Shown piece after piece: positions 1 to 64,000 of a stretch of DNA of 64,000 bases. A program made the position numbers and the translations under genes. The DNA comes from Patescibacteria group bacterium. GTDB taxonomy: Bacteria; Patescibacteriota; Minisyncoccia; Phycocordibacterales; UBA9973. Numbering within the stretch: position 1 is the first letter of the stretch; every line of letters begins with the position of its first letter. The notes below the pieces were generated by a model. That model ran no database searches, was not told where the DNA came from, and was given only the letters and a program-made list of their open reading frames with translations. Where the stretch lies: assembly GCA_028868715.1 (NCBI GenBank), contig JAGWUB010000001.1, positions 53,480 to 117,479 on the forward strand, written 5' to 3'.

Positions 1-604
1 GTAAAATAGCGTGGACGATCAGGGAGTCGACTATTTTTACCACTGGTAAATCTTCGGCCATTTTTTGTAACTCGGCTTCGGATTTTTCATCTGATTTCCC
101 TCCAGCCTTACTGATAGAATCTGATATATTAGAAGATTCTTTTTGAATAATATTTTGAAATTCGGCCTGGAGAGTTTTTCTATACTGTACCAACACAGAT
201 CGAATCGAAGCGGCGTCAGTAAGCCTAGGTAAAATTTTTAACCCAGAACGTTTCTTTATAAAATCAATCACTGGCAGGTCATCGACATCCAGCATGGCCA
301 CTTCTAAGCCCTCCGCAGTTTTTTTATAAGCAACTATATTATAATTACGAGCAATTGGTTCAGGGATGAGAGAGAGCACAGCAAAATCAATCTTCTCTTT
401 AACCAAATTTATAAATGGTATTCCTAAAACAAAAGCTTCAGTTTGTTTTAAATCAGTTTCGGATATTTTTCCTTCAGAAAGTAAAAAGTTCCCGAGTTTT
501 TGTTTTTTGGTTTCAGCTTTTTTTACCGCCGCATCGAAATCCTCGCGGGTGATAAGACCTGATTTTAAAATAAATTTTTTAAATTGTTCTTCGTCAATTT
601 GCAT
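1..604 (-). CDS. Type IV pilus / type II secretion assembly ATPase, N-terminal part (PilB/GspE family). The gene runs off the window, so the 3' end is missing.
   Basis: The reverse strand reads MQIDEEQFKKFILKSGLITREDFDAAV...LLSEGKISETDL...LPVVKIVDSLIVHAIL. That is the GspE_N/T2SSE_N architecture followed by the start of the ATPase N2 domain (PVVKLVN-like). It is absent from the ORF track because no stop codon falls inside the window. Confidence 0.6.
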   Translation of the reverse strand, partial: MQIDEEQFKKFILKSGLITREDFDAAVKKAETKKQKLGNFLLSEGKISETDLKQTEAFVLGIPFINLVKEKIDFAVLSLIPEPIARNYNIVAYKKTAEGLEVAMLDVDDLPVIDFIKKRSGLKILPRLTDAASIRSVLVQYRKTLQAEFQNIIQKESSNISDSISKAGGKSDEKSEAELQKMAEDLPVVKIVDSLIVHAIL

Positions 605-611
605 CACTTAC

Positions 612-648
612 ATTATACCAAAAAAATCCCCGCATAGGGGATTTTTTT
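612..648 (-). terminator. Rho-independent terminator for the 659..2014 gene (stem 626-642, U-run from the A-run at 620-625). A TATAAT -10 at 612-617 (minus) sits just upstream of the pilB start.
   Basis: atccccgcataggggat is flanked by an A-run and a T-run. ggtataatg lies immediately before the minus-strand ATG at 604. Confidence 0.55.
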
Positions 649-658
649 GGTAGCTTAT

Positions 659-2014
659 CTAGTTTTCCTTGTATATCGGTTTTTTCTTTATTTCTGAGCA
701 GGAGGCAGAGGTTGCTCCTTGAGTACATGTCCAGGTGAAAGTAGAAATACCACTATGGATTGCGCCAGGATCACCGACCGAGCAAGAATAATGTATAGCT
801 GGATTTGAACACTTTGCAACGCCACAATTATTTGGTGGTACTACTTGGCCTTCCGTATGATCATTGTTGCAAGTGCCGACGGTAGGCATACAGTGCCACA
901 CAAATGGGTCGTCGCAAGTGCCAGAGCCAGTCTGGGCCCAAAAACTACCTGAACCGTCCGAACACGTAACTGAAGCAGAGGCTAGCTGTAAATTATTATG
1001 ATAAAGATAAAAAGTAGTAAGTCCAGATATAATTGGAACACTGGTGGGGATAGGGTTAGATGAAAGATAAGAGACGTGAACATTGTCAGGATTGTTGTGG
1101 GTCACTTCTGTCGTACCACCAGAAACAAGATTAGAGGTAGTCCAAGAAATTAAGGTTTGGAAAGGATTAGTAGTGGTGTCGCAATTGCCGACACTGATGG
1201 TCCCTGTTGGCATGGGGCCTGTGCTACAAATAGTGCCATTGAAAATAGTTCCTGTCTCACAAGTAGCTGTAGGGTTTTTTTCAGTAAGTTTTGTATCGTT
1301 ATTATAAAGGAAAAAATATCTATCACTACCATAAGTAATCGGGTAAGTGGCTGAACCAAAATTTCCAGTGCCGACGGTAACATTTGTCGGGGTTGTGACT
1401 TCAGAGGTGCCGACTGGATTTGTCGTGGTCCAGTTTAAATTAGTATTACAAGTGCTAGCTCCGGACGGGATTATACAGTCAGTGGCAGTAAGGGTGCCAG
1501 ACATATTAGAAACACCGGTGATAGTAAAATTTCCAGACTTAGTATCGGCGGGAAGTCCACCATGGGTATTAAGGGTGGTGTCGTTATATACACTTGCTCT
1601 TATCGTATAGGTTCCTGCTGGCCAAGAACTGACGTTCACGTTATCTGTTGCAGTGTAGGGGCCTTCCCAGCAAGCTAGCGGATTGTTACAAAATGGTGAG
1701 TGCCAAGTTTGAAAATACATTTGGGCGCCAGTGCTATTGTTGGTAATGGTATAGTCCACTCTGGTTGCAGTATCTTGATAACCAAAGCCAGCAGTTCCTT
1801 CACAGGAATAACTCAATGTTCCAGAAATTGTTATGCCGATAGTTACTGGGCTATTGTATGTTCCAGTAGGTTGATCAATGGAATTTATAGTAGGGTCAAT
1901 CTGTGGATCGCTAGATGGATCACAGGAAGCAAAAGCTACATTTGCTTTAAAAAAGACTCCAGATGCAACCATTAAGCTCACTAAAACCAAGAGGCTAAAA
2001 AATTTAAATTTCAT
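659..2014 (-). CDS. Secreted Thr/Gly/Ser/Cys-rich repeat protein, paralog A; function unknown, possibly a surface or pilus-associated adhesin.
   Basis: N-terminal signal peptide MKFKFFSLLVLVSLMVASG...AFA. The body is low-complexity T/G/S-rich with conserved Cys. It has an internal TLTATDCIIPSGASTCNTNLNWTTTNPV repeat shared with 2104..3528. Both proteins end in HY(S/N)C(S/T)V...TW(T/S)C...ASC(S/T)E(I/L)KKKP...EN. Confidence 0.55.
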   Translation of the reverse strand: MKFKFFSLLVLVSLMVASGVFFKANVAFASCDPSSDPQIDPTINSIDQPTGTYNSPVTIGITISGTLSYSCEGTAGFGYQDTATRVDYTITNNSTGAQMYFQTWHSPFCNNPLACWEGPYTATDNVNVSSWPAGTYTIRASVYNDTTLNTHGGLPADTKSGNFTITGVSNMSGTLTATDCIIPSGASTCNTNLNWTTTNPVGTSEVTTPTNVTVGTGNFGSATYPITYGSDRYFFLYNNDTKLTEKNPTATCETGTIFNGTICSTGPMPTGTISVGNCDTTTNPFQTLISWTTSNLVSGGTTEVTHNNPDNVHVSYLSSNPIPTSVPIISGLTTFYLYHNNLQLASASVTCSDGSGSFWAQTGSGTCDDPFVWHCMPTVGTCNNDHTEGQVVPPNNCGVAKCSNPAIHYSCSVGDPGAIHSGISTFTWTCTQGATSASCSEIKKKPIYKEN

Positions 2015-2103
2015 AATATTGTTATATTATATACAATCTAATAATGTTTAATTCTATACTTAATTATACTAGAGTGGGTTTTAAATAACAATAAAATATA
2101 TAG

Positions 2104-3528
2104 CTAGTTCTCAATAAACGCAGGTTTTTTCTTTAATTCTGTACAGGATGCGGTAGTGCCACCATTACTACCAGGGCAAGACCATGTCCAGCTAGAAATA
2201 TTGGATACACCACCAGTGCCTACACCTGCTGGAACAGTACAATTGTAATGAGTGGTTGCGCAGACGCCGTTTGTTGCCGCTGCACAGGATTGAGAAGCTC
2301 CCCCACCGTCATAATTAGGGTTAGTTGGGTCTGTGCAAAGAAGTCCCGTACCTGATGGTGAAGGATTGGTGCAAGTACGAGTTTGTAGACCACCTGCACA
2401 AGCGCTCCAAGCACTCCAACCTCCGTTTATGTTAGGGGTGCACACACCACCGAGCCAAGACGTCCCCGCAGCACAAGTTCCCGTTGGGGCAACTTGAGTA
2501 AGTAGCACAGCGTTGTTGTATAGATAAAAGATTATGCCACTTCCGTTAGTAATAGAGTAAGTTGAGGAACCTGAATTTCCTGACCCTGCGGTAATATTGG
2601 TCGGAGTTGTGACAGATGAAGTGGCTACTGGATTTGTCGTGGTCCAATTTAAGGTACTACTACAAGTACTACCTCCTGAAAGAATGGTGCAATTAGAGGC
2701 AGTGAGGGTGCCGGTCATCCCTGGAGCACATGTGGAACCATTCCAAACAGTCCCTGCGGCGCAAGTTCCCGTGGGGGCAGCTTGAGCAAGTAACACAGCG
2801 TTGTTGTATAGATAATAGATTCTTCCATTGCCATTAGTGACCAAAAAAGAAGTAGCTGTACCTGAATTTCCTGACCCTGCGGTAATACTCTTAGGAGTTG
2901 TTACCGCTGAAGTAGCTACTGGATTTGTTGTGGTCCAGTTTAAAGTAGTAGTACAAAAGGAAGCCCCTGAGGCAATGGTACAATTAGAGGCAGTAAGTGT
3001 GCCGGACATGGGACCTGTAACTGAAAAGGTTCCTGAAGCACTGATTGTAAATCCCGTCGAAGGATCCCAAGCATAAACTGTTACCGTGTGTACACCACTT
3101 GAAAGTCCAGTAGTGTTAACTAAAAAACTATAAGAATAAGTATATGGTTGATAAATAGAACTACCACCAGGCGGTAAGCAATCAGCTGGTTGATTTATGC
3201 CACCCTGAGTTATGGTCATACTAAAACCATTCATTACTCCAGAATCTATTTGATATTGAGGGGTGTCTAAGGTATGCGCAGTTGCCGGTAGTGCTGGGAT
3301 ACCTGGATCGCAACCAGCTACGGGAAATTCGTCTTGAGTGGACCCTCCCTGTCCCGAGCCAGAAACAGTAGTAGAGGTTGTAACATTACTAGATGGAACT
3401 ATTGAATCAACACTAAGAGCAGCAACCGAACTAGTCACAAATGCCTGGGCATTGTTATGGAATGGAACTAAGAAAAAAATAGCAATAAAGACAGAGAGTG
3501 TTATGGATGATAAGTGTTTGAATTTCAT
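2104..3528 (-). CDS. Secreted Thr/Gly/Ser/Cys-rich repeat protein, paralog B, containing two ~90-aa tandem internal repeats.
   Basis: Signal peptide MKFKHLSSITLSVFIAIFFLVPFHNNAQA. The unit TGTLTASNCTI(A/L)SG(A/G)S(F/T)C(T/S)(T/S)TLNWTTTNPVATS...YYLYNNAVLL(A/T)Q(A/V)APTGTCAAGT occurs twice. The C-terminal module is shared with 659..2014. Confidence 0.55.
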   Translation of the reverse strand: MKFKHLSSITLSVFIAIFFLVPFHNNAQAFVTSSVAALSVDSIVPSSNVTTSTTVSGSGQGGSTQDEFPVAGCDPGIPALPATAHTLDTPQYQIDSGVMNGFSMTITQGGINQPADCLPPGGSSIYQPYTYSYSFLVNTTGLSSGVHTVTVYAWDPSTGFTISASGTFSVTGPMSGTLTASNCTIASGASFCTTTLNWTTTNPVATSAVTTPKSITAGSGNSGTATSFLVTNGNGRIYYLYNNAVLLAQAAPTGTCAAGTVWNGSTCAPGMTGTLTASNCTILSGGSTCSSTLNWTTTNPVATSSVTTPTNITAGSGNSGSSTYSITNGSGIIFYLYNNAVLLTQVAPTGTCAAGTSWLGGVCTPNINGGWSAWSACAGGLQTRTCTNPSPSGTGLLCTDPTNPNYDGGGASQSCAAATNGVCATTHYNCTVPAGVGTGGVSNISSWTWSCPGSNGGTTASCTELKKKPAFIEN

Positions 3529-3688
3529 AATAATTATATAGTTATGCTTAAAATTTCATAAAGTTAGTTTATATGTTAGTAATTATACTAGATATAATAG
3601 AAACCAAACTAGGTAATGTGGATAACTATAAATAGTGAACGTCAGTATTGCATTAAAATAATACCCGTGATATACTACTTTAGTAATG

Positions 3689-3716
3689 AGTCCTGTCGAA
3701 ACAGGGCTTTTTTATT
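3689..3716 (+). terminator. Intrinsic-terminator-like hairpin in the nusA leader (gtcctgtcgaaacagggc followed by a T-run); possible attenuator.
   Basis: A perfect 7-bp stem is followed by tttttta on the plus strand, about 25 nt before the nusA ATG. The only upstream gene is on the opposite strand and points away. Confidence 0.4.
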
Positions 3717-3739
3717 TAAAAACTTAATAAAATAACAAT

Positions 3740-4912
3740 ATGTTAGACTTAAAAACATTCAAATCAGCTCTGGAACAGCTGGAAGAAGACCGCAAGATTC
3801 CAAAAGAAAAGATATTAGACGCCATAGAACAAGCCATGGCTGCTGCTTACAAGAAAGATTACGGCAAAAAAGGACAAATCATCCGCGCCAAATTTGATCT
3901 TGATACTGGTAAGACAAATTTCTTTCAAGTAAAAATAGTAGTTGACGAAACTATTGCAAATATAGATCAAGAAAGTGCCAGCGAAGGTGCACATAAAAAG
4001 CACAAAGAAGAATATTCTCTAAAAGATGGTGATGAGCGAGTGCATTTCAATGCTGAGCATCACATCATGCTGGAAGATGCGAAAAAAATTAAAAAGGGGG
4101 TGGAATTAAATGATGAAATCATTTTTCCATTAGAAGCCCGAGATGACTATGGCCGAATTGCCGCCCAGACAGCCAAGCAAGTAATCATTCAAAAAATTCG
4201 TGAAGCCGAACGAGTTTCTATTATCGATGAATATGGCACCAAAGAAGGAGAAATAATCTCTGGAATAGTCCAAAAAGTGGAAAGAGGAAATATTTATATT
4301 GATTTCAACCGCGCTACTGGAATATTGCCAGCCGAGGAACAAATTCCTGGGGAATTTTGGGAGAGAGGCCGACGTGTGCGCGCCTACTTATATTCTGTAG
4401 AAGACACTCAAAGAGGAATCAATTTACGTCTGTCTCGTACTCATCCAAAATTTATTGAAAAGCTTTTTGCGATGGAGGCGCCAGAAATCCAAAATGGAAT
4501 TGTAGAAATAAAATCAATCGCCAGAGAAGCAGGCGCGCGTTCTAAGATTGCGGTACATTCAAACGATGAACATATCGATGCTGTCGGCTCATGCGTCGGC
4601 CAAAAAGGCACCCGTGTAAATACAATCACTCAAGAATTGGGCGGAGAAAAAATAGATATTATTCCTTGGTCTGCTGATCCGAAAATTTTTGTGACGAATT
4701 CTATCTCTCCAGCAAAAGTTATCTCTATTGAAATAGACGAAAAGGAACACAAGGCTATTGTAGAAGTAGCGGATGACCAACTATCACTGGCTATCGGCAA
4801 AGGCGGACAAAATGTACGCTTGGCTGCCAAGCTCACTGGCTGGAGGATAGACATCAAGGGCGACGGTAAGATGGTAACTTCAGATGAAGTAGTTGAAAAA
4901 ATGGAAGAATAG
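3740..4912 (+). CDS. nusA: Transcription termination/antitermination factor NusA.
   Basis: S1 domain plus two KH domains (GQKGTRVNTITQELGGEKIDII; LAIGKGGQNVRLAAKLTGWRIDI). Length is 390 aa. Confidence 0.9.
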   Translation: MLDLKTFKSALEQLEEDRKIPKEKILDAIEQAMAAAYKKDYGKKGQIIRAKFDLDTGKTNFFQVKIVVDETIANIDQESASEGAHKKHKEEYSLKDGDERVHFNAEHHIMLEDAKKIKKGVELNDEIIFPLEARDDYGRIAAQTAKQVIIQKIREAERVSIIDEYGTKEGEIISGIVQKVERGNIYIDFNRATGILPAEEQIPGEFWERGRRVRAYLYSVEDTQRGINLRLSRTHPKFIEKLFAMEAPEIQNGIVEIKSIAREAGARSKIAVHSNDEHIDAVGSCVGQKGTRVNTITQELGGEKIDIIPWSADPKIFVTNSISPAKVISIEIDEKEHKAIVEVADDQLSLAIGKGGQNVRLAAKLTGWRIDIKGDGKMVTSDEVVEKMEE

Positions 4913-4927
4913 AATTATACTAGCGGT

Positions 4928-5512
4928 ATGGCAAATATAAATCAAAAACCTTCAAAATACATGCTAAATTTATTGCATGTACTTCCAGCATTTGTGGAAG
5001 AAAAACCAGATGTGCTCAATGTCATTGTCGAAAACAATGCCGGCTCACTCAATAAATACGAGATCATAACCGAGTCAGGTCAACTAAAGCTCGACCGGGT
5101 TGGATATTCTCCAATGGTTTATCCATTTGCCTACGGAGCGATCCCACAAACTTGGGATTTTGACAACGATCCGCTCGACATCGTGATCGCAAATGTTACC
5201 GAGCAATTTGTCCCAGGATCTTTGGTAGAAGTTAGAATAATTGGAATGATGAAGTTTGAAGATGATGGTGAAGTAGATGATAAGATAATCGGTGTGGTAA
5301 ATGATGACAAGAGAAACAACCACATAAAAACCATAGATGACTTAGGAGAATATTTTAAAATTGAAACAAAATATTTTTGGGAGAAATACAAAGAATTGAA
5401 AAAGGCCGGCACTGGCATCACCAAAGGATTCTTTGACCAAGCCGAAGCCATCAAGATAGTGCAGGAATGTGAACAAAGATACAAAGATATATACTTGAAA
5501 AAATTTGAATAG
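4928..5512 (+). CDS. ppa: Inorganic pyrophosphatase, family I.
   Basis: DNDPLDIVI and PQTWDFD motifs match family I PPase. Length is 194 aa. Confidence 0.8.
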   Translation: MANINQKPSKYMLNLLHVLPAFVEEKPDVLNVIVENNAGSLNKYEIITESGQLKLDRVGYSPMVYPFAYGAIPQTWDFDNDPLDIVIANVTEQFVPGSLVEVRIIGMMKFEDDGEVDDKIIGVVNDDKRNNHIKTIDDLGEYFKIETKYFWEKYKELKKAGTGITKGFFDQAEAIKIVQECEQRYKDIYLKKFE

Positions 5513-5537
5513 CTAAATTTAATAAATAATAAAAAGT

Positions 5538-5651
5538 ATGGAACAAGAACAAGAACCAATAGAATACAAATCTAACGGGGCGCTTGTCGGTCTGGTAATT
5601 ATCGTTATCATTCTCGTAATCGGATTGATCTATCTCATACTAAAAAAATAA
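5538..5651 (+). CDS. Small hydrophobic peptide of 37 aa with a single TM helix, hypothetical.
   Basis: ATG at 5538, sequence MEQEQEPIEYKSNGALVGLVIIVIILVIGLIYLILKK, stop at 5649-5651. It lies in the ppa-tig gap and there is no homology evidence. Confidence 0.2.
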   Translation: MEQEQEPIEYKSNGALVGLVIIVIILVIGLIYLILKK

Positions 5652-5658
5652 AATAAAT

Positions 5659-6708
5659 ATGAAAGTAACCGTAAAAAAACTACCAAAAAGCGAGATAGAA
5701 ATCGATGGAGAATTAGACGCTGAACAATTTGAAACTTATTTCAAACAGGCGCTAAAGCTACTAAGTGAAAACTTAAAATTAGATGGATTTAGAAAAGGTA
5801 AAATACCGGAGGCTGTTTTACTGCAAACTATTCCGGAAATGATGATATTAGAAAAGATGGCCGAGCTCGCCCTAAATGAGCATTACCCTAAAATTTTAGA
5901 AGATGAAAAAATTGATGCCATTAGTAGACCGGAAATTTCTATCACTAAATTGGCTCGCAAAAATCCACTAGAATTTAAGATCAAAACTGCTGTTTTGCCG
6001 GAGGTCAAACTTCCCGACTATAAAAATATAGCTAAAAAAATAATCGCGAATATTACTGAAGCTGAAAAAAATATTGTAGTGACAGATGAAGACTTGGAAA
6101 ATACAATAATGGATATCCGAAAATCTCGCGCACCTAAAATACATATGAAGGAAGGCGCCGACAAAACCTCAGGTGAAGAAATAAAGGAAGAATTACCAGA
6201 ATTTAATGACGAGTTTGTCAGAGCGCTTGGGCCATTTAAAGATGTAGCTGATTTTAAAGAAAAATTAAGTGTCAATATCAAGCTAGAGAAGGAAAATGCG
6301 CAGAAGGAAAAAACCAGATTAAATATTATTGAAAAAATAATTGAGGATAGCACTATTGAAGTGCCAGAAATTTTGATTGAAATTGAAATAGATAAAATCT
6401 TGCACCGCATGGAGTCTGACATCACTCAAATGGGTCTAAAGTTTGAAGACTACTTGAAGCATTTGAACAAAACAGTTGATGATTTAAAGAAAGAATTTAG
6501 AACTGATGGAGAGAAAAAAGCTAAGCTCGGACTTATTTTAAATGAGATTGCTAAAGCAGAAAAAATAGCTGTGGATGAAGAGCTACTCGCCAAAGAAGTC
6601 GCGCATATTCTGGAAATGTATAAAGATGCTGACCCAGAGCGAGCTAGAATGCATGCCGAAAATGTTCTCACTAACGAAAAAATCTTTCAATTTTTAGAGA
6701 GTCAGTAA
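5659..6708 (+). CDS. tig: Trigger factor, shortened form.
   Basis: The N-terminus MKVTVKKLPKSEIEIDGELDAEQFE...GFRKGKIP matches the ribosome-binding domain of trigger factor. It lies immediately upstream of clpP, in the conserved order. Confidence 0.8.
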   Translation: MKVTVKKLPKSEIEIDGELDAEQFETYFKQALKLLSENLKLDGFRKGKIPEAVLLQTIPEMMILEKMAELALNEHYPKILEDEKIDAISRPEISITKLARKNPLEFKIKTAVLPEVKLPDYKNIAKKIIANITEAEKNIVVTDEDLENTIMDIRKSRAPKIHMKEGADKTSGEEIKEELPEFNDEFVRALGPFKDVADFKEKLSVNIKLEKENAQKEKTRLNIIEKIIEDSTIEVPEILIEIEIDKILHRMESDITQMGLKFEDYLKHLNKTVDDLKKEFRTDGEKKAKLGLILNEIAKAEKIAVDEELLAKEVAHILEMYKDADPERARMHAENVLTNEKIFQFLESQ

Positions 6709-6745
6709 ATCTTGAAAAAACTCAAAAAAAGAGTATACTAGGGCT

Positions 6746-7351
6746 ATGTTAATCCCAACCGTAATTGAAAAAAGTCAGTTTGGAGAGCGCGCTTATGATA
6801 TTTACTCACGACTACTTCGTGAACGTATCATCTTTTTGAGTGGTCCGATAGACGACCACACGGCAAATATAGTCATTGCTCAGCTCCTATTCCTAGAATC
6901 TGAAGACTCCAAAAAGGATATCTATCTTTATGTAAATTCACCTGGTGGATCCGTAACCTCTACTTTAGCAGTAGTAGACACCATGAATCATGTACGTCCA
7001 GACATTGCTACTTTTTGTGTCGGCTTAGCAGCCTCTGGCGCAGCTATTATCCTATCCGCTGGTAAGAAAGGCAAAAGACATATCTTGCCAAATGCTGAAG
7101 TCATGATTCACCAACCTTTGGGTGGAGTAGAAGGCCAAGCTACAGACATAGCCATCACTGCAAAACATATACTAAAAACTAGAGATAATCTAAATAAAAT
7201 GCTTGCAAAAAATACTGGTAAATCTCTAGCCCAAATTGAAAAAGATGTAGAGCGAGATTTCTTCATGGATGCTGATGAAGCTAAAAAATATGGAATTATT
7301 GACGAAATCGTCACCAAATCCAAACTCCCAGAAAAAAAATCTAGTAATTAG
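6746..7351 (+). CDS. clpP: ATP-dependent Clp protease proteolytic subunit.
   Basis: [19 protein letters not shown]...[14 protein letters not shown]...MIHQP gives the Ser-His catalytic context typical of ClpP. Confidence 0.95.
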
Positions 7352-7352
7352 T

Positions 7353-9242
7353 TTAAATTATTTTAATAGTTCCACCAGTGTTGCCGGCCATGATGTAGTC
7401 GGCAACTTTGTTTTCTACTAAGTCTTCAATGGCGCGCTTGATGGGGCGAGCACCAAACTCCGAATCAAATCCAGCGCTAGCCACCTTGTCGATGAGAGCA
7501 TCGGTGATTTCTAAAGTAATTTTTTTATCTTCATAAAGACGTTCGGCAAATTCAGCAAGCAATAATTTAGTTATCTCTCTGGCCTGCCCCGCATCAAGTG
7601 GTTTGAAAAGCACAACCGCATTAAATCTATTTAAAAATTCTGGAGCAAAGATGCTGTTTTTTATCAAACTATCAACTAAAGCTTTCTTTTCAATATTTGG
7701 ATTAGCAATAATGTCTGCGCTTCCTGCATTGGAAGTAGCGATAATCAAGGCATCTTTGAAGCTCGCCTCTCTCCCAGAGCTACGCGTCAAGCGGCCTTCA
7801 TCTAAGACTTGCAACAGCAGATTGCGAATAAGCACATTAGACTTTTCAAGCTCATCAAAAAATACCAGCGAAAGTGGAGCCTCTTCTATGGCGCTGGTTA
7901 GCCTCTCGGTAAAAGATTCAATAGAAGTAGCCAGTGAAAATTCACTCATATCAAATCGAATCATGGCATTTTTCCTTCCAAAATAACTTTCGGCCAAAAT
8001 CTTGGCAGTATAAGTCTTTCCCACTCCAGTCGGACCCAAGAATAGAAAACTGCCAGCAGGCTTGCTGTGGTCTGCAATCCCCGTACGCAAGCGGACCAAG
8101 GCTTCCGTCACATCTTTGACTGCTTCATCTTGTCCGACAATTTTCCCCCGCATTGAAGCTTCGAGCTCAAGTAGCACCTTCTTTTCATCGGCGCCGATAG
8201 CTCCTATCGGGATGTTGGTTTTATCAGATACCACTTGCCTGACATCATCTATGGTGATCACCTTTCCCAATGTTTTCAGTTCTTCCAAAACCAAGATGGA
8301 CTTCGCAGGCTGAGGTTGATTGCCGATCAGGCGGTCGGTGAGTCGCACAATTTCTAAAATGGCATCGTCGGCAATGGAAATATTGTTTATCCGAGCATTT
8401 TCCTTTAGGATAGATATCGTGTCCTCATCACTAGTTTCTGCTAAGTCTATTTTGGTAAACTTTGAGAGAAATTCTGGATGATTTTTTAATACTTGATCGT
8501 AATTTGAAAAATCGGTGGTTATAATAATTCCCAAGTGAGGCATCGCGAGATAAGGCAAAAGTCGTTCATAAATATCTTCATAGCGATGAATATTTTCAAT
8601 TATGAGAATGATATTTCCGGCGGCCGCAGCTTCGTTTAAACATTTATCAAAGTCTGGCAAGGAAAGTCCTTCAGTAAAAAGTTCTACTACTCGATGGTGA
8701 TGAATGCCGGAGAATGACAAGCCGGATTGCCCTAGCCGTCCTAGGTATGATATCAAGGTAGATTTACCGATTCCAGTGTCCCCCACTAAAAGCACGTTGT
8801 GATTGGAATCTTTCAAGAGTCCCCGTTCGATCATCCGAAGGGCTTTGTCTTTACCGTAAACTGTTTGCGGTGCTAGGCCGACGACATCCCGACTATGTTT
8901 ATTTAAGGTATAAGTTTCGCCATACGAAAGTGAGGCGCCAAAGCTGGGAAGTCTTTCTAAATAGTCTAGGTTAATTTTTATAGGAACGAGTAAAAAGATT
9001 GGAAAGGTCAAAATAGCTAAAAGGGTGAAAACTGAACCGATAATTATCAAAATAATACGAGCAACAAAGCCTATAATTCGTGACAAAAAGAAGAAAACTA
9101 TTTTTTCAAAAATAGTAAAATCGTTTCCTCTCCCAGTGTCCATTTTCCAGGGCAAAAAGAGAGTCTTTAGCAAGAGCGGAATAGAAAAAGCGTTATACGC
9201 ATAGGTCACAAGGTTCTTCCACGATTGTAGTCCTGGGTGCAT
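7353..9242 (-). CDS. Two-domain Clp/Hsp100-type AAA+ ATPase (ClpA/ClpC-like). Two N-terminal transmembrane helices replace the usual N-domain.
   Basis: First AAA domain has Walker A LLVGDTGIGKSTL. Second AAA domain has FLFLGPTGVGKTYTAKILAE...ARPIKRAIEDLV. The N-terminus carries hydrophobic stretches IIGFVARIILIIIGSVFTLLAILTFPIFLLV. Confidence 0.8.
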   Translation of the reverse strand: MHPGLQSWKNLVTYAYNAFSIPLLLKTLFLPWKMDTGRGNDFTIFEKIVFFFLSRIIGFVARIILIIIGSVFTLLAILTFPIFLLVPIKINLDYLERLPSFGASLSYGETYTLNKHSRDVVGLAPQTVYGKDKALRMIERGLLKDSNHNVLLVGDTGIGKSTLISYLGRLGQSGLSFSGIHHHRVVELFTEGLSLPDFDKCLNEAAAAGNIILIIENIHRYEDIYERLLPYLAMPHLGIIITTDFSNYDQVLKNHPEFLSKFTKIDLAETSDEDTISILKENARINNISIADDAILEIVRLTDRLIGNQPQPAKSILVLEELKTLGKVITIDDVRQVVSDKTNIPIGAIGADEKKVLLELEASMRGKIVGQDEAVKDVTEALVRLRTGIADHSKPAGSFLFLGPTGVGKTYTAKILAESYFGRKNAMIRFDMSEFSLATSIESFTERLTSAIEEAPLSLVFFDELEKSNVLIRNLLLQVLDEGRLTRSSGREASFKDALIIATSNAGSADIIANPNIEKKALVDSLIKNSIFAPEFLNRFNAVVLFKPLDAGQAREITKLLLAEFAERLYEDKKITLEITDALIDKVASAGFDSEFGARPIKRAIEDLVENKVADYIMAGNTGGTIKII

Positions 9243-9264
9243 GTGTTTATTCTAGCATAAATGG

Positions 9265-9316
9265 ATCCCGTTAGAGATAGAGGGTCGCTACGAGCCCTCG
9301 CGATCTCTAACGGGAT
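9265..9316. repeat. Hairpin element, copy 1. Arms ATCCCGTTAGAGAT and ATCTCTAACGGGAT flank an inner GC-rich near-palindrome.
   Basis: ggATCCCGTTAGAGATagagggtcgctacgagccctcgcgATCTCTAACGGGATgg, located 23 nt upstream of the Clp ATPase start. The same arms occur at 26946..27030. Confidence 0.6.
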
Positions 9317-9514
9317 GGACAAAATATAAGTATTTTGTTATACTATATGTGTAACTTTACAAATTTATTTTAACTTGGTTCGCAAGAATATTCCATATAT
9401 TATGAAGCGTTTAAGGAAAAATTTTAAAACTTTTTACCGGGCAGACAGAAAAATTACTTTGTCAAACTAAGACCATAATTATAGTGGCTCATTCTTGTAG
9501 GCTAAAAAAAGCTT

Positions 9515-11047
9515 ATGAGTATAACATTAATAACGATTCTAATAAGCGCAGTGGCGCTTCTTTTAGGTGCAGGTATCGGATACTACCTACGCTTGATAAT
9601 AGCTTTAGGCAAGCGAAGGTCTATCGAAATAGACATCAAGCAAATGATGGTTGGCGCCAAGGAGGAGGCGCAAAGGATCACCGATGAAGCCAAGAAGGCC
9701 TCTGAAGCCAAGCTAGCGGAATTAAAAGAAGAAGAAAAGAAAAAGGAGCAAGAATTTAAAGAAACTGAAAAAAGACTTATCAAAAAAGATGAGTTTTTGG
9801 ATGCTCGGCAGACAGAAATAGATAAAGAGGTAGAAAACATCAAAACAAAAGTAGAGGAAATAAAAAATATCAAAGAGAAAGTAATAAAAATAGAAGGAGA
9901 AAAGAGAGCTGAACTAGAAAAAGTAGCTGGGCTCTCCGAGGAAGAGGCCAAAGAAGAACTCTTGAAGGAAGTTGAGAAGAAATATGAAGAGGATATTGTA
10001 GTCAGAATCCAAAAAATTGAAAATGTGAATGAGGAAAAATTGGAAAGAAGGGCAAAAGACATTTTGGCCACCTCAATACAACGACTCGCTAAAAGTACTG
10101 CCTCCGAATTGATGACTACCGTCGTATCCATCCCAAACAATGAAATTAAAGGGAAAATTATAGGTAAAGAAGGTAGAAATATCAGGGCTTTTGAAAGAGC
10201 CGCTGGGGTGGAGCTCATCGTGGATGATACTCCGGGCTCAATCGTCATCTCTTCCTTTGATCCTATCAGGAGGCAAGTCGCGCGTCTGGCTTTAGAAAAC
10301 CTAATATTAGACGGACGAATTCAACCAGCCAAAATAGAAGAACTAGTAGAAAAGGCTAAAGAAGAAATAAATAAAATAATCAAAGAAAAAGGCGAGCAAG
10401 CCGTATACGAATGCGGAATCTTCAATCTAGACCCACGCATCGTCGCTATTGTCGGCAGACTTTATTTCCGCACCAGTTACGGACAAAATGTTCTCCAGCA
10501 CTCTGTAGAAATGGCGCACATCGCTGGTATGATTGCCGAAGAATTGGGCGTGGATGTAGCTATAGCTAAAGCCGGAGCCTTAGTGCACGACATCGGAAAA
10601 GCGCTTGACCACGAAGTCCAAGGAACCCACGTAGACATAGGTATGCGTATCTTGCAAAAATTCGGTGCCGACGAGCGAATTATTACCTCGATGAAGAGTC
10701 ACCACGAGCAATATCCATATGAAACGATTGAGTCTGTCATCGTTCAGACAGCTGACGCAATTTCCGGAGGACGACCTGGAGCTCGCCGTGACTCAGTAGA
10801 AAATTACCTCAAGAGACTTCAAGAGCTTGAAGCCTTGGTAAACGCCTTTCCGGCGATTGAAAAGTCATACGCGCTACAGGCGGGACGAGAAATTCGTATA
10901 TTTGTTACTCCAGAAAAAATTACTGACGCCGAAGCCAAGCTAATGGCGCGAGATATTGCAATAAAAATAGAACAAGAACTCAAATATCCAGGCGAAATCA
11001 AAGTCACGATGATACGAGAGACTAGAATTATAGAATACGCGAGATAA
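9515..11047 (+). CDS. rny: Ribonuclease Y.
   Basis: N-terminal TM, a coiled-coil region, a KH domain (GKIIGKEGRNIRAFERAAGVELIVDD) and an HD domain (LVHDIGKALDHE...SHHEQYPYE). Length is 510 aa. Confidence 0.9.
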   Translation: MSITLITILISAVALLLGAGIGYYLRLIIALGKRRSIEIDIKQMMVGAKEEAQRITDEAKKASEAKLAELKEEEKKKEQEFKETEKRLIKKDEFLDARQTEIDKEVENIKTKVEEIKNIKEKVIKIEGEKRAELEKVAGLSEEEAKEELLKEVEKKYEEDIVVRIQKIENVNEEKLERRAKDILATSIQRLAKSTASELMTTVVSIPNNEIKGKIIGKEGRNIRAFERAAGVELIVDDTPGSIVISSFDPIRRQVARLALENLILDGRIQPAKIEELVEKAKEEINKIIKEKGEQAVYECGIFNLDPRIVAIVGRLYFRTSYGQNVLQHSVEMAHIAGMIAEELGVDVAIAKAGALVHDIGKALDHEVQGTHVDIGMRILQKFGADERIITSMKSHHEQYPYETIESVIVQTADAISGGRPGARRDSVENYLKRLQELEALVNAFPAIEKSYALQAGREIRIFVTPEKITDAEAKLMARDIAIKIEQELKYPGEIKVTMIRETRIIEYAR

Positions 11048-11200
11048 AATCAAACACTTGCCTTAAAAAACCCTTGATATATAATAAATGTAGGCTACAA
11101 ATGTAGTAATTTATAAGTAAAAGGCCACCGTTCGCTCCACCATAGTGGAGCAAGCACCGGGGCAGGGTCGAAAGATTTACAAAAATAACTTTAAAAACAT

Positions 11201-11473
11201 ATGAATAAACAAGCATTAGCTGATTTAGTACATGTAAAGCTTGGTGGTACAAAGGTACAAGCCGAGGAAGTTGTTGATGGATTGTTTGATGCCATCATCG
11301 CGACTTTGAAAAAAGGTGGTGAAGTTTCAATCGCTGGCTTCGGAATCTTTTCCGTAAAGCAAAGAGCAGCTCGTATGGCTCGTAACCCAAAAACTGGAGA
11401 ACAAGTCAAAGTAGCCGCAAAAAGAGTTCCAAAATTCCGACCTGCAAAAGGTTTGAAGGACACTGTTGCTTAA
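11201..11473 (+). CDS. hup: DNA-binding protein HU.
   Basis: MNKQALADLV...GFGIFSVKQRAARMARNPKTGEQVKVAAKRVPKFRPAKGLKD is the HU/IHF fold signature. Confidence 0.9.
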   Translation: MNKQALADLVHVKLGGTKVQAEEVVDGLFDAIIATLKKGGEVSIAGFGIFSVKQRAARMARNPKTGEQVKVAAKRVPKFRPAKGLKDTVA

Positions 11474-11506
11474 ATTTTATCTCGCGAGACAAAATATAGC
11501 ATAAAC

Positions 11507-11533
11507 AAAAAACACCCTTATCGGGTGTTTTTT
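11507..11533. terminator. Bidirectional intrinsic terminator between hup (+) and lexA (-).
   Basis: The aaaaaacaccc-ttatc-gggtgtttttt hairpin has A/T runs on both sides. Confidence 0.6.
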
Positions 11534-11544
11534 GTTTATGCATT

Positions 11545-12138
11545 TTAATACTTCCTGATAACTGCCTTCACGACGGCATTTATATTTAAAGAGTGCTCTG
11601 GGTAAATTGGTTTGTATTTCTTGTTAGCTGGTTCGAGCCAAACTTTGTTTCCAGACTTGCGGAAATACTTCATGGTAAATTCTCCGTCTACTTCAGCGAT
11701 AACTATTTGCATATCACGGGCGATATTTGCTCGCTCCACGAGAACCATATCCCCTTTTTCAATGTGCGCATCAATCATAGAATCACCATCCACTTCGAGC
11801 ATATAAGTGAGTGATTTATTTTTTACCAACATATCGTCTAGGTTCACCGTGTCTACTTGTTCTTCTTCAACCGTAGCTGGTAGTCCAGCTGTCACTAGCC
11901 CAGCCATTTGAATACTGTTAAGATTTTCTGCAAAAGACTCTGACGGAATAAGTCTGCCCAAGTGATCCTTGGCCACCAACCCTGCTTCCATTAATTTCTC
12001 CACCACCTTAAACACGGCGTTCTTGGATTTGAAACCAAAGAGCTTCATCATCTCAGAATAGGTGGGCATTCGTTTATTTTTGGAGTAGAAAGATTCTATC
12101 TCGGTTTGATGAGAATTATGCATAGATATTCTTCTCAA
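11545..12138 (-). CDS. lexA: LexA repressor (S24 peptidase family).
   Basis: N-terminal winged helix-turn-helix. C-terminal autoprotease part reads VDGDSMIDAHIEKGDMVLVE...KYFRKSGNKVWLEPANKKY. Confidence 0.85.
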   Translation of the reverse strand: MRRISMHNSHQTEIESFYSKNKRMPTYSEMMKLFGFKSKNAVFKVVEKLMEAGLVAKDHLGRLIPSESFAENLNSIQMAGLVTAGLPATVEEEQVDTVNLDDMLVKNKSLTYMLEVDGDSMIDAHIEKGDMVLVERANIARDMQIVIAEVDGEFTMKYFRKSGNKVWLEPANKKYKPIYPEHSLNINAVVKAVIRKY

Positions 12139-12333
12139 AGAAGAGGTGAATTATCCTTTGCCCAAAGCTTTGCCTGGTATGGTAGCGAACTTTCTGTAAG
12201 AGTAGTTTATGGTCTCTCGCCTCCTTGAAGTAAGTCTCGCCTTGGAGAATCTTTAAATCAATTTTTTTATTAATCTTTTGTATTTCTCGTTCTAACATTT
12301 TTAAATATTGTGATTGAGACATATAATTGCCCA
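12116..12333 (-). CDS. Small coiled-coil ORF of about 72 aa, co-transcribed upstream of lexA, hypothetical.
   Basis: Begins at an in-frame Met downstream of the mapped promoter (MGNYMSQSQYLKMLEREIQKINKK...). It overlaps the lexA start by 23 nt. There is no recognisable Shine-Dalgarno sequence and no homology evidence. Confidence 0.3.
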
Positions 12334-12371
12334 TTTGCTGGGTGGTTAAAATACTAATTAACGACTTAACT

Positions 12372-12400
12372 AGTATAAGTGAACGAGCGTTCACTGTCAA
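12372..12400 (-). promoter_or_regulatory. Near-consensus sigma70 promoter (TTGACA, 17-nt spacer, TATACT) with a Cheo-type LexA box GAAC-N4-GTTC inside the spacer.
   Basis: The minus strand reads TTGACAgtGAACgctcGTTCacTTATACT. The palindrome tGAACGAGCGTTCa on the plus strand is at 12381-12392. Confidence 0.65.
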
Positions 12401-12439
12401 CAATATACCTGTGGATAACCCCCACACCTTTTGTTTTAT

Positions 12440-13990
12440 TTAAACATTCACCTTGGGTCGATATTGGATGGCTTCTAGGATGTGCTTGCCTTCAATCTCG
12501 GGAGAGTTTTCTAGGTCAGCGATGGTACGGGCAATTTTGATGACTCGGTGGTAAGCTCGCGCCGAGAGGCCGAGCCTCTCGGCGCTATCATCTAGCAAGT
12601 CGCGCACTTCTTTTTTTAATTTCACAATCCCCGACAAATCTTTCACATTCATTTCACTGTTGGTATTTATTTTTCTGCCGAGTTTTCCAAATCTATTCTT
12701 TTGAATCTCGCGCGCTCCTGCTACGCGCTCTTTTATCTTTTCGCTTTTCTCTCCATTCCCCTCTCCGCCGAGCTTCTTGTAATCCACGTTGCCGACCGAA
12801 ACCCAAAGATCAATCCGGTCCATGATTGGCCCAGAAAGTTTTCTTTTATATCTATCCAAATCAGATGGTTTACAAATACATGCCTTTTTCTTACTCCCAG
12901 CATTTCCACAAGGGCAAGGATTCATCGCCGCCACCAGTATAAAGTTTGATGGAAAGATAGCTGAGCCTTTAGCTCGAGAAATGGAAACAATATTATCTTC
13001 GAGAGGCTGACGCAAAGATTCTATGACTCTCTTTTCAAATTCTGGGAATTCATCTAAAAATAAAACTCCACGGTGCGCCAAAGTCACTTCCCCAGGCTTC
13101 GGATAAGTTCCGCCGCCAATCAATGATACGTACGAAGAAGTGTGGTGTGGGGCGCGAAATGGCGGAAAGCAAACCAGTTCACCTTGGGTACTACCAGCCA
13201 CTGAATGAATTCCAGTAATTTCTAACACTTCTTCAGTACTTAAGTCTGGCAATAATCCAGAAAATACTCTGGCGAGCATTGTCTTGCCAGTACCGGGCGG
13301 ACCATACATAGCAATGTTGTGTCCGCCGGCAGCTGCAATTTCCAATCCTCGTTTAGCAGTTTCTTGTCCACGAATATCAGAAAAGTCTCCACCTTTTATT
13401 TCTTTTTTATAACTTATGTTGGTTTTAGGTTGGCTAGGAATTTTCTTGGGGATTTTTTCACTTCCCCTAGCTGGAATATCTAAATGTTCTATGACTTCTC
13501 TCAAGTTGCTAGCTCCAAAAATTTTTATGCCTTCCACCAGCGCTGCTTCGACTGCATTTTCTTTTGGTAAATATATTTCTTCAAATCCACGCCTTTTTGC
13601 TTCTTCAGCCAGTGGCAAGGCTCCACGGATACTGCGCAGAGTGCCATCGAGACCTAGCTCGCCTAGAAAAATCTTCTTTTCTGAATCAAATTTTATTTCC
13701 CCAGCCGAGAGCAAATAGGCGACGGCAATCGCCAGATCAAAAAACGGCCCTTCTTTTTTCAAGTCGGCCGGTGACAATGATACTATTATTTTTTGATTTT
13801 TAGCTTTGGGAGATTTAAAACCAGAATTTTTTATTGCCCCACTGACTCTGTCTTTGGATTCATCTACTGCTTTATCAGGGAGACCCACCACGCTAAAGGT
13901 GTGTAGACCCTTAGATAAGTCTACCTCGATAGTCACGATCGCTCCTTTCAGTAAATTCACTTGTGCTGAATAAACTTTTGCGAAACTCAT
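12440..13990 (-). CDS. comM: Mg-chelatase-like AAA+ ATPase of the YifB/ComM family.
   Basis: The N-terminus resembles the Lon-type protease-like domain at the start of YifB/ComM proteins (MSFAKVYSAQVNLLKGAIVTIEVD...). Walker A is YGPPGTGKTMLA. The C-terminal segment is ComM-like. Confidence 0.85.
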   Translation of the reverse strand: MSFAKVYSAQVNLLKGAIVTIEVDLSKGLHTFSVVGLPDKAVDESKDRVSGAIKNSGFKSPKAKNQKIIVSLSPADLKKEGPFFDLAIAVAYLLSAGEIKFDSEKKIFLGELGLDGTLRSIRGALPLAEEAKRRGFEEIYLPKENAVEAALVEGIKIFGASNLREVIEHLDIPARGSEKIPKKIPSQPKTNISYKKEIKGGDFSDIRGQETAKRGLEIAAAGGHNIAMYGPPGTGKTMLARVFSGLLPDLSTEEVLEITGIHSVAGSTQGELVCFPPFRAPHHTSSYVSLIGGGTYPKPGEVTLAHRGVLFLDEFPEFEKRVIESLRQPLEDNIVSISRAKGSAIFPSNFILVAAMNPCPCGNAGSKKKACICKPSDLDRYKRKLSGPIMDRIDLWVSVGNVDYKKLGGEGNGEKSEKIKERVAGAREIQKNRFGKLGRKINTNSEMNVKDLSGIVKLKKEVRDLLDDSAERLGLSARAYHRVIKIARTIADLENSPEIEGKHILEAIQYRPKVNV

Positions 13991-14011
13991 ATTGTTTATG
14001 AATTATTAAAA

Positions 14012-14368
14012 TTACTTTTCTAGATGTTTTTTACAAGTTCTAGCCGCTGGATTGGCTTCTAGTCGGGCTGCTTCAATGTCTTTTTTACAAACTTCACACT
14101 TTCCAAAAGACTCTCTATTTATCCCCTTCAGTGCTTTCAAAATCATATTTAGTCTAGGCTCCAATGTCTTAATCATAGAACTTCGGGCCTCGAAATCCTC
14201 AAACCTATCCGCCATGTCATTTTGGTCCGACTGTGGAGAGCTAATCTCTTCTGGGGTCGCTTCCCATTCACCCGTATCAGGATCTAGTTTGCCCATATCG
14301 CGCAATTCTCCTAAAAGCATGTCGCGTTCCTTCTCTAATTTTTCTTTAATTTTTTTCTTATCTAACAT
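14012..14368 (-). CDS. DksA/TraR-family zinc-finger protein. The start is taken at an internal Met to avoid the upstream hairpin.
   Basis: CEVCKKDIEAARLEANPAARTCKKH matches a DksA/TraR-type finger with a C-x2-C ... C-x2-H variant. A coiled-coil region precedes it. Confidence 0.55.
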   Translation of the reverse strand: MLDKKKIKEKLEKERDMLLGELRDMGKLDPDTGEWEATPEEISSPQSDQNDMADRFEDFEARSSMIKTLEPRLNMILKALKGINRESFGKCEVCKKDIEAARLEANPAARTCKKHLEK

Positions 14369-14502
14369 GCCCAAATGATAACACTTTAATTTCCTATAGC
14401 AAGCCCCCACACCTTTTGTTTTTAACGAAAGGTGTAGGGGCAAGTACTATTTTTTTGTTTAATTCTGTGCTAGAATATTCGAGTGTTAATAATTTAATAT
14501 TG

Positions 14503-14635
14503 TTTTATCGAGAGTGGTGGTAGAGAATTGGCTCAGCGACCCCACAGCAACCTAAAATATAAGGTGCTAACTCCAACCCTAACCGGGAAAGATAATTAGT
14601 CATTATATTTCCTGTGTTATCAGGAATTTTTTGTT
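14503..14635 (+). ncRNA. SAM-I (S-box) riboswitch with a terminator expression platform, upstream of metK.
   Basis: P1 is ttatc...gataa. It contains AGAGtGGtGGtAGAGA, GCAACC, and AAGGTGCTAACTCC (consensus AAGGUGCCAAUUCC). The terminator hairpin ttcctgtgttatcaggaa plus tttttt is at 14609-14633. Confidence 0.65.
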
Positions 14636-14650
14636 TTCAATTATCTCACC

Positions 14651-15628
14651 ATGAAAAAAACAGCCGAATTTGTAAGCCCAAAACATCCCGACAAAATTTG
14701 CGATTTCATCGCCGACAGTATTTTAGATGCTTACTTGGAGGGCGACAGAGAAAGCCGAGTTGCGATTGAAATAATGGGCGGACACAATTTGATCACTATC
14801 AACGGTGAAGTTACTTCCAAGAGTAGTCCGAATATAGAAAAGCTGGTGAAAGAAATTGTCGGAGAAAGTTATAAAGTTGTAACCAATATTGTTTTACAAA
14901 GTACAGAAATTGCAGAAGGTGTGAACACCGGCGGAGCAGGAGACCAAGGAATTATGAAAGGTTATGCCACAAATGAGACAGCCGAATACCTACCACTAGA
15001 ATACGTACTGGCTCGTGATTTGTGCCAAAAAATATTTAATGTGTATCCCTACGACGGCAAAACCCAAGTAACTATAGAGGGTGACAAAGTGCTCACTGTG
15101 GTTGCCAGTTTTCAAAATACAAAAAATGACGAACTTTTAAAATTAACTAAAGAAATAATTAAATCTAATGAATATTTGATAAATCCAGCGGGAGAATGGA
15201 CATATGGTGGTTTTGACGCGGACACCGGACTTTCCGGTAGAAAATTAATCATAGACAACTATGGTCCGCAAATAGCAATCGGTGGTGGCTCTTTTTCAGG
15301 TAAAGATGCCACCAAGGTAGATCGCTCTGGTGCCTATATGGCGCGTTATGTCGCTAAAAATTTAGTTGCGAGTGGATATGGCAAAGAAGTATTAGTCTCT
15401 GTGGCGTATGCTATCGGCATGGCTGAACCATTGATGATAGAAGCTGTAAATGAAAAGGGTGAAGACTTGGCAGATATTGTAAAGAAAAATTTTGATTTTA
15501 AACCACTTGCCATCATCACCCGCCTCGGCTTGCGTGATCCGATCTTTCGCCAAACCGCCACCTATGGCCACTTCGGCAAACCAAATTTACCATGGGAAAA
15601 AGTTGAGAAAATAAAAGTAAAAAAGTAA
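14651..15628 (+). CDS. metK: S-adenosylmethionine synthetase, a short 325-aa form.
   Basis: Carries HPDKICD, GDQGIMKGYATNET, GLSGRKLIIDNYG...GGGSFSGKDATKVDRSGAYMARYVAKN and YGHFGKP motifs. Confidence 0.85.
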   Translation: MKKTAEFVSPKHPDKICDFIADSILDAYLEGDRESRVAIEIMGGHNLITINGEVTSKSSPNIEKLVKEIVGESYKVVTNIVLQSTEIAEGVNTGGAGDQGIMKGYATNETAEYLPLEYVLARDLCQKIFNVYPYDGKTQVTIEGDKVLTVVASFQNTKNDELLKLTKEIIKSNEYLINPAGEWTYGGFDADTGLSGRKLIIDNYGPQIAIGGGSFSGKDATKVDRSGAYMARYVAKNLVASGYGKEVLVSVAYAIGMAEPLMIEAVNEKGEDLADIVKKNFDFKPLAIITRLGLRDPIFRQTATYGHFGKPNLPWEKVEKIKVKK

Positions 15629-15685
15629 AATGACGAGCAGTTTCAAAGAAACTTGCTCGCCATTGATGTTTATCATCCTCTCCTT

Positions 15686-16171
15686 TTATTCAATTTTTAT
15701 CACTTTATAGTGGTGATTTTTGTTTGCATGGCAAAACTCCACTTCGTCACCGACCTCGGTGCCGAGAAGAGGCGCTACCAACGGTGCAGTATATGAGAAG
15801 GTGGGGATCTTCCCCATTTTTCTTTTTTCGAAAACAAGGAAACTACCGACCCGGAAAGCTCTTCCCCTCCCAGAGAACATCTCACGAACAGCCACAAGCC
15901 GTCCGATCTTTACGGTGCCATCGTTTGGCTCCGGATCTACGATGGTCGCCGAGTTTCGCAGGCGGATTAACTCCTTGGCCTTTTTGGCCCACATATTAAT
16001 GACCCGCTCTCCATCCATAAAGCCAGCATTCCCATATTCATCGCCACGTTCATCTTGAACGCTTTCTGCGACTTGAATCGCTGCTGTAAGCGCACGAGTG
16101 TTAGCCTCGTCAATTTCCCGCTCCAACGATTCAAGGCCGTCTTTTGTGAAATAAACTCTCATTTTCTCCAT
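15686..16171 (-). CDS. greA: Transcription elongation factor GreA.
   Basis: N-terminal coiled-coil followed by a C-terminal FKBP-like domain (...LLGTEVGDEVEF...YKVIKIE). Confidence 0.8.
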   Translation of the reverse strand: MEKMRVYFTKDGLESLEREIDEANTRALTAAIQVAESVQDERGDEYGNAGFMDGERVINMWAKKAKELIRLRNSATIVDPEPNDGTVKIGRLVAVREMFSGRGRAFRVGSFLVFEKRKMGKIPTFSYTAPLVAPLLGTEVGDEVEFCHANKNHHYKVIKIE

Positions 16172-16341
16172 CCCTCCAAGTTTTTTTATTTTTTAGAACA
16201 CAACTCCGTAATGAAGATAACATTTTTACGACATAAAGTCAAGTATCTGTCAACATGTTAAAATAGCCTCATTTATTGGTTAAAGTGATTGATATGGAGT
16301 TTGCTTGACTATAGGCATTACCTTGATACTATGAATAGTAC

Positions 16342-17004
16342 ATGGATCCTTCTAAGAAAGTATTAGTTTTGTTTTCTGGTGGTCGAGATTCTTCGTCAGT
16401 AGTTATTGAAATGGTACGTGCTGGATATTATGTGAAACTGTTTACTTATCAAGGTGGATTGCCAGAATTAGTTGGCCCACGTGGTGATTCAGCTCCCGAT
16501 ATTAGGCATATGGAATTAATGAAAGTTTTCCCAAAGAATATTGACGTGGAACGTATTATTACTGGGAATGCTTACTTATTAAGAAAATTAGCAATAGAAA
16601 AAACAAATAGTATGCATGTAGTGTATCCCATTGCCATTGCACTTGGTATACACGCAGGCGCTATTTTGTATTGTTTAGAAAATGGTATTCACGATATTGC
16701 ATGTGGATATTCTGGATATCAAGGAAAAGAAGACAGATATATTGAACAACGTGAAGACTTTTTCGATCGCATGAAAGTTTTCCTAAAAGATTATGATATT
16801 GAATATCATGCACCGATCATTAAGAAATCAAAAAATGAGGTAATGGATATATTAGAACGCTACGGAGTCAGCTCAAATTCACTTGAAAATAAAGCGATTT
16901 GGGGAGGTATTCCATTTGATATTGATAAAGCAGAGGAATATTGGGAAAAAGCGCTACCAGTGTTTAGGGAGTATATTGAGTATATGAGGCCTTCACATAA
17001 ATAA
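16342..17004 (+). CDS. PP-loop superfamily ATP pyrophosphatase (adenine-nucleotide alpha-hydrolase; QueC/ExsB-like without the zinc Cys cluster).
   Basis: SGGRDSS PP-loop motif (VLVLFSGGRDSSSVV). No C-terminal Cys cluster is present, so it is not a canonical QueC. Confidence 0.5.
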   Translation: MDPSKKVLVLFSGGRDSSSVVIEMVRAGYYVKLFTYQGGLPELVGPRGDSAPDIRHMELMKVFPKNIDVERIITGNAYLLRKLAIEKTNSMHVVYPIAIALGIHAGAILYCLENGIHDIACGYSGYQGKEDRYIEQREDFFDRMKVFLKDYDIEYHAPIIKKSKNEVMDILERYGVSSNSLENKAIWGGIPFDIDKAEEYWEKALPVFREYIEYMRPSHK

Positions 17005-17007
17005 AAT

Positions 17008-17565
17008 ATGAATTTATCTCCATATGTAAAGAAAGCATTATATTTTGCCGCTGAAAAGCATGATGGGCAATATCGTAAGGGTGGACATGTGCCATACATC
17101 GTACATCCTGTGCAGGTCGCATTTACTATATCTACATATACAAACAACGAAAATGTAATTGCCGCAGCACTCCTTCATGATGTCCTTGAGGATTGTGCTG
17201 ACGTATCCCTTGCTATACTTCAAAATGAATTTAATGATAGTACTGCTCAAATAGTTTACGAAGTAAGTCTTGTTGATAGTAAAAAATATAAAACCTGGAA
17301 AGAAAAGAAGAAAGCTTACTTAGAAAAAATAAAAAATGCGTCAAAAAACGCACTTATGATTGTTGCTGCTGATAAAATGAGCAATATGCATGGATATTTC
17401 TCAGCCTTAAGAGATAAGGGTGATTTAGTAGCCAAAGATTTTGGCGGAACAACTGATGAATATTTTTGGTATTATGTCGAAGTTGGCAAGGTACTTTTTT
17501 CAATACTTGGTGAACATCCTATTGTAAAAGACTACAATGATATATTAAAATTTTTTAGTAAATAA
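17008..17565 (+). CDS. HD-domain (p)ppGpp hydrolase-like protein (small alarmone hydrolase, Mesh1/SpoT-HD type).
   Basis: AAEKHDGQYRKGGHVPYIVHPVQVA...AAALLHDVLEDC matches the RelA/SpoT HD hydrolase core (HDGQ.R..G.PYI.HP..VA ... AALLHDV.ED). Confidence 0.7.
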   Translation: MNLSPYVKKALYFAAEKHDGQYRKGGHVPYIVHPVQVAFTISTYTNNENVIAAALLHDVLEDCADVSLAILQNEFNDSTAQIVYEVSLVDSKKYKTWKEKKKAYLEKIKNASKNALMIVAADKMSNMHGYFSALRDKGDLVAKDFGGTTDEYFWYYVEVGKVLFSILGEHPIVKDYNDILKFFSK

Positions 17566-17584
17566 ACTCTTACACTTTTTCTTT

Positions 17585-18088
17585 TTAAGAATTATATTTT
17601 CGATTATGATAACCTTCATGCAAGGTTTCATTTATTTCGTTGAAAGCTGTAGTGGTGATTTGTATTTCAAAAGGCATTTCATTTTTGTATGCAATAAATT
17701 GTAAAAGTTGTAACTTCTTACCTTCTTTAGATTCATCCGGACGTACCATTGGTTCTTTTATATAATCATGATCCAAATAGCCAGGGAAAGTTTGCCATAT
17801 TTTTTCAAGAACTTTATAAACATCGTCAACTGATTCTACTATAATACGTATACCATACACATCATCGATAGAAAAAATACTTTTTACGTTTTTTAACTGT
17901 ATTTTTTTCTGCAACGTTTCTGGGTCTTTTATACGGAAACTAACAACTTTATTTTTTACAGTTTTTTCTAAAAGTATTTTAATATCGTTCGATAGGTCTT
18001 TTATAGTACAACCTATACATTGTTCATACACAGAAACAGTCTCAGGTATTGTTTCATGTTTCTTTATTTTATTAAATGATTCTTTCAT
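17585..18088 (-). CDS. RelA/SpoT-family nucleotidyltransferase (small alarmone synthetase-like, 167 aa).
   Basis: Carries DDVYGIRIIV (the DxxGxRxx catalytic loop), EIQITTTAFNEINETLHEGYHNRKY (the ExQIRT...H..YK region, with Arg replaced by Thr), and a basic patch FRIKDPETLQKKIQLK. Confidence 0.6.
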   Translation of the reverse strand: MKESFNKIKKHETIPETVSVYEQCIGCTIKDLSNDIKILLEKTVKNKVVSFRIKDPETLQKKIQLKNVKSIFSIDDVYGIRIIVESVDDVYKVLEKIWQTFPGYLDHDYIKEPMVRPDESKEGKKLQLLQFIAYKNEMPFEIQITTTAFNEINETLHEGYHNRKYNS

Positions 18089-18243
18089 ATAATTATATTT
18101 AAGTTTATCAAAAAATTACAATAATAACTATATTCTAATTGACAAAGGTATGCTTTGCAGTATAATCGTTGTTATATAGCGTTTATTGTTGTATTCAAAA
18201 AATGGAAGTCCGAAAAGTGGTTTAATTCGTTTCGATAGAAACT

Positions 18244-19293
18244 ATGGAACAATCGCTAATTAAAAAGAATCCTCAATTTGATAACCATGAGCTAGTCTCA
18301 TTCTTTTTTGATAAAGAGACAGGTCTGCGTGGTATTATCGCCATACACTCGACTAAACTTGGCCCCGCAGTTGGGGGCACTAGATATTTTCCCTATAATT
18401 CGGATGAAGAAGCATTGGAAGATGTGCTGCGCCTTTCTCGCTCCATGTCATACAAGTGCATCTTGGCTGGAGTAAAATATGGAGGTGGAAAATGTGTGCT
18501 GATCGCTCCATCGCAAAATAAAATTAAAGCCAAAGAATATCTCGAGGCTTATGGCCGAATACTAAAAGAATATTCTACGAAATTTTTTACCGGCGAAGAT
18601 GTCGGCATGAGCCAAAACGACATAGAGATACTCGGGAAAATAACTCCAAATATTATCGGCACCAAGGCCAAAGCTGGGGACCCTTCCCCTTGGGCGGCGC
18701 TTTCCACTTACTATGCCATCCGCGGAGCGCTTAAATTTTTATACGGAGACACGTCGTTAAAAGGTAAAAAAATTATTATCAAGGGACTTGGAAAAGTTGG
18801 CATGGAGCTAGCTAGGCTCGCAAATGAAGAAGGAGCTATACTCCTCGTGTCTGATGTAGATAAAAAGCGTACTGATCAAGCGCTGAAATCTTTTAAGAAT
18901 GTATCCGTCATCGCCCCTTCTGAATTTTCTTCTCATGAGTGTGATATTTTTGCGCCTTGTGCTTTGGGTAAGGATATCACCGACTATATTGCCCAAAAAA
19001 TTGAAGTAAAAATTATCTGTGGAGCTGCCAACAATCAGCTCGTTTCCGAAAAAGAAGGCGTGACTCTCTTTAAACGGGGTGTCGTATATGTTCCAGACTA
19101 TGTAGCTAATGGCGGAGGACTAATAAATGTCGTCGCCGAACTTTCAAACGGTGGCTACAACAAAGAAAATGTTCTACAGAAATGTAAAAATATTGAGGAT
19201 GAAGTGGTCACCATCCTCAAGGAAAGCAAGGAAACAGATACCGCTCCGAGTGAAATTGCCGATAGAATTGCTAAACGTGCCCTAGAACAATAA
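18244..19293 (+). CDS. Leucine (Glu/Leu/Phe/Val-family) dehydrogenase.
   Basis: GGTRYFPY...GGGK matches the ELFV dehydrogenase signature, plus an NAD Rossmann motif GLGKVG. A near-consensus promoter TTGACA-16-TATAAT is at 18139-18168. Confidence 0.8.
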   Translation: MEQSLIKKNPQFDNHELVSFFFDKETGLRGIIAIHSTKLGPAVGGTRYFPYNSDEEALEDVLRLSRSMSYKCILAGVKYGGGKCVLIAPSQNKIKAKEYLEAYGRILKEYSTKFFTGEDVGMSQNDIEILGKITPNIIGTKAKAGDPSPWAALSTYYAIRGALKFLYGDTSLKGKKIIIKGLGKVGMELARLANEEGAILLVSDVDKKRTDQALKSFKNVSVIAPSEFSSHECDIFAPCALGKDITDYIAQKIEVKIICGAANNQLVSEKEGVTLFKRGVVYVPDYVANGGGLINVVAELSNGGYNKENVLQKCKNIEDEVVTILKESKETDTAPSEIADRIAKRALEQ

Positions 19294-19296
19294 TTT

Positions 19297-20811
19297 ATGT
19301 CCGGGAAAAGATATAAAATTAAGAATAAACATTTTATACATGAAATTGAAACCCGGAAATCTAGTTATTGGGAAAATATAAGAGATAAAAATAAACTCAA
19401 AATATTCAAAGACACGGTAGCTTCCGTGCCAGCCTACCGTTTGTTTTTAAAAAAACACTCCATTGATCCCAAAAAAATTCGCACGATAGCAGATCTAGCT
19501 CATGTGCCCGTTACAACTAAAGATTCCTATCTAAGATCTTTTTCTGTGGCTAACCTTTGTAAGAAAGGAACACTTATGCACCCCCTAGTTTTCACAGCAA
19601 CTTCTGGATCTACGGGCGAACCATACTATTTTCCTAGATTTGAAAAAATAGATAGAGAATACTCTATTTTAATTGAATACTATCTTTCCCAAAACAAAAT
19701 ATCACTGGAAGGGCCAACTCTAGTTGTCGTTTGTTTCGGTATGGGAATTTGGATTGGTGGAGTTATCACCTATCAGGCTTTCGAGGCGGCAAGTCGAGAA
19801 AGCGGATATCCAATATCAATTATCACTCCAGGAACAAACAAAGAAGAAGTTTTAAATTCTCTTGCAAAACTTGCACCAAATTTTTCACAAACTATTCTGA
19901 TTGGCTACCCACCCTTTATCAAAGACCTGATAGACGAGGCGGCAAGTAAAAAAATAAATCTTAGTAAGTTAAATATGCGTTTAATGTTTGCCGCCGAATC
20001 ATTCTCAGAAAAGTTTAGAGATTACTTGGGTAAAAAGGCAAAAATTGACAACATTTACCGTGACACATTAAATGTATATGGTAGTGCTGACATCGGTGCC
20101 ATGGCATGGGAAACAGGAGTATCAATTCTAATTAAACGGATACTTACTAAAGATAAAAAATTATATGCAGATTTTTTTCCATCGGTTTCACAAATGCCAA
20201 CAATGGCTCAATACAATCCACACTTTATAACCTTTGAGTCAGTCGATGGAAATATTATACTGTCAGCTGAAAATGCTCTGCCGCTAGTTAGATACGCTAT
20301 TGGAGATCATGGTGGAGCTATAAGTTTTAGAGAAGTAGAGAAAAAATTTAAGAAAAATGGTTATGATCTAAAAACACTTGCAAAAAAAGCTGGTATCACT
20401 TCAATCCCAGAATTACCATTCGTGTATATTTACGAGCGAAGCGATTTTTCAACAAAGTTTTATGGTGCAATTGTTTTTCCAGAATATATAAAGTCTGCAC
20501 TGGAACGAGATAAGGTTGAGAATTTAGTTACCGGAAAATTTACTATGTTCACTCGCCACGATAAAAAACATAACCAGTTTCTAGAAGTAAATGTTGAGCT
20601 CAAAAAAGGAATACATGCTGACAAAAATTTAAATAAACTAGTCCAGAATCTTGTCTTTCAAGAACTTATAGAGCGAAGTACTGAGTGTAGAAATAACGCC
20701 CAGCTTTTAGGCAAAAAAATGCTACCAAAAATTACCTTTTGGTCATATGAAGATTCTCTATATTTCAAAACTGGTATCAAGCAAAAGTGGGTGAAAAAAA
20801 CACCAAAATAG
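19297..20811 (+). CDS. PaaK/CapK/F390-synthetase-family adenylate-forming enzyme.
   Basis: VPVTTKDSYLRSF corresponds to the PaaK LPxTxKxDLR motif, and TSGSTGEPYYFP is the AMP-binding motif. Length is 504 aa. Confidence 0.65.
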   Translation: MSGKRYKIKNKHFIHEIETRKSSYWENIRDKNKLKIFKDTVASVPAYRLFLKKHSIDPKKIRTIADLAHVPVTTKDSYLRSFSVANLCKKGTLMHPLVFTATSGSTGEPYYFPRFEKIDREYSILIEYYLSQNKISLEGPTLVVVCFGMGIWIGGVITYQAFEAASRESGYPISIITPGTNKEEVLNSLAKLAPNFSQTILIGYPPFIKDLIDEAASKKINLSKLNMRLMFAAESFSEKFRDYLGKKAKIDNIYRDTLNVYGSADIGAMAWETGVSILIKRILTKDKKLYADFFPSVSQMPTMAQYNPHFITFESVDGNIILSAENALPLVRYAIGDHGGAISFREVEKKFKKNGYDLKTLAKKAGITSIPELPFVYIYERSDFSTKFYGAIVFPEYIKSALERDKVENLVTGKFTMFTRHDKKHNQFLEVNVELKKGIHADKNLNKLVQNLVFQELIERSTECRNNAQLLGKKMLPKITFWSYEDSLYFKTGIKQKWVKKTPK

Positions 20812-20854
20812 CTGTTCCTTTGTCGTTGTAAATAAGTTATACTTATAATAGTTT

Positions 20855-22039
20855 ATGAAAGAAACTGAACAATATTTACAAGAATTTTCGGATAAAAAAA
20901 TCGGGGTTAAACCTATTTTTTTTAATCTAAAAATTGCTCAAGAAAAAGAGTCACTTAGGAAACTTTTTGATTCAAGTACAATCATCCGGGTTGCTGATGA
21001 TTATCAGGAAGAATTACTAGAACTTTTTGGTATAAATCATCCGACTGAAGTCTATCAACCAGGGTTCAAAGAATCATTTGAAAAATATTACGCAGATTTA
21101 CAAAAGGAAACTCCCCTCTCCGACCACGGAGTTTGGGTTTATTTTCCATGGAATGGAGTTTTGTCACATATTTTGGAAGAAAAAGATTTTCAAATTGTCC
21201 GAACTGCCAGAAATAGAAATCTGATTGACCAAAGAGAACAAGAAAAATTTCACGACGCTACAGTAGGCATCGCTGGGCTTTCCGTCGGCTCTAGTGTGGC
21301 CTTTGCGCTTACCTTGCAAGGGGGTCCAAAGCATATTAAGCTCGCTGATATGGATCGTCTAGCACTTACTAATACAAATAGAGTGCTTATGGGAGTAGAT
21401 CATTTAGGTTCACTGAAAGTGGAGATGGCGGCACATAAAATATATGAGATAAATCCGTATGCAGAAATTGAACTTTTCCCCGAGGGATTAAACACTGAAA
21501 ATATAAGCCTTTTTTGTGAAAATTTGGATTTAGTCATTGATGAAATAGACAACCTAGCCATAAAATACCTCTTACGCACTGAAGCAAAAAAAAGGAAAAT
21601 TGCAGTGGTAATGGGTGCCGATAATGGGGACAATGCTGTCGTTGACGTGGAGCGTTATGATCTTGACCCAGATTTGCCTTTTTTCCATGGCCGACTGGGG
21701 GAAACTTCATACGATGAGCTTTCAAAGCTTGATAAGTTTGGCATAGGCAAAACTATTACCAAGCATATTGGAGCAGAAAATGTGACCATCCGAACTCAAG
21801 AATCACTATTGGAAATGGGGAAAACCATTGTCTCTTGGCCACAGCTCGGTGGGGCAGCACTCATCAATGGAGCTGCTGTCGCCTACTGTGTACGAAAAAT
21901 TTTAAACGGTCAGTCAGTAGAGGGCAACCGCGCACTCATTTCATTGGATGAAAAACTAATTCCGGAGTATACTAGTGATGAGGAAATAAAGAAGCGAAAT
22001 AATGCTTCTACCGCATTTAAAAAAATCTTTGGATTATAA
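20855..22039 (+). CDS. ThiF/MoeB/E1-like adenylyltransferase with a ~130-aa N-terminal extension.
   Basis: E1 Rossmann VGIAGLSVGSSVAFALTL...KLADMDRLALTNTNR. No rhodanese domain and no C-terminal Cys pair are evident. Confidence 0.7.
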   Translation: MKETEQYLQEFSDKKIGVKPIFFNLKIAQEKESLRKLFDSSTIIRVADDYQEELLELFGINHPTEVYQPGFKESFEKYYADLQKETPLSDHGVWVYFPWNGVLSHILEEKDFQIVRTARNRNLIDQREQEKFHDATVGIAGLSVGSSVAFALTLQGGPKHIKLADMDRLALTNTNRVLMGVDHLGSLKVEMAAHKIYEINPYAEIELFPEGLNTENISLFCENLDLVIDEIDNLAIKYLLRTEAKKRKIAVVMGADNGDNAVVDVERYDLDPDLPFFHGRLGETSYDELSKLDKFGIGKTITKHIGAENVTIRTQESLLEMGKTIVSWPQLGGAALINGAAVAYCVRKILNGQSVEGNRALISLDEKLIPEYTSDEEIKKRNNASTAFKKIFGL

Positions 22040-22040
22040 A

Positions 22041-23111
22041 ATGGAACAAGACATAAAACAGATTATACAAGATGCAATCTATGCGCCTTCTGGTGAAAAT
22101 TGCCAACCATGGAGCTTTAGGATCTCAGGAGCAACGATCAATCTTTTTAATTTACCTGAAAGAGATCAGTCGCCGTACAATCGAGGACAATATGGTTCTT
22201 ATGTAGCGCACGGGGCTGTATTGGAAAATATTAAAATATCAGCTGAGCAATTGGGATATAGAGTAGATATTAAACTTTTTCCTGAACCTAGTAACAAAAA
22301 TCACATAGCTTTGATAAGCTTAGAAAAACTATCTACTTCTATCGAAAAACCAATTCTTTATGGAGCAATAGCTAAAAGAGTAACAAATAGAAAACCTTAC
22401 GAGGATACGTTGCTCTCCCCCTTGGAATTAGACGAGCTTGTAAAAAGTATTTCAGATAATTCAGTTAAAATTTTAATTACGCAAAAGAATTCTGATAAAA
22501 AAACTTTGGCCGAAATCGGCAGTTTAAACGAAAGCATAATGATGAGTAATGAATTTTTACACGACTTTTTTTTCTCGCATGTAACTTGGACGAAAGAAAT
22601 GGACGAACAAAAAAAGATTGGTTTTTTTGTAGATACTCTAGAGCTACCACTCCCTGCCAAGAAACTCTTTAAAATAGCTAAGAATTGGAAAATAGTTAAA
22701 TTTTTAAATAAATTTGGATTTTCAAAGGAAGTAGGTAAACAAAATGCAAAAACTTATACTTCATCGTCGGGTTTTGGAATACTTTCTATAAAAGATACAT
22801 CGCCAGAGAGTTTTATAAATGCTGGCATGGCCCTTGAGCGGATTTGGCTCACGGCAACTAATCTTGGATTAAATTTCCAACCGGTCTCTGGATTATTATT
22901 TTTAGTTTATGCAGTCAAATTAGATGGAACAGCACAATTTTCAAAAAATCAAACAGACCTTATAGATAAAGGTTATGAGACAATTAAAAAAACTTTTCAG
23001 GTTGATTCTAGCGAAAATGTAGTGTTTATGTTCAGGATTGGTCATGGAAATATAAAACCCACAGCCAGATCGTCGCGATTCAATGTTGAAGACTTTATTC
23101 AGGTAGCTTAA
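22041..23111 (+). CDS. Nitroreductase-superfamily (FMN-dependent, SagB/McbC-like) oxidoreductase. Its start is coupled 1 nt after the ThiF-like stop.
   Basis: IIQDAIYAPSGENCQPWSF is the nitroreductase N-terminal signature. A second half-domain follows at ~200-356 aa. The ATG at 22041 directly follows the TAA at 22037-22039. Confidence 0.55.
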   Translation: MEQDIKQIIQDAIYAPSGENCQPWSFRISGATINLFNLPERDQSPYNRGQYGSYVAHGAVLENIKISAEQLGYRVDIKLFPEPSNKNHIALISLEKLSTSIEKPILYGAIAKRVTNRKPYEDTLLSPLELDELVKSISDNSVKILITQKNSDKKTLAEIGSLNESIMMSNEFLHDFFFSHVTWTKEMDEQKKIGFFVDTLELPLPAKKLFKIAKNWKIVKFLNKFGFSKEVGKQNAKTYTSSSGFGILSIKDTSPESFINAGMALERIWLTATNLGLNFQPVSGLLFLVYAVKLDGTAQFSKNQTDLIDKGYETIKKTFQVDSSENVVFMFRIGHGNIKPTARSSRFNVEDFIQVA

Positions 23112-23113
23112 TT

Positions 23114-24748
23114 ATGATGACAAATTTATTTTTGAATAATGCAAATTATAATATATTAATTGTCGGAATTGCAGTAGGTTCTATCTTGCTCTTAGGTTTT
23201 ACCATTTATTTTAATAACCGAGAAAGTGTTACCAATAGAGCGTTTTTTTATTACTGTTTAGCAGTTGCTTTGTGGGGTATCTCAAATTTTTTTGAATACC
23301 AATTTACAGAAAATACTATTGCTCTCTGGGCACTTCGTACCCATTTATTTATTTCTGTGTGGTATAGTTTAACTTTTTTCCGTCTTTGTTATGTATTCCC
23401 AAATAATCAGTTCAAGTTCCCGAAGTGGTATAAATATTATGTAATTCCATTTATAGTCATCACTTCCTTGGTTACCTTAACTCCCTTAGTTTTTATTAGA
23501 CTTGCTCACTTAGCAACAGTAGGACAAGTCACTCGTGCAGAAATAGGTCCAGGTATGGCCCTTTTTGGATTGGCGGCTTTTGGATTACTTATTGCTGGGC
23601 TTATTGTTTTGTCTGTTCGGGCTATGAAGGTAAAAGGCATAGAGAGAAAACAATTGTGGCTCGTTTTTTGGGGGATGCTTTTAACTGCCTGTTTAACTCT
23701 TGTTTTTAATTTGGTTCTTCCTGTTGGTTTTCAGAATGTAACCTATATACCTTTTGCTGCACTTTTTGTTTTACCATTTGTTTTCCTTGTTTCTTACACC
23801 ATATACAGACACAAGCTTTTTGATATTAAAATTATGGCTATTGCCTTCGTTGCTTTTGTACTTACAATATTTAGTCTTTCTAATGTTATTTATGCCACAG
23901 GTCCTAGCCAAATCGTATTAAATACTTCCTTCTTTTTACTTGTATTGTTGGGAAGTATTATTCTAATACAAAGCATATTGAGAGAAATAAAACAGCGTGA
24001 GCGACTTGAGATTCTAACTGGTCAATTAGAGGAAGCAAATGAAAATCTGACCGAACTTATTAAGCAAAGGGAAAGCTTGGTGCATCTTATTACCCACAAG
24101 GTGAAAGGATCATTTACGCGTTCCAAATACATTTTTGCTGGTCTACTCGATGGAACCTTTGGGGAAATATCTGCAGATGTAAAGAAATACGCAGAGCAGG
24201 GATTGGAATCAGACAACGCGGGGATAAATACAGTGGATTTGGTGTTAAATGTCGCCAATATGCAGAAAGGCGTAGTGAAATATGACATGAAAAAGATGGA
24301 TTTCAAAGATATTGTATTGAGTAGTCTATCTGAAAAAGAAGTAGCTATAACAAAAAAGGGTTTGCAGTTGGAAAAAGATATCAAAGACGGAGATTTCTCT
24401 ATTATGGGAGATACTTTTTGGCTCAAGGAAGCGGTAAATAATTTAATTGAAAATTCAATAAAATATACCAAGCAAGGAAAAATTATCGTGGGGCTTGAAA
24501 AAAATAATGACAAGATAAAACTTTCCGTCAAAGATACTGGCATAGGAATTACCGAAGAAGACAAAAAGAATCTCTTTACCGAAGGTGGACGAGGTAAAGA
24601 TTCCGTCAAGGTAAATGTGGATAGCACTGGCTATGGTCTCTACACAGTCAAACTAATCGCCGAAGCCCACAAGGGGCGTGTCTGGGCCGAATCCGCAGGT
24701 CCTGATAAAGGCTCCGCCTTCTACCTAGAACTCCCTGCTACTCAATAA
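23114..24748 (+). CDS. Sensor histidine kinase with a 7-TM N-terminal sensor.
   Basis: Roughly 7 predicted TM helices lie in the first 290 aa. A coiled-coil follows, then a dimerisation His region (LITHKVKGSF) and a HATPase_c domain (N-box NLIENSIKYT, then DTGIGI and GYGLY). No adjacent response regulator is present. Confidence 0.75.
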   Translation: MMTNLFLNNANYNILIVGIAVGSILLLGFTIYFNNRESVTNRAFFYYCLAVALWGISNFFEYQFTENTIALWALRTHLFISVWYSLTFFRLCYVFPNNQFKFPKWYKYYVIPFIVITSLVTLTPLVFIRLAHLATVGQVTRAEIGPGMALFGLAAFGLLIAGLIVLSVRAMKVKGIERKQLWLVFWGMLLTACLTLVFNLVLPVGFQNVTYIPFAALFVLPFVFLVSYTIYRHKLFDIKIMAIAFVAFVLTIFSLSNVIYATGPSQIVLNTSFFLLVLLGSIILIQSILREIKQRERLEILTGQLEEANENLTELIKQRESLVHLITHKVKGSFTRSKYIFAGLLDGTFGEISADVKKYAEQGLESDNAGINTVDLVLNVANMQKGVVKYDMKKMDFKDIVLSSLSEKEVAITKKGLQLEKDIKDGDFSIMGDTFWLKEAVNNLIENSIKYTKQGKIIVGLEKNNDKIKLSVKDTGIGITEEDKKNLFTEGGRGKDSVKVNVDSTGYGLYTVKLIAEAHKGRVWAESAGPDKGSAFYLELPATQ

Positions 24749-25321
24749 TTACTTTTCCTGAACAATAAAGTGAAATACGTGCCAATGCTTTTGTTCACCG
24801 GAAGCATCTTTACCATCTTTCTCTTCTTCGATAAATTCTAAAATTTTTAAACCAGACAATAAATCGAGTGCTTGTTTTTTTGTATGAAACGCAAGATTAG
24901 ATTTTGAATTATTCCAGCTATCTCTAGCACCAAAAAACTGCCCTACAAAAATACCTTTTGGCGCAAGTGAACCTGTGATTTTTTTTATAAAAGATTTAAA
25001 ACCCCTCTTGCCGTAAAATGGCAATGCGTACTGAGCATTTATTAAATTAAAAGTGTTTTTAGGAAAATTATATTTATGAAAGGATATATTTTTAAACTTA
25101 AACTTTTTATTTTTTAATTTTTTTGCAAATATTTTTACTTCGGGTGAACTGTCAGTCGCCAAGACATGCTTGAAACCTTTTTTAACTAGAAACTTTGATT
25201 CAATCAAGGTCCCAGCCCCTAGATCTAAAGCATTTTCTTTATTTTTACAAAAAGAAACCGCTAGAACCAATAGTTCTCTTGGCTTTCTTCCCATATGTTT
25301 TTTAAAATATTCTTCCCACAT
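24749..25321 (-). CDS. Class I SAM-dependent methyltransferase.
   Basis: Motif I ALDLGAGTLIES. Length is 190 aa. Confidence 0.6.
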   Translation of the reverse strand: MWEEYFKKHMGRKPRELLVLAVSFCKNKENALDLGAGTLIESKFLVKKGFKHVLATDSSPEVKIFAKKLKNKKFKFKNISFHKYNFPKNTFNLINAQYALPFYGKRGFKSFIKKITGSLAPKGIFVGQFFGARDSWNNSKSNLAFHTKKQALDLLSGLKILEFIEEEKDGKDASGEQKHWHVFHFIVQEK

Positions 25322-25409
25322 AATATAAACTATACACTAAAAAGAGAAAGGGCCGAAGTAGTTGCGTCAGCACTTTCTCCGACCCTATTGTTGTTGGTAT
25401 CTTTTGGGC

Positions 25410-25865
25410 TTACTCATCATCACCACCACCATCATCGCTACTACACATGTTGTCACATGTTGCTGCTTTGCCGACGAAACTTTCGCCGAATTCTGCGACA
25501 AATAGAGCATGGGTTTTTGCAACTTGGGGTTGCAGGTCGTCGTCCTCAAGAGCGGGTTTGTGATACAAGACTTTTCCGAAGATCTGTGTTGTATCTTGTT
25601 CATATTTTCTCATGTCGAGAATGTGAGCATGCCAAAGCTCATCAATTTGACCACTCGGCACAATGCCCAAGCCTGGATACTTGAGTGATATGAGAAGAAA
25701 TCTACGATACCACTTGTCAGCTTCGGTGGCCTCGTCGTTAGTCCAACCCATACCTCTTGGTGCCGGTTGCTGCAACCGACCAAGTACGTTATCCAGATTC
25801 ATGTTTTTAATGGCTTGAATGCCTTTCTGAACACGACCCGAATTATTTAATACATCTTTATCCAT
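25410..25865 (-). CDS. Hypothetical protein with a DUF1399-like ELWHAHIL motif and an acidic Cys-containing tail. It is compositionally GC-rich relative to its neighbours.
   Basis: QIDELWHAHILDMRKYEQD resembles the D(L/I)xWHTHxL core of DUF1399/GRDP-type proteins. Local GC is visibly higher than flanking DNA, judged by eye. Confidence 0.4.
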   Translation of the reverse strand: MDKDVLNNSGRVQKGIQAIKNMNLDNVLGRLQQPAPRGMGWTNDEATEADKWYRRFLLISLKYPGLGIVPSGQIDELWHAHILDMRKYEQDTTQIFGKVLYHKPALEDDDLQPQVAKTHALFVAEFGESFVGKAATCDNMCSSDDGGGDDE

Positions 25866-26071
25866 AAAGAACTCCTTTTTTCGTGCCGAATTCGCCTCGA
25901 CTATTTTGCGACTTATCCTTTTGAGATAAGTGTTTTAGGCCCTTTTTAAGGGGCACAAAACACTTGTCTCACTGGCAACCACGTTCATAGAAAAAACTAG
26001 TTACAGCGCTAGTGTAACCCGTTATTATATTAAGTCAATAGTGGAAAATTATGTATAAAAATAAGTAAATT

Positions 26072-26947
26072 CTATTTCTTAATCTGGCTAGATGCTAGGC
26101 GGAGGATTATTTCGTGGACGGCATTTTCACTATTGGTTATAACCACAGAATTATCATCGGCAAAGACATACATCATCACTATTTTGTTGTCAGTATCATA
26201 TAGAATGCGCGCATTTTTGTTTTCTACAATGCCATCTTGAAATTCTTTAGTTAAGAGATATTTTGTATCGGGTGAAAAATTGATTCCAAAAAATCCATGC
26301 AAGTCCACAAACAGCTTTGGCTCCCAAGCATGCATAGTGTCAAAAATATCAGGGATAGAACGCATTTTTAATAACATAAAAAAACTCTTGCCTGCGGAGA
26401 TGGAAGGGTTGGTTTGGTCAGCACTATTAAATGCACCCATAAAGAAATTGTCGTCTATAAAGTTATTGGTACCAGGAGTAAAATTGCCCTCTATAATGGT
26501 AATAAATTGCCTCAAGCCCACTGGACCCTTATTCAGGGTTGGGTACATTCCCTCTATTCCCCCTGGTTTTACAGTAGTGTTGTTAACTGCGTTGAAAAAC
26601 TTGGCTGAGATTGCATCTTTTTTTAAATCAGCCAGCTCCAAGAGAGAATCTTTGTCGGTAAAAATTATAGGTATAAATTGTTTTTGTACTGGAACACTTG
26701 GAGCACTTCGCTGAAAAATAAAGAAGAATAAAGTTCCTAAAGAGATAAAAGTGAGAAGCATCCCCAAAAACATAAAGAATTTATTCTTTTTTGACTGCGG
26801 AGATAGCTCTCTTTTTTCTTTTTCATGCTCCTCCTCGCCGTGAATTATTTTTTTTATTAATCCACCTTTGTCCTCCTCCAAAACATGAGCCATGTCTTCG
26901 GCATAAGTTTGCACTATCTTATTTTGGGGTATGTTGTTATTTTCCAT
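26072..26947 (-). CDS. Single-pass membrane protein with a large extracytoplasmic domain, hypothetical. The start is set at the second Met to exclude the palindromic element.
   Basis: TM FFMFLGMLLTFISLGTLFFFIF. No recognised motifs. Confidence 0.45.
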   Translation of the reverse strand: MENNNIPQNKIVQTYAEDMAHVLEEDKGGLIKKIIHGEEEHEKEKRELSPQSKKNKFFMFLGMLLTFISLGTLFFFIFQRSAPSVPVQKQFIPIIFTDKDSLLELADLKKDAISAKFFNAVNNTTVKPGGIEGMYPTLNKGPVGLRQFITIIEGNFTPGTNNFIDDNFFMGAFNSADQTNPSISAGKSFFMLLKMRSIPDIFDTMHAWEPKLFVDLHGFFGINFSPDTKYLLTKEFQDGIVENKNARILYDTDNKIVMMYVFADDNSVVITNSENAVHEIILRLASSQIKK

Positions 26948-27030
26948 CCCGTTAGAGATAGGATGCGCTAGCGCATCCATAGTTATTTATATTTATAATT
27001 AATTTTAACATGATTGATCTCTAACGGGAT
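26946..27030. repeat. Hairpin element, copy 2. It has the same 14-bp arms as copy 1, plus a perfect inner palindrome GGATGCGCTAGCGCATCC.
   Basis: ATCCCGTTAGAGATaGGATGCGCTAGCGCATCC...(37 nt AT-rich)...gATCTCTAACGGGATcc. It fills the pnp-stop to next-gene-start gap. Confidence 0.6.
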
Positions 27031-27033
27031 CCA

Positions 27034-29202
27034 TTATTTTTTACCAAAAAAATCTTTGTCCGCTTCACGAATAGACAAACTCGTCTTACCATTTTCTCGA
27101 TCTACTTTGATGATCTTGACTGGCACAATCATTCCTTCTTTTATTATATCTGAAACTCTCTCTACGCGAAATGGCGCTAGCTCAGAGATATGCACCATGC
27201 CATCAGTATAAGCATTTAGTCTGATAAAAGCTCCAAAGTCCGCCACTTTGACGACTTCCCCTTTGAGCACTTCCCCGACTTGAAATTCATGCGTCATCAT
27301 TTCTACTATTTCCTTGGCCTTCTCTGCTGACTCACCTTTACCGGTAAAGTAAACTGTGCCATCGTCTTCAATAGTTATTTCTGCGCCAGTTTTTTCTTTA
27401 ATTTCTTTAATAGTCTTACCGCCACCACCGATAACCATGCCGATCTTGTCTGGTCTAATTTTTATAATCAGTATCTTTGGCGCATTTGGAGAAATATCTT
27501 TGCGTGGAGCTGGTATTTCTTTTTCAATCCTGTCGATGATAGCTATCCGAGCAGCCTTGGCCGCAACCATGGCCTCGCCAAGTATTTTTATTGGCACTCC
27601 TTCTACTTTTACATCGAGCTGGATAGCCGTCACTCCATTTCTAGTACCAGCAATTTTGAAATCCATGTCACCATGATGGTCTTCTGGGCCTTGAATATCA
27701 GTCAAAACTTTATATTTATCATCCGACTCATGCATCAAGCCCATAGCAATCCCAGCTACTGGTGCTTTGATCGGCACTCCGCCGTCCATCAGGGCTATGA
27801 TTGCGGCGCAAATTGAAGCTTGGGAAGTAGAGCCATTGGAAGCCATTGATTCCGAAACGATTCGGATGGTATAAGGAAAATCTGTTACGCTCGGCAACAC
27901 CATGGCGAGTGCTTTTTCCGCCAAAGCTCCGTGGCCGACTTCGCGACGATTGGTAAATCCCGCACGACCAACTTCTCCAGCTGAATAAGGTGGAAAATTG
28001 TAGTGGTGCATGAATCTTTTCTCGACTCGGAGTTGCATACCATCAACCAGGTTTCTATCTTCTGGGCCACCGAGAGTCAAAACTGATAAAACGTGTGTGC
28101 CTCCGCGATAAAAAATTCCAGAACCGTGCAAAATAGAGGAAATCCCGCCAGCTTGCGCATATAAGTCTCGAAGTTCATCCATTTTTCTGCCATCGGCTCG
28201 CTTGCCTTCATTGATTGCCTTAGCATGCAAGATACTATTCTCGGTATCATCAAATAGACTGTCTTCTAAAGCAAAATCATCTCTATCAGGATAGTGATCT
28301 TTGACCATTTTGTTCCAGACATTATGTAATTCATCTATTTCTTTCTTGCCTGGGCCGGCAAAAATAGCTTCATCCATCTTTGGTAGAATATTTTCGTTAA
28401 ATAATTTAACTGACTCGGCTGAAATTGTTTCCTTGGCAATAATTCTTTTTTCTTTGCCTATCTCGGCAACTATCATTTTCTGAAAATTTTCCAATTTAGT
28501 TATCTCTGCACTTGCCAACTTCAAAGCTTCTTCTAATTCTGGCTCGGGAGTCTGATGTGCCGAAGCTTCAATCATGTTTATGTTTCCGTTTTTACCGCAT
28601 ACTGTCAGATCAAATTTATATTGAGAATCATCTTCACGTAACTTTTGTGAAGGATTGATTTTTATAGTTTCGTCATCGTATTTACCAATACGCACACAGC
28701 CGATAGGACCATTCCATGGGATATTGGAAACAGCCAGAGCGAGAGAAGCCGCATTTACCGCCAAAATAGTAGGGTCATTGTCATCAACCGATATGACGGT
28801 GACGATCACTTGCACCGCATGACGAATAGAATGATCAAAAAGTGGACGGAGTGTCCTGTCAATCACCCTACTGCCGAGTACTGCATCCTCGGATGGCTTC
28901 CCTTCTCGGCGAACAAACCTAGACCCTAGAATCTTACCAGCCGCATAAAACTTTTCCACATAGTCAACTGTCAGGTTGAACCAACCCAAGCCTTTTTGGC
29001 TGTCTTTAGACATACAAGCAGTGGCTAGCACCACTGTTTCTCCATATCGGAGCATTACTGACCCATGAGCTTGTTCTGCTAAATCCGTAAAGATAGCAGT
29101 AAGGGTCCTTCCACCAACCTCAACCGAGTATTCTTTTTTTTGCATATTGTCTTTTGGGCTCCTCTTTAGAATAAAGTACTGTTCCACTATGCTGGGCAAC
29201 AT
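27034..29202 (-). CDS. pnp: Polyribonucleotide nucleotidyltransferase (PNPase).
   Basis: Two RNase PH domains, then a KH domain (GGGGKTIKEIKEKTGAEI) and an S1 domain at the C-terminus. Length is 722 aa. Confidence 0.95.
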   Translation of the reverse strand: MLPSIVEQYFILKRSPKDNMQKKEYSVEVGGRTLTAIFTDLAEQAHGSVMLRYGETVVLATACMSKDSQKGLGWFNLTVDYVEKFYAAGKILGSRFVRREGKPSEDAVLGSRVIDRTLRPLFDHSIRHAVQVIVTVISVDDNDPTILAVNAASLALAVSNIPWNGPIGCVRIGKYDDETIKINPSQKLREDDSQYKFDLTVCGKNGNINMIEASAHQTPEPELEEALKLASAEITKLENFQKMIVAEIGKEKRIIAKETISAESVKLFNENILPKMDEAIFAGPGKKEIDELHNVWNKMVKDHYPDRDDFALEDSLFDDTENSILHAKAINEGKRADGRKMDELRDLYAQAGGISSILHGSGIFYRGGTHVLSVLTLGGPEDRNLVDGMQLRVEKRFMHHYNFPPYSAGEVGRAGFTNRREVGHGALAEKALAMVLPSVTDFPYTIRIVSESMASNGSTSQASICAAIIALMDGGVPIKAPVAGIAMGLMHESDDKYKVLTDIQGPEDHHGDMDFKIAGTRNGVTAIQLDVKVEGVPIKILGEAMVAAKAARIAIIDRIEKEIPAPRKDISPNAPKILIIKIRPDKIGMVIGGGGKTIKEIKEKTGAEITIEDDGTVYFTGKGESAEKAKEIVEMMTHEFQVGEVLKGEVVKVADFGAFIRLNAYTDGMVHISELAPFRVERVSDIIKEGMIVPVKIIKVDRENGKTSLSIREADKDFFGKK

Positions 29203-29597
29203 TATCTCTATCTAAAGACGAACCTGAATTAAATGATAAAATAACACAAACTTATAAATATCCTAGCATTTTACATAGAAAATGCCAACTTTTTTGCATT
29301 AAAATAGCATTAACTAGTTATCCACAGTGCGTTTGACTTGCGACTTCTATTGGTCTACCCTATAAATGTAGCCCCGAAGAGAAGTCTGGCACTAGATGAC
29401 TGAACCAGAGAGATGACAGTAACCATCGTGAGAACCTTTGTTTGCAGTACTAATAGGTCGTCCTGTAATTCTACCCTTATTTCATAGGGTCAGAAAAGGC
29501 AATCTCGTGATATTTAGCTTGTTTTATAAAACATCAATTTAAAAAATTCGGCTATATCTTAGCTTCTTACTCGTTACTTGGGGTATTTTTTATCCTT

Positions 29598-30632
29598 TTG
29601 GCTATACCTAGAGAGGTTGGAGCTAGCTTTTTGAGTTCTATTTTAAACAATCAAGCTTATGCCGACGTAAATACTTCTGGTTCCAATAACAATTCTCAGA
29701 CTATGGACCTATTGCAAGCAAATGTGTCTTCGGCTCAGGTATTTCAAGACAATAAAGACCCTAAGGTTGACCCGAGTGCAGTGAATATCGTTGCTGACAA
29801 CTCTTTACTACCAGCAACTAGCTCTATGGGCACCTCGGCTGGAAGTGATGCTTCTGATTCTACCACCCCAGACCAAACTAGTGTTTATGTCATCCGTAAA
29901 GGTGATTCTATCGCTAAAATAGCCGATATGTTTGGTGTTTCCACCAATACCATTCTCTGGGCAAACGATATGAAGAAGGGCGATCCACTAGTCCCTGGAA
30001 ATGTGCTCTTGATTTTACCAGTTTCTGGGCTAGAACATACTGTCACTAAGGGGCAAACCTTAAAAGGTATCGCGGCTCTTTATAAAGCAGATATAAATGA
30101 AATTATTCAATCCAACGATATAACTCTAGATACTCAACTCAACGTCGGTGACAAACTTATCATCCCAAATGCTGAAAAAGCTGAAGAAACTGACAAACCA
30201 ATAAAGAACTTAAAAGACAGCACAGCTAAAGATAAAAAATATTACGATTTACATCCTGCTAAAAATCTTTCTGGATATTACATAGACCCTGTTCCAGGAT
30301 GTAGACTAACTCAAGGACTTCATGATGGAAATGCCGTAGATCTTGGTTGTCCAACGGGTACACCTATATATGCTGCGGCTGCGGGTACAGTTATCTTTGC
30401 AAAATTAGGAAATAATGGAGGTTATGGAAATTTGGTAATTATCTCGCATCCAAATGGAACGGAAACTTTGTACGCCCACCAATCCGCAATACTTACTCAC
30501 CCTGGTGAACAAGTTTCCCAAGGAGAAGCCATAGGTGCAGTCGGGTCCACTGGACGCTCTACTGGTCCCCACTTGCACTTTGAAGTCAAAGGCGCTCGCA
30601 ATCCCGGTGCCGATGGAAGTTGGGCACACTAG
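29598..30632 (+). CDS. LysM-domain peptidoglycan-binding M23 metallopeptidase.
   Basis: Two LysM repeats (YVIRKGDSIAKIADMFGVS; HTVTKGQTLKGIAALYKA) and a C-terminal M23 domain (HPNGTETLYAHQS...GSTGRSTGPHLHFEV). An in-frame upstream hydrophobic segment has no ATG, so the true start is uncertain. Confidence 0.75.
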   Translation: MAIPREVGASFLSSILNNQAYADVNTSGSNNNSQTMDLLQANVSSAQVFQDNKDPKVDPSAVNIVADNSLLPATSSMGTSAGSDASDSTTPDQTSVYVIRKGDSIAKIADMFGVSTNTILWANDMKKGDPLVPGNVLLILPVSGLEHTVTKGQTLKGIAALYKADINEIIQSNDITLDTQLNVGDKLIIPNAEKAEETDKPIKNLKDSTAKDKKYYDLHPAKNLSGYYIDPVPGCRLTQGLHDGNAVDLGCPTGTPIYAAAAGTVIFAKLGNNGGYGNLVIISHPNGTETLYAHQSAILTHPGEQVSQGEAIGAVGSTGRSTGPHLHFEVKGARNPGADGSWAH

Positions 30633-30644
30633 ATAAAAATAAAA

Positions 30645-30685
30645 ACTAAAAAACACCCTGAGCTTGTAGAAGGGTGTTTTTTTAT
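30645..30685. terminator. Bidirectional intrinsic terminator between the M23 peptidase (+) and ZIP transporter (-) genes.
   Basis: aaaaaacaccct...agggtgttttttt. Confidence 0.55.
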
Positions 30686-30692
30686 TACTTTT

Positions 30693-31415
30693 CTAAATCC
30701 CAGCTAAGTGAATTGCTACATATAAAATTGCTACGCCGAGAACTGTAGCTAGGGTCGTCCAAGCAGTCGGATGATTGTGGTGACTCTCTGGCAATAAGTC
30801 AGATGCTCCTATGTACAAGAAAAAGCCGGTAAAGATTGCGAGAATAATTCCTAGAGTTGATACCGGCACGGTAAAAAATAAAGTGGAAAGGACGCCCAAG
30901 ACTGGAGCAGCCGCATCAATCACTAGCCATTTAAAGGCTTGATTTCGGGTTCCAGAGTTTTTTAAAATCATATTGACGGTATTGATCCCATCAGAAAAAT
31001 CGTGTACCAATACGGCTATGGCTACCACCACTCCCACCGCTGGAGATACTTGAAAAGCCAGGCCAATCGCGACTCCATCTAAAAAGCTGTGCACTGACAA
31101 ACTTCCAGCTCCCAATATTCCCCTCTTATTTACTTTGTCTTCTTCTCCACCCTCCTCATGTGAATGAAAAAAAACAAATCGATCTAAAATCGTGTAAGCC
31201 ATAAATCCCAAAGCGACAATTGAAGTTATAAAATAAATGTCGTAATTTTTACTACCTAAATTTATGGCTTCTGGTAACAAATCAAAAAAGGCTACACCCA
31301 GAATGGCTCCGGCTGAAAAACCTAAAATCAAATGTAACTTGTCTTTAAAACGCAAAGCGAATATTCCACCGAAAAGGGTGGAGGCCAACGCAGCGATACT
31401 TATCCATATGATCAT
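30693..31415 (-). CDS. ZIP-family divalent metal transporter (ZupT-like).
   Basis: Eight TM helices, HSFLDGVAIG and HDFSDG metal-binding motifs, and a His-rich loop HSHEEGGEED. Confidence 0.8.
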   Translation of the reverse strand: MIIWISIAALASTLFGGIFALRFKDKLHLILGFSAGAILGVAFFDLLPEAINLGSKNYDIYFITSIVALGFMAYTILDRFVFFHSHEEGGEEDKVNKRGILGAGSLSVHSFLDGVAIGLAFQVSPAVGVVVAIAVLVHDFSDGINTVNMILKNSGTRNQAFKWLVIDAAAPVLGVLSTLFFTVPVSTLGIILAIFTGFFLYIGASDLLPESHHNHPTAWTTLATVLGVAILYVAIHLAGI

Positions 31416-31503
31416 ATTTTCATGATAACATAATTATAAATTTTTGTTATAAGCTAGAATATTAAAATTTTTTGTGATATATTAGATTAGCTTTTAGCTA
31501 AAA

Positions 31504-31577
31504 CGGGCTGTAGTATACCGGTAGTACAAGCGCTTTGGGAGCGTTTAGACTGGGTTCGATTCCCAGCAGCCCGACCA
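31504..31577 (+). tRNA. tRNA-Pro (anticodon UGG), CCA encoded.
   Basis: Manual cloverleaf: acceptor CGGGCTG/CAGCCCG, D-stem GTAT/GTAC, anticodon stem AGCGC/GCGTT with loop TTTGGGA, T-arm CTGGG-TTCGATT-CCCAG, discriminator A, then CCA. Confidence 0.75.
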
Positions 31578-31598
31578 GTTGTTTAAAATGATCATATT

Positions 31599-31669
31599 GC
31601 GGGGTTAGTTTATCGGTAAAATAACAGTTTTCCAAACTGTGGTGAAGGGTTCGACTCCCTTACCCCGCA
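31599..31669 (+). tRNA. tRNA-Gly (anticodon UCC).
   Basis: Acceptor GCGGGGT/ACCCCGC, D-stem GTTT/AAAT, anticodon stem ACAGT/ACTGT with loop TTTCCAA, T-arm AAGGG-TTCGACT-CCCTT. CCA is not fully encoded. Confidence 0.75.
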
Positions 31670-31775
31670 CCGAAGTAAGGGATAAGCAAACAAATTTATT
31701 TGTTTGCGGAGGGAGGAGAAAGGCTTTTCTGTGTTGAGCGAAGTGAAACAGAAAAGCACCTGGCTATGTAATAGC

Positions 31776-31794
31776 CGACTCCCTTACCCCGCAC
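31776..31794 (+). repeat. 19-bp perfect direct repeat of the tRNA-Gly 3' end (cgactcccttaccccgcac; first copy 31652-31670).
   Basis: The exact duplication lies 124 bp downstream of the tRNA. Two strong hairpins sit between the copies (gcaaacaaat-tta-atttgtttgc and gcttttctgt...acagaaaagc). Confidence 0.6.
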
Positions 31795-31802
31795 TAGATT
31801 AG

Positions 31803-32216
31803 TCACAAAATAACATCACTGACTACTTTTACCTTAGCTTTTTTGGTTTTTAAGTCTAAATATACAACCAAAAGATCCACCTGCCACTCTATGTCATCAT
31901 CTATTTTTTTGTCTAAAAGATAAGTTTGGATTGTCCGTGATAAACGTTTCATTTTCCATGGGTGCATATTATCTTCTGGATTATATCCATCTTCCCCTTC
32001 TGATTTTACCAAGGTTTCACTCGGCAAATGAGAAACTGATTTCACTTCCACAAAATAAAGTTTGTTGTCTTTCTTTGCAACAATATCAATTTCACCCCAT
32101 TTTTTAGTGTAATTTCTATCCAATACTGAAAAGCCGTGTTTCACGAGAAACTTTTCAGCTATATTTTCACCAATTTCTCCTGTTTTTTGTTTTTCAGAAG
32201 TAAAAACTTTTGGCAT
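31803..32216 (-). CDS. YraN/UPF0102-family predicted endonuclease.
   Basis: EIGENIAEKFLVKHGFSVLDRNYTKKWGEIDIVAKKDNKLYFVEVKSV matches the YraN consensus (GE.AA..YL...G..IL.RN.R...GEIDLIA...L.FVEVK.R). Confidence 0.65.
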   Translation of the reverse strand: MPKVFTSEKQKTGEIGENIAEKFLVKHGFSVLDRNYTKKWGEIDIVAKKDNKLYFVEVKSVSHLPSETLVKSEGEDGYNPEDNMHPWKMKRLSRTIQTYLLDKKIDDDIEWQVDLLVVYLDLKTKKAKVKVVSDVIL

Positions 32217-32454
32217 TTTGGTTGTGTTTCATAAGAAACATGTTTCACATGAAACCTTTTATCGAAATTTTGTCTTTTAGTAAAATATCCTTATATAACA
32301 ACATATTTTCAATATAATGACACTAAAAAGACAGATTATAAATATGTCCTTTATACACATACTAACAGTTTTATCCACAGTTTTGTGTAAAACCCTTATA
32401 GCTAAAGCTTTTGCAAAAGGACAATAATTTTAAATAACTTATAGGCTATTTTTG

Positions 32455-32526
32455 TGCACCCGGAGGGATTCGAACCCCCAACGACGGTTCCGAAGACCGG
32501 CGTGATATCCATTTCACTACGGGTGC
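32455..32526 (-). tRNA. tRNA-Arg (anticodon UCG), tentative.
   Basis: The minus strand gives GCACCCG-TA-GTGA-AATGGATA-TCAC-G-CCGGT-CTTCGGA-ACCGT-CGTT-GGGGG-TTCGAAT-CCCTC-CGGGTGC-A. The acceptor and T-arm are good. The anticodon stem has one terminal mismatch. Confidence 0.6.
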
Positions 32527-32648
32527 AGCGAATATAAATTATACCTTATTTTAATCTAATATCAAAATATCTTTATTTTACAAGCTTAAAACGTAAAATT
32601 GCAAAGTGCTGTATATAGTATATAATTATTAAATTAAAACTAATCAGC

Positions 32649-32719
32649 GCGGTGTTGGTTTAGTGGTAGAACACGTCCTTGCCAAGGATGAGACAGGAGT
32701 TCGATTCTCCTACGCCGCA
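32649..32719 (+). tRNA. tRNA-Gly (anticodon GCC).
   Basis: Acceptor GCGGTGT/ACGCCGC, D-stem GTTT/GAAC, anticodon stem CGTCC/GGATG with loop TTGCCAA, T-arm AGGAG-TTCGATT-CTCCT. This closely matches a canonical bacterial tRNA-Gly(GCC) from memory. Confidence 0.75.
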
Positions 32720-32730
32720 CAAGTTCCAAA

Positions 32731-34281
32731 GTGGAAACAAATCTTAAAAATTTAATATCAAAGATACCTAAAGAAGTTTCACATGTAACCAATGTCTTAG
32801 AAAAGGCTGGTTTTGAGGCATATTTAGTTGGTGGATGCGTCCGAGATCTTATTATGAACAAGAAACCCAAGGATTGGGATATTACTACAAATGCCACCCC
32901 AGAAGATATTGTGGGACTCTTTGAGAAAACAGTTTATGAAAATACTTTTGGAACGGTGGCAGTTTGTATTCCTACTAAGGAGGGTGTTATTCATGAAACA
33001 ATTGATAAGGATGTTTCTCGTGAAACTCCAGAATATATGATTATAGAGGTTACTCCTTTCAGACTTGAGGCAAAATATACTGATTTTAGGCACCCAGATG
33101 AGGTAAAATTCAGTAATAAGCTGGAAGATGATCTTAAGAGACGTGATTTCACCATTAATGCCTTGTCCTATAGAGTAACAGGTAAAGGACATAATCTAAC
33201 GGACATATTTGATGGCCTAAAGGACATAGAAAATAAGGTGTTACGGACAGTAGGGAAGCCAGATGAACGTTTTGGTGAAGACGCACTTCGTATGCTTCGA
33301 GCGGTACGTTTTGCAGTACAATTAAATTTTTCTATTTCGGAAGAGACGGTGAAAAGTATTTTAAAAAATTCTAATTTAATAAAAAAAATATCAGCAGAAA
33401 GAATTCATGATGAATTTGTAAAAATAATAAATTCACAAAATCCAAGTGCCGGAATTGTGATGTTGCAAAAATTTGGATTGTTAAAAAATATTATTCCAGA
33501 GCTAGAAGAGGGTATCGGTTGTATGCAGTCCGGCGAGCATGTTCATGATGTTTGGCAGCATTCGCTATATGCCCTGCAACATGCGGCAGACAAGAATTGG
33601 CCTTTAGAAATAAGGCTCGCAGCGCTTTTTCATGACATTGGCAAGCCCAAAAGTCGCCGAGAAGAAGGCCGACCAGGCAAGAAGCAATATACCTTTTATG
33701 GCCACGAAGTCATCAGTGCCCGAATGGCAAAAAAAATAATGGAGCGACTAAAATTTCCAAAAAAAGAAATCGAATTGGTTTCCAAACTTGTTCGCAATCA
33801 TATGTTTTTTTCTGACACAGAATTAATTACTCTTTCAGCTGTCCGAAGAATAATTGTCAAAATTGGTAAAGAAAATATTTGGGATTTGATGCATGTGCGC
33901 GAGTGCGACCGAGTGGGTACTAGTAAAAAAGAGACGTCCTATAGACTCCGTAAGTATCATGCGATGATTGAGGAAGCCCTCCGAGACCCAATATCTGTCA
34001 GTCAATTGAAAATTAACGGTGAATTTATGATACAAGAGCTTGGAATTAAGCCTGGCCCTAGAATGGGGTGGATTTTGAGCGCACTTCTGGAAGAAGTCTT
34101 GGATGATCCATCAAAAAACACCGTAGAACACCTTTCGGAGCTCACTAAATCCTTAAATATGCTCGGGAATCCAGAGCTTAAAACCCTAGGAGAGCGAGGA
34201 AAGGAGAAAAAAGAAGAACTAGAAGAACGTGAAGTAGCCAAACTCCACCAAAAACATGGGGTACGGAAACAAAATAATTAG
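32731..34281 (+). CDS. cca: CCA-adding tRNA nucleotidyltransferase with a C-terminal HD domain.
   Basis: Pol-beta NTase head GGCVRDLIMNKKPKDWDITT, the poly(A) polymerase head/neck region, and an HD domain (LFHDIGKP...HE). This fits the tRNAs that lack an encoded CCA. Confidence 0.8.
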   Translation: METNLKNLISKIPKEVSHVTNVLEKAGFEAYLVGGCVRDLIMNKKPKDWDITTNATPEDIVGLFEKTVYENTFGTVAVCIPTKEGVIHETIDKDVSRETPEYMIIEVTPFRLEAKYTDFRHPDEVKFSNKLEDDLKRRDFTINALSYRVTGKGHNLTDIFDGLKDIENKVLRTVGKPDERFGEDALRMLRAVRFAVQLNFSISEETVKSILKNSNLIKKISAERIHDEFVKIINSQNPSAGIVMLQKFGLLKNIIPELEEGIGCMQSGEHVHDVWQHSLYALQHAADKNWPLEIRLAALFHDIGKPKSRREEGRPGKKQYTFYGHEVISARMAKKIMERLKFPKKEIELVSKLVRNHMFFSDTELITLSAVRRIIVKIGKENIWDLMHVRECDRVGTSKKETSYRLRKYHAMIEEALRDPISVSQLKINGEFMIQELGIKPGPRMGWILSALLEEVLDDPSKNTVEHLSELTKSLNMLGNPELKTLGERGKEKKEELEEREVAKLHQKHGVRKQNN

Positions 34282-34940
34282 TCAGCGAAGTGGCCTTTGG
34301 GGTCAGCGCCGAAGAAGAGTTTATGGAGTGTTTTCAAAACACTTTCAAAAAGGATAGTACTATAAGAAGAAAAATTGAAAATAACCGCTAAGGTAAAGAG
34401 GGAAAGCGAGAGCTTTATGCTTAAAAAAGACAATGGAATAGCAATCAGCGCGAAAAACACTGGAACAAGGGTCCGGATGGTACTGCCACGGATTTCTCTT
34501 TTGCTTATCTCTGGGTTTTTTATATGATCAGAATACAATACATATCTTCGCATCCAGTATAGGGTCAAGCCGATGAGAATAATATGTGTGCCGAAAATTA
34601 TCACCGAAAGTTCATTTTTGCCGAATTGACCGAGGATACTAGCTGAAAAGGGCACTAAACTTATCAACATAAAAAATAGAGCGTTGATATTAGTGAGCAT
34701 GGAGTCTATGGTTTTGGCATATACAGAAACAAAAAAGTGGTGGGCTCTCCAGTAAGTAAAAAGTAAGGCAAAACTTAAAATATAACTTAGAAATAGGGGA
34801 AGCAATTGTTTAACCTGAATCCAAAGACCCATATTATCTATCGGGCCCCAGATAGCTGGCACTTTAATCTCAAAAACCAAAATCGTCATCACGATGGCAA
34901 AGATGCCATCGGAAAGCTGGTCTAGTCTTGAATGATTCAT
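34278..34940 (-). CDS. DUF1211 / TMEM175-like putative K+ channel membrane protein. The start is set at the internal Met MNHSRLDQLSDGIF.
   Basis: RLDQLSDGIFAIVMTILVFEIKVP matches the DUF1211 signature (R.E.FSDGVFAIA.TLLVLEI.VP). About 6 TM helices. Confidence 0.55.
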   Translation of the reverse strand: MNHSRLDQLSDGIFAIVMTILVFEIKVPAIWGPIDNMGLWIQVKQLLPLFLSYILSFALLFTYWRAHHFFVSVYAKTIDSMLTNINALFFMLISLVPFSASILGQFGKNELSVIIFGTHIILIGLTLYWMRRYVLYSDHIKNPEISKREIRGSTIRTLVPVFFALIAIPLSFLSIKLSLSLFTLAVIFNFSSYSTILFESVLKTLHKLFFGADPKGHFAD

Positions 34941-35090
34941 AAGTAAATAATAGCAAGAATTCTTAGAACTATCAATTTTTGATAGACACGACATATTTTT
35001 CTGTTGAAAAATTGCTCTGCTCGCCCCGTCGGTCTGCGCAAGGTCTCTCAAAAATTATAGTTCAAGAATTCATTGTGATAGAATAATGGG

Positions 35091-35882
35091 ATGAAAATTG
35101 GAATTTTTGATTCAGGACTAGGTGGACTGGTAATCGCTAAAGCCATCCACAAAATGTTGCCGGCTTACGACTATGTGTATTTGGGGGACACAAAAAGAAT
35201 GCCTTATGGCAACCGCAGTGAGGAAGCAGTATTGGAATTTACAAAAGAAGGAGTGGATTATCTTTTTCGTAAAGAAAATTGCGCCATAGTTGTTATCGCT
35301 TGCAATACTGCTTCGGCAAAAGCACTACGAAAACTACAGAGAGAGTATTTGCTAAAAAATTTTCCCGACCGGAAAGTGCTTGGAGTTTTAATTCCCGCCG
35401 CCGAAGAATGTGTAAAATTTAAAAACGTCGGCATCTTGGCGACGAGAGGCACCGTGAGTTCAAATACGTTTCCCAAGGAAATAAAAAAGTTAAATAAAGA
35501 AATAAAAGTTTTTCAAAATTCTGCACCGATGCTAGCATCGCTCGCTGAAGAGGGGAGAAATAATTTGGCTGTGCCATTTATCGAAAAATATTTAAAACCG
35601 TTGCTAAACAAAAAATTAGATGCGCTGGTTCTCGGCTGTACTCACTACGTTATATTTAAAAAAGAGATACGGAAAATTGTCGGTAAAAAAATTAAAATTG
35701 TTTCCCAAGATGAAATAATTCCAAGAAAATTGAAAAAATATCTAGAACGACATCGAGAGGTTACCAGAAAAATTTCTTGTACCCGAGACGTAAAGATTTT
35801 AGTTACCGACAAAACTGACATGGTAAAGAAATTGACCGAGGAGTGGTTTGGAAAAACAAAACCCAAACTTGTGACTATTTAG
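35091..35882 (+). CDS. murI: Glutamate racemase.
   Basis: IGIFDSGLGGL...YLGDTKRMPYGNRS...VIACNTASA...GCTHY. Confidence 0.85.
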   Translation: MKIGIFDSGLGGLVIAKAIHKMLPAYDYVYLGDTKRMPYGNRSEEAVLEFTKEGVDYLFRKENCAIVVIACNTASAKALRKLQREYLLKNFPDRKVLGVLIPAAEECVKFKNVGILATRGTVSSNTFPKEIKKLNKEIKVFQNSAPMLASLAEEGRNNLAVPFIEKYLKPLLNKKLDALVLGCTHYVIFKKEIRKIVGKKIKIVSQDEIIPRKLKKYLERHREVTRKISCTRDVKILVTDKTDMVKKLTEEWFGKTKPKLVTI

Positions 35883-36682
35883 ATTTCAAGCAAGATAGGG
35901 CAGTGGTCAGAACCGAGAACTTCAGATAAGATTTTCGCTGACTTAACTTTTTTTTCTAGCTTTTTGCTCACAAAAAAATAATCGATTCTCCAGCCGACGT
36001 TCCGCGCTCGGGCATTTGCAAAATGGCTCCACCAAGTATAGTGGCCCGATCCTTTAGTAAAAATTCTAAAACTATCTACAAATCCTGCTTTAATAATTTT
36101 ATCTATTCCTTCACGCTCTTCGTCGGTAAAACCTTTGTTGCCAACATTTTCTTTTGGCCGAGCTAGATCATCTGGAGTATGCGCTACATTTAAATCTCCG
36201 CAAAATATTACTGGCTTCTTTTTTTCAAGCTCGCGCATATATTCTAAAAAAGCGGGATCCCATTTCTCGTGACGTAGGGGAATACGTGAAAGATCATCTT
36301 TGGCGTTTGGAGTGTAAACAGTTACTATGTACAAATTTTTATATTCCAATGCTATCACCCGACCTTCGGTATTTGGATCTCCATAGCCATCATTTATTAG
36401 CTTATGTTTTTTTGCAATTTTGGCGGGTATATCCAGTAAAACTGAAAGTGGTTTTTCTTTTACAAAAATAGCCGTGCCACTATAACCCTTCCGAATGGCA
36501 GAATTCCAATACTCTTCGTAGTCTTTCAGATCCACTTCACCCTGATGGATACTTTGTTCTCTTTCGGCTTTAGTTTCTTGTAGACAAATAATGTCCGGCT
36601 GATATTTTTTTACAAAGGGCACTAAAAAACCTTTTTTGTGTACCGCTCTTATCCCATTCACATTCCAAGAAATTATACGCAT
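35879..36682 (-). CDS. xth: Exodeoxyribonuclease III (AP endonuclease).
   Basis: MRIISWNVNGIRA...DIICLQETK...GDLNVAH...SDHCPI. Confidence 0.9.
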   Translation of the reverse strand: MRIISWNVNGIRAVHKKGFLVPFVKKYQPDIICLQETKAEREQSIHQGEVDLKDYEEYWNSAIRKGYSGTAIFVKEKPLSVLLDIPAKIAKKHKLINDGYGDPNTEGRVIALEYKNLYIVTVYTPNAKDDLSRIPLRHEKWDPAFLEYMRELEKKKPVIFCGDLNVAHTPDDLARPKENVGNKGFTDEEREGIDKIIKAGFVDSFRIFTKGSGHYTWWSHFANARARNVGWRIDYFFVSKKLEKKVKSAKILSEVLGSDHCPILLEI

Positions 36683-36700
36683 GTTGTTTGTGTTATATGA

Positions 36701-37648
36701 TTAACCTTTATTATGAAACCTTTTATATATGTCCCGCAAATGTTTGTCAGTCACGTGAGTGTAGATCTGAGTGGTGCCTATGTTGGCATGACCCAAGATG
36801 GCTTGCACCGAACGCAGGTCTGCGCCGTTACTCAGTAGATCCGTCGCGAAGCAATGTCGTATCACGTGTGGGGTAACTTTTTTTGAAATGCCTGACTTGA
36901 TGGCATGCTGTTTTACAATTCTTTCTATGGATCTACGAGTAAGTGGATTAATATTTTTGTTTTTTATAACCGCGCCCTTACTCAAAGATTTTTTTGATAT
37001 TTCATTTGGCACTTGTAAAAACAACGCTTCGCTCATGTCTTTGCGAGCTGTTAAATAATTTTTTAAATATTTTTTCGCGTTGGGGGATATAAACACCACG
37101 CGTACTTTACCACCTTTCCCACGAATAGATAACTCTTCCGAGGACAAGTCTATGTCGGCAGTCAAAGAACACAATTCTGAAACACGTAGTCCAGTAGAAA
37201 ATAAAAGTTCTAGAATTGCTTTATCGCGCAGATCTTTTAGGTCACTACCTTTTGGTGAGTCTAGCAATCTATTTAGTTCAGCTGGAGTGATCAAGTCCAA
37301 AGAACGTTCACTGACTTTGGCTAGTTCGATGCGTTCAGCTGGGAGTGACTTCACTTCTTGTCTTGCCAAATATTTTAAAAATGCGCGCAGTGCAATGAGA
37401 TAATAATTTTGAGTTTTTTTTGTTAAAGTTTCTCCCTTGGCTTTGGCATTTCCAGCGCTCTGCCGATTGAGCCAGAGACGAAATTCGCGCACGGAAGTAT
37501 CGGTGATATTGGCCGGGTTATCATTTTTAGAAAATTCTAAAAACCGAGATAAGTAGTGGTCGTAATTTCGAACAGTGTGTAGTGACCGTCCTTTTTCTAT
37601 TTCAGTATATTCCAAAAACTGAGTTTTTAATTGTTTGAGGGAAGCCAT
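36701..37648 (-). CDS. Tyrosine site-specific recombinase XerC/XerD.
   Basis: C-terminal catalytic region HVIRHCFATDLLSNGADLRSVQAILGHANIGTTQIYTHV with the R..H..R..Y residues. An N-terminal SAM-like core-binding domain precedes it. Confidence 0.85.
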   Translation of the reverse strand: MASLKQLKTQFLEYTEIEKGRSLHTVRNYDHYLSRFLEFSKNDNPANITDTSVREFRLWLNRQSAGNAKAKGETLTKKTQNYYLIALRAFLKYLARQEVKSLPAERIELAKVSERSLDLITPAELNRLLDSPKGSDLKDLRDKAILELLFSTGLRVSELCSLTADIDLSSEELSIRGKGGKVRVVFISPNAKKYLKNYLTARKDMSEALFLQVPNEISKKSLSKGAVIKNKNINPLTRRSIERIVKQHAIKSGISKKVTPHVIRHCFATDLLSNGADLRSVQAILGHANIGTTQIYTHVTDKHLRDIYKRFHNKG

Positions 37649-37716
37649 GAACCTATTCTACCATTTACCCGACGTCGCACAATATGGGATTGCAATTTTT
37701 GAGGTTTTATGTTAGT

Positions 37717-37989
37717 ATGCAAAGCATGTTAGCTACGAAGAAAAAACAGACAATTATAAAGAAGAATCAAATTCATGATAAAGATACCGGCTCTCCAGAG
37801 GTGCAGGTAGCTGTAATTTCTGCTGCGATTGACGAACTTGCAAAGCATTTAAAGAAACATAAAAAAGACAATCATTCTCGAAGAGGACTTATAAAAATGG
37901 TGGCAGATAGACGCACTCATTTAAAATATTTAGAGCGAACAAACAAGCCTCGCTACAATGCTCTCATGAAGAAAATGGATCTAGCTTAG
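37717..37989 (+). CDS. rpsO: 30S ribosomal protein S15.
   Basis: GSPEVQVAVISAAIDELAKHLKKHKKDNHSRRGLIKMVADRRTHLKYL is the S15 signature. The start is taken at the ATG at 37717. Confidence 0.85.
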   Translation: MQSMLATKKKQTIIKKNQIHDKDTGSPEVQVAVISAAIDELAKHLKKHKKDNHSRRGLIKMVADRRTHLKYLERTNKPRYNALMKKMDLA

Positions 37990-38017
37990 TTTTTGAACAA
38001 TTTTTCTCTTCTTCTCT

Positions 38018-38482
38018 TTGTGGTACAATTTAATAATGAATAGTATTCATTACAGGGGTCCCTTTGTATTTTTTTCAATCATAGTCGTAGTGATGCTTGG
38101 AGGAATCGCTTACTTATATTTTCATAACTATACTCCAACTAATAATGTTTTTTGGTTAGATGCCTCTCTAGAAGTAACTACAGATTGGGGTTCTTGTCCG
38201 TCTACTTTTCCATGCTATGAAACTTATTTATTAAATCAAGATGGAAATGTTTTTCATAACAATGAGCAAAGAGGGTCATTGCCGACAACGCAAACAAAGG
38301 AAGTTATCCAAAAAGCTTACAACTTTTATAAGGACAACAAGTGTACTCCTATTTTTGAGACAAAGGTGACTCAAAACTATAAGTTAAAAATAGATGGAAA
38401 CACTTATGAATTTGGAGGTACGCAGGGATGTGAAGAAATGCAAAGTATTATGAATACTTTTGTAGAGTCGATTAATAAATAA
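38018..38482 (+). CDS. Hypothetical membrane-anchored protein with an N-terminal TM and a Cys-containing extracytoplasmic domain.
   Basis: TM FVFFSIIVVVMLGGIAYLYF. No recognised motifs. Confidence 0.35.
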   Translation: MWYNLIMNSIHYRGPFVFFSIIVVVMLGGIAYLYFHNYTPTNNVFWLDASLEVTTDWGSCPSTFPCYETYLLNQDGNVFHNNEQRGSLPTTQTKEVIQKAYNFYKDNKCTPIFETKVTQNYKLKIDGNTYEFGGTQGCEEMQSIMNTFVESINK

Positions 38483-38505
38483 TTAAGTAATATATAAATA
38501 AAAAT

Positions 38506-39021
38506 ATGACAGTAATAAAACATAAAGAACAGAGAGTTGGAGTTTTCATTGATACCCAAAATTTGTATCATTGCGCTCGCAACTTGTACAAGGCACGAGT
38601 TAATTTCGGAGCCGTTTTAAAAGATGCCGTAGCCGGCAGAAAGCTCGTGCGCGCCGTCGCTTATGTCATCACCACTGAAGCCGGTGATGAAAAGAACTTT
38701 TTTGAAGCATTAGGCAAACTAGGCATTGAAACTAAAACTAAAGATTTACAAATTTTCGCCGGTGGAAGTAAAAAAGCCGATTGGGATGTGGGGCTAGCCG
38801 TGGATGCAATCAAAATGTCACCTAGGCTGGACTCAGTGGTAATAGTTTCCGGAGATGGAGACTTTGTGCCACTAGTAGAGTATTTACAGACTATTGGGGT
38901 ACAAGTAGAAGTCGTTTCATTTGGTAAATCAACCTCTGGTAAGCTTCGTGAGGCAGTAGACGACTTTGTGGACCTAGGAGAAAATCCAAGAAAATATCTA
39001 ATAGGTTCTCTTTCTAGGTAA
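38506..39021 (+). CDS. NYN-domain (LabA-like) protein.
   Basis: RVGVFIDTQNLYHCAR...ADWDVGLAVDAIKMSPRLDSVVIVSGDGDFVPLVEYLQTIGVQVEVVS matches the NYN/LabA PIN-like core. Confidence 0.7.
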   Translation: MTVIKHKEQRVGVFIDTQNLYHCARNLYKARVNFGAVLKDAVAGRKLVRAVAYVITTEAGDEKNFFEALGKLGIETKTKDLQIFAGGSKKADWDVGLAVDAIKMSPRLDSVVIVSGDGDFVPLVEYLQTIGVQVEVVSFGKSTSGKLREAVDDFVDLGENPRKYLIGSLSR

Positions 39022-39092
39022 ACAACTGACAAAGTGGTATAAAAAAGGAATAGTTATCGGAATTTAAAAACTAAATTTTATATAATATAAAA

Positions 39093-41684
39093 ATGCCTCA
39101 AGAGAACGAAAAATCAGACTCCGAACTAAAAAATATTGTGCAAAAAGCCATGGCAGATATACGTTCTGCGAGAGGAGAGAGAGAAACTCAAAAAGACATT
39201 GTCGGTAAACCTATTTTGATTCCTGCTGATAAAAACATAGATCAAAAAATTGATGCTAGAAGAGAAAGAATGGAGAGATGGAAAAAGCAAGCTATGGAAA
39301 AAGGGAGTGGAACTCCCACTTCTCATATTGAAGCGGAAAAGACAGTGAGGGTCATGCGCTCGAATGGGGAAATAGAGGACGGATGGAAGCTGGTGAATAT
39401 AGTAGATGGATCAGCTATTGTAACAAAAAAAGATAGAAAGTCTGGGAAATTATTGAGAAAAGTAATTTCTGAAGCTGAGCTTGAAATGTTTAACGCGAAA
39501 GACTTTGATAAAGAGGTCTCAGAGCTTCCTAAAAACGAAGAACCTGTGCCATCTCCACAACCTGAACTAGAACCAATAGAAGGAAGTTTGTCGGAAGATA
39601 TTTTAAATGATGCAAGGCAAAAATATGCCGAAGAATACAAAAAATTCATGGCTAGTGCTGGAAAGCTAACCAAATGGAAAAGAGCTCTGGTGGGAGTAAC
39701 AGTAAAAGATTCAAAAATCCCTCCAGAATTGAAAAAATTAGAAGAAGATTATAATGGGGCTGCAGTAGTTTTGGGTAGGGAAATGTATGATAAGAAATTT
39801 AAGGAATTAGAATTAGATAATCTTAATCTGCCAAAAAAATTATATGAGGAGAGGGTTGTTGCATTGGAACAATATAAACAAAAGGAAATTTTTACTAAAA
39901 TAATAATTCAGGAGCAAGAAGAACTAGCAAAGCTTGAAGTAAAAAACCTACCTCCAAAAGAAAAGGGAATAGTTGGGAAGAGTTGGAACTGGTATTTAAA
40001 ACAACCAAGATGGAAAAAACTGGCAATGACCACAGCCTTATCGGTAGGAGTTTTTGCTATAGTTGCTCCTGGCACCATAGCTGCAGCCGGAGGGCTTACT
40101 GCTTTTGCTACTATCAGAGCCGTGCGCGGAATAGCAGGAAGCGTGGTAGGGCAAACTGCCGCTAAATCTATCGACTGGCTATTTAAAGATAAATCTACTG
40201 AAAGAAGAATTCAAGACGAGAAAGATTTGGCTGAAGAGTTCGGGCAAGCGCTTGATTATGCTGATCTTAATCATGAAGATATAAAACATATTAAGGATTC
40301 ACATGCCAAAGCTTTAAAATTTGAACAAATGAGTAAAAAGGCAAGGATCTTAGCAAAAGCCGGAGTCGGTTTGTTTGCGGGTGGATTGGCGTCGGCTGGA
40401 GCAGGTGGATTGGCGTCGGCTGGAGCCGATTATATGTTTCATGGTAGTACTCCAGAAATATTTACTCCTGGATTAACTAAACCCGGAGAAATTCCTCCAC
40501 AGACAGAAACACCATCTTCGACACCAGAAGCTAATATTCCAAAAGCTCCTTCTCTCCCAAATGAGATGCCCACAACAAAGCCTGGAGTGACGCTCGAAAA
40601 TGCCGTAGTCCACAAAGGACAAGGAATTGAAAATGCATTTATAAAACAAATTGAAACGAATCCAAAACTTGCCCAAGATTTAGGATTCAAAGGCGATATA
40701 AACGACACTAAGGCGTTGCATTTATTTGCTGGAAATGAAGCTCACAACATTGCGCTAAAGACTGGTTATGCTGACGCAGCCGGAAATGAAATCCGAGTCA
40801 CCGGAGGAGACAAGGTCGCTTACGAGCTAAAGATGGAAAATGGAAAAATTGTAGTAGATGAAAAATCACTCGATGGAAAAATAATAGAAACCCATCACGA
40901 AGGAGATAAATTTGAAACAAAATTAAATGATTACGAATATAAAAAAGGTGCACCGGTTGTAGAAAATAAACCTGCAGGTCAACACCAAGTTGAATACAAA
41001 CATACTCCACTCGAACAGCATAAAATAGAAACAATTCATCAAGATTTGCTGGAAAAATATAACAGGCCTCAACACAACATTGTAGATCATAGTTCTCAGC
41101 CAGATCATATTACCAAAACTAGGATAAATGAATTTAAAACGGGAACCACAGAATTTAAAACGGGCACGACGGTAATGGAAACTGGAACGACGATCAAAAC
41201 AGGCACAGAAATACGAACAGGGGTGAGGCCAACAACTGAAACTATGCAAACTCCCAAAGGCGCACCCACACCTGAAGAAATAAAGGCAAAAGTTGAACCT
41301 ATAACCCAAAAAACAATTATAGATACTAACCCTAAAATAAAAGGAACTCCTTTTGAGCAAAATTCTTATAAACTAAGTCCCGAACAATTAAATAAAGTTT
41401 ACGAAACTCATACCAAAAATATAAATTTTATTGCTTCTAAGAATGATTGGGGTTATGAAGGACCAGCAAGCGCCAAAAACTTTGTCGGCACAAAACCTAT
41501 CGAAAATGATGCCTTGGTCCCATACTTAAATAAGTTATTAAAACTTACTGGAGAAAAACCTACCATCTTGCTGACTCTGACTGGACCAAAAGATGAAACA
41601 GTAGAACAATACATGACTAGAGTTTTACAAATCGCAGTCCAAAGAGGAACGCCAATCGATCAATTACAAATAGAAAATCGATAA
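39093..41684 (+). CDS. Large (863 aa) hypothetical membrane protein. It has an N-terminal cytoplasmic coiled-coil region, a central Gly/Ala-rich TM hairpin and a C-terminal repeat-containing domain.
   Basis: TM segments LAMTTALSVGVFAIVAPGTIAAAGG and GVGLFAGGLASAGAGGLASAGA. Short tandem repeats EFKTGTTEFKTGTTVMETGTTIKTGTEIRTG. No enzymatic motif recognised. Confidence 0.55.
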   Translation: MPQENEKSDSELKNIVQKAMADIRSARGERETQKDIVGKPILIPADKNIDQKIDARRERMERWKKQAMEKGSGTPTSHIEAEKTVRVMRSNGEIEDGWKLVNIVDGSAIVTKKDRKSGKLLRKVISEAELEMFNAKDFDKEVSELPKNEEPVPSPQPELEPIEGSLSEDILNDARQKYAEEYKKFMASAGKLTKWKRALVGVTVKDSKIPPELKKLEEDYNGAAVVLGREMYDKKFKELELDNLNLPKKLYEERVVALEQYKQKEIFTKIIIQEQEELAKLEVKNLPPKEKGIVGKSWNWYLKQPRWKKLAMTTALSVGVFAIVAPGTIAAAGGLTAFATIRAVRGIAGSVVGQTAAKSIDWLFKDKSTERRIQDEKDLAEEFGQALDYADLNHEDIKHIKDSHAKALKFEQMSKKARILAKAGVGLFAGGLASAGAGGLASAGADYMFHGSTPEIFTPGLTKPGEIPPQTETPSSTPEANIPKAPSLPNEMPTTKPGVTLENAVVHKGQGIENAFIKQIETNPKLAQDLGFKGDINDTKALHLFAGNEAHNIALKTGYADAAGNEIRVTGGDKVAYELKMENGKIVVDEKSLDGKIIETHHEGDKFETKLNDYEYKKGAPVVENKPAGQHQVEYKHTPLEQHKIETIHQDLLEKYNRPQHNIVDHSSQPDHITKTRINEFKTGTTEFKTGTTVMETGTTIKTGTEIRTGVRPTTETMQTPKGAPTPEEIKAKVEPITQKTIIDTNPKIKGTPFEQNSYKLSPEQLNKVYETHTKNINFIASKNDWGYEGPASAKNFVGTKPIENDALVPYLNKLLKLTGEKPTILLTLTGPKDETVEQYMTRVLQIAVQRGTPIDQLQIENR

Positions 41685-41709
41685 AAAAATTATTATTAAC
41701 AAAAAATTT

Positions 41710-42015
41710 ATGAATCCAATTCAAAAAAACATTACTAGCGCGTTAGACTTAAACAAGCTTCCACTCCAAGAACAGCAAGAAATCATAATGCGAGTCGGGG
41801 CCATCATTTACCAAAATGTATTGATGCGAGTCTTGGAAACAATGTCTGAATCCGAACAAGATGAGTTTGAAAAACTACTCGACAGCAATGCCAAGCCTGA
41901 AGAGGTATTTGCATTTTTAAAAAACAAAGTAGAAAATTTTGAAGAAATAATAGATGAAGAAGCTTTTAAATTTAAAACCAAGTCAGACAACATAATGAGT
42001 CAAATAGGAAACTAG
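41710..42015 (+). CDS. Small acidic helical hypothetical protein (101 aa).
   Basis: The ORF carries no motif I recognise. Confidence 0.35.
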   Translation: MNPIQKNITSALDLNKLPLQEQQEIIMRVGAIIYQNVLMRVLETMSESEQDEFEKLLDSNAKPEEVFAFLKNKVENFEEIIDEEAFKFKTKSDNIMSQIGN

Positions 42016-42035
42016 TTCTATGCTATATTAGAGGC

Positions 42036-44087
42036 ATGGATCATTTGCAGGGTTTAAATATTAAGCAAAGAGAGGCGGCACTTCACCTGAAGGGTCCGCT
42101 TTTGATTGTGGCTGGAGCAGGAGCTGGTAAAACCAAGACTATAACCCATAGAATCGTGAATTTGATCAAAGAAGGAGTGTCTCCGGATAAAATTTTAGCT
42201 GTAACCTTTACGAATAAAGCCGCCAAGGAAATGCGTGAGCGAGTTATCTCGGAAATAAAGAAAAATTCTAACGGAGTGGCAGAACAAAATAGTACCCCTT
42301 TTGTCAGCACTTTTCACTCCTTGGGGGTATATATAATCAAGGAAAATGCAAGAATTCTGGGATTGACCAAGTATTTCACTATTTTAGATGAGGGAGATGC
42401 CACAAATATGATAAAAGAAATCCTAAAAGAGCTTGGGATAGATCCAAAACAATATGAACCCAAGAAAATCAAAAATATAATTTCAAGAGAAAAGGGAAAA
42501 TTCATATATTTAGCCGATTATACTGAAAGGGAAAATAGTCCCATGGGTGGAACTATGGGCAAACTGGTAGCCCAAGTTTGGGGATTATATGAAAAGAAAA
42601 AAATAAAGGAAAATGCGCTTGATTTTGACGATTTACTCTTGAAATCGACCAAATTACTCAAGGAAAACCTAGAGATTCGAAAAATTTATCAAGAACGCTG
42701 GGAATATATCCATATTGATGAGTACCAAGACACCAATGAAGTCCAGTATTTGATGTCAAAATTACTCTCAGAGAATAATAAAAACATAGTAGTAGTGGGA
42801 GATGCGGATCAAAATATTTATTCTTGGCGTGGAGCAAATTTAAAAAACATCTTAAATTTTGAAAAAGATTATCCAGATGCAAAGATAATAATGCTAGAAG
42901 AAAATTATCGATCAACCAAAAATATCTTAGAAGCAGCCAACGTGGTGATTAAAAAAAATGTATATAGGCCAGATAAAAATTTATTTACGAAAAATGAAGC
43001 TGGAGAAAAAATAGGACTCTATGAAGCGTTGGACGAAGTGGATGAGGCAGACTTCATCGCCACAAAAATTTTAGAAATTATAGACAGCCGAGAAAATTTT
43101 TCAGGGCGGGGTCTCTCGCAGGCTGACGAGCCGAGAGGGAGCGCTGAGCCAGTAGGATCAGACAGCGACCCCGCAGTGAAAGAGTTTTCTCGGCTGTCAC
43201 AAATTGCAGTTCTGTATCGAGCAAATTTCCAATCACGAGCGATAGAGGAAGCGATGTTGAAATATAATATTCCATATCAAGTTTTGGGTGTGAAGTTTTT
43301 TGAAAGAAGAGAGATTAAAGACACTCTAGCTTATTTGCGTGCTGCCTTAAACCCACAAAGTTTATCTGACATAAAAAGAATAATAAATTTCCCAGCTCGA
43401 GGCATAGGCAAAGTTACTTTAGCAAAAATTTTTGCAGGAGACACCGAAAATCTTCCAATAAAAATGCGAATTAAAATTGATAATTTTTATAAAATCCTAG
43501 AAGAAATAAAAGAGAAAATACAAAGTGAAAAGGCAAGTCAAGTAATAAAATTTGTAGTTAAAAAATCTGGAATTGAAAATGAATTAAAGAATGGCACCGA
43601 AGAAGAAGTGGAGCGATTGGAAAACATAAAAGAGCTAGCTACGCTGGCGCTCAAATATGACAATCTGGCAAATGGTGCTGGAATTGAAAAGCTTTTAGAG
43701 GACGCCTCGCTGGCATCAGACCAAGACAGCATAATGGTCAATCAAGAAAAAGTTGAAAAAAAAGTTGTGGATGCAGTAAAATTAATGACCGTGCATGCGG
43801 CAAAAGGGCTTGAATTTAAATACGTTTTTGTGGCTGGATTAGAAGATGGACTTTTCCCTTATCAGAGATATGATAGCGCCGAAGAGACAGACAGAGAAGA
43901 AGAGCGCCGACTTTTTTACGTGGCGATAACCAGAGCGAAGGAAAAATTATTTTTATCTTTTGCAAATTTCAGAACTATTTTTGGATCACGTCAGATAAAT
44001 ACGCCGTCAGAATTTATTTCTGACATCCCACCAGATATAATAGAAGCAGAAGGAGAAAAAACAGGAATAAAAACAATTTACATATAA
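42036..44087 (+). CDS. pcrA: ATP-dependent DNA helicase PcrA/UvrD.
   Basis: LNIKQREAA...GPLLIVAGAGAGKTKTITHRI (motif I), DEYQDTN (motif II), and ...VHAAKGLEF... Confidence 0.9.
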   Translation: MDHLQGLNIKQREAALHLKGPLLIVAGAGAGKTKTITHRIVNLIKEGVSPDKILAVTFTNKAAKEMRERVISEIKKNSNGVAEQNSTPFVSTFHSLGVYIIKENARILGLTKYFTILDEGDATNMIKEILKELGIDPKQYEPKKIKNIISREKGKFIYLADYTERENSPMGGTMGKLVAQVWGLYEKKKIKENALDFDDLLLKSTKLLKENLEIRKIYQERWEYIHIDEYQDTNEVQYLMSKLLSENNKNIVVVGDADQNIYSWRGANLKNILNFEKDYPDAKIIMLEENYRSTKNILEAANVVIKKNVYRPDKNLFTKNEAGEKIGLYEALDEVDEADFIATKILEIIDSRENFSGRGLSQADEPRGSAEPVGSDSDPAVKEFSRLSQIAVLYRANFQSRAIEEAMLKYNIPYQVLGVKFFERREIKDTLAYLRAALNPQSLSDIKRIINFPARGIGKVTLAKIFAGDTENLPIKMRIKIDNFYKILEEIKEKIQSEKASQVIKFVVKKSGIENELKNGTEEEVERLENIKELATLALKYDNLANGAGIEKLLEDASLASDQDSIMVNQEKVEKKVVDAVKLMTVHAAKGLEFKYVFVAGLEDGLFPYQRYDSAEETDREEERRLFYVAITRAKEKLFLSFANFRTIFGSRQINTPSEFISDIPPDIIEAEGEKTGIKTIYI

Positions 44088-44120
44088 TCTTATTTCAGCC
44101 ATGGCTGAAATAGTAAAATT

Positions 44121-44936
44121 ATGAAAGCAAAAAAATCATTGGGACAAAACTTTTTAAAATCTAGCCTAGCACTCAAAAAAATAATTGAGGCGGGAGAAAT
44201 AAAATCTACAGATTTGATTCTGGAAATAGGACCAGGGAAGGGGGCACTGACAGAAAAACTTTTGGCAGTGGCTGGTACGGTGGTCGCTGTAGAAAAAGAT
44301 CGTGAACTTTTTGAATTCCTAAAAATTAAATTTGAAAAAGAAATAAAGGCAAAAACTCTTATCCTCGTATGCGCTGATATTTTAAACTTCGCGGAACAAG
44401 ATTTTTATCAGTCGCTCGGGGATGAGCTTCGCTCAACCACTCCTTCTAAAACTTTTGTTCCGCTTCGTTATAAAGTGATCGCCAATATTCCTTACAACAT
44501 TACTGGAGCGATTTTGAAAAAATTTTTAACGAAAAAAAATCAACCTGACAGTATGATACTCATGGTTCAGCATGATGTGGCAAAAAGAATCATGGCCAAT
44601 GATAAAAAAGAGAGTATTTTATCAATTTCAGTGAAAGCATACGGGGAACCGAAGCTAATAATGAAGGTACCAGCGCGATATTTCTCACCAGCTCCAAAGG
44701 TAGACTCAGCAGTAATAGCGATAAAAAATATTTCTCATGAAATTTTCAAAAAAAATCAAATAAGTGAAGAAAAATTTTGGGAAATAGTAAAAACTGGCTT
44801 CGCCCACAAGCGAAAAAAGCTCTCTGGAAACCTAAAAAATACAACTTTTCTCAAAAAAAGTGTTTTAGCAAATTTTGGGGATAAACGGGCCGAAGATTTG
44901 TCACTTTTAGACTGGATAACACTGGCTAAAGTATAG
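44121..44936 (+). CDS. rsmA: 16S rRNA (adenine1518/1519-N6)-dimethyltransferase RsmA/KsgA.
   Basis: KKSLGQNFL...EIGPGKGALT...ANIPYNIT. Confidence 0.9.
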   Translation: MKAKKSLGQNFLKSSLALKKIIEAGEIKSTDLILEIGPGKGALTEKLLAVAGTVVAVEKDRELFEFLKIKFEKEIKAKTLILVCADILNFAEQDFYQSLGDELRSTTPSKTFVPLRYKVIANIPYNITGAILKKFLTKKNQPDSMILMVQHDVAKRIMANDKKESILSISVKAYGEPKLIMKVPARYFSPAPKVDSAVIAIKNISHEIFKKNQISEEKFWEIVKTGFAHKRKKLSGNLKNTTFLKKSVLANFGDKRAEDLSLLDWITLAKV

Positions 44937-45016
44937 TTTGCTTTTTAAAAAGATGTTACAATATAAGCATAACTAAATTAGATTGGTTAAAACAAAAAAA
45001 GGTAATTTTTATAACC

Positions 45017-45880
45017 TTGGCGGTGGTTTTTGTCGTTGTGCTTTTTCTCACAAAAAACAAAACTTTCTTTACAAATACAAGACCAGATGGACTAGTTTAC
45101 AACGGAAATGAAAAAATTCAAGATTTAGTAAATAGGGACACTGATGGAGATGGTGTACCAGATTGGGAAGAATCTTTATATGGGACTGATCCGACTAAAA
45201 AATCCACTTTTGATGGCATTCCAGATGCCGTGTATATAGCCAAATTAAGTGGACAATCACCGCAAAATGGAGAAATAAACCTAAATATCAAAGGGCAGGA
45301 AAATTTGACGCAAACAGATCAGCTTTCCAGAGAGCTTTTTTCCAGTGTGGCGGCCTTAAATCAAGCTGGGGGTATAGACCAAAATGCCGTAGACCAATTA
45401 AGTAATTCCTTGGCTAGTAAGATACAAAACGGAGAAGCTAGAAAAATGTTTGTATATTCTGATGTTAGGGTTGGGAAAAGTGATAGTGTGCAGGCTATAA
45501 AAAATTATAATACCACGTTAAATAATATTTATTCTAAATATCCAATGAAATACACGATAGGTGATGTGCTGCAAAAATTTATTATTGATCAAAACAATGT
45601 CGACGAGAGTGTATTGCCACAATTCGATCCGATCATAAAACAGACAAACAATATCATAAATGATATGTCTAAAATGGATGTGCCGCCAAGTTTAGCATAT
45701 CTGCACTTAGATACGTTAAATAAATTAGAAAAAGTATACGAAAATGTCACTGACATTAGACAATACAGCACAGACATAGTTGTAGCTATGAGTGGTATCA
45801 GCCAATATCAGACAAGCGCCGATAATTTAGTTTCCAGCACAAATAATCTGGCTAGTGCCATAGAAAATAGATTGAAATAA
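45017..45880 (+). CDS. Membrane-anchored hypothetical protein with a DxDGDGxxD calcium-binding-like motif. It is the first gene of the T4SS-like block and appears to use a TTG start.
   Basis: N-terminal TM VVFVVVLFLT. DTDGDGVPDWEE is a thrombospondin-type-3/calcium-binding-like motif. No ATG is available, so the start is uncertain. Confidence 0.4.
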   Translation: MAVVFVVVLFLTKNKTFFTNTRPDGLVYNGNEKIQDLVNRDTDGDGVPDWEESLYGTDPTKKSTFDGIPDAVYIAKLSGQSPQNGEINLNIKGQENLTQTDQLSRELFSSVAALNQAGGIDQNAVDQLSNSLASKIQNGEARKMFVYSDVRVGKSDSVQAIKNYNTTLNNIYSKYPMKYTIGDVLQKFIIDQNNVDESVLPQFDPIIKQTNNIINDMSKMDVPPSLAYLHLDTLNKLEKVYENVTDIRQYSTDIVVAMSGISQYQTSADNLVSSTNNLASAIENRLK

Positions 45881-45932
45881 TTGCTATTAGGGCTTCATTA
45901 TAAGGTAAATACAGGATATAATATAAATAAAA

Positions 45933-47930
45933 ATGAGCTTCGAAAATAAAACAACTCAAAAATTAATTTCCGCTCTCTTAATTATTTTGACTCTGATACC
46001 GACTGTTTTAATCTTTGTGCCAAAACAAGTAACTGCGCAGGGGCTCCCTGTGACCGCTTTTTGCCCCACCGCAACAAACCCTCAAGCTGTGTGTGCAAGT
46101 GAGGGCACTTCGTTTTGGCATAAAATTCTAACAGGTATGGTGGTTGGTACTAGTGCTACAACTGCAACAAATACAACTAAAGAAATAGTCACTGAGGCTT
46201 TAAAAGAAATCGTCCGAGTCGCGGCGCAAAGGTTGCTCGCGCAAATGACTCAAAGTACCGTAAACTGGATAAATACTGGCTTTCACGGAGCGCCACTTTT
46301 TGTGGAAAATCCTGGATCTTTCTTTGCTGATATAGGTAAAACCGAACTAAGAGACTTCGTAAATATAGTAGGCTATGACAGTGTTAATCAGCCTTTTGGT
46401 AAAAGCTTTGCTTTAAATGCTATAAATAGTTACCGAAGCACCTTTGCCAACAATGCCCAATACTCTTTTAGTAAAGTCACAAATGATCCTGTTTTGCTCA
46501 ATCACTTGAGGACAAATTTTAGCACCGGTGGTTGGGATGCATTTTTAATAAATAGTCAATTCCCTCAAAACAATTACCTCGGGTCTCAAATGATATATAC
46601 CGATGAACTGGCTAGAAGGTTGAGTGGCACAAATCCGACTCAAACAGATATAATCAAACAAACCTTGGCTCAAGGACAAGGATTCCTATCTCCACAGAAA
46701 TGTTTGACTAACCCTGATTATAATAATCTCAATAATCAATTTCATAAACCAACTTTCAAGTGTTCACCACCGACAGAAGATTGTAGTAATGACCCCACTG
46801 GCAACTGTGTTAGTCGTGAAATTATACGATGCAAGAGGGAAGAGTCTACTTGGGATGCAACCAATTTTTGTCCAAACAACCCAGCAGACGGAACTCCCGG
46901 CTTAGTAAATACTACTCCTGGATCAGTGGTAGCTTCATCTATAATGAAAGCGGTAAATGTGCCCATCGACAAAGCAACATTGGCTGGGACAGTGGGTAAT
47001 AGTTTGACTGATGGCTTGTCCGCTATTTTTGATGCCTTACTAAATAAACTAGTCTCTTCTGGATTAAATGCAATTACAAATCCAACGCACAACACAAACA
47101 GTGCTAATAATTCTACAAACAACGTAGCTGGCACAGGCTTTGACTGGACTGGAGCGGGGCAAACAGTAGCGCTTGGCACATTTAAAACAGATGTCCAAAC
47201 AGCAATAAACAGCGCCAACCAAGAGCTTAAATTGATAGACAATACTGATACAAATACTCCTGGAATTTTACAAATATTTAACCAAATTTGGCCAAAAACC
47301 GGAGAACTAGATATGTGCTTACCGGGACCAAACATTGGATGGGAAAATAGAGTAGATACAGACATACAAAATTCAAATGCGAATCCAACAACAATAGCTC
47401 CCGTAATAACTTCATTTAAAACATGGGTAACTAATAAGATGAGGGCAGAACTTCCAGACTCAAAAAACTTTTTGAGTACGGTTAATTCTATTGCCGAAGT
47501 AAATAAACAAGCGACTGACTTAAACAATAGGGAAAGTACAATAATAAATACTTTAACAAAACTTCAATCAATACAGGATGAATTGAGTGGTATAACCACT
47601 CAGCCAGACGCAGGCTCGGGGAGCGACACAGCTTTGACAAATTTGAAGCAAAGATATGATGGAATGCTGGTAGACCTATCTAGTCCTATCACTGTAGCTG
47701 ATATGCGAAATAAATTGGCTGACGCCAAAGACAACTTAACCAACTTGGGCACGCTCATTACACAATGCACCACAGAGCGAACTGCAAAAGGCTGGGCAAA
47801 CCCCGGAGGAGCAGATAGTGTGTTTAATAATTCCAGTACCGAAAAAAATGTATTTTGTAATTCGTACCCAAGTGTGCCAGTATCTTGTGATGCAGTTTTC
47901 CAGACTAGTGCAGAAGATTACAAAAAATAA
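45933..47930 (+). CDS. Large secreted or membrane-anchored protein (665 aa), hypothetical; a T4SS-associated surface component.
   Basis: N-terminal signal/TM LISALLIILTLIPTVLIFVP. It is Cys-containing and Thr/Asn-rich. No enzymatic motif. Confidence 0.5.
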   Translation: MSFENKTTQKLISALLIILTLIPTVLIFVPKQVTAQGLPVTAFCPTATNPQAVCASEGTSFWHKILTGMVVGTSATTATNTTKEIVTEALKEIVRVAAQRLLAQMTQSTVNWINTGFHGAPLFVENPGSFFADIGKTELRDFVNIVGYDSVNQPFGKSFALNAINSYRSTFANNAQYSFSKVTNDPVLLNHLRTNFSTGGWDAFLINSQFPQNNYLGSQMIYTDELARRLSGTNPTQTDIIKQTLAQGQGFLSPQKCLTNPDYNNLNNQFHKPTFKCSPPTEDCSNDPTGNCVSREIIRCKREESTWDATNFCPNNPADGTPGLVNTTPGSVVASSIMKAVNVPIDKATLAGTVGNSLTDGLSAIFDALLNKLVSSGLNAITNPTHNTNSANNSTNNVAGTGFDWTGAGQTVALGTFKTDVQTAINSANQELKLIDNTDTNTPGILQIFNQIWPKTGELDMCLPGPNIGWENRVDTDIQNSNANPTTIAPVITSFKTWVTNKMRAELPDSKNFLSTVNSIAEVNKQATDLNNRESTIINTLTKLQSIQDELSGITTQPDAGSGSDTALTNLKQRYDGMLVDLSSPITVADMRNKLADAKDNLTNLGTLITQCTTERTAKGWANPGGADSVFNNSSTEKNVFCNSYPSVPVSCDAVFQTSAEDYKK

Positions 47931-47935
47931 TTTAA

Positions 47936-50374
47936 ATGCGAAAAATACTTAAAAAATTAATTACGGCTGGTTTCATAGCCATCATACTAGTTGGACTGTT
48001 TAGCTCGCCAGCTAAAACTCAAGCGCAGACGGGATCACCAACAAAAGGAACCTGCACTATAACAGATACTAGTGAACGCCCTCCTATTGTTTCTAATGTA
48101 CCAAATCAAACATTTGATCAATGTACTGGACTAAAACCAACAACAGGTAATGTTGCTTGGGCAGCAGATGGTGGTGGAGCAACCGTAAATGCAGCACCAG
48201 CGGGTCCGACAGGAACTTGTACTACAGTTGATACAAGAGACACTGTAGATAAAACTCAATACCCAACTGGAGCTACAACCGTAGCAAAAACTACTCAAGC
48301 AGATTGTACAAAAATGAACCAACCTGGCCTAGTGGCAACTTGGACAGCAGATGCGACTGACAGCACTAGTAATATGTTTAAGCAGTGCTCACTTGATGGA
48401 AATTTTAGTATTGATAAATGTACCGTGTATGTTCTTTATATTATTTTTTATGAATTACCTGCTTACATTTTATGGTTAACGGCCTATATATTTAACGCCT
48501 CCATACCTTTAACTATCGGCACTGTTTTGTATCATAATAATTTTTTACCGGAAGCATGGAGAATCGTACGAGACTTTTCAAACATATTCTTTATCTTGGT
48601 GTTGCTATACGTGGCAATCAAAATGATTTTAGGGTTCGGTGGAGGAGAAGTAAAGAAAATGGTTGTGAACGTCGTGATCGCTGCCCTTCTCATCAACTTC
48701 AGCATGTTTATGACTGAAGTAGTAATTGATTCTTCAAATATTTTAGCTTTAATTTTTTATAATAAAATTACTGTGAATCCTGCTCAAACCAGTACCGAGA
48801 GTGATACCCCATATTACCCAACTTTAAATAAAGACAAAACGGCTATTGAAGAAAAGGATATTGCGGGCGGGATAGTAAAAGGTTTTGATATAACCAAATT
48901 TCTTAGCCCTGATTCAGTAACTCTACAAGTGGGCGACAAGCCTGCGGGTAGCGCTATGGCCACTGCGAAAAACACAGCGACTGGTACTGTGATCGGATCA
49001 ATTTTTGGACCCCTAGGTGGAGTCGCTGGGGGAGCTATCGGTTATTTATTTTCTGCTTCGGCATCAGGGAATCAAACTGGTCTTCAAGTAGCCATAATCT
49101 TCACGGCGTGCGCTGTGTTCCTAATGGCATCTTGGGCTTTTCTAATAGCCGGATTTGCATTTTTGGGAAGATTAATTGAACTTTGGATTTTAATTATCTT
49201 TTCACCTTTTGCTTTAATGTCTTTTTCTGTACCAAGATTAAAAAGTATAAAATTTTTAGGTTGGGATGCTTGGCTAGAGCGCTTGATGCATACTGCTTTT
49301 ATGGCGCCAATTTTTATGTTTTTCTTGTTACTGATATCAAAACTGGTACAAATAGATATCTTGGGCGGACTAACAAATACAGATAAGCCACCTTCAATTG
49401 CTCATGCATTACTTATCCTTGCAATTCCAGCAATAATATATCTGACCATGCTTTACAAAGCCACTGAGTATGCCAAAAAAAATGCGGGCGAATTTGGGGC
49501 AGCGGTAGTCAAGTATGGAGAAATGGCGGCAGTGGCTGTAGGTGGGTTGGCATTGGGTGCAGCGTCTGGAGGAACATCGATGGCAGCTACGGCAACTATT
49601 GGTAGAGCTGGTGCTGCTGCTGCTAATTCAGGGTGGGCTAAAAAATGGGAATCAAAAGGGTGGGGTGGTGAATACTTTAGGAGAGCAGCTACAGCTGTTG
49701 GCTCATCAAGCTTCGATGTTCGTGGAATAAAAATAGGAGGTAAAGCTTTGGGAACAACTATAGGAGCTGGTGAAGGAAGAAAAGATGGATTTACAGAAAG
49801 AAGGAAAAAACAAGTAGAAAATAGACAAAAGAGAGCTAAGGATCTTGAGGTTGGAGAGGATGAGCCATTAAAACAAAAGTTAAATAATTCAGAAAATGAC
49901 TTACAGCAAATGATGAATAAGGTTGCAAGAGATTTTGAAATAATCGATAAAGACTTGGAAGGTCAAAGACAAAAGAAAAACGATGCTGTAGTTGGGTCAA
50001 TTGAAGAAGCGACAGCTTCGAGAGAAATTGAGAGATTAAATAATATAAAGAGAGATATAAATGATGGCAAGGCCTTTAATTATGTAGATAGTGCTGGCGG
50101 TATTCATAATGTAAGTTCTACAACTGTAATAGGGGGAGATAATAATGGAAAAACTATAAAACAAATGCAAAGAGAAGTAATTCCTGAACAAAAAAATGAT
50201 GTAACAAAAGAAAATAGAGCAAGAAAATGGACTTACGCAGATACCACGCGAAGTAAGTTTGGGCAGGCAAAAAGTTTTGTGTTCAGTGGTGGAACACATA
50301 GTTTTGCAGGAGCACATGAAGCTGCTCACGCCATAATAATGGAAGCAAAATTGCCAGACAATGTGGCAAAATAA
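47936..50374 (+). CDS. VirB6/TrbL-like polytopic membrane protein (812 aa). It has an N-terminal secreted Thr-rich domain, then ~6-8 TM helices, then a charged C-terminal region.
   Basis: Signal peptide. A hydrophobic core YVLYIIFYELPAYILWLTAYIFNASIPLTIGTVL...FFILVLLYVAIKMILGF...VVIAALLINFSMFMTEVVIDSS...IIFTACAVFLMASWAFLIAGFAFLGRLIELWILIIFSPFALM is typical of TrbL/VirB6-type channel subunits. The call rests on architecture and context only. Confidence 0.5.
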   Translation: MRKILKKLITAGFIAIILVGLFSSPAKTQAQTGSPTKGTCTITDTSERPPIVSNVPNQTFDQCTGLKPTTGNVAWAADGGGATVNAAPAGPTGTCTTVDTRDTVDKTQYPTGATTVAKTTQADCTKMNQPGLVATWTADATDSTSNMFKQCSLDGNFSIDKCTVYVLYIIFYELPAYILWLTAYIFNASIPLTIGTVLYHNNFLPEAWRIVRDFSNIFFILVLLYVAIKMILGFGGGEVKKMVVNVVIAALLINFSMFMTEVVIDSSNILALIFYNKITVNPAQTSTESDTPYYPTLNKDKTAIEEKDIAGGIVKGFDITKFLSPDSVTLQVGDKPAGSAMATAKNTATGTVIGSIFGPLGGVAGGAIGYLFSASASGNQTGLQVAIIFTACAVFLMASWAFLIAGFAFLGRLIELWILIIFSPFALMSFSVPRLKSIKFLGWDAWLERLMHTAFMAPIFMFFLLLISKLVQIDILGGLTNTDKPPSIAHALLILAIPAIIYLTMLYKATEYAKKNAGEFGAAVVKYGEMAAVAVGGLALGAASGGTSMAATATIGRAGAAAANSGWAKKWESKGWGGEYFRRAATAVGSSSFDVRGIKIGGKALGTTIGAGEGRKDGFTERRKKQVENRQKRAKDLEVGEDEPLKQKLNNSENDLQQMMNKVARDFEIIDKDLEGQRQKKNDAVVGSIEEATASREIERLNNIKRDINDGKAFNYVDSAGGIHNVSSTTVIGGDNNGKTIKQMQREVIPEQKNDVTKENRARKWTYADTTRSKFGQAKSFVFSGGTHSFAGAHEAAHAIIMEAKLPDNVAK

Positions 50375-50383
50375 AATAAATTT

Positions 50384-50878
50384 ATGACAGAAAAATTACA
50401 ACAAATAATTAAGAGAGAGGTAGCAAAGTTGCCAAAATATACCCAGGAAGCAATAACTTCCTTGGATTGGGGAAATGTTATAGAACAAATCGGTAAAAAA
50501 TATTCTTTTAATGAGAGTGAGTTAAATGATCTACATGTACAGACATTACTGGTGTTGATAGGCCTTACAGACCCTAATTTATATGCAAAAAATATAGAGA
50601 ATGAAGTAGGTACTACTAAAGATGAAGCAGAAAAAATTGCAAGTGAAGCGTTTGAAAAAATATTTGAGCCAATCAACAATATTTTAGAAGAAAAGATTAA
50701 GAAAAATATGAAAGATAAAAAAACAGATGTGGTACAAAACGTTAATTTCATTCTTTCTGGCGGAGATTATTCTGTTTTTGTAGATGATGCAAATGTGGGC
50801 TCTCTTAATAGCCAAAAAACTGATAAACTAATAGGTACTTCAAATATTTTGGAAACAAAAAAAAGGTTAATAGATTAA
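50384..50878 (+). CDS. Small soluble hypothetical protein, member 1 of a tandem paralog pair.
   Basis: Shares LP...ITSLDW...GKKY.F.E.EL..L...TLL.L.GL..P with the next ORF. Confidence 0.4.
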   Translation: MTEKLQQIIKREVAKLPKYTQEAITSLDWGNVIEQIGKKYSFNESELNDLHVQTLLVLIGLTDPNLYAKNIENEVGTTKDEAEKIASEAFEKIFEPINNILEEKIKKNMKDKKTDVVQNVNFILSGGDYSVFVDDANVGSLNSQKTDKLIGTSNILETKKRLID

Positions 50879-50888
50879 TTAAATTTAT

Positions 50889-51599
50889 ATGGAAAATAAC
50901 ACAGTAGATTTATTACAAATAAAAATAGAGAATGCTAAAAAACAATTGCCGGATGAGACTGTGAATGCGATCGCAGCGGTTGATTGGAAAGCGGCCATTC
51001 TAAGTTTGCGAGAAAAGAAAGGATACAATTTTGAACAGCTTGGAGATTTGGAACTAGAAACAGAATTACTCTTGTGCGGACTTGCCAGCCCAGCAGAATA
51101 TCCTAAAGAATTGCAAAATAGAATGAGAATTTCTAAGGCAGAAACAGATGAATTGGTAAACGACATGAATATTTTGGTTTTTAATAAAATAAAAGAAGAA
51201 ATGATTAAAAATTCAGAAAGAAGAAAAGTATTTGAAAAGAAAGCCGAACCCATTAGAGCCAACGAAGTAGTGCAGGGATCCTCTGCCGCTGGTGGGATGG
51301 AGATAAATAAAACAGAAAATACCGTCCTAAAATCAGCTGGGATAGAAGTTATCAAGCCTGAAATTACAAGTGGAGAAAAACCAGTAGAAAGCAGAGAAGC
51401 TATCTTGAAAAAAGTTGAAAATCCAGAAACCCCAAAAGCACAATCCATGTTGGCGCAAAAAATTATGAGTTCAGTGCAAACACCAATAGTAAAAACAGAG
51501 CATACCCTAGAAAATATTTCAGGCAATAAAGGAGAGGTCGTAACACCAATAAAAAATCAGCCATTAAAAGTAGATCCGTATCGAGAATTACCCGAATAA
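50889..51599 (+). CDS. Small soluble hypothetical protein, member 2 of the tandem paralog pair, with a longer C-terminal tail.
   Basis: Its N-terminal ~110 aa align by eye with 50384..50878 (LPDETVNAIAAVDWKAAILSLREKKGYNFEQLGDLELETELLLCGLASP). Confidence 0.4.
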   Translation: MENNTVDLLQIKIENAKKQLPDETVNAIAAVDWKAAILSLREKKGYNFEQLGDLELETELLLCGLASPAEYPKELQNRMRISKAETDELVNDMNILVFNKIKEEMIKNSERRKVFEKKAEPIRANEVVQGSSAAGGMEINKTENTVLKSAGIEVIKPEITSGEKPVESREAILKKVENPETPKAQSMLAQKIMSSVQTPIVKTEHTLENISGNKGEVVTPIKNQPLKVDPYRELPE

Positions 51600-51612
51600 G
51601 GTGTAAATAATT

Positions 51613-52038
51613 ATGCAGTTTAAAGTTCCACAATTTTTAGAAATAGAAGACAAAATTTTTGGCCCATTTACTTTTCGGGAGTTTGTTTACTTGGTGGGTG
51701 GGGGAGGAATGTGCTTTGTAGTCTATAAATTACTGGGGCTTGTCTGGGGAGCGATACCTATCTTGGCCATTGCTGGATTTGCCGGAATGCTTACTTTTTA
51801 CCGCCCAAACAATAAACCCTTTATAGACATGCTGGAAGCTGGTTTTAAGTATGGGTTTCAAAGTAAACTGTATATCTGGAAAAGACGTCAGATTAAAGTT
51901 GCCAAAAATAAAGCTCCAGTGGTGGTTGAGGACAAAAATATAGCCATGAGAGAAAATGTAAAGTTAAGTGGTAATAAATTGCGAGACTTAGCTTGGAGTT
52001 TAGATGTTTTGGATTTAAAAAAGGAAGGTAATAATTAG
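51613..52038 (+). CDS. PrgI/VirB3-like small two-TM membrane protein, sited directly upstream of VirB4.
   Basis: 141 aa with two adjacent TM helices FVYLVGGGGMCFVVYKLLGLVWGAIPILAIAGFAGMLTFY. The position immediately 5' of a VirB4 homolog is typical of PrgI/VirB3-family proteins. Confidence 0.45.
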   Translation: MQFKVPQFLEIEDKIFGPFTFREFVYLVGGGGMCFVVYKLLGLVWGAIPILAIAGFAGMLTFYRPNNKPFIDMLEAGFKYGFQSKLYIWKRRQIKVAKNKAPVVVEDKNIAMRENVKLSGNKLRDLAWSLDVLDLKKEGNN

Positions 52039-52106
52039 ACCTTAGGCACTAGGCTCTAGCGAGAAAGCTAAAGCCTAACGCCTAGAGCCTAGAGCCCTAG
52101 AAAAAT

Positions 52107-52748
52107 ATGGCATTAAATGCAAAAGCAACTCAAGAGTTTGTACCGATAAAGGAGGTGCGCGACGGAACCATCGTGTTAAAAGATGGTGGCCTGCGGGCTA
52201 TTGTCTTGGCTAATTCAGTCAATCTTTCTTTGAAATCTGATGATGAACAGCGAGCAACGATACTTCAATTTCAAAACTTTTTAAATACTTTAGACTTTGC
52301 TATCCAAATATCAGTGCAATCAAGAAGATTGGACATTCGTCCTTATCTTTTGCTGTTAGAAAATAGAATCAAAGTCCAAAATGAACCTCTTCTAAAAATA
52401 CAAACAAAGGAATATATAGAATTTGTCAGAAGCTTTACCGAGTCGGTAAATATAATGACCAAAACTTTTTTTATTGTGGTACCTTATACCCACACGGTAT
52501 TAAAATCAGATTCTGGGGTTTTGGGAAAACTATTCAAGAGAAGCAGTAAGGAAGAGAAAAAAATTGAAAAAGAGGAGGATTTTGAAGAAAAAAAATCCCA
52601 GCTAGAACAGAGAGTGGGGGTGATACAACAAGGCCTTAGCCGTTGTGGCATAAAATCAGCCAGATTGGGTACTGAAGAAGTAGTGGAAGTTTTTTATAAG
52701 GTTTTCAATCCCGGAGAAGTGGAAGGAAAAATTAAACTTGAACAATAA
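52107..52748 (+). CDS. VirB4/TraE-family ATPase, N-terminal domain, encoded as a separate ORF.
   Basis: ATQEFVPIKEVRDGTIVLKDGGLRAIVLANSVNLSLKSDDEQ matches the conserved N-terminus of Gram-positive-type VirB4 proteins (PrgJ/TcpF/Orf16-like). TAA at 52746-52748 is followed 2 nt later by the ATG of the next ORF. Confidence 0.6.
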   Translation: MALNAKATQEFVPIKEVRDGTIVLKDGGLRAIVLANSVNLSLKSDDEQRATILQFQNFLNTLDFAIQISVQSRRLDIRPYLLLLENRIKVQNEPLLKIQTKEYIEFVRSFTESVNIMTKTFFIVVPYTHTVLKSDSGVLGKLFKRSSKEEKKIEKEEDFEEKKSQLEQRVGVIQQGLSRCGIKSARLGTEEVVEVFYKVFNPGEVEGKIKLEQ

Positions 52749-52750
52749 TT

Positions 52751-54625
52751 ATGATGGATTTTTTTAAAAAATTATTTGGTGGAAAAAATGTGCGGCCGAG
52801 CTTGGACGCTAGGCACGCGGGTGATAGTGGTATGCAAGCCACGGTAATGCCCGTCTTGCCGGAAGAAATCTATGAATCAGCCAGCATAGAATTGCAAGAC
52901 ATCATCGCTCCATCAGCTCTTAAAATTGAATCGAAATCAATAAACCTAGGAGAAAAGATAGCTCGTACTTTTTTTATAATATCTTATCCGAGGTTTTTAA
53001 CTGATAACTGGTTTTCTCCAATAATTAATTTGGATAAAGTTTTTGATATCTCAATCTTCATTCATCCGATAGATACTTCGCTAGCGCTAAGACAGTTTCA
53101 GAAAAAGGTTGCTGAAGTGCAAAGTCAGATAAATGTTCGTGAGAAAAAGGGTATGGTGCGTGACCCAATGCTGGATACTGCTTATCAAGATTTAGAAGGA
53201 TTGCGTGACAATTTGATCCAAGCGCAAGAAAAAATGTTTGATATGGGTATATATATCACTATTTATGCCGACAACGAGATGGAGCTTTTCAAAGTTGAGA
53301 ATGAGATAAAATCAATGCTGGAGTCCAGACTCATATATATCAAACCGGCCCTTTTCCAACAAGAAGAAGGTTTTAAAAGTATCATTCCGATAAATACTGA
53401 CCTGTTAAATATTCACCAAAAATTAAATTCAGAGCCGTTATCCAGTATTTTTCCTTTTGTTTCTTTTGACCTAACTTCAGATACTGGTATCCTCTACGGA
53501 ATAAACAGGCACAACTCAAGTTTAGTTATTTTTGATAGATTTTCTTTGGAAAACTACAACTCGGTAACCTTTGCTAAGTCTGGATCAGGAAAATCTTATG
53601 CGACTAAGCTGGAAATTTTGAGATCTCTGATGTTTGATATTGATGTCATGGTCATAGACCCAGAGCGGGAATATGAATTCTTGTCTGAAGCCGTCGGTGG
53701 AAGATATTTTAATATTTCTCTTTCAAGTGACCACCATATGAACCCTTTTGACCTGCCTATCCCTCGTGAGGATGAAACTGCCGAAGATGTGCTCCGATCA
53801 AATATTATAAACCTAGTCGGACTGTTTAGATTAATGCTCGGAGGACTAACCCCCGAAGAAGATTCACTGGTTGATCGCGCTATCTCAGAAACCTATGCGA
53901 TGAAAGATATAACTCCAGAATCAGATTTTTCAAACATTGAACCTCCACTGCTTTCTGACTTTGAAATGGTTCTCTCGGGCATGGAAGGAGCCGACTCTGT
54001 AGTTTCTAGGTTGGCAAAATATACTCATGGTTCTTGGGCAACATTTTTGAATAGACCAAGTAATGTAGATATTAATAAAAAATTCGTAGTATTTTCTATC
54101 CGCGACATGGAAGACGAATTAAAGCCAGTGGCAATGTATATCATCATGCATTTTATCTGGAATGCTATCCGTAAAAATCTAAAGAAGCGTCTCCTGGTGG
54201 TGGACGAAGCTTGGTGGATGATGAAATCCGAAGACACAGCATCCTTCTTGTATTCTATGGCAAAAAGAGGCAGAAAATACTATTTAGGACTTGCTACTAT
54301 CACCCAAGATGCGGCGGACTTTATGAAATCTCCCTATGGCATACCGATAGTTACCAACTCTTCTATACAAATTCTTTTAAAACAATCGCCAACCACCATA
54401 GACATACTACAAAAAACATTTAATTTAACGGATGAAGAAAAATATTTACTTTTGGAGTCTGGGGTAGGTGAAGGTATTTTCTTTGCAGGCCTAAAACATG
54501 TGGCTATCAAAGTCGTGGCCTCATATACGGAAGACCAAATCATAACTTCTGACCCATCACAAATATTGTTAAACCGAAAAGCAAAGGAAGATTATGAAAC
54601 AGCGGTAAAGGACGGGAAACTTTAA
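52751..54625 (+). CDS. VirB4-family type IV secretion ATPase, central and C-terminal ATPase domains.
   Basis: Walker A FAKSGSGKSYATK, Walker B LLVVDEAWWMM, and a C-terminal region typical of VirB4/TrsE/CagE. Confidence 0.85.
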   Translation: MMDFFKKLFGGKNVRPSLDARHAGDSGMQATVMPVLPEEIYESASIELQDIIAPSALKIESKSINLGEKIARTFFIISYPRFLTDNWFSPIINLDKVFDISIFIHPIDTSLALRQFQKKVAEVQSQINVREKKGMVRDPMLDTAYQDLEGLRDNLIQAQEKMFDMGIYITIYADNEMELFKVENEIKSMLESRLIYIKPALFQQEEGFKSIIPINTDLLNIHQKLNSEPLSSIFPFVSFDLTSDTGILYGINRHNSSLVIFDRFSLENYNSVTFAKSGSGKSYATKLEILRSLMFDIDVMVIDPEREYEFLSEAVGGRYFNISLSSDHHMNPFDLPIPREDETAEDVLRSNIINLVGLFRLMLGGLTPEEDSLVDRAISETYAMKDITPESDFSNIEPPLLSDFEMVLSGMEGADSVVSRLAKYTHGSWATFLNRPSNVDINKKFVVFSIRDMEDELKPVAMYIIMHFIWNAIRKNLKKRLLVVDEAWWMMKSEDTASFLYSMAKRGRKYYLGLATITQDAADFMKSPYGIPIVTNSSIQILLKQSPTTIDILQKTFNLTDEEKYLLLESGVGEGIFFAGLKHVAIKVVASYTEDQIITSDPSQILLNRKAKEDYETAVKDGKL

Positions 54626-54679
54626 GGCAAGAAAGTGGGTTCTGGGCGGTAGTTATTAGAAAATGATACAATTATTGTT

Positions 54680-55666
54680 ATGAAGTTAAAAGTTTTATCA
54701 TATTTAGGAATCGGATTGGCAATACTTGTAATAATAGTATCTATTTCACCGTTCCAAACGCGGGCAGCCGTCTCACCGAGCGCTATCTCTGTAGATATAA
54801 TGCCACTTAATCCCGCTGCGGGAGAAAGTACGACGATTGCCTTGGGTAGTTTCGCTACTAATTTAGATAGTGTCTCAATATCTTGGTATGTAAATGGTAA
54901 AAAAGTTTCTGCTGGAATTGGAATGAAAACATTTTCGGTCAACGCACCCGCAACTGGCTCATCGACTACGGTTCGAGCTGTAGTGTCTTTGGTAGATGGG
55001 GATATAGAAAAAAAAGTAGTGATAAGCCCCAATGTGATGGTCTTGCTATATCAAGCAACTGACTCATATGTACCGCCATTTTATCGCGGTAAGGCATTGC
55101 CGACAGTTGGAAGTGACATAAAGGTGGTAGCTATGCCTGAAGCAAAAAATATTTCTCCTCAAAATATGCTTTACGCTTGGAAAAGAAATTACACAAATGA
55201 TGCGACTGGATCTGGCTATGGCAAGAATTCTCTTACTTATACGAATGATTACTTATCAAACTCGGACAACGTTTCAGTGACAGTTTCTTCAATCGATGGA
55301 AAATATTCATCAGAGGCAAGCCTTGATATCGGACCAACCCAACCGAAAATATCTTTTTATAAAAACGACACTTTGCTCGGGACATTGTGGGAACAAGCCC
55401 TCACAGATGGACACATGGTAAAAGGTGATGAAGTGATGGTGGCAGAACCATATTTTATTTCACCGAAAGAATTGTGGAATCCAAGCTTGGTGTGGAATTG
55501 GTATATTAATGATAGCCTGACGGATAATACATCAAGCATTCATAAAAACTGGCTACCAATAAAGATAGAAGGGGGATCAACAGGAACTTCTGCTTTGAGA
55601 TTAGATATTAGTAGTAACGACCAAATTTTAGAAACAGCTAGTAAGCAAATAAATGTCACATTTTAA
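54680..55666 (+). CDS. Secreted hypothetical protein with repeated Ig-like beta-rich segments; T4SS-associated.
   Basis: Signal peptide MKLKVLSYLGIGLAILVIIVSISPFQTRA. No catalytic motif. Confidence 0.45.
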   Translation: MKLKVLSYLGIGLAILVIIVSISPFQTRAAVSPSAISVDIMPLNPAAGESTTIALGSFATNLDSVSISWYVNGKKVSAGIGMKTFSVNAPATGSSTTVRAVVSLVDGDIEKKVVISPNVMVLLYQATDSYVPPFYRGKALPTVGSDIKVVAMPEAKNISPQNMLYAWKRNYTNDATGSGYGKNSLTYTNDYLSNSDNVSVTVSSIDGKYSSEASLDIGPTQPKISFYKNDTLLGTLWEQALTDGHMVKGDEVMVAEPYFISPKELWNPSLVWNWYINDSLTDNTSSIHKNWLPIKIEGGSTGTSALRLDISSNDQILETASKQINVTF

Positions 55667-56825
55667 AATGAAAAAATATTTACCATACGTTTTAATACTA
55701 ATTATTATAGTGGGATTTTTTGGTTCAGCATTGAAAGTTAGTGCAGAAACATATCAACAATGCGTAGAAAGAACTAAAAACTTACCTATAGATACTAACG
55801 TAGATCCGTGTGCAGGATTACAACCAGACCCAGGAACTGTAATAAACAATAATGTCACCCCAGCAACCCCAAAAACACCAGACCCAGCAAGCTACCACCT
55901 CTTGCAACCACTCCCAGGTGTAAGTGGAGATTTTAGCCCTGGGCCGACAAATGCTCTAGGTAGTTATTTGAATTCAATGATAACTCTATTTATCGGTCTG
56001 TGTGCTGTGGTAGCGGTGGTGATGATTGTGATAGGTGGCATAGAGTGGTCTACAAGTGAACTCATTTCTAAAAAAGAAGCAGCCAAGGAGCGGATTTGGG
56101 GTGCTGTTTTAGGGCTTCTCTTGGCTCTGGGTTCATATGCTCTTTTATATACAATAAATCCTGATTTACTAAATACTAATGTGGATATTGGGGATGTGAC
56201 AATACAATCGACAATTGAGCAACAGATTAAAGACCTTGTAGATATAAGAACCTCGGGAATCCAAACTATTGATGGAAAACCAGGAGCTAAAATAAACTTT
56301 AAAGCAGAGGCTTGTCCGGTGGCGTTAGCTGTTGAGGGAACAACAGGAGTGAAAGCTGCATACCTTTTAGCAATATTTGACCAAGAGTCAAGTAGTGGGA
56401 GTATGGCTTTTTCAGGGTGCTCATCAAGTAACGCAAGTTGTGTTAAATGGCGACCTGGTACTGGAGATGAGCAAAAATTAAATCAAATATTGGCCGCAAT
56501 CGGAAAAACTTCTCCAGTAAACGTATCACCTGGCGGTACAGCTGGTGGCGCCTATGGTGGGTGTATGGGATATATGCAAGTTTGTCCATCAGAATGGATT
56601 AGGGTTGGTGGGTTGGGTAAAAACCCTTGGAACTTAAACGATTCAATGACAGTAGCTGCAAATCTTTTAGTAAGAGAAAAGGGCTATAATCAAAACCCAG
56701 CACAATCTGTTTGTAAGTATTTCGGTAGTTGTGGTGGTGGTGGTCTAGTTAATTATCAAGCAAGTGTTCTACGTAAGGCTGCAGCATTTCAAGACAGGAT
56801 TAATAAAGGAGATTGTAGTGCCTAA
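55653..56825 (+). CDS. Fusion of a T4SS pilin-like (VirB2/TrbC-like) N-terminal module and a C-terminal lytic-transglycosylase (SLT, VirB1-like) domain.
   Basis: Signal peptide. A Pro/Thr linker follows, then two hydrophobic helices (MITLFIGLCAVVAVVMIVIGGIEW; IWGAVLGLLLALGSYALLY) in a pilin-like topology. The C-terminal SLT core is LAIFDQESSSGS...GCMGYMQVCPSEW, with the catalytic Glu in the ES motif and a GxMQ motif. Confidence 0.55.
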   Translation: MSHFKMKKYLPYVLILIIIVGFFGSALKVSAETYQQCVERTKNLPIDTNVDPCAGLQPDPGTVINNNVTPATPKTPDPASYHLLQPLPGVSGDFSPGPTNALGSYLNSMITLFIGLCAVVAVVMIVIGGIEWSTSELISKKEAAKERIWGAVLGLLLALGSYALLYTINPDLLNTNVDIGDVTIQSTIEQQIKDLVDIRTSGIQTIDGKPGAKINFKAEACPVALAVEGTTGVKAAYLLAIFDQESSSGSMAFSGCSSSNASCVKWRPGTGDEQKLNQILAAIGKTSPVNVSPGGTAGGAYGGCMGYMQVCPSEWIRVGGLGKNPWNLNDSMTVAANLLVREKGYNQNPAQSVCKYFGSCGGGGLVNYQASVLRKAAAFQDRINKGDCSA

Positions 56826-56836
56826 ATGATAAAAAT

Positions 56837-58240
56837 ATGCCAAAAAGAAACTTTATACTTTTAATAACCATCTTAGCTCTCATAATAATCGGGCTATTTG
56901 GATTTTTATATTTACGCTCGGGAACAACTCCTGTGGAGGTTGTCAGCAATGGCACAAATTTTCTTTCTATGTTTAATCCATTTAGAAGCAATCCTTCTAC
57001 TCCTGGAACCACTCCACCTGAAACAAACACACCTGGCGAAGATCAAGGTACTCAGAGCGGGGAGGTGGTAGCAGAAAACTTGAAAAAAGTTTCCACCATG
57101 CCTATCGCTGGGTTCACAATATTTTCCAAAGAAAGATTAAAGGAAGTTCCAGTAGTAGTGCCACCTCCAAGCACTACTGACAGTACAACCACACCAGCAA
57201 CAACCACGACACCTACTACTACAACTCCAGCAACCCCTCCATCAGCGGCTCCAGTTAAAAAAGCGCCAGTGGTTAAGCCTGTTCCACCAAAAACTGAGTT
57301 TGCCGAAGCTGTCAGGTATGTAGAGAGAGCTACTGGAAATATATATCAAACTTTTGTAGATAAAATAGAAGAAAAAAAGTTTTCTCAAACAGTTATACCT
57401 AAAATATATGATGCCTATTTTGGCAATCAAGGAATGTCTGTAGTCATGCGACACTTAAAATTAGGGGATGCAACTATAGAAACTTTCTATGGTCTTCTGC
57501 CGAAAGAGAAATTTGGCGAAGATCTAACTAATAATGAAATAAAGGGATCATTCTTACCAGACAATGTTAAAGACATTAGCCTATCGCCAGACGCTTCAAA
57601 AATATTTTACTTATTAAACGTAGGAAATTCTGCGGTTGGTACAATTTTAAATTTAGCAGATGGCAAAAAAACTCAAATTTTTAATTCTGTTTTTTCAGAG
57701 TGGAATTCCAACTGGGGAAGTGCCAATACAATTACTCTGACTACAAAACCTTCAGGAGCCGTGCCTGGATATATGTATGCGATTAATGTAGGCACTAAGA
57801 ATTTCAGCAATGTACTCGGAAACGTAAATGGATTAACCACGCTGATGAGCCCAAGTGGTAAATTGGTCTTGGTAGGCAATGGATCTTTGTCATTATATAT
57901 CTACCATACAGACACAAAAGCATTTGACCAGCTTGGAGTAAATACTCTACCTGAAAAATGTACCTGGAATAAAATGAGTGATGCTGTCTATTGTGCTGTG
58001 CCGACATTTATTACTGGGGCAACTTATCCAGATGATTGGTATCGTGGAGAAATATCATTCTCTGACCAAATTTGGAAAATAAATATAAAAGATGGAAACA
58101 CTAAGATGATCGCGGATCCACTCGCAATAACCAACCCGGAAGATATTGATGGTATTAAGCTCGCCGTGGATAACAATGAAAACTATTTATTTTTTGTAAA
58201 TAAAAAAGACTCCTTTCTTTGGGAGCTATCTCTAAAATAA
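56837..58240 (+). CDS. Bitopic membrane protein with a Pro/Thr-rich linker and a beta-rich C-terminal domain; the last gene of the T4SS-like block.
   Basis: N-terminal TM ILLITILALIIIGLFGFLYL and a linker PPSTTDSTTTPATTTTPTTTTPATPPSAAP. The C-terminal domain is unrecognised. Confidence 0.45.
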   Translation: MPKRNFILLITILALIIIGLFGFLYLRSGTTPVEVVSNGTNFLSMFNPFRSNPSTPGTTPPETNTPGEDQGTQSGEVVAENLKKVSTMPIAGFTIFSKERLKEVPVVVPPPSTTDSTTTPATTTTPTTTTPATPPSAAPVKKAPVVKPVPPKTEFAEAVRYVERATGNIYQTFVDKIEEKKFSQTVIPKIYDAYFGNQGMSVVMRHLKLGDATIETFYGLLPKEKFGEDLTNNEIKGSFLPDNVKDISLSPDASKIFYLLNVGNSAVGTILNLADGKKTQIFNSVFSEWNSNWGSANTITLTTKPSGAVPGYMYAINVGTKNFSNVLGNVNGLTTLMSPSGKLVLVGNGSLSLYIYHTDTKAFDQLGVNTLPEKCTWNKMSDAVYCAVPTFITGATYPDDWYRGEISFSDQIWKINIKDGNTKMIADPLAITNPEDIDGIKLAVDNNENYLFFVNKKDSFLWELSLK

Positions 58241-58272
58241 AAATTCTTTTGTAGTATAAGAAAGAATTTTTT
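58238..58272. terminator. Bidirectional terminator hairpin between the T4SS block (+) and jag (-).
   Basis: aaaattcttt-gtagtataag-aaagaatttt with flanking A/T runs. Confidence 0.5.
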
Positions 58273-58762
58273 ATATTTCTCCGATGTATTTTATGACCAC
58301 TCGACGAGAGGGGCCGAAACCCATAGATTCTGTCTTCAGATCGGGCGCATCAGATAAAAATTCATGGACTACTCTACGTTCAAAAGCTGACATCGGATCT
58401 ACTTCTATGTTTGATTTAAAATATCTTGCCCTCTCAGACATCATGTGGGCCACCGCGCGAATACTATCTATGCGACGTTTTTGAAAATCGTTAATGTCTA
58501 TTAAAATCGAGCTTTCTTTGCGTTTTGCTGCTAATTCTGGCGTACTTGGTGCGGGCTCCTTGGCTTCAATTATCCTGCGAACTAGGTGGTTTAGAGCGTA
58601 AATAGCTTCACCTTCGTGTTTGATAAAAAAATGTGGATCCTTCACTTCAACGGCAAACCAAGTGCTGGTTCCCTTATCCTCAAGAACATTGACCTTAGGT
58701 GTGTCTAGGGTAATTTTTTCAATTAATTCTCCTATTAATTTTTGAACTTGTTCCTTATTCAT
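58271..58762 (-). CDS. jag: Jag/KhpB (KH plus R3H RNA-binding protein).
   Basis: R3H region RRVVHEFLSDAPDLKTESMGFGPSRRVVIKY. Its position downstream of yidC is conserved. Confidence 0.75.
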   Translation of the reverse strand: MNKEQVQKLIGELIEKITLDTPKVNVLEDKGTSTWFAVEVKDPHFFIKHEGEAIYALNHLVRRIIEAKEPAPSTPELAAKRKESSILIDINDFQKRRIDSIRAVAHMMSERARYFKSNIEVDPMSAFERRVVHEFLSDAPDLKTESMGFGPSRRVVIKYIGEI

Positions 58763-59528
58763 GTTTTTTTTGTTCCTGTATTAATTTCTGCTCTTCTACT
58801 GGGAGAGCTTCAATGACTAAAGGATCGTGACGTTTCGCATATAGTTGCTGGCCCACCGCAAAAAGATTGCTGGTGATCCAATACAAGGCGATGGCTCCTG
58901 AAATACGGTAAGCTATGAAGGCTACGATAAACGGAAAAATGTATTTCATCTGCATGGTCATGCTTTTACTAAAACTCTCTGCAAAAGATCCAGGGGTGTT
59001 AGAGGCACTGACAGCAGGTTTCGGCATATAGTATGCTTGGAGGTATTGAGACACACCAGCTAGTATCGCCAAAAATAAACTTTTACCACTAATATCTAAA
59101 ATACCCAAGAAAAGCATATTGATGTGTGCCGGAACGTGGATGAAAGAATAAAGAACATTACTATTGAAAATAATTCCTTTATAGAAAACATAATATAAAG
59201 CAAAAATAATTGGGATCTGAATCAAAATCAAAAGACATCCAGAAAAAGGATTTGTTTTATGCTTTTTATAAAGTTCAAAAGTGAGCCTAGCTTGTTCTTC
59301 TTTACTTGCTCCACTTTCTTTTATTTTATTAAGCTCTGGAGCCAAAATACTCATTTGAGCCTGACTTTCTATGGACTTTTGAGAAAGAGGGAAGAGTATA
59401 ATTTTAACTAAAACCGTTAGTAAAATAACCGCAAGACCCACATCTCCACCTGGGATAATTGAAACCAAGAAGGCTAATGCGTTTATTAATGGATGATATA
59501 AAACAATATTCCAAATATTTCCAATCAT
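58755..59528 (-). CDS. yidC: Membrane protein insertase YidC (short form).
   Basis: Multi-TM with PLSQKSIESQAQMSILAPELNKIKE and the YidC/Oxa1 core. It sits in the rnpA-yidD-yidC-jag order. Confidence 0.85.
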   Translation of the reverse strand: MIGNIWNIVLYHPLINALAFLVSIIPGGDVGLAVILLTVLVKIILFPLSQKSIESQAQMSILAPELNKIKESGASKEEQARLTFELYKKHKTNPFSGCLLILIQIPIIFALYYVFYKGIIFNSNVLYSFIHVPAHINMLFLGILDISGKSLFLAILAGVSQYLQAYYMPKPAVSASNTPGSFAESFSKSMTMQMKYIFPFIVAFIAYRISGAIALYWITSNLFAVGQQLYAKRHDPLVIEALPVEEQKLIQEQKKHE

Positions 59529-59598
59529 TAGCCCATTCTATCCCATAGTCCGGTTTTTAGCAAAATTTATTGCGAGATAGGTATGAAAATTAATTTGA

Positions 59599-59814
59599 TC
59601 ACTTTAATGGGTCTATGTGGATTTTTTGCCATGGATGACACCTTAAAATACGAAAAAATCCCAAATAACTCCCTTTTACTATTCCATATTTTTGGATAGC
59701 TTCTTTGGTGTACTCCGAGCAAGTAGGATAAAAAACGCAACTCGGTTTAATAAAAACAGAAATGTATTTTTGGTAAAAATTAATTAATTTTATTGAGTAT
59801 GTTTTTAATTTCAT
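59599..59814 (-). CDS. yidD: Membrane protein insertion efficiency factor YidD.
   Basis: CVFYPTCSEYTKEAIQKYGIVKGSYLGFFRILRCHPW...HIDPL is the YidD signature. The start is taken at the internal Met, giving the usual ~70 aa. It overlaps the rnpA 3' end, as is common. Confidence 0.75.
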   Translation of the reverse strand: MKLKTYSIKLINFYQKYISVFIKPSCVFYPTCSEYTKEAIQKYGIVKGSYLGFFRILRCHPWQKIHIDPLK

Positions 59815-60106
59815 CTTCAAGTATTGAAATGTCGTCTTGATATTTTTTAAAAACAAGAGCCCCCAGCAATCCAGCAGGGAATTGATTGATATATTTACCC
59901 AAAGCGGTATATCCACGTCGTCGCAGTAGATTTCTCTTAACAGCCAGTTTGGCAATACTTTTAGGCGCAATACAAGAAATTTGTGGAGGGGTTTTATGGT
60001 TGGTTAGTAAAAATTTGAAAGTAAGGTTGGGGGAAACAACAAATTTCCCTGTTTTAAAAATTAGGTCTATGTTTTTTTTATCTACCCTGTTTTTTTTAGG
60101 AAGCAT
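59780..60106 (-). CDS. rnpA: RNase P protein component.
   Basis: MLPKKNRVDKKNIDLIFKTGKFV... is the basic RnpA N-terminus. It lies downstream of rpmH. Confidence 0.8.
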   Translation of the reverse strand: MLPKKNRVDKKNIDLIFKTGKFVVSPNLTFKFLLTNHKTPPQISCIAPKSIAKLAVKRNLLRRRGYTALGKYINQFPAGLLGALVFKKYQDDISILEDEIKNILNKIN

Positions 60107-60130
60107 TGTTTACCCATAAAGGATATTCGC

Positions 60131-60265
60131 TTATACAGAGAGCTTAGCCCGTCCTTTTCTTCTTCGGCGTTGAAGCACTTTTGTGCCAGTTTTAGTCCTA
60201 GATCTAACTAAAAATCCATGGGCGCGAGCTCTTTTTCTTTTTTTAGGTTGATATGTTTGTGACAT
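60131..60265 (-). CDS. rpmH: 50S ribosomal protein L34.
   Basis: Manual translation of the minus strand gives [44 protein letters not shown] (44 aa), a clear L34 signature. It is not in the ORF track because it is too short. Confidence 0.85.
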
Positions 60266-60320
60266 ATTTTATACTATATATTAAAATTGAATCTTAGGCA
60301 ACCCGCGGAAGAATATATTC

Positions 60321-60340
60321 TTATCCACAGATTATCAACA
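60321..60340 (+). promoter_or_regulatory. DnaA boxes upstream of dnaA: TTATCCACA (perfect) and TTATCAACA (one mismatch).
   Basis: The plus strand reads cTTATCCACAgaTTATCAACAgg, about 50 nt upstream of dnaA. Confidence 0.7.
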
Positions 60341-60389
60341 GGGTTATTAATTATTTTAATATTTTACTTTTACAAGAAGGTAGTATAAT

Positions 60390-61745
60390 GTGAATCACAT
60401 GGATACAAAACAGCTTTGGAAAAATTGTCTAGTTGAAATTGAGGCGAATTTATCGAAAGCAAATTTTAGCACTTGGTTTAAAAATACATCTATTTTAAAA
60501 GAGGAAATGGGTGTTATTTATATAAGGGTGCCAAATGAATTTGTTCGGGATTGGTTAATGAATAAATATCATAAACTTATAACTAAAACCCTAGCTGATG
60601 CTCATGAAAATATGCGAGCTGTTGAGTACGTAATCACTAAAATTGAGCCAAATATGCAGGAAATAGAAACAATAAACAAAGTTTCTTATATAAACAAGGA
60701 ATTGCCGTTAAGAGATCTCTATATAAACCCAGAAGATAACCTAAATCCACGCTATCACTTCAATTCTTTTATCGTCGGAGCATTTAATGAGCTAGCTTAC
60801 GCTGCTTCTCAGGCGATCATAGACAGTCCTGGGACTAAATACAATCCATTTTTTGTCTATGGAGCGACTGGACTTGGTAAAACGCACCTGATACAGGCTG
60901 TAGGTAATACAATAAAAGAGAAATATGAAAACAAAAAGGTGCATTATATGACTTTGGAAAAATTTGCGACTGATTTTATAAATTCATTACAAAGCAATAA
61001 GGCCAACTCATTCAAAGAAAAATATCGTAAGTATGATCTCCTGATCATAGACGATATTCAGTTTATTGGTAAGATGGAAAAAATACAAGAAGAATTATTC
61101 CACACATTTAACACCTTTTATGAAAGCAACAAGCAAATTATCTTTTCTTCCGACAAACACCCAAACTATATTCCGGAATTAGCTGATCGTTTGAAGTCTA
61201 GATTTGCGGCTGGGATGATAGTAGATGTGTCTGCGCCAGAATTTGAATCTCGTTTGGCAATTTTAAAGATAAAATTAAGAGAACTTAATATTGAGCTGGA
61301 GCCAGAAATAGTAGAGTATATCGCGAGCGCCGTAGAGGGGAATATTCGTGAACTTGAAGGTAGCCTAAATATAATAGTCTGCCAATATAGGTTGAAAAAT
61401 AGGCCTCTTCCGCTCTCTGAGGTCAAAAGTCTACTCAAAAACAACATGAAGCCGAAGAAAAATATAGCCATAAAAGAGGTTGTAAAAATAGTAAGTGACT
61501 ATTATAAAATAGAAGAACTATCTATTTATGAAAAAATAAGGAAGAAGGAAATAGTAAAAGCGAGACAAGTAATCATGTATCTACTGCGAGAAGATTTCAA
61601 CATCTCATATCCATTGATTGGGCAAAAATTAGGAGGTAAAGATCACACGACCGTCATCCACTCTTGTTTAAAAATTAAAGCAGATTTAAAAAATGATCCA
61701 CAGTTGTTACAAGAATTGGAACAGATAAGAATTATGTTTAAATAG
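60390..61745 (+). CDS. dnaA: Chromosomal replication initiator DnaA.
   Basis: AAA+ domain GATGLGKTHL, and a C-terminal DNA-binding domain ...KARQVIMYLLRE...GGKDHTTVIHS. Confidence 0.95.
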   Translation: MNHMDTKQLWKNCLVEIEANLSKANFSTWFKNTSILKEEMGVIYIRVPNEFVRDWLMNKYHKLITKTLADAHENMRAVEYVITKIEPNMQEIETINKVSYINKELPLRDLYINPEDNLNPRYHFNSFIVGAFNELAYAASQAIIDSPGTKYNPFFVYGATGLGKTHLIQAVGNTIKEKYENKKVHYMTLEKFATDFINSLQSNKANSFKEKYRKYDLLIIDDIQFIGKMEKIQEELFHTFNTFYESNKQIIFSSDKHPNYIPELADRLKSRFAAGMIVDVSAPEFESRLAILKIKLRELNIELEPEIVEYIASAVEGNIRELEGSLNIIVCQYRLKNRPLPLSEVKSLLKNNMKPKKNIAIKEVVKIVSDYYKIEELSIYEKIRKKEIVKARQVIMYLLREDFNISYPLIGQKLGGKDHTTVIHSCLKIKADLKNDPQLLQELEQIRIMFK

Positions 61746-61959
61746 TTGTTGATAAGTACCGTTAATGGTGTTGGTAAAAAATGATAAGTAAGTAAAGTTT
61801 TAAATTGTTAAATAATAATTATTAATTAAAAAAAAGTTATTAGATTAAAATTAAATAATAATTAGTTAAAATAATTATATTTAATCAATTAAAATAAATT
61901 TATCCACTTATCAACACAACTAACAGTATTAGTAATTTAAATATATAAAATATAAACAT
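61746..61959. other. Candidate oriC: the dnaA-dnaN intergenic AT-rich region with DnaA boxes.
   Basis: A 214-bp spacer, very AT-rich. It contains TGTTGATAA (61747-61755, minus-strand box), TTATCCACT (61900-61908) and TTATCAACA (61908-61916). Confidence 0.7.
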
Positions 61960-63057
61960 ATGAAATTAGAATGTAAAATAGAAGAACTTAAAAATGGAAT
62001 TTCTAAGGCAGAGAGAGTTATCGGAAAAAATCTTACTCTACCAATTTTAAATTCAATCCTATTAAGCACAGGAAAAAATTCTTTAATCCTAAGAGCCACC
62101 AATTTAAGTATTGGTGTTGAGATTGAAATTCCAGCTAAGGTGGCACAAGAGGGGGTGATAGCTATTTCCGGTTCAGTATTAAATAATATATTTTCAAACT
62201 TTTCTCAAAATGAAGATGTACTTCTCGAAGGTATAGACGGAAATTTATTAATTACAACAAAAAAAAGTAAAATAAAATTAAAAGGTCAACCACACGATGA
62301 CTTTCCAACAATACCGAAAGTTAGTGGGGTGGATTTTGAGATAGAGTCAAAAAAATTAATAGACGGTATAAAATCAGTCTATTACAGCTCTTTAATCTCA
62401 GATATAAAACCTGAGATTTCAAGTGTTTTTATATATACTAAAGATGATAATTTAGTTTTTGTATCAACTGATTCCTTTAGATTAGCAGAAAAGAAAATCA
62501 AAACAAAAAACCTCCCAGATATTATTGGTATTCTTATTCCATTTAAAAATGTTTCAGAAATACTTAGGATTTTTGGGGAGTTTACGGGAGTTTTAAAGCT
62601 ATGTTTTAATAAAAACGCAATCTCTTTTTCTTCAAATAATATATATTTAACATCCAGAGTAATTGATGGCATTTTTCCAGACTATCACCAAATCATCCCC
62701 AAAGAAGCTACTTCCACTGTGGTGGTGCTGAAACAGGACTTACTGAACGCACTAAAGATATCAAATATTTTTTCAGATAAATTCAACCAGGTAAATTTAG
62801 CAGTCAAGCCAAAGGAAAAGATTTTTGAGCTTTCCTCTACCAACAACGACATAGGTGAAAATAAAACATATTTGGACGCCACCATCACCGGAGAGAATGT
62901 GGAACTTGGCTTTAATTATAAATATTTTTTAGATTGTTTCCAATCAATCACGACTGATAGTATTTCTATAAAATTTTCTGGAGCAACTCGACCAATCGTT
63001 ATTTCAGCTGTTTCTGATTCCTCGTTTACATATCTCATTATGCCAATGAATAAGTAA
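61960..63057 (+). CDS. dnaN: DNA polymerase III beta sliding clamp.
   Basis: 365 aa with a three-domain clamp architecture. It sits immediately downstream of dnaA. Confidence 0.9.
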   Translation: MKLECKIEELKNGISKAERVIGKNLTLPILNSILLSTGKNSLILRATNLSIGVEIEIPAKVAQEGVIAISGSVLNNIFSNFSQNEDVLLEGIDGNLLITTKKSKIKLKGQPHDDFPTIPKVSGVDFEIESKKLIDGIKSVYYSSLISDIKPEISSVFIYTKDDNLVFVSTDSFRLAEKKIKTKNLPDIIGILIPFKNVSEILRIFGEFTGVLKLCFNKNAISFSSNNIYLTSRVIDGIFPDYHQIIPKEATSTVVVLKQDLLNALKISNIFSDKFNQVNLAVKPKEKIFELSSTNNDIGENKTYLDATITGENVELGFNYKYFLDCFQSITTDSISIKFSGATRPIVISAVSDSSFTYLIMPMNK

Positions 63058-63058
63058 A

Positions 63059-63316
63059 ATGATAGAAATAAAAGACTTACTTTCTAAATGGAACAACACC
63101 CTTCTTTCAGAAGAAGTAAAGACAGAATACATCAAAGAAGTTTTAGAGAAAGTAATTAAGATAAAAATAAAAAACACAGATATAAAAATAAAAGATAACA
63201 CAGTTTATTTAAATCTAAAACCAATTTACAAAAACGAGATCTTTCTAAACCAAGAAAAAATAATTTCTCTACTTACAGAAAAACTTGGTAAAAAAACTCC
63301 TAAAAATATCAGATAA
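63059..63316 (+). CDS. Small hypothetical protein downstream of dnaN, possibly DUF721/DciA-like.
   Basis: 85 aa. Its position and size fit the DUF721 proteins found next to dnaN/recF/gyrB. No confident motif. Confidence 0.35.
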   Translation: MIEIKDLLSKWNNTLLSEEVKTEYIKEVLEKVIKIKIKNTDIKIKDNTVYLNLKPIYKNEIFLNQEKIISLLTEKLGKKTPKNIR

Positions 63317-64000
63317 TTATTGAGGTATCTGGGTTGGCCAACTAGTGTGTATATTATCTACCGCCGTTGGTTTATCATTAATCGTTATTATTGGATAACG
63401 ACTTTTATTTTGAGCCCACCAATTCTGAATAGGTATTTCCCAATGACTAAACTGTGGGTCGTTACTTGGATTTACTGGAGGTGGACCGGTGATGTTTTCT
63501 GTATCCACCCAGTATAGAATAGAATGTACATTAGTAATCACTTTTTCTTCAGTTGTTTCTTGTGGAGTAAATTTTGTAGCTAATTTTCCAGAAATCTTAT
63601 CGATGAAAAACTTTTCATTTCCTTGCCAGAAACCAAGCAAGACTGGTTTGGTAGTTTGCGGGTCAACTGATAAATCTGGAGCTTCAAATTTTTCATCAGG
63701 TAGTGTTTTTAAAGCTTCAGTCATAAATTTATTCCAAATAGGTCCAGCTACAGCTGAGCCCCCACTCCTCATAGCTTTATTGTTATTATTACCCGCCCAG
63801 ACACCTACGGCGATCGATGGAGTATATCCAATCGTCCAAGCATCCTTGTCATTATTTGTCGTTCCAGTTTTTACCGCCACATCTTTATCAGGGATATAAA
63901 GAACAGAATGAGCTCCAAATGTAGGCACACGAGAAGCATCATTTTTTAAAATGTCTGATATGGTTAAAGCAGTATTTTTTGGCAGTACTTGCTGTGAGTT
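63317..64000 (-). CDS. Penicillin-binding protein transpeptidase domain, C-terminal part. The N-terminus lies beyond the window.
   Basis: KTGTTNNDKDAWTIGYTPSIAVGVWAGNNNN...GGSAVAGPIWNKFM carries the KTG motif and the C-terminal PBP signature. Confidence 0.75.
   Translation of the reverse strand, partial: NSQQVLPKNTALTISDILKNDASRVPTFGAHSVLYIPDKDVAVKTGTTNNDKDAWTIGYTPSIAVGVWAGNNNNKAMRSGGSAVAGPIWNKFMTEALKTLPDEKFEAPDLSVDPQTTKPVLLGFWQGNEKFFIDKISGKLATKFTPQETTEEKVITNVHSILYWVDTENITGPPPVNPSNDPQFSHWEIPIQNWWAQNKSRYPIITINDKPTAVDNIHTSWPTQIPQ

Follow-up and report, generated by a model that had tools for sequence, protein, structure and literature searches.

A conserved Patescibacteria gene module that places a predicted minimal alarmone synthetase and a RelH-type hydrolase beside a YcfA-like PP-loop enzyme

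Alarmone signalling is among the most studied of bacterial stress systems, and the Candidate Phyla Radiation (CPR) accounts for a large share of bacterial diversity in minimal genomes; a search of the literature for RSH enzymes in Patescibacteria/CPR, or for a link between YcfA and RSH enzymes, found nothing. Among the systems with which the present locus can be compared, Treponema denticola has only Tde-SAS and Tde-SAH (PMC10434055), FaRel, ATfaRel (an SAH) and AT2faRel constitute a three-gene toxSAS toxin–antitoxin system (PMC7229694), and YcfA acts in 6-thioguanine synthesis, where it adenylates GTP at O6 (PMC12494993).

The window, by which we mean the whole 64,000-nucleotide stretch of Patescibacteria DNA that was analysed, contains three adjoining open reading frames, and their coordinates and strands are those given in the preliminary description. 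The first (16342..17004, + strand) encodes a YcfA-like PP-loop (AANH) protein of 220 aa with an SGGRDSS PP-loop, currently annotated QueC; the second (17008..17565, +) a predicted RelH-type small alarmone hydrolase (SAH) of 185 aa with an HD domain; and the third (17585..18088, −) a predicted minimal small alarmone synthetase (SAS) of 167 aa with the RelA/SpoT SYNTH domain only. All three proteins are small and look soluble. The hydrolase and synthetase genes lie tail to tail, as had been described, and the 19-nt spacer between their stop codons (17566..17584) contains no terminator-like hairpin; across 15 loci the corresponding gap measures 6–75 nt. A promoter-like site at 16305..16332 (+; TTGACT-16-TACTAT, extended TG; 9/12, a consensus match only) lies 5′ of the YcfA-like/SAH bicistron. 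Directly 5′ of the SAS start there is another, at 18092..18121 (−; TTGTAA-18-TATAAT; 10/12, likewise a consensus match only), and this putative site of its own implies that SAS is transcribed separately. The YcfA-like stop is 3 nt from the SAH start in the window, and the gap is −4 to +10 nt in most of 15 loci, a spacing from which we predict that SAH is translationally coupled to the upstream YcfA-like gene.

The 64-kb window holds no second RSH or YcfA-like copy. Just upstream of the trio it carries a DksA/TraR-type and a GreA-like factor; a DksA-like gene lies near the trio only here and in one other locus, L002. Links to MetK or GreA, and to a downstream dehydrogenase/PaaK-like/ThiF/nitroreductase cluster, were rejected because the other loci show no such synteny.

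The synthetase and the hydrolase slot

The 167-aa protein had been taken for a RelA/SpoT synthetase, and the profile search agrees, assigning it to Pfam RelA_SpoT (PF04607; 1.2e-12, 48.6 bits against a cut-off of 27) and not to another nucleotidyltransferase family. The motifs quoted for it, D76-x-x-G79-x-R81 and E141-I-Q-I-T145-T146, are present. Its family comprises 104 homologous clusters, all of 127–181 aa, with the next match at only 3e-5; by sequence, SAS belongs to an isolated, Patescibacteria-specific subfamily. In RSH synthetases two Arg sandwich the adenine of the donor ATP, Lys and Ser bind phosphate, Asp and Glu coordinate Mg2+ and a His binds the ribose; in SaRelP this donor site is built from R78, K80, S84, K88, R91, D107, R112, E174 and H190 (PMC5794853). 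The first five correspond to R52, K54, T58, K62 and K66 of SAS, and D107, R112, E174 and H190 to D76, R81, E141 and H157, all of them invariant or nearly so across the family. As aligned, the ATP-donor and Mg2+ site of RSH pyrophosphokinases is intact in SAS, including the catalytic Asp and Glu (D76 and E141) whose conservation the preliminary description had proposed to check. An AF2 model of SAS (pLDDT 86, lowest in the G-loop region at 72–82) has as its top Foldseek matches the SYNTH domains of Rel, RelP and RelQ (E 5e-9, TM ~0.63).

On the acceptor side of such enzymes, a G-loop Tyr (RelSeq Y308, RelQ Y116, RelP Y151) stacks on the guanine of GDP or GTP and is described in the literature as critical in all (p)ppGpp synthetases. 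The SAS family has no conserved counterpart of this guanine-stacking residue: the loop that follows D-Y-I-x-x-P-K varies in length and sequence and carries no conserved aromatic. What is retained of the G-loop, the conservation of which had also been put forward for checking, is Pro113, at the position that rigidifies the loop in RelP, and not a conserved Tyr. As the model is least confident in this region, a substitute stacking residue could exist. The RxKD/EXDD motif is absent as well. Where SAS has a YcfA-like partner, the equivalent position reads L-D-H-D-Y (23 of 24); HD-only loci have L-T/I-L-D-Y there, and loci with a histidine phosphatase (His_Phos) have L-A-D/N-D-F. This co-variation of residue and partner, taken from raw counts, may reflect clade structure alone.

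The Arg-to-Thr change in ExQI(R/T)T, which had been offered as a clue to the substrate, is fixed throughout the family; the Arg in question is not among the listed ligand contacts of RelSeq or RelP, and the change is probably not a substrate determinant. An unusual acceptor is suggested instead by two other features of the SAS sequence, the lack of the G-loop Tyr and the non-canonical residues in place of RxKD/EXDD. The suggestion of pppApp, or a Tas1-like product, has no specific similarity behind it; Tas1 and toxSAS enzymes are more distant from SAS than the true (p)ppGpp synthetases are. Identity as a pppApp/Tas1-like enzyme or a tRNA-targeting toxSAS was rejected (FaRel2 at E 0.18; none in the Foldseek top 50).

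The 185-aa protein matches Pfam HD_4 (1.6e-16, 60.9 bits against a cut-off of 27.2) and TIGR00691 spoT_relA (residues 1–136), and its best solved relatives are of the RelH type: 7qoe (1.8e-27, residues 8–163) and 7qoc (1.3e-23), both active as (p)ppGpp hydrolases in vitro (PMC9293644). These matches bear out the earlier reading of an HD-domain RelA/SpoT hydrolase; the residues of the HD motif quoted for it are correct, and their spacing was off by one (HDGQYRKGGHVPYIVHP). The signature HDGQYRK / PY..HP / LHD..ED / DK..N is kept in 13 syntenic orthologues, and on this alignment no part of the Mn2+ HD site found in RelH-type (p)ppGpp hydrolases is missing from SAH. Hydrolase and synthetase are separate single-domain proteins, that is, monofunctional RSH units as proposed. 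The slot beside SAS is subject to non-orthologous replacement, being filled in the non-redundant loci by an HD enzyme (16), a Nudix enzyme (6) or a His_Phos_1 protein (4). The histidine phosphatase of one sub-clade is paired with a Tmk-like kinase. Against solved structures, the Nudix and His_Phos partners give generic matches only (NUDT7/MutT-like and PhoE/CobC-like, respectively).

Conservation of the trio

The trio is conserved as a module and confined to Patescibacteria. Recurrence of the triad in related genomes was a check suggested at the outset, and the same gene order does recur, in dozens of independent Patescibacteria contigs, so the arrangement is not due to chance. Starting from SAS, a phosphohydrolase gene adjoins in 17/17 loci (the window and L001–L016), with the YcfA-like gene there too in 11 of them; starting from the YcfA-like gene, a query that biases the sample towards loci containing it, the order YcfA-like, hydrolase, SAS is found in 15/17 metagenome loci and in 3/3 further loci. 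The YcfA-like gene is absent from six of the 28 non-redundant SAS loci, from which it follows that SAS has no strict need of the YcfA-like enzyme. SAS is convergent to SAH in 19 of 22 non-redundant trio loci and co-directional only in L009, L051 and L062. The flanks vary by genome (SecDF/CysRS, GrpE-DnaK-DnaJ, RecG/CofD), and in L002 the trio is inverted as a block relative to ComM/DksA-like; it has been inherited and moved as a unit.

Conflict systems typically swap unrelated hydrolases and vary in their place on the chromosome, as the module does, and SAS+SAH pairs are known from the FaRel/ATfaRel three-gene operon. A toxin–antitoxin or anti-phage system of this kind, in which a toxSAS would make a toxic nucleotide or pyrophosphorylate tRNA, the SAH, Nudix enzyme or histidine phosphatase would serve as a type IV antitoxin, and the YcfA-like protein would be a second antitoxin or effector, as in the FaRel system, strikes us as improbable. 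The trio loci sit among housekeeping genes near dnaA with no integrase, transposase or phage genes flanking them, and the module is broadly retained in genomes of ~1 Mb, where all three proteins diverge in parallel. The atypical acceptor site of SAS would suit a toxin; its poor match to FaRel2 and the absence of toxSAS structures from the top 50 fold matches would not. Nor does the trio have the co-transcribed bi- or tricistronic operon, or the association with prophages, mobile elements or defence islands, that are criteria for toxSAS, SAS being usually convergent, with a promoter-like site of its own, rather than co-transcribed with the hydrolase. The viral contigs scanned hold no SAS member and a single YcfA-like gene, distant (31%) and set in another context, and PADLOC gave a weak match only, to candidate PDC-S33 (2.6e-10), which speaks for a conflict system as far as it goes. 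On these scans and that weak match, a phage or mobile-element origin was rejected.

We regard as a real contender, if an unlikely one, an ordinary split stringent response, in which SAS would make plain (p)ppGpp or pGpp, SAH would degrade it, and the YcfA-like protein would be a separate enzyme of purine conversion or salvage, co-regulated or alarmone-regulated and sharing only the GTP pool. Since SAH resembles the usual (p)ppGpp hydrolases, being closest to the RelH enzymes that degrade these nucleotides, and SAS is closest in fold to the ordinary synthetases Rel, RelP and RelQ, plain (p)ppGpp is a fully possible product. Organisms with SAS and SAH only are known (T. denticola, for example), six loci have SAS without the YcfA-like gene, and the DksA/TraR-type and GreA-like factor upstream of the trio in the window would also be at home in such a response. 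What this account leaves unexplained is the missing guanine-stacking Tyr of SAS and the very tight coupling of the YcfA-like and SAH genes, whose spacing (an overlap or at most 10 nt) persists across ~40–60% protein divergence; of the proteins that share 54% identity or more with the YcfA-like protein, all but the one in a decayed locus, L070, have RSH neighbours.

The PP-loop enzyme is YcfA-like

The preliminary description had proposed that the PP-loop ATPase upstream is functionally linked to the RSH genes. Synteny strongly supports that link; the YcfA-like nature of the protein, as opposed to a generic or QueC-type one, had been missed. Its match to Pfam QueC (PF06508) is weak (30.3 bits), and it scores 26 bits against TIGR00364, the NCBIfam QueC equivalog, for which the cut-off is 150.3. 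A profile of its family finds YcfA in the PDB (9kq6, E 7.7e-17, residues 5–190), and true QueC only at E 0.09–0.55. The AF2 model (pLDDT 90.5) superimposes on YcfA with a TM of 0.83, an rmsd of 2.2–2.5 Å and 24% identity, QueC being the next family at TM 0.55–0.59. The protein has two Cys only (C111 and C121) and no CxxCxxC motif. QueC identity was rejected on the NCBIfam cut-off, the lack of a C-terminal Zn-binding Cys cluster and the poor structural fit, so that, whichever reading of the module holds, a widespread "QueC" mis-annotation of this family is corrected.

The residues of YcfA that act in catalysis or contact guanine are R18, D19, Y128, Q129, F132, E134, Q135 and E183 (PMC12494993). 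They align with R15, D16, Y126, Q127, Y133, E135, Q136 and E182 of the YcfA-like protein, and among 34 homologues these positions are invariant or at least 90% conserved, R15 sometimes being K. The residues of the ATP transition state (D, Q and E) are kept, and so are the aromatic that stacks on guanine, the Glu that serves as general base and the aligning Gln; alignment and model together indicate that the enzyme retains every YcfA residue for ATP binding, guanine stacking and deprotonation, and O6 adenylation. We therefore predict that it adenylates the C6 carbonyl of a guanine-type nucleotide. In YcfA, K169 and K180 hold the GTP 5′-triphosphate across an oligomer interface and control assembly of a 14-mer (PMC12494993). 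Neither is kept: they align with a variable M167 and a conserved N179, a loss that fits a substrate in which the guanine nucleotide is differently phosphorylated.

Patescibacteria are thought to be episymbionts, for which a chemical weapon is conceivable, and the residues that position Cys in YcfA are retained here as Y126 and Q127. The trio might then produce a thiopurine antimetabolite: the YcfA-like enzyme and the hydrolase, like YcfA/YcfB (TgsB/TgsC), would make a 6-substituted guanine directed at hosts or competitors, with SAS an accessory that activates or regulates. Pairing of YcfA with NUDIX does recur, in genes that adjoin in the Erwinia ycf and Staphylococcus tgs 6-thioguanine clusters and as fusions in six of ten longer YcfA-type relatives tested (outside Patescibacteria). 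We nonetheless consider this a long shot. In contrast to ycf and tgs, there is no C-S lyase, cysteine desulfurase or efflux gene in or beside the module, and no YcfC-like PLP C-S lyase or other partner that delivers sulfur or nitrogen stands beside it in the window and ~35 loci; the hydrolase slot is filled in most loci by an HD enzyme of a dedicated alarmone type; and the universally co-conserved SAS would be left without a role.

A proposed signal and its relation to known systems

The reading we favour, at a probability of roughly 45%, is that the trio forms one conserved chromosomal Patescibacteria module for a guanine-derived 3′-pyrophosphorylated signal, the base of which is perhaps modified at C6. 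The separately transcribed SAS would transfer pyrophosphate from ATP to the 3′-OH of a guanine-type nucleotide and SAH would take it off again, a Nudix enzyme or histidine phosphatase filling the latter role in some genomes. The YcfA-like enzyme, co-translated with the hydrolase, would activate C6 in the same nucleotide pool, acting either on GTP or GDP before pyrophosphorylation or on the alarmone itself, and the activated C6 would be open to substitution by a sulfur or nitrogen nucleophile. Rather than plain (p)ppGpp, the signal, its precursor or its turnover product would be a guanine nucleotide modified at C6. In other words, the YcfA-like identity of the PP-loop ATPase shifts the most interesting reading from pppApp, perhaps, to a C6-modified guanine alarmone, perhaps. 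In its most specific and more doubtful form, the idea is of a base-modified "magic spot": the C6 carbonyl of GTP, GDP or (p)ppGpp would become a thio, amino or Cys adduct, the pocket of SAS would be adapted to it, and the resulting 6-substituted guanosine 3′-diphosphate would be removed by SAH or its Nudix counterpart. If true, this would be the first natural alarmone to differ in the chemistry of its nucleobase, beyond the number of phosphates or the choice of A or G.

The module suggests that the Patescibacteria carrying it rely on a ~155-aa synthetase and a separate hydrolase, and through it both RSH genes are genetically linked to a family of enzymes in which the one characterised member chemically alters the guanine base of GTP. 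A metabolic coupling would predict second messengers of a new class, with a modified base, and would give YcfA-type thioamidation enzymes another role in biology, their second. Failing that, an isolated new SAS subfamily with a non-canonical acceptor site has still been defined.

With QueC, QatC and Cap9 the YcfA-like protein shares a PP-loop Rossmann-like fold and a weak PF06508 match, but it fails the QueC cut-off, lacks the Zn-binding Cys cluster and superimposes on them at a TM of only 0.51–0.59; its family is not covered in the 2026 survey of PF06508. SAS has the same catalytic fold as RelQ, RelP and the SYNTH domain of long Rel, and its ATP-binding Arg sandwich, Lys, Mg2+-binding Asp and Glu and ribose-binding His are identical to theirs. 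It differs from them in a sequence similarity of only E ~1e-3, a variable G-loop with no conserved Tyr, EIQITT for EIQIRT and L-D-H-D-Y for RxKD/EXDD, and an N-terminal tetramerisation or allosteric helix region is absent.

As in FaRel-ATfaRel-AT2faRel, a small RSH synthetase stands beside an SAH in a three-gene set, and the hydrolase could neutralise the SAS product. Unlike that system, the trio is mostly convergent, with SAS predicted to be separately transcribed and no mobile-element or phage context, its third gene belongs to a defined nucleotide-modifying enzyme family, and toxSAS structures are not the nearest to SAS. Tde-SAS/Tde-SAH of T. denticola and RelS/RelH of C. glutamicum likewise divide synthesis and hydrolysis between separate single-domain proteins, and SAH shares its RelH type with such monofunctional systems. 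Here, by comparison, the two genes are adjacent and tied to a third enzyme, and SAS is smaller (~155 aa against 210–410 aa), with neither the G-loop Tyr nor RxKD/EXDD. YcfA of Erwinia amylovora (9KQ6/9KQ7/9KQ9/9KQD; PMC12494993) resembles the YcfA-like protein in fold, size and PP-loop, and it too has a nucleotide phosphohydrolase partner, the NUDIX protein YcfB. The two are only ~24% identical, K169 and K180 are replaced and, whereas a YcfC-like C-S lyase belongs to the Erwinia system, the YcfA-like genes have none nearby; their partners are RSH enzymes, and they occur in Patescibacteria only.

An inherited three-gene unit and its setting

The three open reading frames lie exactly where the preliminary description placed them: a 220-aa PP-loop protein with an SGGRDSS motif (16342-17004, forward strand; YcfA-like below), a 185-aa HD-domain small alarmone hydrolase (SAH) whose gene starts 3 nt past the end of the first (17008-17565, forward strand), and a 167-aa small alarmone synthetase (SAS; 17585-18088, reverse strand), whose gene and the HD gene run tail-to-tail, separated by 19 nt. 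Promoter-like sites, which are consensus matches only, occur directly 5′ of the PP-loop gene and directly 5′ of the SAS gene, and would be consistent with a bicistron and a separately controlled synthetase. The window comes from ordinary chromosomal sequence of a Patescibacteria MAG, its SAS being identical to an NCBI protein labelled 'Patescibacteria group bacterium' and encoded on a 312-kb contig; housekeeping genes flank the trio region, and the window end, with dnaA and dnaN (60390-63057, forward strand), adjoins a probable replication origin.

Whether the triad recurs in related genomes can be answered affirmatively from SAS-based and PP-loop-based loci alike. In the SAS-based set, consisting of the window and L001-L016, drawn from a one-genome-per-species scan, nine loci carry a YcfA-like gene followed by an HD-type SAH, with SAS downstream; a NUDIX gene replaces SAH at two (L003, L004), SAS and SAH stand alone at two (L014, L015), and at four (L005, L006, L008, L011) SAS is followed by a His_Phos_1 phosphatase, a thymidylate-kinase-like P-loop protein also being present at three of the four. 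Thus a phosphohydrolase, drawn from three unrelated folds, sits beside SAS at 17 of 17 loci. Searching with the PP-loop protein returned 120 homologues, all at least 54% identical and all from Patescibacteria, and three independent context look-ups found HD_4 and RelA_SpoT genes adjoining each time (3/3), amid different housekeeping neighbors (SecDF-CysRS-DsbB, GrpE-DnaK-DnaJ, RecG-CofD). Full trio order was found at 15 of 17 metagenome loci retrieved with the PP-loop protein (NUDIX in four), a query that biases such loci toward containing the YcfA-like gene; of the other two, one contig ends inside SAH and one, L070, has a truncated PP-loop ORF without partners. Across 15 loci the gap from PP-loop gene to SAH is -4 to +10 nt, or an apparent overlap from over-long start calls, that from SAH to SAS is 6-75 nt, and mean pairwise identity is 62% for the PP-loop protein, 53% for SAH and 49% for SAS. 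SAS is usually convergent, the exceptions L009, L051 and L062 being co-directional; in L002 the whole trio is inverted relative to ComM/DksA-like genes, compared with the window.

Several features of these loci deserve separate mention. The His_Phos-type loci (L005 3833-4471, L006 1007-2309, L008 1282-2612, L011 8514-9775) form one SAS sub-clade, with the phosphatase co-directional and the kinase-like protein, at three of four loci, convergent; this pair stands in for SAH and the YcfA-like protein, giving a second module architecture around the same synthetase. The L006 bin is labelled Nanoarchaeota and its genes resemble the Patescibacteria His_Phos-type loci, probably a binning error. At two Yonathbacteria loci the YcfA-like frame is broken (L007 9073-9728, L071 3251-3906; tblastn pieces of 76 and 142 aa) with SAH and SAS intact; either gene decay or faulty assembly may explain these and the truncated ORF of L070. 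Upstream of the module, at 0.2-2 kb, are genes for two proteins of RNA-polymerase secondary-channel types, a DksA/TraR C4 zinc-finger protein (14012-14443, reverse strand) and a GreA-like factor that is divergent (15686-16171, reverse strand); L002 also has a DksA-like gene no more than 4 kb from the trio, and none of the remaining loci does. Divergent from SAS, four co-directional genes (18244-23111, forward strand) have the appearance of a small biosynthetic cluster, encoding a Glu/Leu/Phe/Val-type dehydrogenase (top NCBIfam match the Trp dehydrogenase ScyB, 6e-88, under its cut-off), a PaaK-like adenylating enzyme, a ThiF/E1-like protein and a nitroreductase. The ThiF/E1-like and nitroreductase genes overlap by 38 nt, and since their products correspond to the two halves, N- and C-terminal respectively, of the Rv1355c family model (1e-92, 2.7e-55), they are a split Rv1355c; the cluster is not syntenic with the trio at other loci. 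Farther away lies a type IV secretion-like cluster (45933-56825, forward strand), with a TraG/VirB4-type P-loop ATPase (52751-54625), a T4SS-pilin-like protein (55653-56825), and 665- and 812-aa ORFs (45933-47930, 47936-50374) that have no Pfam match.

The PP-loop protein and its relatives

NCBI labels the PP-loop protein 7-cyano-7-deazaguanine synthase (QueC). We reject that identity: the score is 26 bits against an equivalog cut-off of 150.3, the Zn-binding cysteine cluster is absent, and the family profile reaches true QueC structures at only E 0.09-0.55.

The outstanding match of the profile is Erwinia amylovora YcfA (E 7.7e-17, residues 5-190), and the AF2 model (pLDDT 90.5) superimposes on YcfA with TM 0.83 and rmsd 2.2-2.5 Å, as compared with TM 0.55-0.59 on QueC and 0.51 on Cap9. 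YcfA activates the C6 carbonyl of GTP, GDP or GMP by adenylation and then attaches L-cysteine; YcfC, a PLP lyase, converts the resulting adduct to 6-thioguanine nucleotides (PMC12494993). In YcfA, the ATP transition state involves D19, Q129 and E183; guanine is stacked by F132, with E134 acting on it as general base, Q135 brings ATP into line with guanine, and Cys is positioned by R18 and Y128 (PMC12494993). In the family-profile alignment D19, Q129, E183 and F132 correspond to D16, Q127, E182 and Y133, and E134, Q135, R18 and Y128 to E135, Q136, R15 and Y126; all eight are invariant or at least 90% conserved among 34 homologues. The proteins differ in that K169 and K180, which grip the GTP 5′-triphosphate from the adjacent YcfA subunit, are not retained, M167 and N179 standing at their positions. 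We think it very improbable that the module is a thiopurine antimetabolite pathway, a C-S lyase or exporter being near none of the loci. A 2026 survey of PF06508 mentions neither YcfA, RelA/SpoT-superfamily (RSH) enzymes nor Patescibacteria.

A profile search run exhaustively over 1.84 billion representatives found only 318 YcfA-like relatives at E <= 1e-3, the Patescibacteria family being a single 50% cluster. Among ten longer relatives, six are fused to NUDIX domains, in both orders, two to a 2-thiouracil-desulfurase-like domain, and one to a nucleoside deoxyribosyltransferase-like domain. The desulfurase-like (PF04463) matches, in proteins P0232 and P0233, fall below the Pfam cut-off; the gene after the YcfA-like one in L078 (978-1475) and L079 (1847-2311) is, by eye, also of this type. 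Such partners would point to thio-base chemistry in another YcfA-like branch. On three non-Patescibacteria metagenome contigs (L072 3962-8391, L074 3962-8629, L076 1059-2435), distant YcfA-like proteins (30-33% identity) are followed in conserved order by what look by eye like membrane (~395 aa), HD-phosphohydrolase (~440 aa) and methyltransferase-like (~405 aa) proteins; such loci might represent another type of nucleotide-modifying or conflict system. The sole YcfA-like gene found on a viral contig (IMG/VR, L054 4015-7476; 31% identity) is nearer in motif to true YcfA; judged by eye, its neighbors encode a uridine-kinase-like P-loop protein on one side and, on the other, a 647-aa protein whose C-terminus is PRTase-like, with a large protein bearing a deaminase-like C-terminus upstream.

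Hydrolase and synthetase

Both alarmone-enzyme assignments stand well over Pfam gathering thresholds (HD_4, 1.6e-16; RelA_SpoT, 1.2e-12), profile searches giving RelA_SpoT for the 167-aa protein rather than a nucleotidyltransferase family outside the RSH group, and each protein matches the corresponding part of the long-RSH model TIGR00691. The solved structures nearest to SAH are the RelH-type hydrolases 7qoe (1.8e-27) and 7qoc (1.3e-23) of Leptospira levettii and Corynebacterium glutamicum, enzymes that hydrolyze ppGpp and pppGpp in vitro (PMC9293644). With the signature HDGQYRK, PY..HP, LHD..ED, DK..N kept across 13 syntenic orthologues, SAH is a credible candidate for an active alarmone-type pyrophosphohydrolase.

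SAS homologues fall into 104 clusters at E <= 1e-30, all 127-181 aa and labelled Patescibacteria, and the first match beyond them reaches only 3e-5; judged from sequence, the subfamily is discrete and isolated, with little beyond the catalytic core. The AMPCPP/Mg2+ binders of S. aureus RelP (R78, K80, S84, K88, R91, D107, R112, E174, H190; PMC5794853) map in order to SAS R52, K54, T58, K62, K66, D76, R81, E141 and H157, and since all nine are invariant or nearly so in the family, the active site is intact on its pyrophosphate-donor side. The AF2 model (pLDDT 86) most resembles Rel SYNTH domains (S. aureus, B. subtilis, S. equisimilis), followed by those of RelP and RelQ, with no toxSAS structure among the top 50 matches. 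A toxSAS/antitoxin or defense module, for which FaRel/ATfaRel is a precedent, seems quite improbable to us given the convergent gene organization, the housekeeping surroundings, the absence from viral contigs scanned, and a resemblance to toxSAS enzymes that is in no way specific.

The acceptor half is atypical. Of the catalytic residues and G-loop proposed for checking, the donor-site Asp and Glu are kept and the G-loop Tyr has no conserved counterpart: the loop that follows D-Y-I-x-x-P-K is variable in both length and sequence, and in the SAS family nothing conserved replaces the guanine-stacking tyrosine (RelSeq Y308, RelQ Y116, RelP Y151), which published work calls critical to every (p)ppGpp synthetase. 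At the RxKD/EXDD position stands L-D-H-D-Y, and residue 114, equivalent to RelSeq K304, is Met in the window SAS and Lys in 26 of 30 family members. The Arg-to-Thr change (EIQITT), read at first as a hint of an unusual substrate, is fixed throughout the family; because that Arg is absent from the listed ligand contacts of RelSeq and RelP, we do not take it as a substrate determinant. The RxKD/EXDD-equivalent is L-D/E-H-D/E-Y/F in 23 of 24 SAS with a YcfA-like partner, L-T/I-L-D-Y in the two HD-only loci, and L-A-D/N-D-F in the four His_Phos loci; residue 130 (Q, K, R) and an N-E-x-L/Q/H-H motif vary in parallel. Such co-variation would be expected if the partner enzyme determined the acceptor; as raw counts that ignore phylogeny, it could be a clade effect.

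A possible shared guanine-nucleotide pool

Sequence, structure prediction and comparative genomics together establish that the three genes are inherited as a unit and that the pyrophosphokinase donor site of SAS, the SAH hydrolase site and the guanine-C6-adenylating site are all intact. We infer that SAS would 3′-pyrophosphorylate a guanine-type nucleotide, that the hydrolase would undo this, and that the YcfA-like enzyme, co-translated with the hydrolase, would activate C6 in the same nucleotide pool for substitution by S or N. Metabolic coupling of SAS/SAH and the YcfA-like enzyme through that pool, with every activity predicted, is the reading we tentatively favor, at a probability of roughly 0.45; that the alarmone itself is C6-modified, on equally predicted activities, we consider unlikely. 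More doubtful than the coupling is a module of ordinary (p)ppGpp metabolism in which the YcfA-like enzyme is co-regulated and nothing more, for which Treponema denticola offers the precedent of an organism with SAS and SAH only. In the searchable literature, whose coverage is incomplete, we found neither an account of RSH enzymes in CPR bacteria nor anything linking YcfA-type and alarmone enzymes.

Known 6-thioguanine clusters combine an AANH enzyme with NUDIX or HAD phosphohydrolases, namely ycfB in Erwinia and tgsC, tgsE and tgsF in Staphylococcus (PMC7994395). These pairings and the NUDIX fusions together make a YcfA-type enzyme with a nucleotide pyrophosphatase a recurrent functional pair, which the alternation of HD and NUDIX in the Patescibacteria module fits. 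SAS and SAH are themselves of known kinds; what is new is a SAS subfamily that is isolated, minimal, and non-canonical at its acceptor site.

Follow-up and report, generated by a model that had tools for sequence, protein, structure and literature searches.

A conserved five-gene operon of Patescibacteria encoding split homologues of an oxazolone synthetase, a PaaK-fold adenylating enzyme and a membrane histidine kinase

The 64,000-nucleotide stretch of Patescibacteria DNA analysed here (the window) contains a five-gene operon (coordinates 18,244–24,748) that may well direct synthesis of a small molecule of the oxazolone or 2,3-dehydro-amino-acid class, through ATP-dependent ligation of an N-acyl-amino acid followed by its cyclisation and desaturation, with an encoded kinase possibly sensing the product; we put the probability of this reading at roughly 0.55. 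The genes are transcribed from the + strand in the order amino-acid dehydrogenase, PaaK-fold adenylating enzyme, ThiF-like enzyme, nitroreductase-superfamily flavin oxidase (FDO) and seven-transmembrane (7TM) histidine kinase, and are separated by only 3, 43, 1 and 2 nt, with no terminator-like site found on the + strand at any of these junctions. A sigma-70-like promoter (TTGACA-16 nt-TATAAT; + strand, 18,139–18,166) lies 78 nt upstream of the dehydrogenase gene and is the sole 12/12 consensus match within coordinates 16,000–26,000. An earlier sequence-only reading grouped the three central genes (19,297–20,811, 20,855–22,039 and 22,002/22,041–23,111) as a cassette; their positions, strand and three enzyme classes (PaaK-like, ThiF-like and nitroreductase-like) hold, but the dehydrogenase and the kinase, which it left out, also belong.

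The ThiF-like gene (20,855–22,039, + strand) and the FDO gene (22,041–23,111, + strand) together correspond to the fused Rv1355c/TrzS oxazolone synthetase, divided here over two genes. The ThiF-like protein, which corresponds to the N-terminal half of TrzS/Rv1355c, scores 311.6 bits on NF005901 (the Rv1355c family; residues 14–378 against model positions 7–347 of 722), and the FDO scores 187.9 bits at model positions 372–717. When joined in silico the two reach 503.5 bits, above the curated cut-off of 476, in one collinear stretch (14–746 against 7–717 of 722). Rv1355c and TrzS are single ThiF-FDO polypeptides, whereas two genes are present here, split as in TyzB/TyzC. The N-terminal extension noted previously is real (about 120–130 aa, the Pfam ThiF match beginning at residue 119), as is the tight coupling of the two genes, the FDO start codon (ATG 22,041) being 1 nt past the ThiF stop (TAA, 22,037–22,039). 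An M-E/D-x-D start directly 3’ of the ThiF stop is kept in five relatives, and the alternative upstream ATG at 22,002 is unconserved in them. The FDO also matches PRK14851 (208 bits) and the Acg family (145 bits), has Pfam matches at both ends (residues 11–48 and 268–348) and has Acg (2ymv) as its sole PDB match, and is of the monomeric Acg/FDO type rather than the NfsB type. The closest PDB sequence to the ThiF-like protein is TcdA, which generates the oxazolone of ct6A.

The ThiF-like protein aligns collinearly with Rv1355c-family fusions from actinobacteria and shares with them GLSVG (141–145), D165xD167, R176, K188 and E230xD232; among 72 ThiF orthologues RxxRN, GLSVG, DxD, N173/N175/R176, K188 and ExD232 are conserved, and from its motif position D232 is the likely equivalent of TrzS D217. 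The FDO motifs APSxxNxQPW and R113xxxR117 are kept throughout 61 orthologues as well as the TrzS family. However, identity to the characterised TrzS-family proteins is 27–29%, which counts against the main reading, and where the actinobacterial ‘DRIRF’ and ‘ELRW’ motifs carry arginines the window protein has Ser, Met and Thr, indicating that its substrate pocket differs. R540 and Q651 are the FDO residues shown to matter in TrzS; the arginines lost from ‘DRIRF’ and ‘ELRW’ are candidates for such a residue, and the window FDO carries the conserved Gln of QPVS. The ThiF and FDO proteins of Patescibacteria fall into two score classes.

The adenylating enzyme (19,297–20,811, + strand) represents a distinct Patescibacteria family of the PaaK fold (ANL superfamily), with 778 clusters at E<=1e-30, and we propose that it stands in place of an N-acyltransferase. 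It has no Pfam match, and phmmer against the PDB gives E 1e-5, but an AlphaFold (AF2) model (pLDDT 88) superposes on PaaK1 (2y27) with TM scores of 0.69/0.81 (Foldseek E 2e-22). Other Foldseek matches are BT_0428, NatL2, AjiA1, ClxA and 2-hydroxyisobutyryl-CoA ligase (1e-15 to 1e-17 for NatL2, AjiA1 and ClxA, and about 1e-10 for GH3). The ANL motifs are intact, with TSGSTGxP (102–109), YGxAD (261–265), GD337 and GxK495 invariant. We reject identification as a PaaK phenylacetate-CoA ligase; the PaaK equivalog profiles score 40 bits against cut-offs of 646–700, paa genes are lacking nearby, and only the fold and ANL motifs are common to the two. NatL2, AjiA1 and ClxA are PaaK-family ligases of benzoxazole pathways in which bond formation is CoA-independent, and together with the GH3 acyl-acid amido synthetases they provide precedent for CoA-independent transfer of an acyl group from its adenylate to an O or N nucleophile. 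The window enzyme shares their fold, but identity is 12–17% and substrates and pathway contexts differ; by analogy it may also act independently of CoA, and we propose it as a candidate N-acyl-amino-acid-forming ligase. It could alternatively be a plain CoA ligase, and its sequence allows no substrate reading, which counts against the main reading. No N-acyltransferase of the TrzA or GNAT type was found among the annotated neighbours in the window and no acyltransferase among the recurrent neighbour families of 80 loci, and phmmer searches with a candidate (unverified) TrzA-like query and a GNAT query, with the sensitivity of single sequences, recovered none.

The first gene (18,244–19,293, + strand) encodes an NAD(P)-dependent amino-acid dehydrogenase of the ELFV family (Pfam ELFV_dehydrog_N and ELFV_dehydrog). 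Its top NCBIfam match is the tryptophan dehydrogenase ScyB (295 bits, under the cut-off), and in the PDB it scores 266 bits with LeuDH 6acf and 248 bits with TrpDH 5b37. G117 and L293, at the positions of LeuDH A113 and V291, agree with TrpDH 5b37 and not with LeuDH 6acf, and are present in 42/42 and 41/42 cassette-linked orthologues respectively, in which the catalytic K71, K83 and D119 are invariant; the corresponding PheDH specificity pair is G124/L307. The pocket is thus of the Phe/Trp type, not the Leu type to which the gene had been assigned. All known oxazolones come from aromatic amino acids (PMC12856293). The dehydrogenase gene is present in 23 of 39 full loci (Patescibacteria loci with at least 6 kb on both sides) and absent from the other 16, which counts against the main reading. 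In loci L088–L092 a HisC-like aminotransferase takes its place, and this non-orthologous replacement indicates that an amino-acid/2-oxo-acid step is needed.

The last gene (23,114–24,748, + strand) encodes a polytopic-membrane histidine kinase with HisKA_7TM (residues 22–238) and HATPase_c (433–543) domains, at least seven transmembrane helices, and H328, N447, DxGxG (474–478) and GxG (506–508) kept in 55 sequences. It is immediately 3’ of a cassette gene in 50 of 56 loci, and four of four kinase-centred look-ups fell in the same cassette. This co-transcription would tie the pathway to two-component signalling, and the kinase may be a receptor or sensor of the pathway product, although we know of no HisKA_7TM protein with a known ligand. 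Autoinducer synthase genes adjoin a polytopic receptor kinase with a wholly membrane-embedded sensor in CqsA-CqsS, LuxM-LuxN and AgrBD-AgrC, and the window may present a similar pairing of genes for a small, labile, amphipathic product with such a kinase, although neither synthases nor sensors are homologous. Stand-alone CheY-like receiver genes are found near the cassette in 35 of 80 loci in other genomes, but none was found anywhere in the 64-kb window, which counts against the main reading.

Linkage of these genes persists across changes in gene order. Among the 39 full loci ThiF is present in all, the FDO in 34, the kinase in 34, and all three in 33. Relatives of the PaaK-like enzyme are encoded in at least 423 species-representative genomes. 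Almost all of the 80 loci examined come from Patescibacteria, and nearly all of them carry cassette genes; the cassette had been called unexpected in a reduced genome, which is misleading. Natural fusions include ELFV-PaaK (P0141 and P0219), PaaK-ThiF and ThiF-PaaK, as well as a 1242-aa ELFV-PaaK-ThiF protein with no internal stop in two assemblies. Conserved synteny across the Patescibacteria and these fusions together show that the grouping does not arise by chance.

Gene identities, families, operon layout, conservation, fusions and the replaced dehydrogenase are results of the analysis; the chemistry of the pathway – its substrates, the direction of the dehydrogenase, CoA-independence, the product and the kinase ligand – we infer from homology and gene context. 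The dehydrogenase (or, in other lineages, the HisC-like aminotransferase) would interconvert an L-amino acid, bulky and probably aromatic, and the corresponding 2-oxo acid. The PaaK-fold enzyme would then adenylate a carboxylic acid and attach it to an amino acid at the amino group, giving an N-acyl-amino acid and taking over from the N-acyltransferase that uses acyl-CoA in every known system. The ThiF-like enzyme would adenylate the alpha-carboxylate so that the amide oxygen closes a 5(4H)-oxazolone ring, and the FDO would desaturate the C-alpha–C-beta bond. To our knowledge all known FDOs are O2-dependent, and many Patescibacteria are presumed to be anaerobic; both points count against the main reading. 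The ThiF-FDO gene pair of Planctomycetes and others gives N-acyl-dehydrotyrosines, no oxazolone having been observed (PMC12479983), and the end product here is thus uncertain.

The appropriate reference for the pair is the ThiF+FDO oxazolone synthetase (OxzB, TyzB/TyzC and TrzS, which is Rv1355c; PMC10404671, PMC12856293), which the sequence-only reading did not name. TrzAS (Rv1356c-Rv1355c) of M. tuberculosis, M. smegmatis and R. jostii makes N-acyl tryptazolone, and TrzS cyclises and desaturates N-acyl-Trp biochemically (PMC12856293). The ThiF protein, which has the N-terminal extension of TrzS, and the Acg-like FDO run collinear with TrzS, and ATP- and flavin-site motifs are kept; unlike TrzAS, ThiF and FDO are separate genes, a PaaK-fold enzyme and a dehydrogenase or aminotransferase occur instead of a TrzA-type N-acyltransferase, the operon includes a 7TM histidine kinase, and the sequences are divergent, with the FDO arginines replaced. 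TyzACB (Rv2336-Rv2338c) of M. tuberculosis makes N-acyl tyrazolone, its split TyzB and TyzC cyclising and desaturating N-acyl-Tyr (PMC10404671). The separate, adjacent ThiF and FDO genes resemble this arrangement, but there N-acyl-Tyr is supplied by TyzA, an acyltransferase whose fold resembles that of AHL synthases, and ligase, dehydrogenase and kinase are absent. The window ThiF scores far higher with the Rv1355c-family model than with any NCBIfam stand-alone ThiF model, a comparison made between profiles. OxzAB of Pseudoalteromonas rubra was the first ‘oxazolone synthetase’ (bioRxiv 10.1101/2020.06.11.147165), and NasY-ThiF-nitroreductase clusters give stieleriacines and thalassotalic and kyonggic acids (PMC12479983). 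These systems likewise tie a ThiF and nitroreductase-superfamily pair to N-acyl aromatic amino acids, with oxazolones or N-acyl-2,3-dehydro-amino acids as products, but they always include an N-acyl amino acid synthase (OxzA or NasY), of which none was found in the window, and are reported in Pseudomonadota, Actinomycetota and Planctomycetota only, not in Patescibacteria. The different first enzyme, the membrane sensor kinase within the operon and the Patescibacteria host set this operon apart from the known oxazolone systems; a bacterium with a tiny genome has an operon that is likely to make a small molecule like those of M. tuberculosis, and it is kept in hundreds of related species.

Other explanations of the cluster can be considered. 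The ThiF-FDO pair and the ligase could yield some other heterocycle or activated acid, for instance a compound derived from a dipeptide or a 2-oxoacyl unit or a molecule resembling a cofactor, with the kinase simply regulating the operon. Low identity to TrzS, the changed FDO pocket, a first-step enzyme of another class and the two score classes are all compatible with this, but the pair is collinear with the Rv1355c family over its whole length and above the curated cut-off, and every characterised ThiF+FDO pair cyclises and desaturates N-acyl-amino acids (PMC10404671, PMC12856293, bioRxiv 10.1101/2020.06.11.147165), so that we consider it unlikely, if worth keeping in mind. A role in amino-acid salvage or catabolism, in which the dehydrogenase or aminotransferase and a PaaK-type aryl- or branched-acid CoA ligase interconvert scavenged organic acids and amino acids and the ThiF-FDO pair is only loosely related, seems improbable. 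Among solved structures the ligase is indeed closest to PaaK1 and to BT_0428, a putative acyl-CoA ligase by annotation, and a dehydrogenase or aminotransferase gene, where present, is always immediately upstream of the ligase gene; yet 2-oxoacid:ferredoxin oxidoreductase is absent from the window neighbourhood and from the recurrent neighbour families, and the ThiF gene is in every full locus, with ThiF and ligase joined in one chain in several proteins.

The sequence-only reading likened the pair to the C and B components of TOMM maturation, and SagBCD and McbBCD do combine an E1-like protein with a nitroreductase-superfamily FMN enzyme. More generally, a ThiF enzyme could activate a peptide or protein by adenylation at its C-terminus, forming there an oxazolone or azoline that the FDO then oxidises; most ThiF-like enzymes of secondary metabolism work on peptides (PMC12596934), and in chemical terms the last residue of a peptide is an N-acyl-amino acid. 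We give such RiPP-like modification only a slight chance. SagB, SagC and Ocin_ThiF profiles are unmatched at E<=0.01 (NCBIfam), YcaO is absent among the annotated neighbours (Pfam and NCBIfam profiles), the gaps in the operon are only 1–43 nt, and no conserved or Cys/Ser/Thr-rich small ORF that could encode a precursor was found within 14–28 kb; TOMM maturation was the wrong reference, although the absence of YcaO and precursor had been correctly noted. The 80 loci have no recurrent YcaO-like or RiPP-maturation family among ORFs of at least 80 aa, the size range clustered, and the top family match is to the small-molecule enzyme TrzS. It is scarcely credible that the cluster is a chance collection of housekeeping genes for MoeB/ThiF sulfur-carrier activation, a generic nitroreductase and phenylacetate catabolism, as the source annotations (‘phenylacetate--CoA ligase family protein’ and ‘ThiF’) might imply. 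ThiF/MoeB models score 62–69 bits (cut-offs 152–449) against 311.6 for the Rv1355c family, no ThiS/MoaD-sized or ubiquitin-like small ORF was found in the operon, and we reject a MoeB/ThiF sulfur-carrier identity; the low PaaK scores, synteny and fusions already contradict the housekeeping explanation. The sequence-only preference for an atypical small-molecule pathway is in this respect borne out, its broader interpretation being partly supported.

Finally, a SAM-dependent methyltransferase gene (24,749–25,321, - strand; Pfam Methyltransf_11/25) is convergent with the kinase gene and abuts it. A homologue is present in only 2 of the 39 full loci and adjoins the cassette in loci L001/L002, L024 and L080; the methyltransferase is conceivably an accessory of the cassette, but its position may be coincidence. 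Stieleria ThiF-nitroreductase clusters also include a methyltransferase (PMC12479983).

The three genes recognised in the sequence-only reading, encoding a PaaK-like protein of 504 aa (19297-20811), a ThiF-like protein (20855-22039) and a nitroreductase-superfamily flavin oxidase (FDO; 22041-23111), are correctly placed, including the abutment of the last two, but the unit to which they belong is a five-gene operon. This is transcribed on the plus strand, opens with an ELFV amino-acid dehydrogenase gene (18244-19293) and closes with a HisKA_7TM histidine kinase gene (23114-24748). Successive genes are separated by 3, 43, 1 and 2 nt, there are no terminator-like sites on the plus strand at any of the junctions, and the sole perfect sigma-70-type promoter within 16-26 kb (TTGACA-16 nt-TATAAT; 18139-18166) lies just upstream of the dehydrogenase gene. 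The FDO gene starts at ATG 22041, directly behind the ThiF stop, and this M-E/D-x-D start is kept in five relatives; a longer reading frame begins at 22002, and its upstream start is not conserved in the five. A second promoter-like site (TTGTCG-18 nt-TATAAT, 10/12; 20820-20849) is located within the 43 nt that separate the PaaK-like gene from the ThiF gene, and could provide for separate expression of the ThiF, FDO and kinase genes.

The ThiF-like protein and the FDO together resemble Rv1355c (TrzS), a fused ThiF-FDO oxazolone synthetase. The ThiF-like protein scores 311.6 bits against the NCBIfam 'Rv1355c family protein' model NF005901 (positions 7-347 of 722) but only 62-69 bits against ThiF/MoeB models, under their cut-offs, and the FDO scores 187.9 bits against positions 372-717 of NF005901, 208 bits against PRK14851 and 145 bits against the Acg family. 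When concatenated in silico the two give one collinear NF005901 match of 503.5 bits, the curated cut-off being 476. A tblastn search of plasmids returned fused 'Rv1355c family' proteins of Rhodococcus, Mycobacterium and Mycolicibacterium with 27-29% identity over ~85% of the joined sequence. The alignment is collinear, with RNRN, GLSVG, LADxD, ExxD(S/N), APSGxNxQPW and RxTNR common to the window pair and the actinobacterial fusions. The N-terminal ThiF extension of 120-130 aa remarked on earlier belongs to this family. The shared motif residues are at least 90% conserved across 72 ThiF-like and 61 FDO orthologues from related loci. The sole PDB sequence match of the FDO is Acg (2ymv), and the ThiF-like protein finds its best match in TcdA, itself an enzyme that forms an oxazolone ring on t6A (PMC12596934). 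Identity to characterised enzymes is low, and the pocket arginines conserved in the actinobacterial FDOs are substituted in the window protein.

The combination of E1-like and nitroreductase-fold proteins had been likened to the C and B components of TOMM peptide maturation, with the reservation that neither YcaO nor a precursor peptide could be seen. The reservation is borne out: there are no profile matches to SagB, SagC/Ocin_ThiF or YcaO, no YcaO is encoded nearby, and no precursor-like small ORF is present, the intergenic gaps leaving no room for one. We therefore reject a TOMM or other RiPP pathway and take the TrzS family as the better reference. The observation of the gene set stands, and its interpretation was right in part. 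A defence system was also considered and rejected, as PADLOC gave generic E1 and HATPase matches only.

Oxazolone synthetases have been known since 2021, and those of M. tuberculosis were characterised in 2023-2025. The founding example is OxzAB of Pseudoalteromonas (bioRxiv 10.1101/2020.06.11.147165); the split pair TyzB/TyzC acts with TyzA to make tyrazolones (PMC10404671), and TrzS acts with the acyltransferase TrzA to make N-acyl tryptazolones, the ThiF domain performing an ATP-dependent cyclisation and the FDO domain then an O2-dependent desaturation (PMC12856293). Clusters of NasY, ThiF and nitroreductase genes yield N-acyl-dehydrotyrosines and are reported from three phyla only (PMC12479983), and all natural oxazolones so far derive from Tyr, Phe or Trp (PMC12856293). 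In the known systems the entry enzyme is an N-acyl amino acid synthase using acyl-CoA or acyl-ACP, whereas the window operon has a PaaK-fold protein and an amino-acid/2-oxo-acid enzyme where those systems have the acyltransferase. No N-acyl amino acid synthase was found among the window annotations, among the recurrent neighbour families or by phmmer, and no TrzA/OxzA-like acyltransferase was detected in the window or the related loci by phmmer, at single-sequence sensitivity only. We found no paper in the literature that ties PaaK-like enzymes, Patescibacteria or histidine kinases to oxazolone genes.

The PaaK-like protein is 100% identical to an NCBI entry from a 'Patescibacteria group bacterium', in keeping with the origin of the window in a Patescibacteria (CPR) genome, and has no Pfam match. 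Its AlphaFold model (pLDDT 88) has a PaaK fold (TM 0.69/0.81 to PaaK1), and further structural neighbours include NatL2, AjiA1 and ClxA, which are PaaK-family ligases of benzoxazole pathways, and 2-hydroxyisobutyryl-CoA ligase. The ANL adenylation motifs TSGSTGxP, YGxAD, GD and a C-terminal GxK are invariant in the family. Searched with a profile across the full library, the family numbers 778 cluster representatives at E<=1e-30 and only 3793 at E<=1e-3, and we regard it as distinct and not an ordinary PaaK. The protein could be a CoA ligase.

The nearest relatives of the operon's dehydrogenase are Leu and Trp dehydrogenases. The pocket positions separating LeuDH (A113 and V291 in 6acf) from the aromatic enzymes are Gly117 and Leu293, as in the TrpDH 5b37, and cassette-linked orthologues have Gly117 in 42/42 cases and Leu293 in 41/42. 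A Gly/Leu rule for PheDH is reported from mutagenesis studies. In one clade (L088-L092; for example L088 2780-4323) the position of the dehydrogenase is taken by an aminotransferase of the HisC family, scoring 177-208 bits where the cut-off is 276, which argues that the pathway needs interconversion of an amino acid and a 2-oxo acid, in one direction or the other. A conserved multi-TM protein of 161-162 aa without a family match precedes the aminotransferase in these loci. In 16 loci a TrpRS gene is the immediate neighbour of the cassette, on its upstream or its downstream side; it is seen in 12/80 genome loci and in the kinase-centred loci (L005, L016, L022, L025, L026, L031, L049, L054, L057, L062, L065, L079, L083 and L088-L092). 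This most likely reflects the conserved synteny DnaK-DnaJ-[cassette]-TrpRS-class II aaRS-ScpAB and not a functional link; it is still noteworthy because TrzS uses tryptophan derivatives and the dehydrogenase pocket resembles that of TrpDH.

Relatives of the PaaK-like protein were found in at least 423 genomes in a scan of GTDB species genomes. The best 80 loci carry Patescibacteria titles (Paceibacterota, Parcubacteria, Lipton-, Harrison-, Wolfe-, Magasanik- and Roizmanbacteria, Microgenomates, 'Saccharibacteria') or plain 'bacterium', and one is titled Gammaproteobacteria. Among the 39 loci flanked on each side by 6 kb or more, a ThiF gene is present in all 39, an FDO gene in 34, a 7TM kinase gene in 34, these three together in 33 and the dehydrogenase, which is optional, in 23; the neighbourhood counts are based on stop-to-stop ORFs and single-sequence phmmer. 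The commonest orders are dehydrogenase-PaaK-ThiF-FDO-kinase (23 loci) and the same without the dehydrogenase (14 loci), and where the order is permuted the cassette genes are still together. Predicted fusions join the dehydrogenase to PaaK (847 aa), PaaK to ThiF (863 aa), ThiF to PaaK (880 aa), and dehydrogenase, PaaK and ThiF (1242 aa), the last as an unbroken code-11 ORF in two assemblies (L093 6001-9729 and L094 819-4547). Both of these have the FDO gene upstream and an alpha/beta-hydrolase gene followed by a 7TM kinase gene downstream; the hydrolase might serve in opening the oxazolone ring, or in acyl transfer. The kinase gene lies directly behind a cassette gene in 50/56 loci, and when its sensor domain was used as the query of a protein search there were only 9 matches, with all four of the homologues that could be placed on contigs lying inside the same type of cassette, in its aminotransferase version. 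The linkage, these kinase-first look-ups and the fusions show that the cassette is one functional unit.

We propose that the dehydrogenase or aminotransferase would provide an aromatic amino acid or its 2-oxo acid, from which the PaaK-fold enzyme could form an N-acyl-amino acid by way of an acyl-adenylate. CoA may not be needed in this step, and that would be apt for organisms poor in acyl-CoA metabolism. The ThiF-like enzyme would then close the oxazolone ring and the FDO desaturate the C-alpha-C-beta bond, giving an oxazolone or its ring-opened N-acyl-dehydro-amino acid; known FDOs use O2. Both the gene order and the order of domains in the fusions fit these steps, and they also fit TrzS, where cyclisation comes before desaturation. 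Judged from sequence, the operon contains a pair of the known oxazolone-synthetase type, and what is new is the proposed ATP-dependent ligase entry in place of an acyl-CoA acyltransferase, the attached sensor kinase and the wide spread in Patescibacteria, to which the enzyme pair is extended and in which it is conserved across hundreds of species. Patescibacteria are known for having almost no biosynthetic capacity. The natural dehydrogenase-ligase-cyclase fusions are ready-made constructs for biochemistry.

The kinase, with at least seven TM helices, lacks any large extracytoplasmic domain; H328, the N box and the G box are conserved. No ligand for HisKA_7TM is known in the literature. The authors of the oxazolone work noted that labile oxazolones resemble acyl-homoserine lactones and that trzAS neighbours c-di-GMP genes, and the kinase linkage is the strongest genomic hint so far, and only a hint, of a signalling role; the kinase might do nothing more than control the operon. 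Stand-alone receiver genes occur in 1-3 copies near the cassette in 35/80 loci, and just upstream on the same strand in 15/69, and none was found in the 64-kb window at E<=1 by phmmer or with an HMM from 56 cassette-linked receivers. That the operon is a self-contained Patescibacteria signalling module, with a labile oxazolone or dehydro-amino-acid signal built from amino acids and ATP and needing no acyl-CoA, the 7TM kinase as its receptor and output through stand-alone receivers, we consider unlikely, with roughly one chance in five. It would be the first candidate autoinducer system, cell-cell or symbiont-host, in these ultra-small episymbionts and would give a physiological role to oxazolones, including those of M. 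tuberculosis. With a membrane sensor kinase so tightly linked, the signalling role long suggested for oxazolones becomes directly testable.

Several variations on the cassette were observed. In the closest relative (L004; ligase 81% identical) the operon is split, with a 5-kb block (6746-11507) separating the PaaK-like from the ThiF gene; among the products of the block are a TrmB-type regulator, a DHOD-like/4Fe-4S protein and a guanylate-kinase-like protein. TrmB-type regulators recur, within the cassette or next to it, in 7 loci, including L003 (10733-11569) and L029 (20020-20802). Scored against the window protein, cassette ThiF-like proteins (L004-L083) form two classes (~460-740 and ~170-300 bits), as do the FDOs (~180-620 and ~35-100 bits); the classes pair in varied combinations, with a partial correlation with swapped gene order, which suggests two or more product subtypes. 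A plasmid of Streptomyces sp. NBC_01426 (L085 5923-7697) encodes stand-alone ThiF homologues with the N-terminal extension, beside a GNAT gene and without an FDO. These are 33% identical to the window protein, above its identity to TrzS, and this type, in Streptomyces and Kitasatospora, may be a saturated-oxazolone or otherwise different variant.

The operon is surrounded by housekeeping genes (ClpB-like, RNase Y, LexA-like, YifB, MetK, PNPase, CCA-adding enzyme and UvrD). The block that separates the operon from MetK (15686-18088) carries a GreA-like gene (minus strand) and encodes a QueC-like PP-loop ATPase (16342-17004), a 185-aa HD_4 SpoT-hydrolase-like protein (17008-17565) and a 167-aa RelA_SpoT synthetase-like protein (17585-18088, minus strand; PADLOC PDC-S33, 38 bits). 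Neither L004 nor any of the 80 related loci has this block, which resembles an insertion specific to the lineage and is possibly a small-alarmone synthetase/hydrolase or toxSAS-like module. An 863-aa ORF (39093-41684) and two smaller minus-strand ORFs (26072-26980 and 25410-25865) have no Pfam or NCBIfam match; one of the smaller two, of 151 aa, has weak likeness to a UCP032817-like gene behind the kinase in the related loci L001/L002 and L080.

Follow-up and report, generated by a model that had tools for sequence, protein, structure and literature searches.

Positions 31672-31794 of the analysed window (the whole 64-kb stretch of DNA under study) appear to hold one intact representative of a seemingly undescribed family of ~105-125-nt structured RNA elements that hitchhike on tRNA ends in Patescibacteria, a reading to which we assign a probability of about one half. 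The taxonomic setting of the family is the Nomurabacteria/Paceibacteria group of this phylum.

A duplicated tRNA 3' end bounds a structured insert

The 19-mer CGACTCCCTTACCCCGCAC, which an earlier note had described as a duplication of the 3' end of tRNA-Gly(UCC), occurs in two exact copies 124 nt apart (Table 1). A search of the window yielded no further match at up to three mismatches, and by chance 0 matches were obtained in 100 shuffles. Copy 1 comprises the 3' part of the T loop, the 3' strands of the T stem and the acceptor stem, the discriminator A31669 and C31670. The discriminator is followed by CC and no A, so the full CCA is not encoded in this tRNA gene. A CCA-adding enzyme is encoded nearby (32731-34281). 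No ORF is present in the insert (31672-31775). Other copies of the module are absent from the 64-kb window, where the next cmsearch match (17.9 bits, 44983-45110) is at chance level. Two further samples of this strain carry the locus with no change in sequence.

Table 1. Features of the tRNA-Gly(UCC) locus and of the module behind it.
Feature	Position	Strand	Remarks
Host gene, tRNA-Gly(UCC)	31599-31671	+	ARAGORN; Rfam tRNA, 63 bits; sequence read directly
Copy 1 of the 19-mer	31652-31670	+	tRNA C56 to N73 plus 1 nt; sequence read directly
Whole module	31672-31794	+	limits from covariance model; cmsearch 112 bits, E = 1.6e-23
Linker CGAAGTAAGGGATAA	31671-31685	+	includes GGGAT (31679-31683), the weak P0 5' strand
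HP1	31686-31707	+	9-bp hairpin, loop UUUA; conserved apex GCAAA-NNNN-UUUGC
P1 5' strand ('guide') GAGGGAGGAG	31709-31718	+	antisense to CGACTCCCTT, the first 10 nt of copy 2
Junction AAAG	31719-31722	+	columns of the 62-sequence alignment
HP2	31723-31757	+	10-bp hairpin; conserved base GCUUUUC/GAAAAGC, variable apex
Junction ACCU	31758-31761	+	A, C, C invariant, U nearly so (62-sequence alignment)
HP3 GGCUAU-GUA-AUAGCC	31762-31776	+	abuts copy 2 with zero spacer
Copy 2 of the 19-mer	31776-31794	+	continuous 3' strand of the closing helices

The 129-nt stretch folds with -44.9 kcal/mol, compared with -27.6±3.1 kcal/mol for shuffled sequences (z = -5.6). The first of the two hairpins described earlier (HP1) is present, and its sequence GCAAACAAATTTATTTGTTTGC is a perfect palindrome of 22 nt. 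Its description as a 10-bp stem with a 3-nt loop was slightly wrong, however, because ten pairs would leave two loop bases; the realistic fold has 9 bp and a 4-nt loop. The second hairpin (HP2) is as described, pairing GCTTTTCTGT with ACAGAAAAGC around a 15-nt loop, and its apex UUGAGCGAAGUGAA is of the G-A-rich internal-loop type.

Two parts of the fold had been overlooked. A third hairpin, GGCTATGTAATAGCC (HP3), has as its final base the first base of copy 2, and a long-range pairing (P1) joins GAGGGAGGAG to the opening 10 nt of copy 2. The shared base, C31776, competes as the end of HP3 with the terminal G-C pair of P1. In the window, P1 consists of seven contiguous pairs including one G-U, next a tandem G-A/A-G and then a G-C pair. 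HP1 is positioned so that it divides the antisense segment in two. On its other side, GTAAGGGAT, common to the Gly(UCC) modules, is complementary to ATCCC, the acceptor 3' strand of most tRNA-Gly(UCC) genes, and partly so to the ACCCC of the window (P0). The minimum free energy (MFE) fold pairs the GGG of the linker with CCC, and P0 amounts to 3-5 bp in this copy.

Within copy 2, the P1 3' strand (31776-31785) is followed by the P0 3' strand (31786-31792), A31793 and C31794. HP3, P1 and P0 stack on one another, and HP1 and HP2 form the side arms. Copy 2 supplies the unbroken 3' strand of these closing helices and is therefore not debris. No canonical terminator was found on the plus strand inside the module.

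Covariation and strand asymmetry

In an alignment of 62 sequences, 88.0% of the paired cells could pair, compared with 73.1±0.5% after shuffling (none of 500 shuffles reached the observed value) and 38-50% after sliding of the partners. Changes on both sides were found in 32 of 41 pairs, with a covariation score of 0.405 vs 0.150, and RNAalifold recovered HP1, HP2, HP3 and the T-stem part of P1 de novo. All nine pairs of HP1 showed compensatory changes (94% of cells pair). For HP2, covariation was strong at pairs 57-103, 58-102 and 64-96 (92% of cells pair), and for HP3, in which 99.7% of cells pair, RNAalifold predicted an extension by G108-C122. Six of the ten P1 pairs covary across the family. 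P0 covaries with tRNA identity, and 64% of its cells pair. Between the helices, A31720, A31721 and G31722 are invariant in the 62 sequences and G31718 and A31719 nearly so; G31718 and AAAG together form a conserved GAAAG motif.

The 10-nt antisense segment varies with the host tRNA in every member. On average, 8.93 of 10 guide positions pair with the member's own copy, compared with 7.07 of 10 for copies from tRNAs of other amino acids.

The helices are asymmetric between strands. Counts of G:T against A:C were 24/10 in HP1, 16/7 in HP2 and 22/0 in HP3. The closing pair of HP3 was U-A in 29, U-G in 21, C-G in 12 and C-A in none of the 62 sequences; among 114 copies, drawn with a search pattern that admitted all four combinations, the counts were 54, 31, 29 and 0. 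Since U-G is common and C-A absent, one strand folds. The fold is under selection on the tRNA-sense strand only, most likely as RNA made together with the tRNA. A DNA strand exposed during replication is also expected to fold strand-specifically, so that RNA is favoured, not proven. The hairpin apices of the family include GNRA and GAA loops and tandem G-A.

Related copies follow tRNA and tmRNA genes

The window module belongs, as an intact copy, to a large family. At related loci anchored on YraN, 18 copies were found in 16 of 80 species; the repeat started at the same T-loop C in 17 cases, behind four different tRNAs, and the spacers were homologous. At least 120 metagenome stretches matched a core pattern located inside HP3, so that this sample understates both the variation in HP3 and how broad the family is. 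The host range covers almost every tRNA type (31 anticodon classes) and tmRNA, behind whose genes copies of the module also lie. In 136 of 159 HMM hits, a tRNA gene of one of these 31 classes was present on the same strand within 330 nt upstream, and a tRNA on the opposite strand alone was seen in 0 of 159; the orientation of the module is always that of the tRNA. Apparent 'orphan' modules are contig ends, tmRNA hosts or degenerate copies.

The elements follow one order: linker, optional P0, HP1, the 10-nt P1 strand, GAAAG, HP2, ACCU, HP3 and copy 2. Core sequence is conserved, inserts are mostly ~90-105 nt long and the repeats mostly 109-125 nt apart. Throughout the family, copy 2 begins at T-loop C56 and ends at the discriminator plus 1-5 nt, the duplication of 18-23 nt being the tRNA end itself. 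Over all 18 nt, it is identical to copy 1 in 79 of 99 members. In the Arg and Leu modules, which have no P0, the acceptor part of copy 2 is identical to the tRNA although it is unpaired. The family also includes degenerate and truncated copies, arrays in which different subtypes stand in tandem and one copy with an inverted body, and several relatives have a terminator-like palindrome in the linker between tRNA and module.

Occupied and empty sites

Comparison with related genomes, a check proposed in the earlier note, identified ~40 relatives with an empty Pro-Gly junction, relative to which the occupied junctions carry a clean insertion. The insertion consists of 18 nt plus the body, and the tRNA is left intact. 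At the occupied Pro-Gly junctions of species-representative loci, the ancestral spacer resumes after copy 2 and is followed by tRNA-Gly, with the junction CCCGA-CATT-GCGGGA in loci L065 and L080 and other ancestral spacers in L004 and L028. The downstream tRNA starts ~4 nt past the module at several loci. For the occupied loci, the nearest relatives by YraN mostly carry no copy. In a relative with 88% YraN identity to the window the tRNA block is inverted and the contig ends there, so that no empty site is available for the exact locus of the window.

The body of the window copy, although it lies behind tRNA-Gly(UCC), is closest to copies behind tRNA-Pro(UGG) (identities 0.93, 0.89 and 0.88), compared with at most 0.85 for other Gly(UCC) copies; 0.85 is also the 99th percentile of body identity for pairs on different tRNAs. 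This similarity between bodies suggests that the window copy was retargeted from Pro to Gly. Copies on different tRNAs inside one contig share 0.59-0.74 body identity and only tandem copies are alike, so these within-contig comparisons revealed no recent burst of copies. No kilobase-sized, cargo-bearing version was found among ~110 copies; an upstream exact repeat was sought at any distance, and none lay past the spacing of tandem arrays. Neither an insertion enzyme nor a circular form was found.

The duplicated tRNA 3' end had been read as the footprint of an integrase. Insertion geometry from the T loop onward agrees with the first half of this reading, whereas the role of an integrase found no support: the sole tyrosine recombinase of the neighbourhood is Xer-like (36701-37648) and lies 4.9 kb off behind housekeeping genes. 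The adjacent yraN gene and a supposed DnaA box, also pointed out earlier, are unlinked to the element, as copies occupy many other contexts.

Searches of databases and literature

In Rfam 15, no family matched the module at gathering score (whole window) or at E <= 10 (locus), ribozymes, group I introns and the tRNA clan included. The module also remained unmatched at E <= 1 in five loci with larger variants. Rfam matches in the searched DNA were to tRNAs, tmRNA and, elsewhere, a SAM riboswitch. The core pattern gave 0 matches in viral contigs, and blastn against phages and plasmids returned no match to the module. A hammerhead-like ribozyme was considered by eye and rejected; GAAA is present, but CUGAUGA is absent and the lengths of the junction strands do not fit. 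A full-text literature search found no description of such an element, the nearest being group I introns in Patescibacteria tRNAs and tmRNA T loops.

Discussion

We propose that the element RNA is made as part of the tRNA precursor. In the Pro-Gly arrangement the element sits ~4 nt before tRNA-Gly and after tRNA-Pro, so that read-through would be needed for expression of the downstream tRNA. The enzymes of tRNA processing may then free the element as a closed, nuclease-resistant small RNA, in which copy 2 would occupy the antisense segment and spare the real tRNA from invasion. Spread between tRNA ends would be slow, each insertion duplicating C56-N73. Since ~7 of 10 P1 pairs are available with a foreign tRNA from the start, few substitutions would suffice for retargeting. 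The element would be a dispensable hitchhiker on tRNA promoters, selfish or accessory, and not an essential part of the tRNA gene.

Several observations speak against this proposal. Terminator-like palindromes in the linkers of several relatives would limit co-transcription. Overall, P0 is a weak helix, with pairing in 64% of its cells, and the window copy has a P0 of 3-5 bp and two mismatches in P1. That the searches found neither an insertion enzyme nor a circular form nor a recent burst also weighs against it. The unpaired yet identical acceptor part of the Arg and Leu copies is accommodated only by gene conversion or recent insertion.

Two groups of mobile or repeated sequences resemble a hitchhiker of this kind. 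Integrative elements that target T loops also insert beside tRNA or tmRNA genes, duplicate the 3' end from the T loop past the discriminator, restore the tRNA and form tandem repeats. Unlike these, the module has no integrase, cargo or long form, its whole insert being a conserved fold of ~105 nt, and it carries an antisense copy of its target, with the fold selected on one strand. Repeats of the MITE and REP type (Correia, RUP, BOX, RPE) share with the module a size of ~100-150 bp, the lack of coding sequence, multiple copies, a patchy distribution among strains and the ability to fold as RNA when transcribed. In contrast to MITEs, the inverted arms of the module are copies of the host tRNA 3' half that differ per host, and not fixed transposase sites. 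It inserts only at tRNA and tmRNA ends, where it yields a duplication of 18-23 nt, its fold is multi-branched and covarying, and near-identical copies at unrelated sites were not seen in the within-contig comparison (0.59-0.74).

A device that serves the host, with the cognate tRNA or its precursor as the target of the bipartite antisense arm and the sense copy, is in our view unlikely. Its possible roles include the steering of 3'-end processing, sequestering or release of the 3' half upon read-through, action as a decoy for a factor that recognizes the tRNA 3' half and binding of proteins that recognize the T arm or acceptor. Fold and core are kept through compensatory change across species-level divergence, copy 2 tracks the tRNA exactly in 79 of 99 members even where it is partly unpaired within the module, and the orientation is strictly that of the tRNA, all of which would suit such a role. 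The antisense arm is moreover equally complementary to copy 1 and the linkers are often palindromic, so that pairing of the arm with the actual tRNA end is possible as well. The long-term conservation of the fold in old vertical copies argues that something selects it, and that host function fits equally well as or better than selfishness. However, occupancy is patchy (16 of 80 loci), with close relatives lacking a copy at the same tRNA, and with 31 anticodon classes and tmRNA as hosts there is no tie to particular tRNAs. Degenerate copies and mixed-subtype tandem arrays are typical of dispensable elements, P0 is optional, and we could name no concrete activity.

Alternatively, the element could act as single-stranded DNA, which we consider rather unlikely. 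Its sense strand would then fold as DNA, for example on the lagging-strand template, and a host or trans-acting recombinase or HUH nuclease would insert or excise it. Arm and copy 2 would rebuild a duplex identical to positions 56-73 of the tRNA gene, and the module would be a cargo-less analogue of the hairpin attP of CTX phage or IMEX, of integron attC or of a T-shaped hairpin terminus. Its layout (sense, antisense, ~90 nt, sense, with direct repeats at the junctions) is indeed the geometry of a hairpin attP, the stem with two side hairpins is T-shaped, folding is strand-specific, and the P1 (and P0) duplex equals the tRNA gene sequence 56-65 (to 73). As in CTX-phage and IMEX attP and in attC, inverted target-like cores ~90 nt apart refold one strand into a duplex, arm structure is conserved above sequence and the insert lies between direct repeats. 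Since tRNA genes are mostly oriented with replication, the exposed strand would be the sense strand. The 3' ends of tRNA and tmRNA genes are classic targets of recombinases, and the genome encodes an Xer-like recombinase, unlinked to the module. Islands have been found to integrate at the tmRNA 3' end (PMC11915505).

The module nevertheless has features that fit DNA poorly. U-G makes up 27-34% of the closing pair beside the 3-nt loop of HP3, which looks neutral, as in RNA, and would be costly in DNA, and the apex motifs (GNRA, GAA loops, tandem G-A) are of RNA type. The hairpins of attC and attP lack invariant junction bases and a set of three hairpins each conserved on its own, and the target here is a tRNA end instead of dif or attI. 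No linked recombinase or cargo version was found, nor a viral, phage or plasmid copy.

We also considered an RNA agent that reads tRNAs and has no protein gene, which seems quite unlikely to us. Its P0/P1 arm, split by HP1, would recognize a specific tRNA or tmRNA 3' half and act after U55, either propagating the element, as a mobile RNA or ribozyme-like retro-element of a new, tRNA-targeting class, or controlling, replacing or repairing the tRNA 3' half. The conserved three-way junction exactly at the boundary of HP3 and C56 would be the active or protein-docking site, and the copy in cis a built-in substrate, inhibitor or spare part. Bipartite guide RNAs (the H/ACA pocket, IS110-type bridge and seek RNAs), which we take to resemble the module, have antisense segments split by a hairpin and directed at one target strand, and a three-way junction comparable with P0/HP1/P1. 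In contrast to these, the module supplies the 'target' in cis and has no associated protein gene.

It is very improbable that the module is a decayed tandem duplicate of the tRNA (a pseudo-tRNA) or an intron-like insertion into the T loop with copy 2 as the real 3' half. P0 and the first half of P1 do repeat the sequence of the 5' strands in the acceptor and T stems of the tRNA, so that the module can be drawn as a tRNA minus the anticodon arm, and in the MFE fold of the whole 202 nt copy 2 pairs with the 5' end of the tRNA. U55 is a typical -1 base for group I introns. Such introns are found in the T loops of tmRNA and in tRNAs of Patescibacteria (PMC11915505, PMC13011429) and thus share with the module the phylum, the genes and a T-loop site after U. 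Nevertheless, identity with the tRNA has a sharp boundary (19 of 19 positions, then none), and the parts outside the tRNA sequence are homologous whichever tRNA is the host, and therefore not derived from each tRNA. P1 antisense extends into the T loop, including the non-palindromic CAATT/AATTG and CGAGT/ACTCG, which is unexpected in a tRNA copy. A group I intron was ruled out by size (124 nt is too short), by the terminal base, which is C and not G, and by the absence of a group I core, with no Intron_gpI or ribozyme match; the upstream tRNA is uninterrupted and complete without splicing.

Other tRNA-like modules (the tRNA-like domain of tmRNA, mascRNA, bacterial Y RNA, viral tRNA-like structures) also re-use acceptor and T-stem sequences, and the element described here sits where tRNA-processing enzymes would set its ends. 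It differs from them in that an extended P1 with HP2 and HP3 takes the place of the T loop, that P0 is partial, absent or past the discriminator, and that it has no match to the tRNA clan in Rfam. The acceptor-like helix is often partial or past the discriminator, and there is therefore no free NCCA-type end.

Hardly credible, finally, is the earlier interpretation of the locus as a scar, with attL and attR of an integrase-borne island that was later almost wholly deleted and 105 bp as a random remnant: the direct repeat does cover what is normally the identity block of T-loop-type integration, from T loop to 3' end, and the locus is an insertion relative to empty sites, but the insert is a complete unit whose layout and core recur in more than 100 independent places and 31 anticodon classes, in many species and with covarying, compensated helices, its content is homologous and structurally conserved in all copies and not idiosyncratic, no integrase fragment, ORF or long version was found in the sample, and spacing and repeat are in substance conserved in distant relatives, which the earlier note had named as an argument against a scar, though the copies vary.

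If the reading of the module as a hitchhiking RNA element is true, a widespread and unnoticed class of structured elements resides on the tRNA and tmRNA 3' ends of Patescibacteria, encoding both a copy and an antisense of the last 18 bases of the host gene. Partial tRNA duplications are routinely read as island boundaries. In these genomes they would need rereading, as here they would not mark islands. At ~120 nt, with five helices, strong covariation and junction bases that do not vary, the module is also a compact and defined RNA candidate for work on structure and biochemistry. It raises the question of how a non-coding unit inserts at T-loop C56 of almost any tRNA. Patescibacteria genomes are known for extreme reduction, and a second question is what selects the fold of the module in genomes so reduced.

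Anatomy of the module

Even with up to three mismatches allowed, the 19-mer CGACTCCCTTACCCCGCAC was found at only two places in the whole window, once inside tRNA-Gly(UCC) (copy 1) and once downstream of it (copy 2), with no match in shuffled sequence; the duplication of the tRNA 3' end described in an earlier note is confirmed. Copy 1 starts at the T-loop C56 (the first base of CGACT, after TT) and spans the 3' strands of the T-stem and acceptor, the discriminator A31669 and one further base. Both hairpins reported between the copies are present, the first being a 22-nt perfect palindrome that realistically forms 9 bp with a 4-nt loop, not a 10-bp stem, and the second having 10 bp and a 15-nt loop. 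The stretch 31672-31800 folds at -44.9 kcal/mol compared with -27.6 for shuffles (z = -5.6). In the predicted fold there is a third hairpin, GGCTATGTAATAGCC, whose last base is the first base of copy 2, and GAGGGAG (within 31709-31718) pairs with CTCCCTT of copy 2; neither feature is in the earlier note.

Features of the window at the module and elsewhere
Feature	Position	Remark
SAM riboswitch (S box)	14502-14598 (+)	56.5 bits; upstream of ORF 14651-15628
tRNA-Pro(UGG)	31504-31577	directly before tRNA-Gly(UCC)
tRNA-Gly(UCC)	31599-31671	host gene of the module
Copy 1	31652-31670	19-mer inside the tRNA
Module	31672-31794	insert and copy 2
HP3 region	31762-31776	third hairpin
Copy 2	31776-31794	downstream repeat
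Convergent yraN	ends at 31803
CCA-adding enzyme gene	32731-34281	PolyA_pol head and HD domain; 1 kb off, beside second tRNA pair

On the tRNA strand, the module begins with a linker of 0 to about 60 nt after the tRNA, followed in many copies by the 5' strand of helix P0, complementary to the acceptor 3' strand. Hairpin HP1 has a conserved apex, GCAAA-NNNN-TTTGC, and one or two bases separate it from the 5' strand of helix P1 (the guide), 10 nt complementary to tRNA positions 56-65. After AAAG comes HP2 with the base GCTTTTC/GAAAAGC, then ACCT and HP3, GGCTAYGTRRTAGC, which the copy of positions 56-73 abuts without a spacer. Because of this order, HP3, P1 and P0 stack as three helices that share copy 2 as their uninterrupted 3' strand, and HP1 and HP2 branch off from them. 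The P1 antisense segment tracks the host tRNA: GAGGGATTCG occurs with CGAATCCCTC (Arg), CTGGGGATTG with CAATTCCCAG (Pro) and GGGACTCG with CGAGTCCC (Val). The matched T loops include non-palindromic ones, which identifies the segment as antisense, as opposed to a copy of the 5' half of the T-arm.

Variants were seen among the loci collected for comparison (L-numbers). In a larger subfamily (L084, L153, L126, L093, L133) HP2 is replaced by a longer interior, GAGTCGGGGTCGCGAG-hairpin-ACTTGTGACCGAA, while P1, GAAAG and an HP3-like GUAAU hairpin are retained. Another variant (L084, L117, L128, L147, L154, L166, L171) has an extra hairpin, CGATAAGCGTACTCGCGGT, inserted after HP3 and before the copied T-stem strand; neither form matched Rfam. 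Often the linker is a long perfect palindrome with arms up to ~26 bp (L085, L149, L161, L169, L185), which starts in the acceptor 3' strand of the tRNA, includes a terminator-like hairpin and reaches the P0 5' strand, so that the end of the real tRNA is a second possible partner for the antisense arm.

The flanking genes encode a ZIP transporter, YraN/UPF0102, a CCA-adding enzyme, a LysM-M23 peptidase, PNPase and a Xer-type recombinase. YraN is identical to a protein annotated from a Patescibacteria MAG, its relatives being Nomurabacteria/Paceibacteria, and the same strain was found in two other samples with an identical locus. At the end of tRNA-Gly(UCC), CC is followed by G (31669-31672), that is, CCA is incompletely encoded. 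On the minus strand the HP3 region followed by AGGTGCTTTT gives a weak terminator-like score just downstream of yraN, which may be incidental.

A family behind tRNA and tmRNA genes

In 80 species-representative loci around YraN homologues, we searched each tRNA for repeated copies of its own termini. Exact 3'-end copies of 18-23 nt stand behind 16 tRNAs besides that of the window, the hosts being Pro(UGG), Arg(UCG), Gly(UCC) and Gly(GCC). Modules without an extra hairpin have the copy 109-125 nt downstream, those with one at 144 and 200 nt; its first base is in all cases the same T-loop C, its end falls 0-5 nt beyond the discriminator, and the sequences between the repeats are mutually homologous.

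The most conserved part of the module, ACCTGGCTAYGTRRTAGCCRA, served as search pattern and was found in at least 120 metagenome stretches; viral contigs gave no match. Among the matches listed, the bases after the pattern are the 3' part of whichever tRNA stands upstream (Ala, Val, Gly, Leu, Pro, His, Glu, Arg, Ser, Lys, Thr, Phe and others). A profile search of all collected sequences yielded 159 matches, 136 of them with a same-strand tRNA at most 330 nt upstream (31 anticodon classes) and none with an opposite-strand tRNA only. Two seeming orphans stand behind tmRNA genes; modules directly behind tmRNA that copy its 3' end were seen in L161 (5949-6494) and L166 (3849-4400). Upstream of some modules without a called tRNA (L107 at ~1700-1850, L149, L093) is the shared motif AGGTTCTAACTT, which could belong to a different RNA or be the 3' portion of a tRNA that is degenerate or contains an intron.

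Conservation of the fold on one strand

The structure was tested on a 62-sequence module alignment with five helices explicitly written. Standard pairs occupied 88.0% of cells, compared with 73.1±0.5% with shuffled partners (reached in none of 500 shuffles), and only 38-50% when partners were slid by 1-3 columns. Both sides had changed in 32 of 41 pairs, and the covariation score was 0.405 against 0.150. With no structure imposed, RNAalifold recovered HP1, the T-stem half of P1, HP2 and HP3, and suggested a two-pair extension of HP3 at the cost of the last two P1 pairs. Of the five helices, P0 is the weakest, with pairing in 64% of cells, and is absent in some host classes. A covariance model from the alignment scored the window copy at 112 bits (E=1.6×10−23) and detected no second copy in the 64 kb.

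G:T outnumbered A:C in HP1 (24/10), HP2 (16/7) and HP3 (22/0). The cleanest case is the HP3 closing pair, for which the search pattern permitted all four combinations: 114 copies had U-A (54), U-G (31), C-G (29) and never C-A. G:T being common and A:C rare, selection acts for folding on the tRNA-sense strand only.

Insertion into an ancestral junction

About 40 relatives have an empty junction, tRNA-Pro/tRNA-Gly(UCC) with a short spacer, often CCCGA-CATT-GCGGGA. Occupied loci read copy 1, module with copy 2, the same ancestral spacer and tRNA-Gly, and exceed the empty site by exactly 18 nt plus the body. The comparison with related genomes proposed in the earlier note thus found both states at the Pro-Gly junction, the occupied one being an insertion. 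That note had taken the insert for a probable scar or remnant after a deletion. No copy examined has kilobases between the repeats, no ORF fits within the insert of the window, and the sole nearby tyrosine recombinase is Xer-like, with housekeeping genes between it and the module; these findings contradict a remnant of a deleted island. An island scar would be expected to show an integrase, cargo and idiosyncratic content, whereas the module has none of these and its content is conserved. The earlier interpretation is therefore only partly right, in the insertion and not in the scar.

Evolution of the family

The distribution is patchy (18 copies in 16 of 80 loci), and the nearest YraN relatives of occupied loci usually have the same tRNA without a copy. 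Second copies can be degenerate or truncated, and there are tandem arrays, some mixing different subtypes (L084, L200). Between tRNA-Pro and tRNA-Gly(UCC) of L011 lies a large-type module whose interior is flipped relative to the arms, the outcome expected if the inverted arm recombines with the copy. There was no sign of a recent burst, with body identities of 0.59-0.74 between copies at different tRNAs within one contig.

Mean body identity was 0.77 for the same tRNA and 0.69 for different tRNAs. The nearest neighbour had the same anticodon in 36 of 97 cases (8% by chance) and a different tRNA in 61. The window copy is a clear case of the latter: its body is 0.93, 0.89 and 0.88 identical to Pro(UGG) copies, above the 99th percentile of different-tRNA pairs, and at most 0.85 to other Gly(UCC) copies. 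Since a guide already forms 7.1 of 10 possible pairs with a foreign tRNA (own tRNA: 8.9), retargeting to another tRNA would be cheap. In 79 of 99 copies the two repeats agree at all 18 positions; this includes the acceptor part, even in Arg and Leu modules, which contain no pairing partner for it. The two repeats therefore evolve in concert, which could reflect gene conversion, insertion more than once, or selection keeping copy 2 identical to the tRNA.

The same clade has partial tRNA duplications of another kind as well. About 90 nt upstream of tRNA-Pro(UGG) in L012, L039, L043, L045, L046, L058, L071, L080 and others stands a conserved partial pseudo-tRNA-Pro that comprises positions 1 to about 47, lacks the T arm and has an altered anticodon loop; a ~60-nt A/T-rich spacer containing a promoter-like TATAAT comes next. 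The window does not have this pseudo-tRNA (31440-31503 inspected). L020 and L047 have a shorter 5' partial copy before tRNA-Gly(GCC). The pairs Pro/Gly(UCC) and Arg(UCG)/Gly(GCC) flank yraN in both orientations across species (window 31504-31671 and 32454-32720 compared with L003-L082), Pro-Gly in the window being the minority orientation. In the closest relative, L203 (88% YraN identity), tRNA-Pro 5' sequence is inverted beside yraN. This points to recurrent inversions around these tRNAs.

Discussion

We propose, with a probability of about one half, that the modules are a new family of structured RNA elements hitchhiking on tRNA and tmRNA genes. The fold, strand specificity, host association, clean insertion and patchy distribution are observed. 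A tRNA-specific RNA device serving the host, a main rival, would account better for how long the modules have been conserved and how exactly they track the tRNA; we consider it unlikely.

RNA is the simplest reading of the folding molecule. It is favoured by the module orientation, which is always that of the tRNA, by GNRA-type or GAA loops and tandem G-A pairs at the hairpin apices, and by U-G acting as a neutral intermediate beside a 3-nt loop. Moreover, a module between tRNA-Pro and tRNA-Gly(UCC) must be transcribed through for the latter, which at several loci starts about 4 nt past copy 2. The alternative is a DNA strand exposed in replication; the other main rival, a single-stranded-DNA substrate for recombination similar to CTX-attP, attC or T-shaped hairpins, seems to us about as unlikely as a host-serving device.

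The module works like insertions at the T-loop sublocation of tRNAs. MITEs have fixed arms, whereas those of the module are target-specific, and the pseudo-tRNA and intron readings were contradicted by specific tests. The module matched no family in Rfam 15 and no phage or plasmid record. No description of such an element was found in the literature, of which our coverage was incomplete, so that an earlier description may exist elsewhere; nearest are group I introns in Patescibacteria tRNAs (PMC13011429) and in tmRNA T loops (PMC11915505).

As a hitchhiking element, the module would insert with duplication of C56-N73, leaving the tRNA intact, and would presumably be transcribed together with it. 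Its RNA would fold as a closed rod in which copy 2 neutralizes the antisense arm, probably protecting the tRNA, and tRNA-processing enzymes may release it. Such an element would be selfish or accessory. Undescribed as far as the searched resources show, the feature is real and widespread.
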